Below the pieces are notes generated by a model. It made no database searches, was not told the origin of the DNA, and saw only the letters and a program-made list of their open reading frames with translations. Both the position numbers and the translations under genes were made by a program. From positions 62,001 to 113,489 of the forward strand of contig JBNGIO010006384.1 of assembly GCA_049999805.1 (NCBI GenBank): 51,489 nt of DNA, read 5' to 3'. This document shows, in pieces, positions 1 to 51,489 of this stretch. The first letter of the stretch is position 1. Each line of letters starts with the position of its first letter. Source of the stretch: Folioceros fuciformis (lineage: Eukaryota).

Positions 1-771
1 TGCAGTAAACGGCTATGGCACTCCAATTCTCTCCCACTCCACTTCGCTCCACTCCAGCCCACCGCCCACCTGGGTCCCCACACCTGGCCGCACGCTCCGG
101 GCCCTGTCTGGTCTCCCAAGCCCCGGCCCCCCTGGGCCAGCAATCGTGAGACACCAGCTTTCACCCCAGCACGAGTGCTTCTTCCTTTACTCTCTCTTCC
201 ATCTCTCTGCGTCCTGGCCTGGGCTGGGCTGGGCTGGCAACCGAGCCAGACCTGAGGGCCTTGGGCAGCAGCAGCAGCTTGCACTGCGCTCTCGGGTGCA
301 GCACTGCACACTGCAGAGGGCAGAAGCGCAGGGCTCGTTCGAATCATCATGACGATGAGGAGCGGGGCAGGCCGCTGGAGCAGCTAGGAGAGCGGGCGTG
401 ATAGATGGGCCCCAGATGGGCGAGGGCGAGCCGAGCCCCCTTCTCTCTAACCATGGCTGGCCCAGCTTCTGCTCCTTCTCCTTCTGCCAGTGCTGTTGCC
501 GCGGTTGCCCCCCACCGTCCCCCGCTCCCCGTACGTCCTTATCTATACCTCCCCCCCATTCCTCCACCCCGCCAGTGCCGAGCTCCACGCCTCAACACCA
601 CAGCTGGTCGCTCACCTCCTGCGCCTCCCCGCTCAGCCTCCCTCACCTTCCTCTTCCTCGCTCGCACGCAGCTCCGCCCGCAATTCGGTGTCATCTGTCT
701 CGGCTGTCTCACTGCTGGGTCGTGAAGAAAGCAGTCTGTGTAGAGCCTGAGTGCGGGTGAAAGAGGTCGCT

Positions 772-2137
772 ATGGCCGCCAAGGAAAACCTGGAGGAGGG
801 ATTCGTGCAGAAGGATTACCAGGACCCGCCCCCGGCCTCGCTAGTGGACGCGGCCGAGCTCTCCTCCTGGTCCTTCTGGAGGGCCGTCATCGCCGAGTTC
901 ATCTCCACCTTCCTCTTCCTCTATATCACAATCGCCACAGTCATCGGCTACAAGACGCAGGTGAAAAACGCAGACGAACAAAACAAGTCATCAGCCGGGG
1001 TGGGCATCGAGGGCATTGCGTGGGCCTTCGGGGGCATGATCTTCGTGCTCGTCTACAACACCGCTGGAATCTCAGGTAGGAACAACTACCCAACAACCCT
1101 TTGACATTACGGCCATGGCCTGGCTGCATTCCGACAGCTAGCATTCCGCCACCCGCATGGCACATTGCTCCTCCATGGAGTGTCTCTTCCTCCACGGAAT
1201 GTCTGGGGTGCTCGTCAGCAGCATCAGTTTGTGGAAAGCAGAGCCACCGGCGACGACAGCTCAGCGTGGTGCACGTGACCACATTGCTCATGCTGGATGC
1301 TTCGTGCTGCTGGTGTGCAGGAGGACACATCAACCCGGCAGTCACGTTCGGCCTCTTCCTCGCCCGCAAGGTTTCTCTGCCTCGCGCCGTCCTCTACATC
1401 ATCGCCCAGAGCCTGGGCGCCATATCCGGCGCAGGGCTCGTCAAGGCCTGGCAGACGGAGCGCTTCAACGAGTTCGAGGGAGGAGCCAACCGGGTTGCGC
1501 ATGGATACACAATCGGCACGGGCTTGGGAGCTGAGATCGTAGGCACCTTCGTCCTCGTCTACACCGTCTTCTCCGCCACCGACCCCAAGAGGAACGCTCG
1601 CGACTCCCACGTCCCGGTACGCCCTCACGTCGCCATTGCCACGAGTCCTGCACCCACTTCCTCTCACCACGCCCACTCACTCACCCCCTCTTTCTGATGT
1701 TGTACTCCTCCTTCCCAACGTTTTCGCCTCTCGTGCTTCTTCTCCCTGATATGGTGTTCCGGCCTTCCTCCTCCATCCAGGTTCTGGCTCCCCTTCCCAT
1801 CGGATTCGCAGTCTTCATCGTCCACCTTGCCACCATCCCCATCACCGGGACTGGCATCAACCCAGCCCGTAGCCTGGGCTCCGCTGTCATCATCAACCGT
1901 GACGAAATCTGGGACGATCACGTAAGCTAGCTGCTCTCCCCAAGTTGCGTTGCAGCGTGCAAGCCCTGTGGGTCTCTGCAATTCCAGCTCTACAGCTCAC
2001 ACCTTCGTGTTTGCATGCAGTGGATCTTTTGGGTGGGCCCGTTCATCGGAGCGGCATTGGCAGCGGCATATCATCTGGGCGTGCTGCGGGGGCAGACCCT
2101 CAAGGCACTGGGCTCCTTCCGCAGCAACGTAGTATAG
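772..2137 (+). CDS. PIP2: Plasma membrane intrinsic protein (PIP2-type aquaporin); exons 772-1075, 1321-1616, 1781-1921, 2021-2137
   Basis: Spliced translation has [17 protein letters not shown] and GINPARS (two NPA motifs), the loop-D motif [18 protein letters not shown] and the PIP2-like tail ALGSFRSN. Three GT-AG introns sit at the usual PIP positions. Confidence 0.96.
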
Positions 2138-3823
2138 GGAGCGGCAGCGCCCGGCGAGTATGTGTGACTCGAGCTCTTCTCATGCCGAGCTTTCAGTTCT
2201 TGCGAGCGTAACTTCAGTGCTCCTCATCGATATCGACTGAGTCCACATTGATCACCACCAGCTGCTCCAGCCAGGCCTGGGTGCCTCGCCTCCGAGTTGC
2301 TTCACCTCGGATGAGATCGCCCGAGCTCGTAGCCTCAAGCTTTCCTTAGCATGCATGTGTTTTAACATTATTATGATCTTGGATGTTGCTTCTTCTTCTT
2401 CTTTTCTTCCGTCTTCTTGATCTTGAAGCTGATTCTGCACTACGTGAAGGCCGGCTATACATAATACTACTACTGTTACAGCTGGTGTCTGGGGGAGGAA
2501 GGATGTCTTGCTGCTTGTATGTACCGAGGCCTCGGTCCTGGTGGGAGCAGGCCAGTACAATATGTTGATAGTACAGTCGTGCTAGCTCCATCATCCCAGC
2601 ATTGTAGAGTATGAACTCAAATACGGACAGAGATTTCAATAACCGCTGCCTAGTTAGAACAAAGTTCCATCCTTCCCTTTCTTTTCCCTCTGCTGTATCA
2701 ATTCAATCAAGCGTGCAATGCAAGCAAGCAGGTTCTGTTGTCCACGCTTTCCTTGCTTGCTGCTTTTCCTCAACGCCATCTGTGTGCGGAGGGCCCTCAG
2801 GAAGGCAGCGGAGCGCAGCACCTGTTTTGCAGCTGGATATATTGCAGTAGCAGCCCGAGAGGTTGATTTCATGACTGTACTCTTGTGTCTGGTTGTATTC
2901 ATGTGCGAGTACTCGGTCGGTGCATTCTTCGCTTCCTGTGTGTAGCCATGTATGTAGACCGTAACACCGTGCCAGTGTGCTATGTGAAATTTCCTCCCCA
3001 GGCCAACCATTGTCTCGTTCTTCTCCGTGTAATAACATGATGCTAGCAGGCTTCCGCGTCTGTCCTCTAGGACTTTCTTTGTCACATGCAGTCCGGGCTG
3101 TGAAGGTTAGGCCTTGTGGGCACTGCGGATGCAATTCCTGAATGCAACCACGTGCACCCCGCATCTCCGTCGCATCATCCCCGAATGTTATGCCAGGAGA
3201 ACGTTCATCCAAGGTTGCCTGCGTCTGTCCTGACGATTTCCAGCGTTTGCTATTTGCTCCTCTTGTCCGCAACGCAACTGGTGATGTCAGACGCCAGACC
3301 GGACCGGCTTTGGGCCAGGGTTGTTTTTTCTGGCACCTCCTCATGCATTTGCTGGCGTGTTCCAGAACCTGCTCTGATGGAAAAACCTGACGCTCAGACA
3401 CGCTACCGGAATATGAGACGCAACTGCAGTGATCCCCGGCTTTTATTAGCACTGCGCAATACAAACAACCACTGCTCTTCCTGGCATGTCCGAGAGCACC
3501 TCCTTCGTGCTTGCAAGCTTATGACTGTCCGTTTTTACACCTGTCAGCCCGTGGGCACATTGGCGTGGCCAAATGCAGGGCATACCTTGCCAAGCCTCAT
3601 CATCAAGCTTTGCATCCCAGTCGGGTCCCACCGATTCAGGATAAGGTCTCACAGTCATGAAAGTTCCTGCAGCAACTCCATGGCCATACCGCCAGCATGA
3701 TCGCTGATAATATCCAGAATTCCAGTGGATGCAACCGTGGGAAAACCATGTCACGAGCTGTCCACTCGCATGTTGGCATTCAATTCAACGCTGCAGCTCT
3801 GGCATCCATAACCCAAGTGCTCC

Positions 3824-3993
3824 TGACAATGTAACCACCCATCCATGTGACACTCTTGGGCTCATCTGCACCGGCTGGCCAGATGACACAATGTAACTAC
3901 CCGTCCATGTGACACATTCGGCCTCATCTGCCCCAGGTGGCCCCAGATGACCACGTAACTACCCATCCGTTTGACACAACCGGGCTCATCTGC
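3824..3993. repeat. Degenerate tandem repeat, about 60-64 bp x ~2.8 copies, with an internal TCATCTG...CAGATGA inverted repeat
   Basis: Units start at TGAC 3824, 3884 and 3948 and share GTAAC(C/T)ACCC(A/G)TCC...TGACAC...CTCATCTGC. Confidence 0.8.
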
Positions 3994-5780
3994 AAACGGT
4001 TGTCCAGAGCTTGCTTTTCCCAGACATCTAGATATGTATTGATGTACAGTCTGTATATGTATCTGCATCTTCCGTTGAAATCTCGAGAGTCCAGAGTTTG
4101 CCAAGAGGTGTCCAGCACTGTAAATCACACCCACTGCCATCCCTTCCTCGACAGCTCTTTATGCCAGCAGACCGTGTCCCTGCCAAAGCTGGAAGAACGG
4201 ACCCTGAAGCTCAATCAGCGGGGCATGCCAAAACCAATGCAGGCCCGGAATTCGAACACAATCGATGGGAAACTGATATTTGATCTAAGTGTGTCAGTAC
4301 ATCGAATTCCACGAGACTTACAGGCTCTTCATTGTTGTGAGTTTCAGAAAGTAGAGATTGGCAACGGTCATGAATTGCCGAGTGGTCAAGAAATCTTGCT
4401 TCCATTACCACGTGTTTACAGGCAGCAACAGACATCACCAGCTGAGGAAACAGTTACAAGCAGAAGACACCAGGTACAGATGGAACGCATATCATGTAAA
4501 GCATGCAGCCAGATGTTCTCACCAGCTACAACTATACACCACTTCACGTAGAAAGACTTCCTCCAGTTCAGCCTGAGCTGGAAGCTCAGCACACACAGGC
4601 TCCACTGTCGGATGCGAGAAAGACCGTCGACATAAAAAATGTAGGCAGGTGCCTCAGATCTCCGACAAGAATGCAGTCCGGCTTCACAGTATCGGAAACT
4701 TGGCAATCGTCCTCTGAGCAATGAACTACGAAGCAGCAGCGAAGAAAAACGTTGGAAGCCGATCGTCCGGGACGCAGCACCTGTCTGCTGCACAATTGCG
4801 ACTCTTGTAACATCTGTACAATCGATGCTGCATGTAGAACTGGGATTGGGTTCAGGTGATTCTCAGCTTGATCGCAACTGCAGTCTGCAAAACTGAACCT
4901 GCACGTGTACTGGGATCATTGATGTACCTGTGGCTGCTGCCTTAGCTAACGTGCATGCATGTATGCCGAGCTGCAAGAGCTAGACAAAATCATTCGAGCG
5001 ACTTTGACCGAATCTTCCTGCCTTCCACATCCCCGCCCACAACTCCCGTGTGCGGCGAGTCTGCTTTGGGAGCAAATTTATGGGTAGGACCTTCGTACGG
5101 CTCGGTGGTGCGTGGAGCTGTGGGCACTTTCGATCCTCTCGTCATCTGAGACAGGATGTAAGTGAGAGGTTCCATCTTGGAGGCGAACGGCTCGTGTGTG
5201 CACAGAAACCAGGTCACACCTGAACGCAAAAGAAGGAATCAGGCAAGATTTAATCACACTGGACGAGAATCCAAACCGGTGGAAATCAAAGCTCGCAGGC
5301 GGCCTCTTTTCCTCACAGATCGCACCCAAAGTCGAGACCAAAGCAAATCGGGCGACGGTACGGCCTGAGGAGCTCCTGGGGCTACCAAGATCTTTCCTGG
5401 TACCGGTCCACATGCTTCATGGCTCGGAAACTGCATCGAAGGAGATGAAATCGGCCAAGGAACAAGACGAAGACAAAGAAGCAGGGGGAACCAGGGGTAA
5501 AACACGCGCGTCCCGCACAGCCAGCCCCGTAATTTTGCGGGTTCCGCACTCCTGCTGCTGACAAGTAAGCAGACAGCCAGACGAGCCGTAACGCATACGC
5601 ATTTGCACAGTAAAGGAGTGACCTCTCGTTACGTTAGGTTACGTTGTCCTTAGAGAGTGATCTCGTTATGTTAGGTTAGGGTTGCATTGAGAGAGTGATT
5701 GCGATCTCGATCGCTCAGACGTTGGATGCCCTTGCTCCTTGCTGCTGCAGATTGCCTCATTGGTGCTCCAGGCCACCGAT

Positions 5781-7381
5781 ATGAGCGCTCCGAGGGCCTC
5801 ATCTGCCCTGCAGTCCCTGGCGAGGCTGGCTATTGCGCTTGGAGTAGGCGGCACGGTTGTCAATTCTGCCTTGTATACAGGTTTTCATTCCTGGTTTCCT
5901 GTTTTTGACAGTGCGGAGTTTAGTCACTGCCTTTCCGGCATCTGTGGTGCTGACATTCTTTGAATTTTTGCAGTCGATGGAGGCCACCGAGCAGTGCTGT
6001 TCGACAGATTTCGTGGAGTGTTAGATGAGACCGCAGGAGAGGGCACTCATATTCTCATTCCCTGGCTGCAGAAGCCTTACATTTTTGACATACGAACACG
6101 TCCCCGATCTATTACTTCTGTGACTGGAACCAAAGGTGTGCCTCATATTGTGCATTGAGCTCGTCTCTTCCCCCCCCTTTTTTGTCCATCGTCTGGAGGT
6201 TAGACCTAACCCAGGGTTTTTTAAAATCCCTAGATTTGCAGATGGTCAACTTGACCTTGAGAGTTCTGTCCAGACCCGATTCCGATGAGCTGCCAGGCAT
6301 TTTCAAGACATTAGGTACAGATTATGATGAGCGAGTTTTGCCCTCTATTGGAAATGAGGTGCTCAAAGCGGTGGTGGTGAGTCACGCACCTACGTGCCCG
6401 GTGTCTGTGTCGGTGCCGAGCTTCTCTGATTAGGTCAATCTTGGTGTGGCAGGCACAATTCAACGCGGATCAGCTTCTCACAGAAAGGCCATTTGTAAGT
6501 AATAACGATGCCTGGAATGTGGGATAACCATCTTGGTGTTTTTTTCTGGTTAAATTCTGAGAGTGCTACCTCCTCAGGTGTCCGCTCTCGTGCGGGAGAG
6601 CCTGATCAAAAGAGCCAAGGACTTCAACCTCTTATTGGATGACGTTGCCATTGTAAGTAGACAAAGTAACCACGGTTCATGATATGCGGTGGTGTAGGCC
6701 ACCACGTGTACTATGTTTGTTCCAGTGCAAGCTTCAGATTGCAGTACAGCAACATAGTGACCTCACCGTGCCCTTCACACAGACTCACCTTTCGTATGGA
6801 GCGGAGTTCTCAAGAGCTGTGGAGGCAAAACAAGTTGGTAAGTGTGTACAGAGATTCAACGTGTTTGTGGCCGCCACAAACTGTTCATAACTCTTATCTC
6901 CCTTGTTGCTGCAGCACCTTCCTGGTTGTTGTTCTTGGGCGCATCCACATTGAGTTGCTGATATCCTCTGTTGGCTGACCGTACCTTAATTTGGCTTTCC
7001 ACAGCTCAACAGGAGGCTGAAAGGTCAAAATTTGTGGTTGCAAAGGCTGAACAGGAAAGAAGAGCAGCTATCATTCGTGCTGAGGGGGAGAGTGAAGCTG
7101 CCAAGCTCGTATCCTAAGATTCTTACCATGGAACATGGGATGGCGATTTTTGTGTCTCTAGTACCTCATTCGTAACACCGTTGGAGGTCCTTGACTTTTT
7201 TTTCTTGTCACAGATCTCCGAAGCTACTGCAAATGCAGGTACTGGCCTAATCGAACTGAGACGGATAGAAGCTTCCAGGGAGATCGCCGCAACTTTGGCA
7301 AAGAGTCGCAATGTCGTATATCTGCCCTCTGGAAACAACATGTTGCTGGGTATCAATCCGAACATGGGAAACAGCGCTTGA
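5781..7381 (+). CDS. PHB3: Mitochondrial prohibitin, type I (PHB3/4-like); 8 exons: 5781-5880, 5974-6136, 6233-6376, 6453-6494, 6578-6652, 6783-6837, 7005-7108, 7214-7381
   Basis: Spliced product contains [78 protein letters not shown] and [15 protein letters not shown] (band-7/PHB domain). Confidence 0.95.
7109..7213 (+). other. U12-type (minor spliceosome) GT-AG intron in the prohibitin gene
   Basis: Donor GTATCCTAA and branch point TCCTTGAC at 7188-7195. Removing it restores AAKL|ISEAT in frame. Confidence 0.8.
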
Positions 7382-9485
7382 GCTTTGAGACGGGTTAAAA
7401 CTTTTGAACGTGAGATTGCTCGATGTAGGATCCGCGGATTTTTTTGATTTACAGCTTCGTTCACGCCGATGGGACCCTTGATATCTATCATGAAGGCATT
7501 CCTCTGAATTTTTGAAACATACAGTGGTCTGACGCCATGTCTCCCTGCCTGATGGATTAGTTTGGGCAGGCGCCTTTACCATAACTTTTGAAGCTCATCC
7601 GATTGCGGATACATGTCGATGTGGAAGGAGCGTCAGGGTCAATGCGTGCAGGTGGACGTCTTGGCCGTCTGGATTGCGGGGATCTCTGCCAGACGCCGCC
7701 CTGCGAGCCTGAACCGGCAGACTGATGACCTGCAGAGCCCCGGTCTGCTGGTAGTTGGTCTGTCTATTACCACCTAATATGGTAATGAATAATGCAATAA
7801 ATTATGAAACGTATGAACAGGCGTAGAATTTGTTTGGCAGACATTGCTTTTATTTCAGATGAGTATAGTGTAGCCATTCCGTGATAATTTGTTCCCTTAT
7901 AATATAATATTACTTGTTTCAAGTAGAAGCTGTGTAATATATTTTATGAGTCTTACACCCTCGTAAGGTTCTTCCGGACCTCTAAATTAAGCACAGTAAA
8001 ATTCATCTAAAAATTACCTGACTCCATGTAGGCACGAGAAGACTTTATTATGATAATAGAGAAAAGATAAGATCGATAGTCTTGGAGTCAGGGCTAGTCC
8101 TCCGTGCTTCTGGTCGCCCTTCAGTTCCTTGTTCCTGCTGGTACAGATAGGGAAGATGGACTTCTTCACCTGTTCTGGGTGATGGAGTCTCCAATTACAC
8201 ATCCTGCAACTCACGCTAGCTCTCCTAATATTTTCTCCTTGGCTGGTAGCGTGGTGGGTGAGCAATTTTTGCTCGCAGATCGACCCGCACCAGGAAACAC
8301 AAATGCTCCACTACGACACGAAGATGGGTCTGGTATGGATGATGAGAGTGATACAAGGAGCAAGTAGGGTGCCTCCCGTGAAGCCACGTGGTGTGGTTCA
8401 TGTGCCTGGTGGGTGAGGGATTACCTGTTTGTCCACAGCAGGCTAGTCAAACCTGGACTAGGAAAGGGCTGGGGAGGGAAAGGGATCTTGCTATGCTGCC
8501 AATGTCGGTCGTGCATTGGAAACTGTGTGATGTAAGCGAGGAGGCCGGTGACGTTGCCTGCAGGGGAGCTGCTTCCGTGTATGGTCTGTCTTTCATACAA
8601 ATCTGGCGACCTGAGGGTCACTAAAATGGCAAAGCGTCATATCCCTTTGTCCATCTGCTACAACCACGACAGAGCTTGCTCTGCTCAGCAAGGAAAAGTG
8701 CTTAGAGAGTGTCAGTTTGACTTGACCGCTCCGCTGTACTGTGCGCGCAATAAAGGCACTTCGAGGCAGGAGTGGCCTCGGCCCCACCTCGACAGCGTGT
8801 CTTCTCCCGTCATATGAAGGATCTTCGTTTCTCCTGTGACTGCGGCGCCACCACCCCTGTGAGACTGTGAGAGGTTACCCGGAAACACGGCCAGACGTTC
8901 CAATGCAAGGACACAAAGGCGAGCAAACGGAACCCAGCGACTCGGCAGAGACAGGAGGGAAGGAAGGGCAAGTGAACAGCAACTGGGTGTGAAAATGTGG
9001 ACAATGTGTCCTCTCCAGCATGAGGAGGAAAAAATTGGAGTCACGGACATACAATATATACAGGAGTTACCTAAGTAGTTCAGATTCTGCAGCCTAACAA
9101 AACTGAATCTGACGATCCTAGTAGAGGAGGGGGAAGGAAATGGAAAGGATCTACAGTGACCTGCTGCTGCTACGCCGCTATGGTAAGATGTCCACTTCGC
9201 TGCCTACTACTCTCACAGGACTCAGGGGACTCCACGTACACGACATCCCTGGGGCCTGGCAGATAGAAAATGTTATGTGCCAACTTGCCCACCACCCACC
9301 TACATGCTTAATCGAGCACCAGTATCCCAAGGAATTGAAAGGAAGTGTGTGTGGCACTATCCCACCTCCCGGTCTCAATCCCTGCATGGTCACTCACCGA
9401 CTGGGATCAGGGAATTGGAGCTCTCAATAAACTCTTCCCAGCAGTCTCATTCTCGACCACCCGCAGCCGCCGAGGCTATGGCCTG

Positions 9486-10769
9486 TCAATAGGGCCTGAT
9501 GTGAGTGAGCCCATGATCCGCGCTGCAGGGAGAATTCCTCCAAATCTCCCCCAACAACCGCATGAGAGCGGCAGCCTTGGTCTTAGTCACGGAGCTGAAA
9601 TCCGCCTGCATGAGCAGAATGAGCTTGGTGAACAATCCCGCCTCGACAGCCAGCTCCAACGCATCCCCCACCACGTTATTGTTCACGTACTCAGGCGAGA
9701 ACTGACACACAGACCACAAAGCCCCCACAGCAAACTCGGTAGCAGCCTCCGACACGGTCAACAAGGAGGTGACAAGCGCGGGAACGGCCATGGCGTGGGC
9801 GTTCACAGCAGCCCGGCCTTCCGCGCAGGAGCAGAGCAGCTCTAGCACCGCCAGCGCGCACTCTGCATTCCCCGTCCGCGACGGAGACTCCCGAATCCCA
9901 GACCCCGAGGACTGCAAAAGAAGCTCAACCAGCACAGGCACGGCCCCGGCCTCCACCGCCTTCACTCTGTTCGCCTTCACCGTGCAAACCGCAAGCAGGC
10001 ATCGCAGGCTGGTCTTGACAGCCCGCACGTACAGCTGATCCTCCTGGACGAGCCGTACCAGGCCCCGCATCACGCCCGTAGTGGATCCCACCGCCAGCTT
10101 CAGCGCGTCCGCTTGGAGCACATGCTCCAGCGCCGCTGCCGCGTTCACTCTCGCCTCCAGCCCGCCGGAATGCAAAACCCAGGCCACAACCGAGAGCGGC
10201 TTGGCCCCCGCCATGTGCCGCCTCTGCAAATCGCTCACGGAAGACGCAGGGATAGAGGCCAGCAAACCCAGCACCTCTTGGCACGTCTCGACGTCCCGAT
10301 TCCCGGACGGATCCAGCCGCGGAAGCAGGGACACGAGGAGCGGCACCAAACCCGCTTCCAGGATGCACCTCCTGTTCTTCTCCGAGTCCTTGAAGAGCAG
10401 TCGCAGCTTCCTGAGGGCCTCCAGCCTGGGCCCCGGGATTCCCGAGCCCGCGTCTTCCAGCAAAGGGCGCAGCATGGCGGGCGTGACCGGAGGTCGCGGA
10501 GTCGGGATCCTCTCCACTCCCTTGGAGCGGTTCGCAACGCACCAGTCCTGGATGAGCCGCCGCAGCGTGTGGTTGGGGACCAGCTCGGAATTCGCCAGAA
10601 CCTGCATTGTGGCGGGACATGTGACGTTGCCGTCGTCCAGCCACTTCTCGATGCTCGCTCGGTCGTAGGTCATGCCCGTGCACAGGCTCACGGGGTCCTT
10701 CATCAAGTCCAGCGAGATCGGGCACCGGAAGAAGGACGGCACCACCACCTCCAGCACCGAAGGCGCCAT
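9486..10769 (-). CDS. Plant U-box/ARM-repeat E3 ubiquitin ligase (CMPG1/PUB20-21-like), intronless, 427 aa
   Basis: N-terminal U-box VPSFFRCPISLDLMKDPVSLCTGMTYDRASIEKW...CPAT...PNHTLRRLIQDWC, then GVERIPTP and ARM repeats (AVEAGAVPVLVELL, CSCAEGRAAV). Confidence 0.93.
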   Translation of the reverse strand: MAPSVLEVVVPSFFRCPISLDLMKDPVSLCTGMTYDRASIEKWLDDGNVTCPATMQVLANSELVPNHTLRRLIQDWCVANRSKGVERIPTPRPPVTPAMLRPLLEDAGSGIPGPRLEALRKLRLLFKDSEKNRRCILEAGLVPLLVSLLPRLDPSGNRDVETCQEVLGLLASIPASSVSDLQRRHMAGAKPLSVVAWVLHSGGLEARVNAAAALEHVLQADALKLAVGSTTGVMRGLVRLVQEDQLYVRAVKTSLRCLLAVCTVKANRVKAVEAGAVPVLVELLLQSSGSGIRESPSRTGNAECALAVLELLCSCAEGRAAVNAHAMAVPALVTSLLTVSEAATEFAVGALWSVCQFSPEYVNNNVVGDALELAVEAGLFTKLILLMQADFSSVTKTKAAALMRLLGEIWRNSPCSADHGLTHIRPY

Positions 10770-11129
10770 CTGTTGTCGATCAATTCCTCAGCTCCAGATC
10801 CCTCCCGAATCACCACCACGTCTCCTTCCTCTCACTCCTCCTCGGTCTCACAATTCTCTCGATCCCTCACCACCTTCAGTCTCCCAATACAGTACTCCGA
10901 CACCCCTGTTCCACCGACGCTTCGTCAATTTCACGACACCCTATTCCGCTTCCTGAACACCACCTCACCCGCGTCGACCTTCTTCTCATAAACAACGACA
11001 AGAGCAACAGCGATGGCCAGAGCCTGCATTTGGGACGAGCCGGTCTGGTCTGGTCTGGTCTCGCCTGATCGGATCTGTGCGCGCTGCTGTGCGCTCTCTT
11101 TCTTGCTGAATGCTCCAGGCGCAAGGCTC

Positions 11130-11177
11130 TAAATACCAGCACAAACTCCAGGGCAGTCAAAAGCGCGTACCGGTCAA
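11130..11177 (-). promoter_or_regulatory. Two W-boxes (TTGACC, TTGACT) flanking a CGCG box, just upstream of a TATA-like TATTTA of the U-box gene
   Basis: Minus strand reads TTGACCggtACGCGCttTTGACT (11177-11155), with TATTTA at 11135-11130. Confidence 0.5.
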
Positions 11178-12847
11178 GCTCCGTTTAATGCCTTCCCGCG
11201 GCGCCCGCGGTCTCGCCAATGCCGTCCAGCCACCTGCAGGTTAGCTTAAATGAAATCTATGTGCCGCTACGGGACCCCAGTCAGCGGTTAACGGACACCT
11301 AAACGAATAACGTACCGGAAACCGGCTGCAGCCGGTCACGGTAGGTGAACATGGGAGACGAATCCATCGCCCGTCTTGTCGGACTGTGATGGAGGTCCAC
11401 GCTCGGCTTTGGCTGGGCGAATTGAGGTGAACAGCCGGTGTGGCCGGTTCGCCATCTGTGGGAGCCATGCGTTCAGTGCTGAACAGAAGGAGGAAGTTGT
11501 TGAATTAGAGAGTGCTGAACGTGGGCTGCTGTGGGTCCAACTTCCATACTGTAGCCGTATGGCCATGTGTACCAGGTGTCTCAAGCTTTCAACTTCAAGC
11601 TTGCTGGTCTGGAGGACAGCAGTCCTCAACGTACAGTACAGGAGGAGGAGGAGGACAAGGAGCAGCAGCAGCCAATGGGAGTCAAGAGGTTCCCAACATC
11701 CGCGCAAGAATTCAGGGCCACGGTGTACCCAACAGTATAATAACAATCTGCACTGCAGGACTTCATCAAAATGATAGAAACGTGGCTACCCAGTTCTGGC
11801 ATCTGTCGACTAGACTACTGTGTGCAACAACAAGGACTGTAACGTCCGGGATTGACTTCGAACAACGGCGTTACTTTCGTACGATGGGAGGCAATAGAGA
11901 GGTTGCACGGACCTTGACTGCAGGGAGAGCGGTCGGAGCTGGACAGTGCCCGAGATCGACGAGGCCCACCAGGGACCAGCCCACGGCAGTTACTGCTAGG
12001 GTGGGCAGATGGGCTGGACTGTCGACTGCGGCCAAGAGGACGTCTCGAGAGGTTCTACCCTCGCCCATGGTAGCTGCCATGGTATTGTACAGCATCTGTC
12101 AGTGTCAGTTATACTAAAGTTTACTAATAGCGAAGATGGATATCCCGTCCCCATGACTGCAGGTCCAGATCTCTCATCAGTTTGTTGGCGACACAGACTG
12201 CTGCAGTAGATGTGGCAGTGCCGGCGTCACCAAATGCGGGATTAGCGGTGGATCTGCATGCTTCCCAAGACAGGCCATAAAGATATACAAATCAATGAGG
12301 ACCGGCGGTTGCGCGCAGTGTGGGTTTGGAAACACAAAAAGCGACAGTGCCGATAGACACAGGATACCACTCCAGTCTGCTGCGTGGATGGATCGTGGAT
12401 TGCCTATCGTCTCCGCCATTTCTGCTGCACCACCCCCAAGTTTGGATGTACATACAGACACGCAAAGTCATGACAAGCTTGTAGGGCCCATCTTGGAGAT
12501 TGTAGAATCCGGATTCCAGGCCCCGGTCCAACATGCCCTCTCTCTTGCGACCTTTACTCTCAAGCTTGGAATTTGGATTCCGGCTTCCCTCTTGTGATTC
12601 CTGGATGCAGCAGGGCATGGACTGCCAAACTTTGCAGACCCCCGACTCTTTCTAGAACCAATAGACTTGAAACCGACATTACTGCCCACCTTCTCCTCAG
12701 AGTCAAGTCCAAGTGTGGGCCGTGGTTGCTTCGACTCTAAAAATTCGCCCCCTATCGTTGATCAGGACTTAAGCTGGAATACGGAAGGACCGGGGTCCGG
12801 AGAGTCTTCATCTGGGTGCGAGTGCGGGCAGGATGGTTACTCCTAAC

Positions 12848-15673
12848 TCACATCCGGAACACGCCGTACTTGGAATCTTCAAAGGCGCGTTGGCCTGATG
12901 CAGCGAGGCACAATCCTAGCACAGTCCGGGTGTCTGCAGGATCAATCACACCGTCGTCCCATAGTCTTGCGCTGGCGTAATAGGGGTGGCCTTCTTTGTC
13001 GTAGTTAGCAACCAGCTTGGCCTTGAAGCTTTCCTCATCCTCGGTACTCCACTGTGACCAGCAAACAGGACAAAACCACAGTCATCACGATTAGCTTCCA
13101 CTCTTGTGATCTTGTGCTCAACGTAATCCGTACAAACTCGTGTGAAGGCCCTCAACCTGTTCGCCCGCTCGTTTTCTCCTCTCTTTCTCGATTTCGGCAA
13201 GAACTCCAGCTGCCTGTCCATTCCAAACATCCGGATTAGCTGCCCGTCTGCTACTGAGGGAACTCAGCGCCAACTGACCCACCCACCTGCGCCCCACCCA
13301 TAACAGATATCCGGGCGTTGGGCCATAGAAACAGGAAGTTGGGACTGTATGCCCGACCGCACATGCCATAATTTCCAGCCCCGTAACTTCCACCAACTAC
13401 GATGGTGATCTTTGGTACCTGCATACACACGTATGGCAGAGGCTAGCAAGTTGCGCTAAAGAAAACAGCTGGCTACAAGCACACTACGTGAATCTTAGGC
13501 TTCATTGGTTGCGGGAGAAGAAGACTGTTGACAATAGACGACCTTTGCACAGGACACGGCCATGACCATTTTAGCTCCAGCTTTTGCAATGCCACTCGCT
13601 TCGGATTTGGAACCAACCTGGGAGGTGACGACAACCACAGTTACGAGAGAACCTCAAACTCAACCGGCAGACAATACAATCTGGATCCTTGCCAGAGGAC
13701 TAACCATGAAACCTGCGATATTTTGCAGAAAAATCAAAGGGATGTGGCGTTGTGCACATAGTTGTACGAAATGAGCCCCTTTCAGGGCAGAGTCAGTGAA
13801 CAGAATCCCATTGTTGGCCACGATTCCCACTGTTTGGCCTAGTATTCTTGCGAACCCTGTAACCAAAGTCTGCAGAATTGTTCTAGGGTTAGAAGAGGAG
13901 TAAGTCATTCTTGCCCAAAAGAATCAAATCGGACTAAGAAGCAACATAGCAATACGACCAACTAGTTTCTAACAGCTTACGGGTCCATAGAGCTTCTTAA
14001 ATTCGTCAAACACGCTTCCATCAACGAGTCTTGCGATAACATCACGAACATCGTAAGACTGTCGTGGATCTGAAGGCACAATTCCATACAGCTCCTTTCC
14101 ACTGTACAAAGGCTCACGAATTTCAACATCCGAGCTGCTCAAGTTTGCAGGTCTCTTGCTTGTGATCCCAGCTAGGTGCAAGTTCCCCACAATTTTTCTC
14201 CCAATCGCTAGAGCATGCAGCTCATCTACATCATGACGAGAGGAAAACGCCTGGGGTGAACTGGACATGGAAGGTATCAGAAACGACTTTGGAAACCCCA
14301 TCCTCAAGAGGAGCCACCAGATTACCATTAGCAAAATGATCTGCAACTCCGGACTCTCTACAGTGTAAAGCCGCTCCTCCCAAAGCTTCTGCTGTGACTA
14401 CCTCACCGGTTGCAGCCTGCCAATGATGACTGTTCATAATTCAGAGGCACACGATTGTGATAATCCCTGATACGGGGCTAACCATCAACTGTCACACGCA
14501 CAGGACACCTGAACCCACGAAGAAATCATTGGAGGCGAACCTTGACAAGAGGAGGGCCCCCTAAGAAGATGGTTCCGTTCTGCTTCACAATCACACTTTC
14601 ATCTGCCATTGCTGGTACATACGCACCACCTGCAGTACAAGAACCGAGAACAAGCGCAATTTGAGGTATTCCGCGCTCTGACATGACAGCTTGGTTGTAG
14701 AAAATTCTCCCGAAGTGATCCCTATCGGGAAACACTTCTGCCTGTTGCGGAAGGTTAACACCCCCACTGTCAACCAGATAGATGCAGGGAAGACCACACT
14801 GTGCTGCTATTTCCTGAGCACGTAAATGCTTCTTGACAGTGATTGGGAAGTAAGTTCCGCCTTTCACTGTGGCATCATTGGCTACCAGCATGCACAAGCG
14901 TCCATGGATAGGACCTACGCCAGTAACAATCCCTCCTGCTGGTAACGGTTCATTGTACAGCTCGTGTCCTGCAAGCTGCTCAAAACGACATGGCACTTGC
15001 ACATCTTTCAGCCTCCCACGACTCCTTAAGAAGACAGCTCCTACGAGTAATCAAGTATTTCCTACTTGTAGATTTTATAAAGTGGCAGTGCTGTGTACTT
15101 CAGTGAGGTCACTTACTGGCGACAGCTCGAGAAAAGGAGCTCCAGGATCCAGTAGATAGTTGATTCGATCTCGGGGCAAATATTTCTTCCTCCCCAGGTG
15201 CCTCTTCACAGCTGTAGCTCCGCCCCCTAACGTCACCTTCAGTCCCCACCTTCTGATTCATCAGCTCATTGCAAGAGGAACCCAAGGAAAATAATTCCCC
15301 CTCCTACTCACCATCCGCCCACTACCTGGAGAACAAAGTGATCAAGCAAAAGCATACCTGGTGAGTAAGACTTCGAAGATCCGTCAGCAGCTCCTCCATA
15401 GCTCGAACATTTCCCTCAAAGGCCGCGCTCTTCACATCCACATTGTTGGGAAGAACATTGAGTCCTTGCTCCAGGGTGGTCGTGTATCCCCTAACCCCGA
15501 CCATCCCACTGCCTGAAGCCCGGTGGAAGCCGAGGATGTGCGAATTGCCATGGAACACAGGTGTCGGGAATTCATAATTCCACTTGTCTGACCTCCCCAA
15601 CAACATTCCATGAACTCCCTCATGGTTCGGACCAGCCTTCGCCCCGACCCCGAATCCTAATCCATCACTCACT
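12848..15673 (-). CDS. MCCB: 3-methylcrotonyl-CoA carboxylase beta subunit, mitochondrial; multi-exon, 5' end unresolved because of the gap at 15695-15794
   Basis: Exons encode [79 protein letters not shown] and [15 protein letters not shown]...YGVFRM*. The stop is at 12848-12850. Confidence 0.95.
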
Positions 15674-15694
15674 CTGCAGAGAGCAGAAAAATAC

Positions 15695-15794
15695 NNNNNN
15701 NNNNNNNNNNNNNNNNNNNNNNNNNNNNNNNNNNNNNNNNNNNNNNNNNNNNNNNNNNNNNNNNNNNNNNNNNNNNNNNNNNNNNNNNNNNNNN
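15695..15794. other. Assembly gap (100 N)
   Basis: Run of N. Confidence 1.
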
Positions 15795-16579
15795 CTCAGT
15801 CTCCGCGGAACGTGACCCATTGCCCGAAATTTCACATGTGGAACAGCAGAAGCCTGGTAGGTGAAATCACGGCGAATCCAGCCCCGTTCCAGCACAAGTC
15901 ATCAGACTCGAATGACGGCTGTCACAGAGAAGGGAGCAGGTGATAACGGTCCAGCACAGGCCGTCGCTTGCATCTGCAAACATCGTTGAAGGAGACGGTG
16001 AAGACAAGCTCACAAATGCACGCAGCTGACTCAAGTGAAGCCCACAAAGGATGCAGGATGACGCGAAGCTAAGGCAGCCAAGTGGCGGATGCACCCAAGG
16101 CTTGGAAAAATGGCGGAAAGGATGTACATGATCCATCTGTCCTGTGCTGACCAATTGCTGGGATAACCGCAGAAAGCTCGATCTTTCTTTATTTCTAATT
16201 CCGTGGGATGTCGAACGACTCCACGGCCGTAAATTGGATCTATCACATGCACATGTAGCGATCCTTATGTGTTTTTCTCGGACTCAGTATGTTGCAAATT
16301 GGGTGGCCACTTCTATCCGGATTCACATTGGATTACCTTGATGTATTTTATTGATTTTAAAAAAACAGTAAAACCTTTGCTAAACTGTGGATGGAATTTG
16401 CTTTGCTGCTTTTGAGTAAAAGTACTTGTTCATGAGTGTATGCTTTCTTTAAGCAGGGAGAATGAGACTGCGCCATGGCTCTTCACACAATTGTACTTTA
16501 CGTGCATCAGGAATGTCTCAGCTGCCGCTATGTTGCCGAGCGTCTGCCAAGTCTGCCAAGAGCCTGCCAGACGCACAAA

Positions 16580-16631
16580 GCCAAGGTGGGCTCGGGACGC
16601 AGCCAAGGTGGGCTCGAGACGCGGCCAAGTG
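16580..16631. repeat. 22-bp direct repeat (GCCAAGGTGGGCTCG(G/A)GACGC(A/G)) x2 plus a partial copy, between the divergent MCCB and GGAT genes
   Basis: Copies at 16580-16601 and 16602-16623, each containing TGGGCT. Confidence 0.75.
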
Positions 16632-17008
16632 ACCGCCGCAGTCCAATGGCCGACGCGAGAAAAGAGACGAAATGAAAAAGAGGATAATAAGAAAGTGGGG
16701 AGGCCATGGCGTCGGCCACCGTCGGGTGTGTGGATGTGGTGGACCCTTGCTTATTTGCGCCGCTCAGCGTGCGGGCCTGGGTCAACGCAAACATTGGCCG
16801 CAGAAGCATGAAGGGAGGAGATTGTGGCCGTAACCACAAGTAGCCTTAAGCTGCTACATGGGCAAAGCTCTGGCAGTCTGAGAAGAGCCGCGGCCTGGGC
16901 GGGCACTGGGCTTGGTGATTCGGGAACCGGGATTTGGCTACCCACCCTGCCTGAGCCCATGAGCCTGTAGGCCGCGGCCACCATCCCATTACCACCTCGC
17001 CTGCTGCT

Positions 17009-20070
<3,062 letters not shown>

Positions 20071-22406
20071 ACTAAATGTCAAGATGTGTAGTTGATAGGA
20101 TTTGAATGCTGTCGACGGAATGGAGTGTTGTTTTTTGAGGGGGGGAAATAACATTCCATTGGAACGTTGTCAAACAGTTTGTAACAACGTTGGGCATCGG
20201 AGCCCATGTGTTTGGAAGGGCAAACGCCCATTTCGCATGTAACAACTGCGCTTTGATATAAATTTGGTCTTTACCGAATGACCATACTCTTGGTGAATGC
20301 TTGATGAGTGAGCAGTGGCAGTAGGACAACTCTGATTGTGCAAGTACAGAAGAGCAGAGAGCATCGGGTGAGGTCTTCGCGTTCTTACGGACTTCAATTA
20401 CGGTTCTGGCACTGTTTGCTTCATGATCCGCTCTCTTACTCGAGGGGGGCCAATGTGTTTCTCAACAGCTGGATGGCGCTTAAGAAGCTGTACTACACGT
20501 GCAGAGTATACCTTGGAGGATGATGTTGAAGCAGCAGGGTGGAGGTCTTCAGTATAAGAGAGCCTGAGGAAATGTAGCTGTGGCATGGGCATGGCTGTGC
20601 AAGCCGAAGGATGTGCAGCGAGAACTTGAACACACATCTCAGGTCTTGCAGCATGTTCCAAGGAGTTTGGTATGAAGAGCTTTGATGCACCAGGTGGTCA
20701 TGCTAGTAAGGAGGGCAACCACCTTTTCCCCTCCAACCCCAGGAGGGACCTAGCACACTGGACCTTTCGGGTCACGGTATTTCTGCCACTTGCCGGCTTC
20801 AAAGTGGGCCTGTGTGTGTCCAAAATCTGAAAAGGAGCATGATGCCCACTGCAGGATGTGGACGTCATTCAAGTACTACGCGCCAGTGTCGTCGTCTACC
20901 TCTGTCCAGGTTGGGGTAAGGTAGTCCTCTCTTTCAGTGTTTGAGTGACGTGTTCTATGTGCAGCATTATGGATACCAAATGCAATTTGGTCGTTAGTGG
21001 AAAGTCTTGACATCTTAATACCTGGACGCTCTTGCTCCCACGGGACACCGAGCCATCAAGCATCACAAAGGTTTCTATGAAAACAACCCCTAGGCCCCAC
21101 TCCACTCTTGCTATTATGCCTCCACTTGCACTGTCACCTTCTCTGTGCCGTTCTTTTTGCAGCCAACCCGTGACACCCACCCCTCAGTCCTGCTTGAACC
21201 GATCCTACTGACAAGAATGCGCCCTTTCCCAGCCCATCCAACTCGCCAGAAGCATCTGAACTTGCTTGTGACCCAAAGCCCCCATCACGCCGCAATCTCA
21301 AAGTACCGTTATCCCAAGTACGACAGAGTAACTACCGCTACTGTGATAGTGTGCCTTCTTCGTTGCCTTGAGCCATAGCCTGACCTGTGTGAACAGCAAC
21401 ACGGGGGAAGCTCCCAAATTCTAAACAGACTTCACGCCACACAAGCCTCTGTTAAGTTATTTAACAGGAGGGAGGAAGTGAGACCATTCGTTGCCTGTAG
21501 GAAATGTCGACGGTAGGAACGTAAATACATAATTACTTATTAAATTGTCCGTCCTTGTCTTTACCCTGGTGAAAACGGTAGATGGATTTGCCATTTGGCA
21601 ACGCATTCTCTCCATTCACAAAATCGGAAGTCGTGTCATGTATTAACTAACACCTTATAGGCTTATATGTCATGAGTAGATCGGTACGTAGGTATGATCC
21701 GTATTCTATGCGGCACTCGTACGTAGTTTACTACCCTATGGGTCCCACTTCGAACTCGGCCATGTATGTCTGTATGATCGTGAAAGCTAGGCCCTGGCAG
21801 GCAGCGTGGGTACGGTAGTTTGTCGGGAAGCACGTGGCGGTTTACACTGTGAGCGACTGGTAAGGCTGTGATGCCAGAGCGAATTTGGAGACGTCTCGAT
21901 CTGGGCTGGGACAGGGAATGCGTCTAGGAAGCCACTGGCCTGCTTGATCAATCGGGCCCACGGACCGACTGTCAGAATTAGAAATCTTTCAAAGTCCCTC
22001 AGAGGCTGCTTCTCCAGTTTCCGACGGATGGTTTTGACGAGAGATCACTGCAACTCAGAGGAATCCAGGCGGCCAGAGTCGGTGCCTGCGCCTGTGCAAG
22101 CCACAAATCTGGCTACAAAGTCTGTGCAAGCCTGGCCCGAGTGGAATCGTGATTGAGAGCACCTCCGTCAGCCCGACACCTAGCCCCAGCTTCAGCTGCA
22201 GGTGCGCTCCGCATACAAAATTGGACTGGCAGCCTGGAATAGGAATTCACCGCTCACAGGGGCCCTCGCCTTTGATCCTGCTTCCTCTACACGGATTCAA
22301 TTTCTACCTGTCGTAAGGCATCCTGAGTCGCAGGCGCAAATGTTTGGTTGGCCGTGGAGCCATTTGTAGCATGTGCCCGGTTCTGAGTCAGCCTGAACGA
22401 GGATCG

Positions 22407-22452
22407 GTATATTCTGTGCATGGGCCGGGTTCAGGATTTTGGGAGAATATTC
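22407..22452 (+). promoter_or_regulatory. Two P1BS (GNATATNC, PHR1-binding) elements upstream of the SPX-MFS gene
   Basis: GTATATTC at 22407-22414 and GAATATTC at 22445-22452, about 440-480 bp before the ATG. Confidence 0.55.
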
Positions 22453-22885
22453 GCTTGGATCCTTGGTGAATGGTTTGTTGGTGGACTCGGATTCGGATTG
22501 CCAATTTCCCGCTGGCTCGACACGGTTGCCGTTTTACTGACTGTACCAGATGAGGTGGCATGTTGCGGGTTTTTCAGTACGGCGTGAAAGCTCCATTCTG
22601 GCGGATGAGAGTGGGATTATTAGATTCTGCGAAGTCAGGTGCCTTTGCGGCGCGGAAGGTGACAAACACGGGCTCCCCGGAGAAGTTTGAGGTGCCTCTA
22701 GGGGGAGATCCGACTTCGCAACGCTTTTCCAGTCTGAGATGAGCTGCAGTTTTGGAACTGTAAGGTGTTGGCCCGAGAAGCAGGATTCCTGGTGGTGCTG
22801 ACCAGCGGAAGGAAGGAGGAAGACAGTGTTGTGTGTGTCCTGGTCTGGGTTGTTTCCGTGAGGTGGATGAGAACAAGTTTCAGAT

Positions 22886-25800
22886 ATGGTGAAGTTCGGG
22901 ACGAAGCTCAGAGAGCGGCAGATTCCAGAATGGAAGGAGTAAGTTATATTGAGGGCCTCTCAGCGCATGTTTGATCCTCGACCAAAACAAAGATTCCACG
23001 TCTGATGGCAGGGTTTGCTTGTGCGTGGCAGCTACTATATCCAGTACAAAATGATAAAGAAACGGCTGAGGAACTTTGCGGAGGAAGCCAGGCGGGATCC
23101 TGCATCCCGGGAGCACATTCTTAAGGATTTTTCAGAGCTGTTGGACCGTCAGGTATTTGCTCGTTCACGTCCCGTACCTGGATTGGCAAGACCTGCTGCT
23201 GCTCCATAGTGGTATCTGGGAAGTGATGGGTCTTGCTTCTTGCTGTCAGGTGGAGAAAACGGTTCTTTTTTTGTTGGAAAAGCAAGGCCATTTGGCTGCC
23301 CGCCTTGCAAGACTTGGAGACGAGCATGAAGGAGCAGAGGAAGAAGATGCAAGTAGAATGTCAGAGCTGCAGGAGGAGTACCGGGCCGTGGGACAGGACT
23401 TGCTTAAGTTGCTTCATTTCGTGGAGATGAATGCAACTGGACTAAGAAAGATCCTGAAGAAGTTTGATAAGCGCGTCGGTTACAGGTTAACTGATTACTA
23501 TGTTGCAACTCGGTTTAATCATCCTTACTCTCAACTACAGCAAGTGTTCCGTCATGTGGTGAGCTGTCATGCTTCACGTTCGTTGGTTTTCCTTGCTTCT
23601 GTAGATGCCTTACCAGCGCAGCCACAACCCATTCCCAGTAACTAGTTACGGAGGTCTGAATACTCGCTGCTGTTCACAGGGAATTGGTGCAATGGTGGGG
23701 ACCATTGCCCACAACCTTGCGGAGCTGCAAAGTGAGAAGGGTTCACTTATTTCTCAGTACTACGAGTCTCCTCACTCGTTTGCTCTAGAGGTATGAGCTT
23801 GGTTTGGGCCACCTAGATTTCATCAGTCTCATGACTACAGAGATGAGACGATCTAGATGGGTAACCAGTGTCGTTCTCATGATGATGGTTGATCTTGCCA
23901 CCACAGGAGCCAGTGATAGAATCCATAAAAGCTGCACACGAGAGACTCACCAACTCCACAAGCTTTCTGCGCTTCCTTTCAAACCAGCTGGTTGCCCCTG
24001 AAGATCTGCCTCACCTCCCTGGAGAGGAAGTAGCAGATGTCGAGTACCATGGAATGTCCGTTTTCCTAAATCTTGCTAACACATTCCTTTACATGGTGAG
24101 TATACTCGACTGTCATTTGGGTTCGTTCAGATTCAGCAATCAAAGCGTTTTGTGTTCAATTTGTGCATTGCTCAACCTTTTGGTGCCACAAGAACAGTCG
24201 AAGCCAACTGACAAGTGGTTTGGTATCCTGAGCAGGTCAACACCTATATCATCGTCCCGACAGCTGACAAGTACTCTGTGAGCTTGGGAGCTGCACCCAC
24301 ACTTTGTGGGGCGATTATAGGATCTATGGCTGTGGCCCAACTGGTTTCTTCTGTCTACTTCAGTGCCTGGTCTAATAGGTCTTATTTCAGGCCACTCATA
24401 TTTAGCAGCGCAATGCTGCTCATAGGCAACGTTTTCTATGCTGTTGCCTATGACTATGATTCCTTGGCGATCCTTCTCATTGGTCGGTTACTGTGCGGGT
24501 AAGACGTTATCTTGATCTGGCTTCTCCCACTGCATGGAAAGTGTTGACTAAAGTAGGATGGGTTCAGCTGTGCTGCGTTCCTCAGTCTTTGGCTTGAGCT
24601 GAGCAAAGATGGTCTGACTGGAGATTTTGCACTGGTATGCAGGCTCGGATCCGCAAGGGCTGTTAACAGACGTTATATTAGTGACTGTGTTCCAGTTAGA
24701 AGTCGGCTCAAAGCCTCAGCAGCCTTTGTGAGTGCCAGTGCATTGGGCATGGCATCCGGGCCTGCCCTGGCGGGAGTGCTGAAGTTCAATGCTTCTGTTT
24801 TTGGTTTCAGCTTGAATTCCAATACCCTGCCAGGTTGGGTCATGGCTGTTGCCTGGTTGCTATATCTTGGCTTCCTCGTTCTTGGTTTTAAAGAGCCCCT
24901 GCATGACGTCCCTCCTGCCGTAGAGGAGTCATCAAGCAACGACAAAGGTAAGGAATGTCCATTCATTTGATCTTTGTAGGTGAGCCAGGTTTTGTAGGCT
25001 CCTGCCCTAGTTGCTAACCGAGGAGTAAATGTTTGGACAGATCTAGTTGATGAATCTGGGCGGGGGCTTCACGGAGAGGCGGCTGCATACTTGTCAGAAC
25101 CGCTTCTCTCGCATTCAGGACTATCCAAATCTTGCTCTGTTGGCGAGGAGTTGGATTCTTTGGAGAAAGACAGTAATGAAGATGACATGGATTCGAAAGC
25201 ACCTGCTTCATCCATCCTTGAAGCTTGCAGACTCCTAACAAAACCAGTGAAGGTAGTAACCCCCATTTAAATGGTTGAAGTACCTCTGAGGGAAGGAGTT
25301 GGCTGTACCCTCACGCCATGTGTAAAGGCTTGAGGGCATCTATGATCTCAAGTTGCTGACATGGTTTTGTTTCTCTGTTCAGGTTCAGTTATTTATATAC
25401 TTTATGCTGAAATTCGCTATGGAGATTCTGCTCTCAGAATCCAGTGTTGTGACGTCATACTACTTTCACTGGGGCACCGGTTCAGTGGCTCTGTTTTTGG
25501 CTCTCCTAGGCCTGACCGTGCTGCCCGTAAATTGGATTGTCGGCAGCTATCTGAGTAACATGTTTGAGGACAGGTACTTGAGGGCCCTTTCTCCACAGCT
25601 TCTGGTTGCCTTTGGCTTCCAAAGAAAACTGAACTCGTGGTTGTACATTTTTTTTTTTGTAGACAAATTCTCCTCTTCTCCCAAGGGTTTGTCTGTGTTG
25701 GAGTCGTGGTGAGCCTGTGCTATGGCAGAGTCATTCCATACACCGTGGGCCAGTATGTTTTGGGGGCTCTGTTAATATTCGTGGCAGCTGAGGTACTTGA

Positions 25801-26154
25801 AGGTAACTCCCCCTTCCCTCCCAATTCTGCTCTCGCAGGCGTAGAACCCCGTGGTAGGAAGCAATTCGGCAAGCAGAGCACACAGTGACAGTGTTGTTGT
25901 GGGCAATATTTTCAGGGGTGAATCTGGCCCTGCTTTCCAAAGTCATGTCTTCCAGACTTTCCCGAGGGACGTACAACGGTGGTTTGTTGTCAACAGAGGC
26001 TGGGACCCTGGCCAGAGTGCTTGCTGACGCCGCAATAACTCTATCAGGGTTTCTAGATGAGAGGAAGCTGGTTAACGTGACCATGCTACCTACCCTGTTG
26101 GTAGGCATCATCTCCATCGTGCTGACATCGTCGACATATAACTCGCTCTTCTAG
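22886..26154 (+). CDS. PHT5: SPX-MFS vacuolar phosphate transporter (PHT5/VPT family), multi-exon
   Basis: SPX domain [58 protein letters not shown] part [57 protein letters not shown]...TYNSLF*. Confidence 0.95.
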
Positions 26155-26469
26155 CTGGTGACGCTAGGTGTCATATTCTTTTGTGAATCTATTTTTAGCG
26201 AGCAGAGTGGCTGCTGCATTCGTTAAATAAGCCAGCCTAGATAATAATGGAGAATGGCCTCCCGCAGAGGAAAAGGGCTGGCAGCTTGGCTTGAGGTATA
26301 TGAATGAGGTGAGCATGTGGACGTAGATCAATATTTTCCCGGTGACAAGGCTGGCCACCCCGGTTTGGAAATAAGGAAAAAAAAAATCTACGTAACTACT
26401 CATTTATCCTCTTATCCTCTCTCGAGTAAGAGGAGGATGGGAGCAGCGGAGGACATGCACTGTCCCAAC

Positions 26470-28352
26470 TCATGCCTGTACGTAGCACAGAGTCGCAGAA
26501 TCGTGAGCATCAGCTGACCTGTATGTGAGCCAAGGGTTGGAATTGGACGGATCATATCCTTTGGTGAAGGTGTTGCAGTGAGTAAGGGCAGAGATGGAGG
26601 ACCTGGACCAGCGACCGTGCTCGTCCATGCTAGAAACCACGAGGTGAGCAACCCGCAAAACCCTGCTCAGGTCCCTCAATTCATAGTCCGTCAAATCTAT
26701 GTGACGGGTGTGGACAAAGTACTGCTTGCAGCTTGCATTGACCATGCATTGCTCCGGGTCGAGGTCGCGAAAGCTGCGGTCCCCATCTTGAAGGGGGCCC
26801 TGAGAGCAGCGCAGCGCCATGTAAGGCACTCCGGTGTTGACGGCCTGTGTTTCGTACATCCGGTGAACGACCTTGTACGGGATGATCTCCACCACCAGGG
26901 ACTTGCGTCTACCGAAAGTGGTGGGATTCACCAAATTGGCTCCGTGGAGAGAGATGACTACGTCCGCTTCCTGCACAGCTGCGAACTGCTCCCGGAATGG
27001 CAGCGGCTTGAAATCCACGATGCGCAACCGGTAGCCTGGCAGGCTGGCCAGGAAGTCCCGAAAAGCGGCCTCGCTCTGGGTGGAGAATACCCTGCGCGTG
27101 TTCTTGCGGAAAACGTAGAGCAGCTTGAGCGCCGCAGGCTGGACAGTCGCAACGGCAGAATGAGGTTCTGGCCATCCCCCTGTAATCACCGGTCGCTCCT
27201 CCTCAAGCCCCAGTAGCTTCTTCTTGAGCCTGGCGCGGACGATATCGGCCACTGGAGGCCCGCCGGGCCAAGACGCACCCTGAAAGAGGAAATGTGACAA
27301 CGTCCCCGAGTGACAGCGAGTCAGGGAGAGGAAACCACACGGTATGAGCAGACAAGTCACCGCGACCAATCCTGACCAGTTCTCACCTTGAGCAAGGAGA
27401 AGAGGAGGAGGGAGCGGAAGCAGAGCGGGCGTTGGTCCGTGGCGTTCCAAAATGCGCGGTCCAGGTGAACAAAGCCCGCGGCGGCGGAGGCGGCTCCCAC
27501 CAGGTCGTTAGGGGTCAGAGTCGGAATAAAGGGGTGGTGGCCCGCCGAGCCTGAGCTGGAGCCCCCCAGCGCGGACGTCAGCATGTCGGCAAGGACGACG
27601 GCCATGAATCCATCCGCGCCGTGGAAACCGTGGATGGCGTCCACCTTCTTGTCCAGGAGGCGAGTGTGCATGCGGTGGCGGAGGAGGAAGAAGTGTTGCA
27701 CTGGCTGAGGCAGAGCAGGCAGGGTGGCGTTGTTGAGCAGGTGGAGCACGTTAGCCCTCGCCAGGAAGTGAGCCACATTGGTGGTGGCAGGCCCCAGGTG
27801 CAAGGCTGCGCTTGTGCCCGAGATCCACTGGGTCTCAGGCCTCCTGGACGCCCACGCGCCGACCGAGAAGGAGAAGTTGGTGAAGCCGGATTCCACTGGA
27901 ACCTGCGAGGCCAGGGCAGGGAACGCAGCAGAGCACGCCACTCCCCTCACAATGCTTCCGTCCAAGCTGCTTGCTGGCTCCACGCACTGCAGGGTGCGGC
28001 CGCTCGACACCATGTGGCTGCCGTTGTAGCACAGGTTGCGGAACTCGTACGCGTATTGCCGAGCCCCGAACTCATTGTGGGTCAAATAGATGCTGAGGCC
28101 GGTGCCATGGCCATCGTCGGAGTCAAGCTCGGCGTCGTCGGCGCCAGCGCTGTCAGCGGACGAGCATACCTGCATCACCCTGGAGCTGGAGAGCAAGTGC
28201 ACCCTGCACAGAGAGCCCGCGTACAAGAGCGACGCTGAAATGGACAAGATGAGGGCTACTGCTGTAGTCCACGCAAGTATCCTGTAGCGCCGCCACCATC
28301 TGGAGCGGGCTGCAAACCTGGTGCCTCTAAGACTGACCACTACTTCCGCCAT
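26470..28352 (-). CDS. Glycosyltransferase family 61-like type II membrane protein; exons 28352-27387 and 27279-26470
   Basis: N-terminal transmembrane helix after a basic stretch, NVAHF motif, then PFREQFAAVQEADVVISLHGANLVN...VVEIIP (GT61 'HGAGLTN'-like motif). One GT-AG intron joins the two ORFs in frame. Confidence 0.78.
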
Positions 28353-28645
28353 CTCCCTACGCCATCACTAGCTTGCCTACAACGACAACTGGATGCACGC
28401 ACGGCGCAACGCTTGGTACACCACTCGCGCCGACCTCTGCCTCTGCGAGACTTCGAATGGGAAATCACTCATGTACCAGGAAATCACGTCAGACATCTAC
28501 ATTAAATTCCCCACTTGAAGAGCGTACAAGGATGTTGTTTTCCCTCAGCCCAAAATTGCTGTCATCCCACGAGGCTCATGCGGGGCTGACTTGTCCTCGT
28601 CCGGTCAGCTTTCTCTCGAATTGAACGTCTTCTCCGTTTAGCGCT

Positions 28646-31600
28646 TCACCTTGGTGCATGTCTCTGCCCTGGGTTGGGCGGGGGCAAGTAATGGGCCAAG
28701 ACTTTCCTGAAACAAGGCTGGTCGAACACCCACTGCATGCTACCATATCCCAATACCCAGTTAAGCACGTTCCTGTACTTCGGCCGGATAATCCTGCCTT
28801 CTGGATCTGGTATGCCATGGCAATGCATGATGATGGCTGCGCCCAAGCTGAAGAGAAACACATCAATGCGTTTGGGAATGCTCAGATTGTGTCTTCGAGC
28901 AAGCTTGCTGTCGCTCACGGATATTGCGAAGCTCTCCAGGGCTCGTGATAGGCAGTACATGGATATTTCCATTCGCCTGCTCTTCTGCTCAAGAAGGAGA
29001 GCCAGACCCGTCGGGAACTGCCCACACAGCATCAATTCCGTCGTTGTGAGCATAGCACACAGTAAACGGCATCTCGCCTTACTTTCAAAAGCCATTGACT
29101 GAATTGAACTTACGGTGCCTGCTGCAACCAGAGCGGGGGTGCATGTTCCAGTGGCTCGAAACAGACCACACGTCCACAACCTGACATCCACAATTAGGCC
29201 TTACTCGATGCTACTAGCCAGCAACCGCTCGAAACAGCCAAACCAGCCCATGGAGGGTAGATTGTGATACGTACCAAGCCGACGCAGCATAAGTTGCAAG
29301 AAACAGACTGGACCTTGCGATGCCCAAAGATATTTTGCTCAGGAACATCAGCCTTGTTCCCCTGAAAGGTGCATTGCAGGAGACAAGCTATTTTCCTCAG
29401 TGTACCTTGACAGCAGAGTAGGCCAAAGGATAACAGCATATGACAATGCAAATGATGAGGTTCTCAACCACCCACAATAGTTAGTCGATGTACCCACGTT
29501 TACTCAACACAGACAAGGATGTAATTTACAGACACAGGCCCGGACGGATGGCGGTTTTGAAGGAGGTGAGGTCGTAGGAAAGGCGGTGTCTAGGAGTAGC
29601 AGGTTAAAAGGCCGGCCAAGAGGATACGGGACATCGAAGGACAAGGCAAAAGAGGACTCCGGAAAGGCTTCCATTACTACTGCGGACAACATGGAGGGTT
29701 CACATTTTTGGAGCAACCCTTGCGCATCCTCCCCACCAAGTTCTACTTGACCACTTAGCTTGACATACCGTCTGTGCCATTCTGTGTCCTATCCCAAAGA
29801 AGATCATCACGAAAAAAATGGTGCATGACGTGCGTCCTGCTTGGTTTTTATCCCACAGACATCTTGGGAATGCCTCCCACAAGTCAGCTTCACACATGGA
29901 CAACAATATGCGGATTTTGTTTACCTTCTGAACAGGTTTGTTCGGTGCACGAAAAGTGACCCTGCTACGTGCACTGGAATGTATACAGGAATGGCCCGTA
30001 TGTAGGCCCCCAGAAAGTAGGAGAGACAATGTGCTAAACAGCTTCGACTTCCATGAATGATCTGCCCAAAATCACACCACAAGTTCGTCATGTTGGGCCT
30101 CACATATGGTAAGTCAAACTGCAAATAAGCAAAAGAATTGATTGACCACACTGTTTTGCAGCGATCCCATTTAGGCATGGTTCCCAGTGGCGCATAGTTG
30201 GGACTTACAGTACAAGGGATCTCCATTTGTGGGTCGAAATCAATATATGAGCCTTCTAGCAAGTAGTGGTCACGAATCTCTGGAAGACTTGGCAATGGCC
30301 TCTGCTTCAAAGCAACCTCCCGAATTCCTTTGAGAATCGAGGGATGTTTATTTCCCAGTTTGTTGATAAATGACACGTATGATGAAGGTAGACTGCTTGG
30401 CTTCATTATCCATGACCATCTGAACGGGGAACCAGCGGCGATGAATAGGAAGTCAGGAGGCTGCAGAGGAAAACTAAAACGGTAGCACCACATACCGAGG
30501 ATGGTAGCGCAGGCACGACAGATTTGAGCAAGAGGACGTACAAAATCTGAGATGATGACAAACACATGAGAAAAATGTCCCCATGTCTCCATGTCAAGGG
30601 GCGACAAAGCCAACCCAGATTGCTGCTCCATATACCCGCTCGAGCTGCAAGAACCGCTGCCCTCACAAGGATATACAACGCCATGCTTGTGTTTTCTGCT
30701 CCGGTGAAAAGTAACGAAGGGCCAGCAAGCGCTCCAGCAACTAACCTCCTCCACTTTGCACTTCAAGACAAGAAATTTGGAAGACCATAAGCACAGGAAA
30801 GTGTCAAGGAACAGTAATGTGCAAAACGTTCATCAGGCAGGATTTTCAGGGAGGACCGGTACCTAGGGCCACCAAATGCGGCTGCCAAGATCTCGTCAAT
30901 TGTGCAGAAGCTGCCTGCATACGATCCGACAAACATGCCATATCGCAAAGATTTCTTCACACCTGCTATAACAGCATCGTCAATGGGTTTCAGTCCAGCA
31001 GTTGACCTGCATCAGAGAGTACCAACAATCACTTTATCAACTCAGAAGACAGTTATGAACAACTGCATTTCAGAACATGCTGGTGTCTGATTCAATCGAT
31101 AACATGGCAGTAAATGGACGTCACCTCTTGGATGCACGACGTCGCAGTCTGTCAAGAATAGAAATGAGTGAGATGGCTCCCTGAAGTCCTGCCCCAACCA
31201 GAAACCCCCTCAAGAGGGCAGAAATGCAGCGTTTGTAAGGTTTGCGACTCTCTGATCCCATGTAGGCATCTGGCTCCCCGGTGTAGTTCAGTAATCCTCC
31301 GATTCGTTGGAGTTTCTCCATGTGCAAGTGAGAGGCCGCAGAGCGGCCAGGGCCTTCCGGCCCTCCCTCAGAAATGGAACTTTCTTCCACGCTCCTTCCA
31401 TCATCGTCCACCTGTTCCTCACTCCCTCCGTCAGTAGAGCTTCGTGACCTGCCAGTACCTTCCGACCTTTTATCCAAAATGGGCCTTTCTTCACCACGAC
31501 TTCCACCATCGTCCAACCTTTCCTCATTCTCGCCTTGAGTAGAACTTTGTGTTCTGCCAGTGGCTTCCGACCTCTTATCCAAAATGGGGCTTTCTTCAAG

Positions 31601-33920
31601 ACTCCTTCCATCATCGCCTACTCGCTCCTCAACCTTTCCGTCAGTTGAACTTCGCAAGCTGCCAGTGTCTTCCGACCTTTCGTCAATACTGGGGCTTTCT
31701 TCAAGACCCCTTCCCTCATTCTCTCTGACAGAAGAATTTGATGTGATTAGGCTTTCTGCACCAGGCCTGTCGTCATCTTCCACCGTTCCGTCACTCCCTC
31801 TGACAGTGAAACTCGGTGCGCTCCTGGCTTCTGCAATGCTCGTTGAACTGGACGCATCTGCACCTACCGAAGTTTTCGGAGACGCCGAGAAGCTGAAATT
31901 GACACAAAACGAGGTGGTTGAAACCGAGTCCTCCCTCGGTTCACCCATGCCTTCGACAATCCCCAGTAGAGATCTCAACGATCCTGAAGTTTTGAGAGAG
32001 CTTTCAGCCTCCTCCCCCAAGTCTGCGGTTGCGTAGGACTCTGCTGCCCTACTTCCTGCACTTACTGCGAGACCGCAGGGCTGAGAGCCTCCGACGGGAG
32101 AATCTCCCCTCTGTCGTTTGCGTACTGCTTTTTTCTGGGAAGTATTGTCATCTGAAAGGGCGGATCCACCGATACTGTTGTCCGTCAAATTGGAGCCCTT
32201 GGCACCTACAACAAGGCTATCGGTGTCATTGTTGATGGCCGTGGGAACCTGAGCGTGGCTTCCACTCCGAGCTCCTTCACATTCCACAACTGGGACTGTA
32301 ACAGGTGGTTCGTCAACCTCCAAGCCGGGCGCGGAATCAATGCTCTCTGGCTTGCTCCCTTCTTGTGTGGCTTCGACTTCCTCACGGGACCATGAACGCC
32401 ATTCAGCCAAGTCTTTGGCATGGGAGAACAAGAGAGATTTATGAGTACGACTGGTGTCATTTTTTTTGAAGCGTCTTCGATCCACTCGCTGAATGACTGG
32501 GGACAACTCGCAAAATTGGGCCAGGGTACTCCCAACCTCCTCACCTTCTGCAGTTGTGTCGCTAACAGCTGGTTGCTCAGAATCCAAGACAGATGCCTCC
32601 TCTCTCTCAAGTTTCAACTCACGCACTTCGCCTTGCCCTTTCACCACACTTGAATCAGTTGAAGCGGTGAACCCCAAGCTTGATGATAGTGCGATCGTGG
32701 GAGAACCAGACCCTACATCTGCTGCCTCATTGCCACATTCTGAGATCTTTTCAGCTTCAGTAAGGGCGTGGCCATCTCCTCCTGAGCTAGTACCCTCGGA
32801 GGAGTTTGACTCGCTCCCTTCCACCTTCCGCCGCTTCCAATGCTTCGGCTGGAGGCTAATTGTCCGAAGCGGACTCATCGTTCCAGTGGTAGTCCCTTTG
32901 TATTCTGTCGGCTTCCTATCAACGGGCAGAGCGTCACTACTTTTGGCATCATCCTCGGCCCTCACATCAGAGTCCGGTACCAAGCCAGTTGTACTCTCGC
33001 TTGAACTTGGCAGGTTCAGTCGCAAGCTTTGTTTTGGCTCACTTGGCGCACTTGCGCGTTCTACGAGGAAACCCTCCAACACTTTTTCAGCTTTCGTGCC
33101 AGAGGAGCTACCATCTTCTTCCATTGACGCGGAGCTCACGCCAGATGGGAATTGACTCAGATCGTTCTTGAGCTGTTTAATCTTGATACTGTCAGAATTC
33201 AACAACATGTTATGCTCTACATGTGGCATCACCTCATTCAACATCTCAACAGCCATCTTCCCCATCTCCTGCAACTCTTCTGACTTGCAGCTGGAGCCAC
33301 CATCTTCGCTTGAAAGCCCGCGAGAACCAGTTTCGGAGACGGAGGATTCGGCACTGGGGCGGAGATTCTTAATTGGGGTATTGGTGCGGAGTTGCCGGCA
33401 TACATCTGGCTTTTCACGTGCGAGCGGCTTATTTTTTGTTTCAAGAAGCATCGTAGCCGGTGTCTTGTTCACATGAGCGCCAACGCTAGGTGCGGAACCA
33501 GATCCACTACCAAATTTGGATTCCTTCGAATCACAAGGAGGAACATCGTAAACGGGCAGTGCACTCGCTGACATGTTCCCATCTCCTGCACTGCGGGGAC
33601 CATCGGCGTCGCTGACAATCTCGCTCGAGCTACCAGTCTCCAATTCTGCTGCCTTGCTTTTAACCGGATCTCCATCTCCGACACTTGCATCAGTAATTGG
33701 CTGGCTGTCAGTGCCAATAACATGATATGCGGTCTCCCTGTATACATTGCGCAAAGAAGGCGTCTGTTCATTGTTGATGTCGGGGTCATCCATGACTCTA
33801 CATTTCCTCAGACACGACTGACCCACGGCAGCCAGGCCAGCGACGATTGGCAAAAGCATCGGATCCAAAATTGCATCAAAAATATCTTCGCCGGATATGT
33901 CGAGGCCAGACAACCTGATC
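28646..33920 (-). CDS. TMEM135-family membrane protein with a very long acidic/Ser-rich N-terminal extension; start codon uncertain
   Basis: C-terminal exons encode RGFLVGAGLQG, SLRYGMFVGSYAGSF, ALYILVRAAVLA, TWRHGDIFLMCLSSSQIL, GIARSSLFLATY, FPTGLALLLEQKSRRMEISMYCLSRALESF. The 2.8-kb exon 33920-31124 is in frame with the first TMEM135 helix. Confidence 0.82.
31345..31720 (-). repeat. 105-bp (35-aa) coding tandem repeat, about 3.6 copies
   Basis: CTTCCG(A/G)CC recurs at 31354, 31459, 31564 and 31669. The peptide unit is like DDGRSLEESPILDKRSEATGRTQSSTQGENEERLD. Confidence 0.9.
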
Positions 33921-34935
33921 CTGCAAAGCAGTAACTGCTCTCTCTCCAGTGGAATGGAAACAGAGAAGATGAGACTCAGACTGCCGGACCGGTCGTATTA
34001 CAAACAACGTGACAAGAACTTCACATCCTACCAGCAACACTACATTCTATCTTTCTCCAGACCCAGACAACTACCAACGGGCTAAGAAAGCAAAGAAAGC
34101 ACTCGAGAAAGCAGCAACCCCAAACGGCGAAGACCATGCCAATTCCTCTCTTCTCAAACAAACTGAGCAAGAATCCAACTCTGAGGCGGAGAAACATGAC
34201 TCTCGCAGTGCGTTTGCCTCGCCTCTTACCGATCTCGAATAGCACAGTCAAGCTATGCCAAAATTGTGTATCTCTTCACCTGGATGAAGCCGATACAATA
34301 CACCTGCGACTATGCAGTGAGAAACGGAACACATAACGTAGGCACAGTGGAGAAATGTCGCTCACTGGAATGGAGGCGGCGCATCCAGCTGATCCAGAAC
34401 GAGCAGAGAGCGCAAGAAATCGGCGCCGTTGACGTTGCATGCAAATTCCCGGTGGCCGCGAGGAGTACGTGCCGCTAATGCCAGAGGAGCTGCAGGTTGG
34501 GGAGCGCGAGGCGTACGACGGAATGGACTCGAGGTGGTTCGAACCCATCATGGTCAGCTAATCGCATACGCAACAGATGAGTGAAAATAAAATCATGTCA
34601 TGAAAGAGTTTGAGCGAGGAGGAACAACCCCAGAGAGCCCAAGAACCTAGCTACAACTCTTAGCATATCATCCCTAACTACATACAGTGCTTGCCCATTA
34701 ACTAGGATCTTGCTCTAAAGGCATCCTGTTTCTTTAGGGACCATGTAACTACCGATGCAAGCTCAGGATGCTTAATCCGTTGTCCATTTGTCTGGAGTAG
34801 GTACCTTTATCTACTGGATGAAAATTAGGGCTTGACCTAAGAAAGCCGCGAAGGAAGGTACTCGTCGTTCGTTCATTCCGTTGTGGTTATGATTTGGCAG
34901 CTTTAAGCTTGCGCTGCTGCTGAAGCGTAGGTTAG

Positions 34936-36441
<1,506 letters not shown>

Positions 36442-37084
36442 CGCTGGTTGTGTCGTCTGTTCACCAACAATAACAATACTGTACTGGCTATACACGACAT
36501 CTACGCTGTCTCGGCATGTCCCTGCACATATACAACAGATCTACCTGCCTCTGCCTTCATTCAACGTTGAACTACAAAATTGAGGAGGTAGCAGGTCATC
36601 TGTGCCAACAAACCTGGTAACAACTGCACCAGATGGAATCCCAGTGCTGCTGAACCCCATCTGCTGCTGGTGTGACTGTAACTCATTGCAGGGCATCTCT
36701 TACTCAATTTTGTCACTTACATATGACAGTCATGACTTAAGAAATTCAAGGAAAAACTCCCTAAAACTACGTTTGTATAACTCCGGGATTAAAAGTCCAG
36801 GAGATTGTAGAGAATTGGTAAATTTCCTCTCCAGCAGCGGCACGTCACTGCTCACCCAATGCTCTTCCATCGACTTCTTTCGCCATCTTTATCTGTAAAG
36901 ATCCCGAATGATGCACTACTTGGAGGCCAAAGAACTCATCACTGGCTCTTGTCAACGTCAGATGATATCAAAGGAGAGCAGTACTTGGAGCCAAAAATTT
37001 TATCTCTGTCTCGTGTCAAGTCCGATGAAACCGAATGATGAACTGCTTGAGGGCCAATAGAGGATCGAGCACAGGAGGCACATC

Positions 37085-40000
37085 TTAAACGTCGTCTAGA
37101 CGCACCTCCAGAATCTTGCCGAGTAGATCAGCTGATGCTACTATCCCTGCGTCTTCCATATCAGCAACAATAGCAACAGCTGCGTCCCTCTCCCCGAGAG
37201 ATATACATAAAGTCACAGCCTCTTCGTACAGCTTACTGCAAACCACATCACACGTAAGCTTGTAAGAACGCAGTGCATATGGTGAGATGTTACAGAGTCC
37301 ACACACTCTGTAAGGCTGCAGAACCCTTTACCTTCCATACACATATTTCAGCTTGTGTGACTGTTGCAGTAAGGACACGATAGCTTCTGGGCAGGGTGTT
37401 TTGATGGCAGCACGAACCAACATCGCACAATCGCTTACTGTCGGTACGCCCCCAAGGTCAAGCACCTACACCAATGATGATAGAGATGAGGGGTAGGTGA
37501 TGGTGACCCAGAACCTCCAGTCGAGAGAACATGTCAAAGGAAGTCAACAATACCACCGTACCTTCTGCAAGATCTGCATTCCTAACTGGACCTCACGCTC
37601 CTGCGTCCAACGCTCTGGTGCAGAGTCCAGCAAATGCCGCTCCCATGTCCAGCCCCACACATCAGCTATGGTGTATAGTTCAGATACATCAAAGACCCTA
37701 TCAGCTTTCAGTTTGGCAAACTTCTCCTCCAAGGTTAAGTCAAGCCAATCCCCATCTCTTCGACCAAGCTCCCGCTTCAGCTGGTGTACAGGAGAAACAC
37801 TATTAGATACGCCGTTGAAACTACTAAACCCTGGGTGAACGAACAACTGAAATCACGCGACAGAAGGGCACGCAAACCCCTTGAAATGCATGCACCATAG
37901 TACACATACCTTCTCCTCTGGCAAATCAGCAGTGTTTTTAAATAGCTGAACAGCCAGCATCTCGGGAGCATCATCAGGTTCATCTTCTTCACCACCATCT
38001 TCTACCAAATCGACATCCTCCACCTCCTCTTCGATTTCCTCATCTTCCTCATCTTCTGCCTCGTCGTTTTCCTCATCTTCTTGAATTGCGGCAACATCAA
38101 CATCCACATCCCGTTGCTCTGTACTGTGGGTACCATCAGAAGAACCCAAGATGGAAAATTTCTTTCGCCAATATTCCGTATTTTCGTCCTTCAGACTCAG
38201 CTGAGACATGAACTTGTCAAGTTCTTCATCAACCTGCAAGCATAAGTTGAATTTAGAGCAAACAAAAAGAAAATACAAACCACCACTCATACAAGCTCAG
38301 ACAGAGATGACATTCATTCTGAAGTCTGCTAAGTATGAGGTAAGTTTACCTCCACATGTTCATACTCTGCTGGTGGCACCCACAATGGTCTACCCCTGGC
38401 ACGATTTATTCTCCTCGCTTTCTGCACTCTTTGATAAAGAACTGGCCTTGTTCCATCTGTGGGCAAATCTTGTGCCTCTAACTCCTGCTTTAACTCAGAA
38501 ACCAGCATTTTGCTTGCCGCTTTCGGCTTTCGTGATTGAGCAAAAGATTCACCGAATGTCTCCTTCTTCAGCTTGTCCAGAACTCTGATGAGGTCATCTT
38601 CTGTAGCTCCAGGTCCTAAGGCAGCGGCACCTTCTAGTTTCAGCTTCCTCAGAAGCTTCATGTTATACTTCTTCCGCATGTGAGAGCAGTGTTGTCTGAA
38701 GGACACCTCCATCGGTTTTGAATACGCAAAACCCTCAGAGTCAGGGTCGACAAGGCGACCTTGCTGATTAGGTGAGGACCTCCAACGATTTCGGGTGCCA
38801 GTCAGCCCACCTTCTGCTATATACCTGCACATTGGCACGAATTTCAGGATGTCACGTAGCCAAATAAGTACTTGCAGGAAAGCTTGACGTATGAACCTGT
38901 TCAAGGCGCCAATCACAAAAATCTGACCTAGCAACATAATCCACTTCGTAGCCCAGATCCGGCTCTTGCTGGAGAGGTTCAATCCAAGAACTCACTAGCG
39001 TACGACCCTTCCTGTTCACAAACATAGCCCTTGGAGGAAGGGACTGATTATCCCTTTCCATAGCTTCTAATGCCTGCAGAATCTCGACCGCCCTCCCTGA
39101 TTAGAAAAACAGCCAAACTTCTGAGCACATTAAAATCGTCGATAATCTAAGAGGTGCTACAAAATGACTCCAGCAACAAGTACACTCATAAAACGCACCC
39201 TCCAGACATATGGCCCTCAAATACAGAGACAAACAGTCATCGTTTTTGCCGTCATTATAGAGAGCCGCCGTGCCTCCAGGGTGCTGACATAGTGCTCGGA
39301 AGTGCCGGACAGCCTCATTGACCTGATTCCACTTGGTGAAGCACTCAACCAGCAGTCTGGATTTGGCCAAAGAGAGTTTCATGACAATCTCACACACATG
39401 GACCCTGACAAGACTGAATCTGATCCATCAAAGATCACTAAATATCATACGTGTAGGTCCTCAAATTAGGCATCACCCGCGTGTGGTCTTCCACCATCAC
39501 TCCAAGCACATCTATAACTTCCTTGCACCTGCCAGAACCCGTTACAGAAATCAGGGGCGATGCAGATAATTAATTCTTGGCTTGAAAGCATGAAAGCCAA
39601 TATCTGATAGATTCCTCAGCAGAACATAGCTATCGACATCTTCAGAGGATACCAACCTGTCACCATACTTGTGGCGAGTATGTGCTTGTATCAGCCAGTT
39701 GTAAGATTCTGTATCTGGCTTCATTCCCTCTAATCACGGTCAAAACAGGTGATAGTGAGCAGCAGCCACATGTTGGTTCTCAAAACCTTGTGAAAAAGAT
39801 TGAATGACTTCAGGCCCTCCCACTTTAGATAAGAAACTGTAAGTAACGTGCAACGTGTGCCCGAGAGCGTGAGTACCGTGCCCATACTGCATGTTCTCAA
39901 ACGTCATTGCAGCAATGTCGGGGACGTCTGCATTTGCCTTTAACCAAACGCAATGTCAGCATTTTATGGCTCACAGCCAACTTCAAAGTTTCTCGTGCCC

Positions 40001-41311
40001 AATCTACTGCTCAGCCTAGGATAACTCGGAGAGCCACCAGATGCAGTGTGAGTTGCAAAACGAAAGTGCTGTACCTGTGCCATGAGAAGACAATTGAAGT
40101 GAAACGTGGTAGCTCGCCTTCCCCGAAACTCCATTAGCTTCATTATGTTAACGGCATTGCCGTGTTGCCCGATCCTACAGTTCTCATGAACTAGAATGTC
40201 GTCCAGGTGGGTTGTGGACTTAAGGCCACCAGTCGCTCCTTTGAAAAAAATGTTGTTGGCTTCCTCCAACTGACCAGCATTGAACAGCTCCTCTGGCAAG
40301 AACATAACAGCACATTCCTGGAAATCATGAGCCCAAAATTGACAAAACCGAGCCACAAACTCACGCACGTAGAGAGAAAAGGAGAACAAAAACCAGCATA
40401 ACAGTGGCTCCCATGTCAGCAGACTGAGCTGACCTGCGCACCAGATCCGAAGTGAAGTCGGGAATCGAAGCCTCACCGACTAGAGCAAGCCAGGCTAATC
40501 GAGGATCCTGATCCATTTTCTCCATCGCTGCCAGAATCTCTTCGCCCCTCTTGGCGTGGCCCTTGGAACCGAACAAGCGCGCCAAGGTCGTGAAAGTCTC
40601 CGGCAACGGCCTTTCCCCGGACCCGAACTCCCTCCGCAGAGCTTGGAGCTGCAATGCAATTTTGCCAGCCAGGAGAAGAGAACAGAATGAGCGGATGGTG
40701 ACCAAAAAGGCGCACAGGCACACACAATAGGAATGTCATGACGCTAACACTGGCTAGCACCTCCTCCTCCCCAGAAACAAATGCATGTGCCAAATGGACG
40801 ATTCTGCCAAAATACCGCTCCATCACTGTCCCCGTTCAGAGCGTAAGCCACCACCAGGCCGTGATACGCCCGCGGCCCAGGGTGTCTGCTGNNNNNNNNN
40901 NNNNNNNNNNNNNNNNNNNNNNNNNNNNNNNNNNNNNNNNNNNNNNNNNNNNNNNNNNNNNNNNNNNNNNNNNNNNNNNNNNNNNNNNNNNTCCCCACTC
41001 CGGGCCCTCTCCATGATGAACTCCAGAAAGCTGTACCTCAGCTCCACTTCTTCCAGCAATCCAACCTCCGCGCCGACGGAAAATTCCAGCCGCGCCCCGC
41101 CCCTGCTACGCCCATTCTCCAACCCTTGAGCCGGCCTGGACCACGGTTCCGCCAGCACCGCTCTGACCGTCGCCGCCCGTCGCCCTGCCTGCCGCGAAGG
41201 TCTCGACCTTGTCGAGACTGGAACGCCGACGAATCTTGAGACGCTCGAGACGCAGGGCCAGCCCGGCGGCTCATAGCCGCCCCACCCGGCAGCGGCGACG
41301 TACGACGCCAT
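37085..41311 (-). CDS. pTAC3: Plastid transcriptionally active chromosome 3 (PPR + SAP domain, PEP-associated), multi-exon, interrupted by an N gap
   Basis: PGPRAYHGLVVAY, RPLPETF..L.RLFGSKG, RTLVSSWIEPLQQE, YIAEGGLTGTRNRW, SAP domain KAASKMLVSELKQELEAQDLPTDGTRPVLYQRVQKAR, ELYTIADVWGWTWE. The N-terminus looks like a transit peptide. Confidence 0.93.
40892..40991. other. Assembly gap (100 N) within the pTAC3 coding region
   Basis: Run of N. Confidence 1.
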
Positions 41312-41780
41312 AGCCGCAATCCTTCACCCCTGTTTACTTGTTTAGCCTCTTGCTCTCGAGCCGCACGAAGAAGAAGAAAGAAGTACCAAAAAGCAGACTG
41401 TTAAGTGCGAACAAACCAATGACTATCCAGTTCTTTTCCCACTTCCTTTGACATCCCAGGCGCATGCTGGCACAAGCTCTCGTGAACATGGAGCAGCCAT
41501 GTTTCCGCTTACTCTCCGATCTACCGTGGGTGGGTACAAGGTGGACCGTGAATCTTACCCACATTCTACAACAACCTCAAACCCACGACATTACTTTGGT
41601 CTTGACATGACGAGCATCTTCTCTGCCTCATCGAAATGGGCCAGCACGCCCAAGAAAATCGATCGTGCAGTTGTAATGCTCTACAGGAGGTTCGTCTGTC
41701 TCAGTTTGATCGAGAACGGCTCACACCTGGCGAGAAAACAACAATTCTCTAGAGCACTGGGTTGTTGTTGTTGTTCATTT

Positions 41781-44321
41781 TCACGGTCGGCCTTTACAAC
41801 TGCACCTACCAGCTGAGAATCGATGCACACGGTACCCATCCCTTACAACAATGTCTCTGTTTTCAAGCCTTGACATGATCTCGGTAGAACTGTGACAATC
41901 ACTGCACATGCGCAGATTCTTTGTTACCACCAGAGGGGTGCCCCTGGGAGTGTTAAGGAGACCAAACGCAAGGGCTAGCTTCTCAGCATGCCCACAAAGC
42001 GCGTCTTCTTTTTCCTTCTCAGACAGTGGCCTCAACACCAACTTTGTGTGTGGCACATGTCCCCCTTCCAGCTTCAGCCGGGCATTAGTGCTCTCTACCT
42101 TCAGCGCAATGTCATCTGTCCTACCTCCTACCACAAATGTATGTACCTGCTCCTTCACCTCAATGCCCGCCACTGCAGGTTTCTTGGTAGCTCCTGCTAC
42201 CAGTCTCTGTGCTTCAATCCTCTCTACATCGGTCCACCTACCTGCATCTGCATAGGCATTGGCCATGAGAACATATGCAGGCGCCTGCTTGGGGTCCAGT
42301 GTCACAAGCCTCTCAAAACATCGCGTGGCCCTCTCTAAATCTCTGTGACTTTTGGAGGCAGTCAGCAAAGAAGTCCACCCAACAACATTTCTGTGGCCCT
42401 CGCATGATAACAGCATCTTTTCTGCCTCATCTAAGTGGCCTGCACGTCCTAGAAGATCAATCATGCAGTTATAATGCTCAGTAGACGGTTTGATGCCATA
42501 CTGATCAGCCATGGATTCGAAGTGCTTGCGACCCTCATGGACCAGTCCTTCATGACTGCATGCCGCTAGCAGGCAAGTAAAAGTGGTGTCATCAGGCCGA
42601 ACACCGGCAGCCAACATCTCCTCAAAACAGGCCAATGCCAAGTGACCTTCATCACAAGCACCATACCCAGATATCAAGGACGTCCATGTCACTACATCCT
42701 TTGCGGCCAAGCTGTCGAAAACAGCGCGTGCATCTTTGAGTTCGCCACATTTTGCGTACATGTCCACCAAGCACGTCCCTATGAGTGGGTTATCTTGAAG
42801 TCCTTCCCCGCCAATCTGAAAGTGCAGCTGTCTGCCCTTCTGCAAGGCACCAGAGGTTGCACAGGCCTTCACAAGGAAGGCTAGAGTAACGTAGTCAGCC
42901 ACAACTAGGCCCTCCTGCTCCATTTTCCCATACAGAGCAAGGGCCTCGTGACCAAGTCCTTGCTGCGTATACCCAGCAATTAGGGCTGTCCATGTCACCA
43001 CATCCTTGGTAGCCAAGCTGTCGAAAACCCTGCGTGCGTCTTCCAGTTCGCCACACTTTGCATACATATCAACCAGGCAGTTGCCGACTAGTCTACTACC
43101 CAGCAGTCCTCTCTCCACAATCTGTGAGTGGAACTGCCTGCCCTTCTGCAACGCACCAGTGCCTGCACAGGCCTGCAGAAGGCAAGCAAAAGTAACATGG
43201 TCCGCGACAATCTGGCCCTCCTGCTCCATTTTCCCATACAAAAGAAGCGCCTGTTGGCCGAGCCCGCGCTGTGTGTACCCAGCGATGAGAGCGTTCCATG
43301 TCACCACATTCTTCGTGGGCAAGCTGTCAAAAATCCGGCGTGCAGCTTCCAGTTCTCCACATCTTGCATGCCCAGCTACAAGGGCAGTCCATGTCACCAC
43401 ATTTTTCGTGCCCAAGCTGTCAAAAACCCTGCGTGCATCTTCCAGTTCGCCACATTTTGCATACATGTCCACCAAGCAGGTGCCAACAAACAAGTCCAGA
43501 GCAATGCCATTCTGCAGCACCTCACTGTGCAGTTTCCTGCCAGACTCCAAATCAGCAGCAAATCCACACGCCTGAAGGGCAGCCGCAAACACATGAGCAT
43601 CCGCCTTCACACCCGACCTTCGCATCTCCTGGTACAGCTGTATGGCCTCCTTTGGTTTTCCATGTTTAGAGTACGCGGATATTATGGAAGACCACATGAA
43701 GGCATCTGGTCTGCCTACCCTGGTGAACACATCCATGGCCTCCTGTATCCTACCTCCACACGCATACATGCGCAAGAGATGGTTCCCAAGATAAGCATTG
43801 GACTCGTACCCAAGTTTGACAGTCAGATCATGAACTCGCTGCCCCACAACCAAATCCCTCCTAGCTGCACACATTTTGATGACACTGTAAATCAGAGACA
43901 GAGGAATCGGACCGTCAGTCTGCGCCAGAGACTCCAGGGCTCCCACAGCCTCCGTAAGCATCCCGTGCTGACACAAGTTCCTCACGGTGACAGCCGTTAC
44001 CACGCCCGTTTCGGGTCGGAAGTCAGGCCACCGGAAGCTCTTCTCATCTCGCCTGTTGTCCCACCACATAACTGGCTCCAAAAAAACTCGCTCCTGCTCT
44101 TGCTCCTGGCCCCGACCATCACTGGAAAATCCTTCCCCGCCCACAAATTTTCTGGGAAGGGGAAGTGCTGATTTCCTTACGCTGCTGCACCCAGAGGCTT
44201 GATTGATTCCCAGCATTTGACTCCCAGATATGACGAATTGATCTGGCGCTCGTCGTGGAATCCCTGTGCTTTCACCCATTTGTTGTGTCCACAGCGGATC
44301 CAACTGCCATATCGTGGCCAT
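41781..44321 (-). CDS. PLS-class PPR protein with E1/E2 and a variant deaminase-like domain (DYW:KP, 'GRP' type), intronless, 846 aa; putative organellar RNA-editing factor
   Basis: About 15-16 P/L/S motifs, P2-L2-S2, E1, E2, then KKPAVAGIEV (in place of the PG box), CGHAEKLA, KNLRMCSDCH and terminal CSCKGRP*. Confidence 0.95.
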   Translation of the reverse strand: MATIWQLDPLWTQQMGESTGIPRRAPDQFVISGSQMLGINQASGCSSVRKSALPLPRKFVGGEGFSSDGRGQEQEQERVFLEPVMWWDNRRDEKSFRWPDFRPETGVVTAVTVRNLCQHGMLTEAVGALESLAQTDGPIPLSLIYSVIKMCAARRDLVVGQRVHDLTVKLGYESNAYLGNHLLRMYACGGRIQEAMDVFTRVGRPDAFMWSSIISAYSKHGKPKEAIQLYQEMRRSGVKADAHVFAAALQACGFAADLESGRKLHSEVLQNGIALDLFVGTCLVDMYAKCGELEDARRVFDSLGTKNVVTWTALVAGHARCGELEAARRIFDSLPTKNVVTWNALIAGYTQRGLGQQALLLYGKMEQEGQIVADHVTFACLLQACAGTGALQKGRQFHSQIVERGLLGSRLVGNCLVDMYAKCGELEDARRVFDSLATKDVVTWTALIAGYTQQGLGHEALALYGKMEQEGLVVADYVTLAFLVKACATSGALQKGRQLHFQIGGEGLQDNPLIGTCLVDMYAKCGELKDARAVFDSLAAKDVVTWTSLISGYGACDEGHLALACFEEMLAAGVRPDDTTFTCLLAACSHEGLVHEGRKHFESMADQYGIKPSTEHYNCMIDLLGRAGHLDEAEKMLLSCEGHRNVVGWTSLLTASKSHRDLERATRCFERLVTLDPKQAPAYVLMANAYADAGRWTDVERIEAQRLVAGATKKPAVAGIEVKEQVHTFVVGGRTDDIALKVESTNARLKLEGGHVPHTKLVLRPLSEKEKEDALCGHAEKLALAFGLLNTPRGTPLVVTKNLRMCSDCHSSTEIMSRLENRDIVVRDGYRVHRFSAGRCSCKGRP

Positions 44322-44872
44322 GTGACAGACAACGCAACGCCCTCAGGACACTTAGCAGATTATTTCCGCCATGCCATTCACTGTCAGCCAGAAAGATGCT
44401 CTTGGTGCAATCGTTCCAAGTTCCATTCTGCCTTGATTCTCTGTGGGATAGAAGAGAATCTAGGTCGAATCATAGCTTGAGTCACTCTCGTAGCAGTACA
44501 TGCTGTTCCTCCTCATTTTTCGGTAGATGACATTTTCCATCACTTTGTCATGACCCCACGAAGTTTAATAAAAGCGTGCTTGCTGCGAGGCGATATGCGG
44601 GAACCTTGACTGCCTTACGTCCTGCGCCGCCAGCCGAAAATGTTCGGGAACGGGGGCCACATAGGATAAAACCGTAATATAGGAGTGAGAATGGGGAACC
44701 GGACCGCCAACCAGGGAGGGGTAGGGACACGGACACGGCTCCCGGGTAGGGTAGCGTCCCGGGGAGACTAGCCGTTGGGTGGGGAGTCCGGGACCCGACC
44801 CTCCCGCCTTCGCCGTGTGAAGTTGAGCCTTGGGAGCTCGCTTGCGTGCGTGCCACAGCGAGGCCGCCAGCG

Positions 44873-47800
44873 ATGGCGCCCCTGAAGTCTTGGGTGCGAG
44901 ACAGTCTTGCGAGTTTGGATCCGCGGGACCTGTGCAGCGAAGCCAAGGTTGAGAAATGCCGCGCAATCCGCGACTTACGAAGCTGCGGCAGGATTGTGCA
45001 GCATGTGCTGCTGTCGTGCGGGCATGCCTGCCTGTGCGCGGAATGCAGTCAGAGGTGCGACGTATGCCCCATCTGCAGAGTGCCGATTTCCAAGACAGGA
45101 GCTGCGATGCGGCTGCGGCTGTACGACGACTTTAGGCAGGCGGGCCTGCTGTCGCAGCCCGCGGGTGAGGACTGCAGGGACGGGGAGGAGTGGACTGCGG
45201 ACGTGCAGCGCTTGCATTCGCTTTTCGACGTGGCGTTGGAGTATAACATGGCGTCCATGGTTTGCCATTGTATCCTCTGCTTGCCGCTTCACTTGTGACG
45301 TAGCTCCTCGATTTCGTCACGAATGGAGGTTTTGTGTTTTTTCTCTCTTGCTCTCTGTGCTGTCGCTCTGTCTCTGTCGAGGGCTACTTAACTTCACAAT
45401 TCAGACGTGCTGGATGTTTGCCTGGACGAGACCGCCGTTTCTAGCGATGCGGTTGTCGCTATGCTGCTGGACGGAGCTGTTGTGAAGGACTGGTGCAAGA
45501 AGGCGTACCAGACTCTCAGCAACAGCTTGGGAGAATTGTGTATCCTGCAAGCCATTGGCGTGCGTTCGTTGCCCGGGTCGGGGTGAATACCGCCTGGTTT
45601 CGTGGTTTTAGGTCATCAGGCATGCAGTGAAAATGTGTCATCTAGTGTCGGCTATTGGGAGTGTACTGCTTAAATTTGCAGAGACGGATTAGGGCAGTGG
45701 ATGCTAATTGATTTTCTGTTGATTCCTTAATATTGTCCTCTCCCAGACAGCTTGAGCTCGAAGCAGATCTGCAGTAAAGCCGATGTTTTGGACAAGTCGT
45801 GTATGAAACTGGAAGGCCTAGGTCACGTACTGGAAGCTCTGGAGGCTCCTCTACTTGACTCAAACTCGCCAACACTGTATGAGGTTCACCAACTATTGGA
45901 AGGTGTCAGGAAAACTCTTCAGGTGAACGTTTGTAGAGTGAGCTGCCAGCCTAGTGGAGGAATACATCTGATTGCGGTGAACTCATAGTGTCTTGGCATG
46001 TTGCAGCATCTGGAGGTGATGACTTGGTGCACGAGGCACCGCTTTCTTGAAAGCTTTCCTGCTCGTTTTGCAAACTCGGCTCAGTGGAAACTTGCAGTCA
46101 AGGAACGAAAGGCCGCTGCGCAGGAAAGGGCATGGCCTGATTACGTTGCAGGCACGGGGCAGCTGGGACCGAAACCAGTTGCAACACTTTTCATAGAGGA
46201 TGCTATATCAAACCTTGGATTTGGTGAGCAAGAGGATGATGATGGTGGAAGGGATGTTGAAATGAACTGGTTACGCTCACCAGGCCAGGCTTCATCATCC
46301 CCTGTCAGGCACCGAAGGGATGGCTTAGGGCAACAACTTTCTGCAAACTCTATGGGCATGTCGTATCCACCTGAAACCATTCGAACGGCAGTGGATGCCC
46401 TTTTTCTGGAGGGCAGCTCTGAGTTGATTCTTGCAAAGCGAGCTATTGTATCCTGGCACTGTTGTCATTTTCTACCTGAAATCTGTTGCCTTTGGGGCTG
46501 TTCGTTCCTTGTTTTTGTGTGTGTCCTGCGAACCCTTAGAACCTCGTGCTGCTCATCCTTGATTTCTGTTTCAGTTCTTGTATTACTTATTTGACCGTTA
46601 CTGGACACTTCATGATCGAAGCTGGCGAAGTATTATTGACGATTACGTGGGGACCTTTTCAATTCCTAGACATTTTGTTCTGGAGTCCCTCGTCTTCTTC
46701 CTTCTCGATGATATTTCTGAAGAAGCCCTTGAGGTACCTAAACTCTTGGTTGCACTCTGCCCTGATGGTCACGAAGGCCTAGGCTAGCCTTGTGTTGGAT
46801 AATGTCTTGGTTTTTGTCTTGGGCTGTCGAGCACTAGGGTTAGGGTTGCACTGGAGGTCATGGTTCTGATCATACCCATACCACTTTGACTGTAGGAAGC
46901 GGGCGAGCTATTGAAGGAAATTGTTGGACCAACAACTCATCCGAAGGTTCCACGTGTTTTGCTTGAGCGGCAAAGACCAAAGGCAGCTTTGATGATCTTG
47001 CGTTGCAATGGCCGGGGGATTCAACTTGGGCGTAAACAGGGAGAATCGGATCAAACAGGCACTATGGCACTAGCAGAAGCTGTCACCACTGTGAGAGTAT
47101 TGATTCAGAGTGAGCTCATTTCAGACAGCTTCCTTTTCCAAAGGGCACACGGTTCAAAGCTGAAGGCAGACGAGCAATTCAAAAGGACAAGTAAAAGGCA
47201 GGATGCTAACAATTGGGAAGCGGATCGAAAATGGGGTGAAGAGATGGAAGTGCTGGTAGGGGAGATTTGCTGGTTATGTATCCTTAGGAGCAGGGTGGAT
47301 CAGATGTTGGAGCTGCCATGGAACGCAGATGAAGAGAAAGCATTGCGGAAGTGTTTATTGGAACGAACCACACAGGATCCTTCGTCTGCTGCAGGGAGTC
47401 TTCTGGCGGTGTACTACATTCGGGTTAGTCGTGAACCGTTTGATGTAGGATTACTTACTGGCAGCCGTTTAGAACCCAGTTCATTATATTGACCTGTTTG
47501 TGCACTAATTCTTGTAGAGATGTCGCTTCGTGGAGGCATACTCAGTGCACCGGAGATTATGCGACTTGGAGCATCAATATATGTCCCGCTCACTGGACGA
47601 GGAAAGGATAGCGCGCATACAGAAAGCATCAGAGAGACGAGGGCTGCTCACGGTAATTCCACGGGCCAGGATGCCCTTAGTTGTCTCATTGCCCTGGCTG
47701 ATGAAGTACTCACTTGCCCGTCCTTCCAGGAGAAAAGCATAGAGCTGCTTCCGGCATTGCAACGGCAGCGTCTGCTAAGCGGGGAGATCCCAGACCCTTT

Positions 47801-48221
47801 GGCTGCCTCACCGTCAGCCGCCAACCCAGCCGTCTCGTCGGGAGAAGATACTGACATCGAAGAAGCAAGCACAGCCCCTGCTCCTTTGCCACTCCTGGTG
47901 AAAAGCGGCAATTCGTCTCGCGTCCCTGGGCCCTCTCCCTCTCCCCTGCTGGCAACCCGGAGTAGGTTTAGCCAGGGCGGCCTTAAATTTCCCGGTGATG
48001 GCGCGCCACCACCCGCCTCCACCGGCTACAGGTGGCCTTCCATCCTCCATGTCCAGTCACCTCTCCTCGGAAACCTGACACCGCAGCCACCGGGCAACGG
48101 GCTAAACGTTAAGCAGAACGGGCACGCCGGCGTCGGCGATGGACCTAGCCCCAGCCCAGTGCTCGGTCCCAGGTTGAGATACGAATCCAATTGGGACTCC
48201 ACCATCGGGATATACAGCTAG
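44873..48221 (+). CDS. HOS1: E3 ubiquitin ligase HOS1 (RING + ELYS domain); at least 8 exons, 3' end uncertain
   Basis: LCSEAKVEKCRAIRDLRSCGR..CGHACLCAECSQRCDVCPICR, CHYVLDVCLDE, QHLEVMTWCTRHRFLE, ATLFIEDAI, AKRAIFLYYLFDR, MLELPWNADEEK. Confidence 0.93.
45270..45404 (+). other. U12-type GT-AG intron (HOS1 intron 1)
   Basis: Donor GTATCCTC and branch-point-like TACTTAAC about 12 nt before the AG. Splicing gives CH-Y-VLDVC. Confidence 0.75.
45540..45746 (+). other. U12-type GT-AG intron (HOS1 intron 2)
   Basis: Donor GTATCCTG and branch point TTCCTTAAT at 45723-45731. Splicing gives GEL-Y-SL. Confidence 0.82.
46448..46574 (+). other. U12-type GT-AG intron (HOS1 intron 4)
   Basis: Donor GTATCCTG and branch point TCCTTGAT at 46556-46563. 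Splicing gives AKRAI|FLYYLFDR. Confidence 0.82.
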
Positions 48222-48688
48222 CACATGTGCACCTCCTCTATGTACCCCTAGATTACTGTAGCTATTCCTGGCCTGGTAAGGAGTGTAGGTACCTAGGTGC
48301 TCAGAAAGCTGAATACGTACCACTCCAAAGAGCCGCTGCCCGGCGGTGCGAGAGTCGAGACGAGAAAAATTTTGGTTCCGTGAATCTTTTTGATCTTGAC
48401 CAACACCCTGGTAACATGTCAGGTTCAGAGTCCAAGGTCCACAACCTGACGACGCCGCGCGCGCATTTTGCTGCAACCGAGGTCGTCGATCAACATTGCG
48501 AGCATGGAGTCGCGAGCACCATCTTGGTGCATCATGCTTTCTTGTCCGAGAGGTTAACTTGTGTCCTGAGCCCTGGAGATGGTGAAGTGGTGGCTGAAGT
48601 TCCAGCTGGTCTCTGAGACATGCTGAAGCGGAATTGGACTGTGTACACCGGACGGAAGCCTATGATCGTGGCTGATGAAACATTTGTG

Positions 48689-51431
48689 ATGAAGCGGCGG
48701 CGACCAAGGCTCTGGCTCTGGCTCTGCCGCGACGCTGGCAATCGAGATGTCAGAAATGGCGCGTGGGTCGGCCAGCTCCAGCAGCAGCAGCTGCTGCTTG
48801 TGCTGCTGCTGGTGTGGTGCACGTTGCAAGCTCGAGCCAGCCATGCGCAAAATGTAAACCTCACGGCCATCTCCTTCTCCTCGGCCCTGCTCACCTGCTT
48901 GGGATCTTGCCAGTTCGCCAACGACAACTCCCACGTCAACCTGACGCAAATCGGCGGCACCGGCGGCAACGGCGCTCTCCTGGTGGGCAGGGTCATGTTC
49001 AAGAATCCGGTGCGATTCTACGACGGCAGCGGGGTATCAGCATCCTTCCAGACCTCCTTCCAGTTCCGCCTCGACAGACCCAACAGCAACAGAGGTGGTA
49101 ATAGCAGCCTCGGAGACGGGTTCGCCTTCGTCATCGCACCGAGGTTGGACATCCCGACCGGTTCCGAAGGCAGCGCGCTGGGTCTGTTCGCGTCCACCAA
49201 CACGACCGAGGCCAAGCGCGACAACAGGATGGTGGTGGCAGTGGAGGTGGACACCTTCCAGAACTCCAGACCTGACTGGAACGAATCGCCTGTGCCGCAC
49301 GTGGGCCTGGACGTGGGAAGCCCGGAGTCCAGGAACACCTCCACCCAGCTCACGGAGATCGCTGTGGGGCAGACCGTGGGATTGTGGATCCGCTACAGCG
49401 CCCAGGAGCAGGAGCTGGAAGTCCGCATTTCGTCGTCCAAGACAGTATCCGGAAATGGTAGCGGGTTCCAGCTCCCGCCCTCCCGGCAGGTGCTGCTCTG
49501 CTCGGGCTTCGACCTGGCGGGGACGGTGCAGCAGGACTCGTTCGTGGGATTCTCGGCCGCCACCGGAGGCAGTATGGAAATCAACCAGATCCTGTCTTGG
49601 GAATTCGCCACCACGGGCTTCCCGGACCCGGAGCCGGAGCTGGAGCTGGGAGGAGGACCGAGTCTAGGCCCCTTGAGCAGGAGCTCTGGCGGATCTGGAG
49701 GAGCCGGAATCGGACTTGTGGTTGTCGCGCTATCGCTCCTGGTTGCCGCGGCCATCGCTGTGGCCATCGCTTGCTCCTGCTACCTCAGCTGGAGGGTGCA
49801 CAAGAGAAAAGATGGCCAGCCTCGGCCCGACGCGGACTCCGGATCGGAACGGCAGGCCACGGTGCTTGGCAATGAAATCAGCTTCCGGGGTCGCATCCGC
49901 ACGCCCAGCCTGCTGCGCTTGCCGGAAGCCGGGTTCGGGCCCCGCCACGTCCCCTACACAGAACTCTGCGATGCGACCCAGGGGTTCAAGAGCCAGAGCC
50001 TGCTCGGGGAAGGAGGCTTCGGGGGAGTGTATGTGGGAACCATGAAGGATGGCACCCAGGTGGCTGTGAAGAAGGTGAGGCATAAGTCGTTGGAGCGGGT
50101 GAAGGAGTTCCTGGCTGAGGTACGTGATCGCCTCTTCTTGCAAGCTTCCTTTGTCAATTGTCGGACCATCCTTTTTCTCCACGATGGCAGGATAGTCTAC
50201 GGTTGCAGAGAAATGGAAATGTACGGCTCGGCTTGATTCAATTTGTTGTCCACCTTGGGCATTTTGTGAAGACTGCCAGGACCTGCACTGGGATGGGAAT
50301 GGAAATGCAAAATGGGAATGGGAGGCACTTCATTTGTTTGGTCACGTCGCCCATTTATGTGGCTCTGCAGGTGACCATTATTGGCCAGCTGAGCCACAAG
50401 AACCTGGTGCAGCTCAAGGGATGGTGCCACGAGCACGGGGACCTCCTCCTGGTGTATGAGTACATGCCCAACGGCAGCCTGGACAACCACCTATACCCCA
50501 CCGCCGACACTCCTGGGGATTTGCTCACCTGGGCTCAGAGGCTTAGCATCGTGAGGGGGCTTGCTGACGCCCTGTTGTACCTTCATCGGGGCTGGAAGCA
50601 GCCGGTGATCCACAGGGATGTAAAGCCCAGCAACATCATGCTGGATGCCAACTTTGCTGTCCGGCTTGGGGATTTCGGGCTGGCGGTTGCTGTGGAGAAG
50701 GACAAGCTGGTCCAGACTGTCAGCAGAGCTGCAGGTAATCCTATTCTGATATCCTGATTGGCTTCCTGTTTGCTCGAGACAGATACTTCGCAGTTTGTAA
50801 GGAAAGGCTACCTGGCGGCATCCTGGCATCGTTCCTCTGAGGGATGCCATTGGAATGATCATGCAAGTATACTTTCTTGGGTGCAGGAACTGTTGGGTAC
50901 TTCGCGCCCGAGACGCAGGAGACCGGCAAGGTGGGGACAGAGACGGATGTCTTTAGCTTCGGGGTGGTAGCTCTGGAGCTGGTGTGTGGGAAGAGGGCCC
51001 TGGACTGGAGCCGACCGAAGAACGAACGGCATCTGGACAGCTGGGTGTGGAGCCTGTACGCGAGTGGCCGGCTGCTGGAGGCTGTGGACCCTCGGCTGGC
51101 GGGGGATTACGATGAGGAGGAGGTTACGAAACTGCTCCAGTTGGGGCTCATGTGTTCTCTCCCGGACCCCACCTCCAGACCCACCATGACCCTCGTCACC
51201 CTCTTTCTGGCAGGAGCCGTCGACATCCCTGATCTTCCTAAATCCATCCCCTCCCTCTACGCCCCCGTCACCTCACCCGCTGACATCCTGTCCTTTGCAG
51301 CGGTCATGCGAGGTCTCAACAACACTACCTGTACTATAAAATCCAGTGCCCCCGTGGCTTCTTCCTCAGACATGCCAGAGCACTTCAGCACATTGTCGAA
51401 CATCATACAGGGCCCCCGGACATCTTTTTGA
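48689..51431 (+). CDS. L-type (legume) lectin receptor-like kinase; exons 48689 (or 48620)-50119, 50371-50734, 50887-51431
   Basis: Signal peptide, lectin domain (ASFQTSFQF, GDGFAFVIAP, VAVEVDTFQN, FVGFSAATG, ILSWEF), a TM helix and an RD kinase (GEGGFGGVY, VAVKK, HRDVKPSN, DFG, GYFAPE). Confidence 0.94.
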
Positions 51432-51489
51432 GACCAGGACATCATGGAAACGTGTTAACAGAAATTTTGTTAACAACCCTCGCCAACAC

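Follow-up and report, generated by a model that had tools for sequence, protein, structure and literature searches.

The gene on the reverse strand of this stretch of the Folioceros fuciformis genome raises the question of whether it encodes a native enzyme for reverse (U-to-C) RNA editing and, if so, how far its class, its editing direction and its target can be read from the locus. All positions given here are those of the window, i.e. the whole analysed stretch of 51,489 nucleotides (assembly GCA_049999805.1, contig JBNGIO010006384.1, positions 62,001-113,489, forward strand). With a probability of about 0.72, we read the locus as a nuclear gene whose product edits organellar RNA site-specifically and belongs to the GRP subgroup of the DYW:KP class; for this product we infer import, the U-to-C direction and the target.

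The 2538-nt coding frame is open throughout and forms a single uninterrupted ORF of 846 amino acids (Table 1). The translated protein consists of an N-terminal part of 106 aa, 16 P/L/S repeats, E1, E2 and a C-terminal deaminase domain of 133 aa. Pfam matches comprised PPR, PPR_1, PPR_2 and PPR_3 (108-245 bits, with 245 for PPR), E_motif (54.8 bits; cut-off 27.3) and DYW_deaminase (112.4 bits; cut-off 24), and a motif parse filled residues 107-712 without gaps with 18 motifs, all of canonical length. The protein combines a P/L/S array ending in P2-L2-S2 with E1, E2 and a C-terminal domain carrying the HxE(x)nCxxC signature, as is the case for PLS-class PPR editing factors. With its open ORF, canonical motif lengths and complete set of catalytic residues, the gene proved as intact as the original prediction had assumed. 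The repeat-free N-terminal part, which contains in-frame methionines at residues 1, 15, 36 and 85 and is basic and hydroxyl-rich in composition between residues 36 and 70, is possibly an organelle presequence.

Table 1. Features of the editing factor gene and its 3' flank, in window positions.
Feature	Position	Strand	Basis
Complete intronless CDS of a PLS-E1-E2-DYW:KP pentatricopeptide repeat protein, 846 aa	41781..44321	-	ORF list, translation, Pfam
Start codon ATG	44319-44321	-	ORF translation
Stop codon TGA	41781-41783	-	ORF translation
N-terminal part without repeats, 106 aa (putative presequence)	44004..44321	-	Motif parse, composition
RNA-binding array (predicted), aa 107-645, 16 repeats	42387..44003	-	Motif-length parse
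E1 (aa 646-679, 34 aa) and E2 (aa 680-712, 33 aa)	42186..42386	-	Pfam E_motif at residues 659-721 (E = 1.2e-14), motif parse
DYW:KP deaminase-like domain, GRP subgroup, aa 713-846 (133 aa from K714)	41784..42185	-	Pfam, alignment, tree, profiles, model
KP motif K714-P715-A-V at the PG-box position	42171..42182	-	Alignment to solved PG-type domains
H778 (Zn1 ligand), A779, E780 (catalytic Glu), K781	41979..41990	-	Alignment to OTP86 H892, E894
K801, equivalent to Lys88 of designer KP proteins and K915 of OTP86	41919..41921	-	Alignment, invariant in 51/51
C806-x-x-C809 (Zn1 ligands), H810 (Zn2 ligand)	41892..41906	-	Alignment, OTP86 ligand list
E814, Lys in 45/51 rows; substitution typical of the GRP subgroup	41880..41882	-	Alignment
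C-terminal element: H833, C840, C842 (other Zn2 ligands), final G844-R845-P846	41784..41825	-	Alignment
Frameshifted relic of an S2 repeat, outside the CDS, ~100 nt past the stop codon	41582..41681	-	blastn, tblastn, three-frame translation

Most of the span 41781-42190, on which the original prediction was based, is taken up by the C-terminal domain (41784-42185), with the stop codon (41781-41783) on one side and 5 nt of E2 on the other. The domain matches Pfam PF14432 with E = 9.2e-33 (112.4 bits), and a sequence search of the PDB returned solved DYW domains with E = 2.5e-41 to 2.6e-27, so the motif set is not a chance resemblance. All motifs that had initially been read from the letters were recovered when the domain was aligned to structurally characterised DYW domains. 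In the alignment, the PG box of 9kfx is replaced by K714-P715-A-V-A, which has the KPAxA form, and the ‘G’ position of the box holds Ala in 35 and Gly in 16 of the 51 aligned rows. The proposed shortening of the following segment corresponds to a 4-residue gap opposite SHPQ of 9kfx and HPES of 7o4e, both PG-type chains (HMMER alignment); this deletion falls where the gating insertion of OTP86 begins, at H837. The zinc motif reads H778-A779-E780-K781, as had been claimed, with a middle position of the HxE that is Ala in 36, Ser in 13 and Cys in two of the 51 rows. Likewise, the CxxCH motif is intact (C806-x-x-C809-H810, with columns invariant in 51/51), and the protein does end in G844-R845-P846, followed by TGA.

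Overall, H778, E780, K801, C806, C809, H810, H833, C840 and C842 are invariant in all 51 aligned rows, and the Zn2 set H810, H833, C840 and C842 aligns with OTP86 H924, H947, C954 and C956. The domain therefore lacks no zinc ligand, and it has both the catalytic Glu and the Lys required for U-to-C editing. As its equivalent is common to PG domains, K801 is necessary but not discriminating for DYW:KP. More characteristic are the residues around the C-terminus: the terminal Asp and its partner Lys, which occur together in 43/51 aligned rows, are both absent in 5/5 GRP rows, where the position of E814 is occupied by Glu (3), Thr (1) or Gln (1). In excerpts of PMC9478123, the Ala of HAE is described as specific to DYW:KP, and the DYW:KP proteins of hornworts are divided into two subgroups, one of them with GRP endings; in these GRP proteins, Glu takes the place of the Lys that forms a hydrogen bond with the terminal Asp.

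We then placed the domain in a tree of 114 DYW domains (144 columns, quick search, SH-aLRT support only), whose rows were all drawn from matches to the query and whose group labels (HxE, last triplet) were set by motifs lying inside the aligned columns. The query falls into a clade of five rows containing all five GRP rows (support 98), which is nested in a 21-row clade rich in GRP and DRH endings (support 95) and, in turn, in a clade of 40 rows, all of them HAE except for a single HVE row (support 93). The canonical domains form a separate clade (support 97), in which 53 of the 55 rows are HSE. Clustering with PG-type domains, named beforehand as an outcome that would speak against the original prediction, was looked for in this tree, and the query was found outside the canonical clade. 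In agreement with the tree, the query scored 209.4 bits against a KP profile for which 34 HAE rows were used, none of them a GRP row or the query itself, and 149.3 bits against a PG profile of 51 rows, i.e. 60 bits higher on KP. Taken together, the KPAxA motif, the deletion, HAE, the GRP ending, the tree and the profile score support the predicted assignment to the DYW:KP class and, within it, to the GRP subgroup. The lineage scope given earlier for the class, which comprised hornworts, ferns and some lycophytes, can probably be narrowed to hornworts for this gene, as the GRP end and the lost Asp-pairing Lys mark the hornwort GRP subgroup rather than fern or lycophyte proteins.

The AlphaFold2 model of the deaminase domain (pLDDT 90.4) found its best PDB match in 9kfx_A (E = 2.8e-16, TMq 0.88, rmsd 1.5 A), followed by the DYW domains of OTP86 and DYW1, with TMq values ranging between 0.71 and 0.88. 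Based on this model, the domain is predicted to adopt a deaminase fold in which two His and two Cys hold a second zinc with a structural role. A solved KP-type structure was not found in the PDB, where the sequence search matched three distinct sequences, all PG-type or DYW1, and the fold search returned the same entries.

Comparison with published descriptions places the gene closest to the hornwort GRP-type proteins and to KP2 and KP3, two consensus designs built from these proteins (excerpts of PMC9478123), with which it shares the KP motif, HAE, a 133-aa domain lacking xHP, the GRP end, Glu in place of the Lys pairing with the terminal Asp, and a P2-L2-S2-E1-E2 module upstream. Unlike KP2 and KP3, it occurs naturally and has an array of 16 repeats of its own, and its Gly829 is unusual. 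DRH-type hornwort DYW:KP proteins, the basis of KP1, fall into the same 21-row clade (support 95) and share KP, HAE and the deletion, but retain the terminal Asp and its partner Lys; the excerpts report editing for only KP2, KP3 and KP6 of seven KP designs, and KP1 was hence inactive in E. coli. The DYW:KP proteins of ferns and lycophytes (KP4 to KP7; Adiantum P0033 and P0158) have HAE, the KP motif, the fold class and the 40-row HAE clade in common with the query, but form a clade of their own (6 rows, support 97), with Glu or Asp instead of Gly before HAE and other termini. Canonical DYW:PG domains (OTP86, 7o4e/7o4f; DYW1, 7w86; synthetic PPR-DYW, 9kfx) share the deaminase fold with gating insertion, Zn1 and Zn2, the Glu and the active-site Lys, whereas the PG box, HSE, the xHP residues within a domain of 136 aa, the DYW terminus and C-to-U catalysis set them apart. 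The gene is one more member of a large family, known as originally stated, rather than a new kind, and the subclass had already been catalogued.

Protein searches, in which between 1764 and 8000 candidates sharing most words with the query were scored, did not return an orthologue, which may lie outside this set. Among the scored candidates, the best full-length relative (P0003) was 59% identical, the best C-terminal match 69% over 207 aa and the best short-protein match 68% over 27% of the query, while the nearest named relatives were ferns with 51-54%. The four nearest GRP relatives (P0003, P0005, P0007 and P0017) were considered as same-target orthologues and rejected, because their specificity residues differ at most repeats.

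The gene has a SAP-domain gene on one side and a further gene downstream, and the history of the locus can partly be traced from its repeats. The array holds an internal 306-nt tandem duplication equivalent to one P-L-S triplet, and its internal repeats are 73-85% alike at the DNA level, a divergence indicating that the array is not very recent. Together with the decayed S2 relic behind the stop codon, the triplet duplication shows that the locus has been rearranged. In the 3' flank, inspection by eye revealed no poly(A) tract that would point to a retrocopy.

Contigs of the sequencing run X1 skip six CT..AC introns of a neighbouring gene with 0 differences, and X1 thus contains spliced RNA of the organism. 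One X1 contig of 680 nt covers positions 43718-44397, i.e. the 5' coding part of the gene and 76 nt upstream of the ATG, again with 0 differences. This exact match hints at transcription; X1 is not recorded as an RNA run, however, and as the gene is intronless, such a contig is indistinguishable from DNA carry-over. Read depth over the repeat array is inflated by contigs of paralogues, which are 90-95% alike.

According to the excerpted literature, hornworts encode over 1400 PPR proteins (passage citing Gutmann et al. 2020), a family that expanded through dispersed duplication. In such a setting, an intact gene in a rearranged locus, with no orthologue among the scored candidates, could also be an idle family member, i.e. 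a young or redundant duplicate without a required editing site in which decay has not yet begun. We consider this unlikely, since all 18 motifs have kept their canonical length within a fully open frame, every catalytic residue is in place and the internal repeats have diverged too far for a very recent array; the exact contig from X1 also argues against it.

As an active editing factor, the protein would be imported into plastids or mitochondria, where its 16 repeats would bind single-stranded RNA at one nucleotide per repeat via their fifth and last residues, with S2 facing position -4, counted from the edited base. The link between the array and the C-terminal zinc enzyme domain, which would act at position 0, would be formed by E1 and E2. 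If the protein behaves like consensus GRP-type domains, the base at this position would be a uridine that is converted to cytidine: in the active site with Zn1 and E780, K801 may attack the uracil at C4, and the Schiff base thus formed between RNA and protein would be resolved to cytidine.

The analogy draws on the U-to-C activity of synthetic DYW:KP proteins, to which the original prediction had rightly pointed. According to the excerpted literature, KP2 and KP3, the two consensus GRP designs, converted U to C at ~26% and ~22%, respectively, in E. coli and were also active in this direction in HEK293T cells, with C-to-U editing not detected in either system, and mutation of HAE to HAA or of CxxC to AxxA abolished editing. 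Further excerpts (PMC11845758, PMC11332814) report that Lys88 is essential for U-to-C editing and implicate this conserved active-site lysine as crosslinking nucleophile and nitrogen donor, so that the chemistry is less obscure than originally described. That the evidence for U-to-C editing comes from synthetic consensus proteins, which according to the excerpted sources stall in bacteria at the crosslinked intermediate, counts against a direct assignment of the direction.

A rival explanation is that the factor works C-to-U, or in both directions, in vivo. The excerpted reports describe the fern-type design KP6 as performing C-to-U as well as U-to-C editing in human cells, showing that the DYW:KP class is not strictly one-directional, and replacement of Lys88 as switching KP proteins to C-to-U. 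The zinc ligands, the Glu and the Lys are, moreover, common to PG-type domains (51/51 rows), and Gly829 is the sole Gly among the 51 rows at a position that is Ala in 36 of them and corresponds to D116 of KP6, described as one of three residues altered in the U-to-C-enhanced variant KP6u. Nevertheless, we see only a slim chance for this explanation, given the absence of C-to-U activity reported for the GRP-based KP2 and KP3 in both hosts. The query itself has Lys801 and Ala779 and groups with the GRP rows (support 98).

Some PLS-class proteins function without catalysis of their own, and this precedent would allow for mere organellar RNA binding (stabilisation, processing or translation without a base change), but such a role is very improbable here, as no feature of the gene's sequence favours it, the Zn1 and Zn2 ligands, the Glu and the Lys are all conserved, and the model confidently predicts a DYW deaminase fold.

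For the favoured editing factor, a candidate target motif can be derived from the array. The repeats follow the order degenerate P, L, S, P, L, S, an extra S (SS), P, L, S, P, L, S, P2, L2 and S2, with parsed lengths of 35/34/31/35/35/31/31/36/35/31/36/35/31/35/36/32 residues. From the canonical P and S repeats, the cis-element at -18 to -4 is predicted to be A U G n A A U n U G n G G n C (5' to 3'), followed by three unspecified nucleotides and then the predicted edited U. The A at -18 is read from an L repeat and less certain, and at -4, U is an alternative to C.

Among the literature matches listed, U-to-C is the only base conversion in plant organelles without a native enzyme-site pair. 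A native enzyme tied to a native U-to-C site was not found in these matches, and the December 2025 review cites, in its excerpted part, only synthetic consensus proteins. Since this native GRP-type gene is intact, its array short and its cis-element predictable, it can be used as a candidate in testing whether native enzymes carry the reaction to its end and turn over. With many genes of this kind in a family already catalogued, its discovery value is modest.

Owing to the S2 relic past the stop codon, the S2-E1-E2-DYW:KP cassette is flanked by two S2 copies. It is a rather speculative idea that these copies are the footprint of a cassette-type duplication or exchange at the S2 repeat, in which a catalytic module moves between arrays and gives rise to new reverse editors, and that the gene, with its short array of 16 repeats, could also serve as a tractable first native U-to-C enzyme-site pair. 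Over 102 nt, the relic and the S2 repeat inside the gene (42379-42479) are 77% identical (blastn, E = 4e-16).

The deaminase region at the 3' end of the PPR gene had been singled out in the original prediction as a candidate reverse (U-to-C) RNA editing domain of the DYW:KP class, ending in GRP. Translation of the minus strand gave an uninterrupted 846-codon frame (ORF list) that begins with ATG and closes with TGA. This is the longest possible start-to-stop reading; the ORF lister starts at the first start past the upstream stop. Pfam searches identified PPR repeats (PPR, 245 bits; PPR_2, 233 bits; PPR_1, 171 bits), an E motif at residues 659-721 (54.8 bits) and the DYW deaminase PF14432 at residues 754-844 (112.4 bits; cut-off, 24). 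A motif parse based on canonical motif lengths and anchored at the start of the C-terminal domain resolved 18 motifs without gaps, preceded by 106 repeat-free residues (1-106). Taken with the domain, tree and subgroup evidence presented here, this is almost certainly a GRP-type DYW:KP PPR gene. At the DNA level, the array contains a tandemly duplicated P-L-S triplet (300-nt unit, period 306 nt, 76% identity) and four copies of a 120-nt S-type unit at 73-85%, with the extra 'SS' repeat (residues 308-338) among them.

All of the sequence signatures on which the prediction was built were found in the translated protein. In the HMMER alignment, K714-P715-A-V-A lies opposite the PG box of solved PG-type domains, and a four-residue gap faces 'SHPQ' of 9kfx and 'HPES' of OTP86. 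The His of this missing stretch is OTP86 H837, the residue at which, in the available text of the OTP86 structure paper, the deaminase fold's gating insertion (H837-G891) begins; what the shortened segment lacks is thus the very start of this insertion. The zinc motif reads H778-A779-E780-K781, C806-x-x-C809-H810 is complete, and the final residues are G-R-P. Counted from K714, the domain comprises 133 aa, the length given for most DYW:KP domains, versus 136 aa for PG domains, in the accessible part of PMC9478123.

In an alignment of 51 KP and PG rows, no variation was seen at H778, E780, K801, C806, C809, H810, H833, C840 and C842, nor at two Phe columns and an Ala column. Based on alignment to OTP86 and the ligand list in the accessible part of its publication, H778, C806 and C809 are the putative Zn1 ligands and H810, H833, C840 and C842 the probable structural Zn2 ligands; the same alignment points to E780 as the catalytic Glu and to K801 (OTP86 K915) as the likely DYW-specific active-site Lys. 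Residues 706-846 were modelled with AlphaFold2 from the domain alignment. The model reached a mean pLDDT of 90.4, and its top PDB fold match was 9kfx_A, a synthetic PPR-DYW protein bound to RNA (E = 2.8e-16, TMq 0.88, rmsd 1.5 A over 139 columns), with OTP86 and DYW1 also among the best; no KP-type structure was present among the PDB sequence or fold matches. Among the 51 aligned DYW domains, residue 829 is Gly in this protein only and Ala in 36; its position corresponds to residue 116 of KP6, a fern-type design, one of three residues changed in a KP6 variant with enhanced U-to-C editing.

The assignment to the KP rather than the PG type was upheld by tree and profiles. From 210 collected proteins, 146 carried the HxE...CxxC domain with a full tail; after excision of the domains and removal of rows at least 90% identical to a retained row, 114 rows were analyzed with an IQ-TREE quick search (LG+G4, 144 columns, SH-aLRT support only). 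The query and the other four GRP-ending rows made up a clade of their own, five rows in all (support 98). This was nested in a DRH-rich clade of 21 rows (95), and that in turn in a 40-row clade of 39 HAE and one HVE row (93). The canonical domains stood apart in a clade of 55 rows, 53 of them HSE and nearly all ending in W (97). A KP profile of 34 HAE rows, built without the GRP rows, the query and two stray rows (P0036 and P0177), scored the query at 209.4 bits, versus 149.3 bits for a PG profile of 51 HSE rows with a W ending. All five GRP rows, contained in neither profile, favoured KP by 60-70 bits, and the 58 HSE rows, the majority of them training rows, showed a median preference of -68 bits. 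In both analyses, the rows are retrieved hits to the query and exclude published KP reference sequences; labels were assigned by motif, with the label columns kept in the alignment.

Independently of the tree, a coupled replacement places the protein in the GRP subgroup. The available text of PMC9478123 divides hornwort DYW:KP proteins into DRH and GRP subgroups, named by their final three residues, and describes a terminal Asp, conserved elsewhere, that hydrogen-bonds a conserved Lys, which is changed to Glu in GRP proteins. While the Lys/Asp pair is found in 43/51 aligned rows, the query has E814 and G844 at these positions, and both residues are absent from all five GRP rows (Glu/Gly in three, Thr/Gly and Gln/Gly in one each). 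The replacement also hints at a hornwort origin of the sequence.

The class, its GRP subgroup, the link to U-to-C lineages and the activity of synthetic proteins are all published (PMC9478123 and reviews, as far as accessible), and more than 1400 hornwort PPR proteins have been reported in the accessible literature, so this protein represents a further member of a described family. Among the matches listed in full-text literature searches, and in the accessible parts of reviews, no native U-to-C enzyme was found paired with its editing site. The gene is therefore a reasonable candidate for work on such a pair, not distinguished among many paralogues.

The class suggests U-to-C as the editing direction, by analogy with synthetic proteins. 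According to the accessible text of PMC9478123, the GRP-based consensus designs KP2 and KP3 reached about 26% and 22% U-to-C editing in E. coli and were also active in HEK293T cells, with C-to-U below detection, and editing was lost when HAE was mutated to HAA or CxxC to AxxA. Later work (PMC11845758 and PMC11332814, available parts) implicates the conserved Lys, K801 in this protein: when it is replaced, U-to-C editing is lost and C-to-U editing is unmasked. A model from this work holds that native enzymes might be single-turnover or regenerated by an amine carrier. By this analogy, the protein would be a working native U-to-C editor, to which we assign a probability of roughly 0.7. That it is instead an intact but idle family member appears unlikely, although protein searches returned no orthologue among the scored candidates by which selective constraint could be gauged. 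The best relative among these, P0003, shares 59% identity over the full length and 69% in the C-terminal part, and the best short fragment 68% across 27% of the query. The nearest named relatives are from ferns (51-54% over the C-terminal 207 residues). The specificity residue pairs of the four other GRP proteins differ from the query at most repeats, so these relatives resemble paralogues and are predicted to have other targets.

For a working U-to-C editor, a target can be predicted from the PPR code. In the accessible part of a 2025 review, a repeat with Asn at its fifth position specifies a pyrimidine and one with Ser/Thr there a purine; a last-position Asp stands for U or G and a last-position Asn for C or A. 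The edited base lies four nucleotides 3' of the S2-aligned base. The P and S repeats would accordingly read U -17, G -16, A -14, A -13, U -12, U -10, G -9, G -7, G -6 and C (or U) -4; for -18, the Ser/Asn pair of an L repeat would predict A.

Four coded sequencing runs, none recorded as RNA, were mapped on window positions 36000-50000. A 5143-nt contig of run X1 matches the window with 0 differences and lacks introns of the minus-strand gene next to the PPR gene, so X1 includes spliced RNA from this organism. A second X1 contig (680 nt, 0 differences) covers the first 604 nt of the PPR coding sequence plus 76 nt upstream of the ATG, and X1 carries 0.43 of the sampled words of 41500-44700. Because the PPR gene is intronless, this is a hint of its transcription and not proof; depth across the repeat array is uninformative, as mostly paralogue contigs map there. 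In X2, X6 and X8, runs from related organisms, contig joints on the repeat array leave out 281-455 nt or step back by 385 nt; they probably stem from paralogues, or from chimeric assembly of near-identical repeats, and not from variants of this gene.

Features of the analyzed stretch, by window position
Feature	Position	Strand	Remarks
U-box plus ARM-repeat (PUB-type) protein	9486-10769	-	ordinary plant nuclear gene
Assembly gap	15695-15794		exactly 100 N
Glycosyltransferase 61 (GT61) fragment	26470-27450	-	ordinary plant nuclear gene
930-aa open frame	31121-33913	-	Ser/Glu/Gly/Asp-rich; repeated acidic unit near C-terminal end; hydrophobic tail
TIP49/RuvBL AAA ATPase	34969-36441	+	552.7 bits; ordinary plant nuclear gene
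SAP-domain gene	36000-41311	-	multi-exon; PF02037 in ORF 38332-38982; start codon near 41311, ~470 nt downstream of PPR stop codon
Introns of SAP-domain gene (X1 joints)	37463/37560, 39095/39198, 39526/39655, 39936/40074, 40292/40477, 40648/40816	-	six, CT..AC; confirmed by X1 spliced contigs, 0 differences
Assembly gap	40892-40991		exactly 100 N; inside first exon or intron region of SAP-domain gene
S2-repeat relic	41582-41681	-	frameshifted; ~100 nt 3' of PPR stop codon
PPR gene	41781-44321	-	846 aa
Motif array of PPR gene	residues 107-712	-	degenerate P, L, S, P, L, S, extra S, P, L, S, P, L, S, P2, L2, S2, E1, E2
Codon of residue 829	41835-41837	-	
S2 of PPR gene	42379-42479	-	
P-L-S triplet duplication	42663-42962, 42969-43268	-	
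All array duplications	42663-43487	-	
X2, X6, X8 contig joints	42661-43496		
Second X1 contig	43718-44397		
Expressed gene	~44.7-48.4 kb		
Legume-lectin-domain protein	48620-50236	+	ordinary plant nuclear gene

The PPR gene lies between the SAP-domain gene and the expressed gene. The S2-repeat relic shares 77% identity over 102 nt with the S2 of the PPR gene (blastn E = 4e-16); the sequence behind it has no recognisable features, E1 and later motifs included. Two S2 copies thus frame the functional S2-E1-E2-DYW:KP cassette; the relic may be a trace of duplication or exchange at S2, or it may be all that is left of a decayed paralogue next to the gene.
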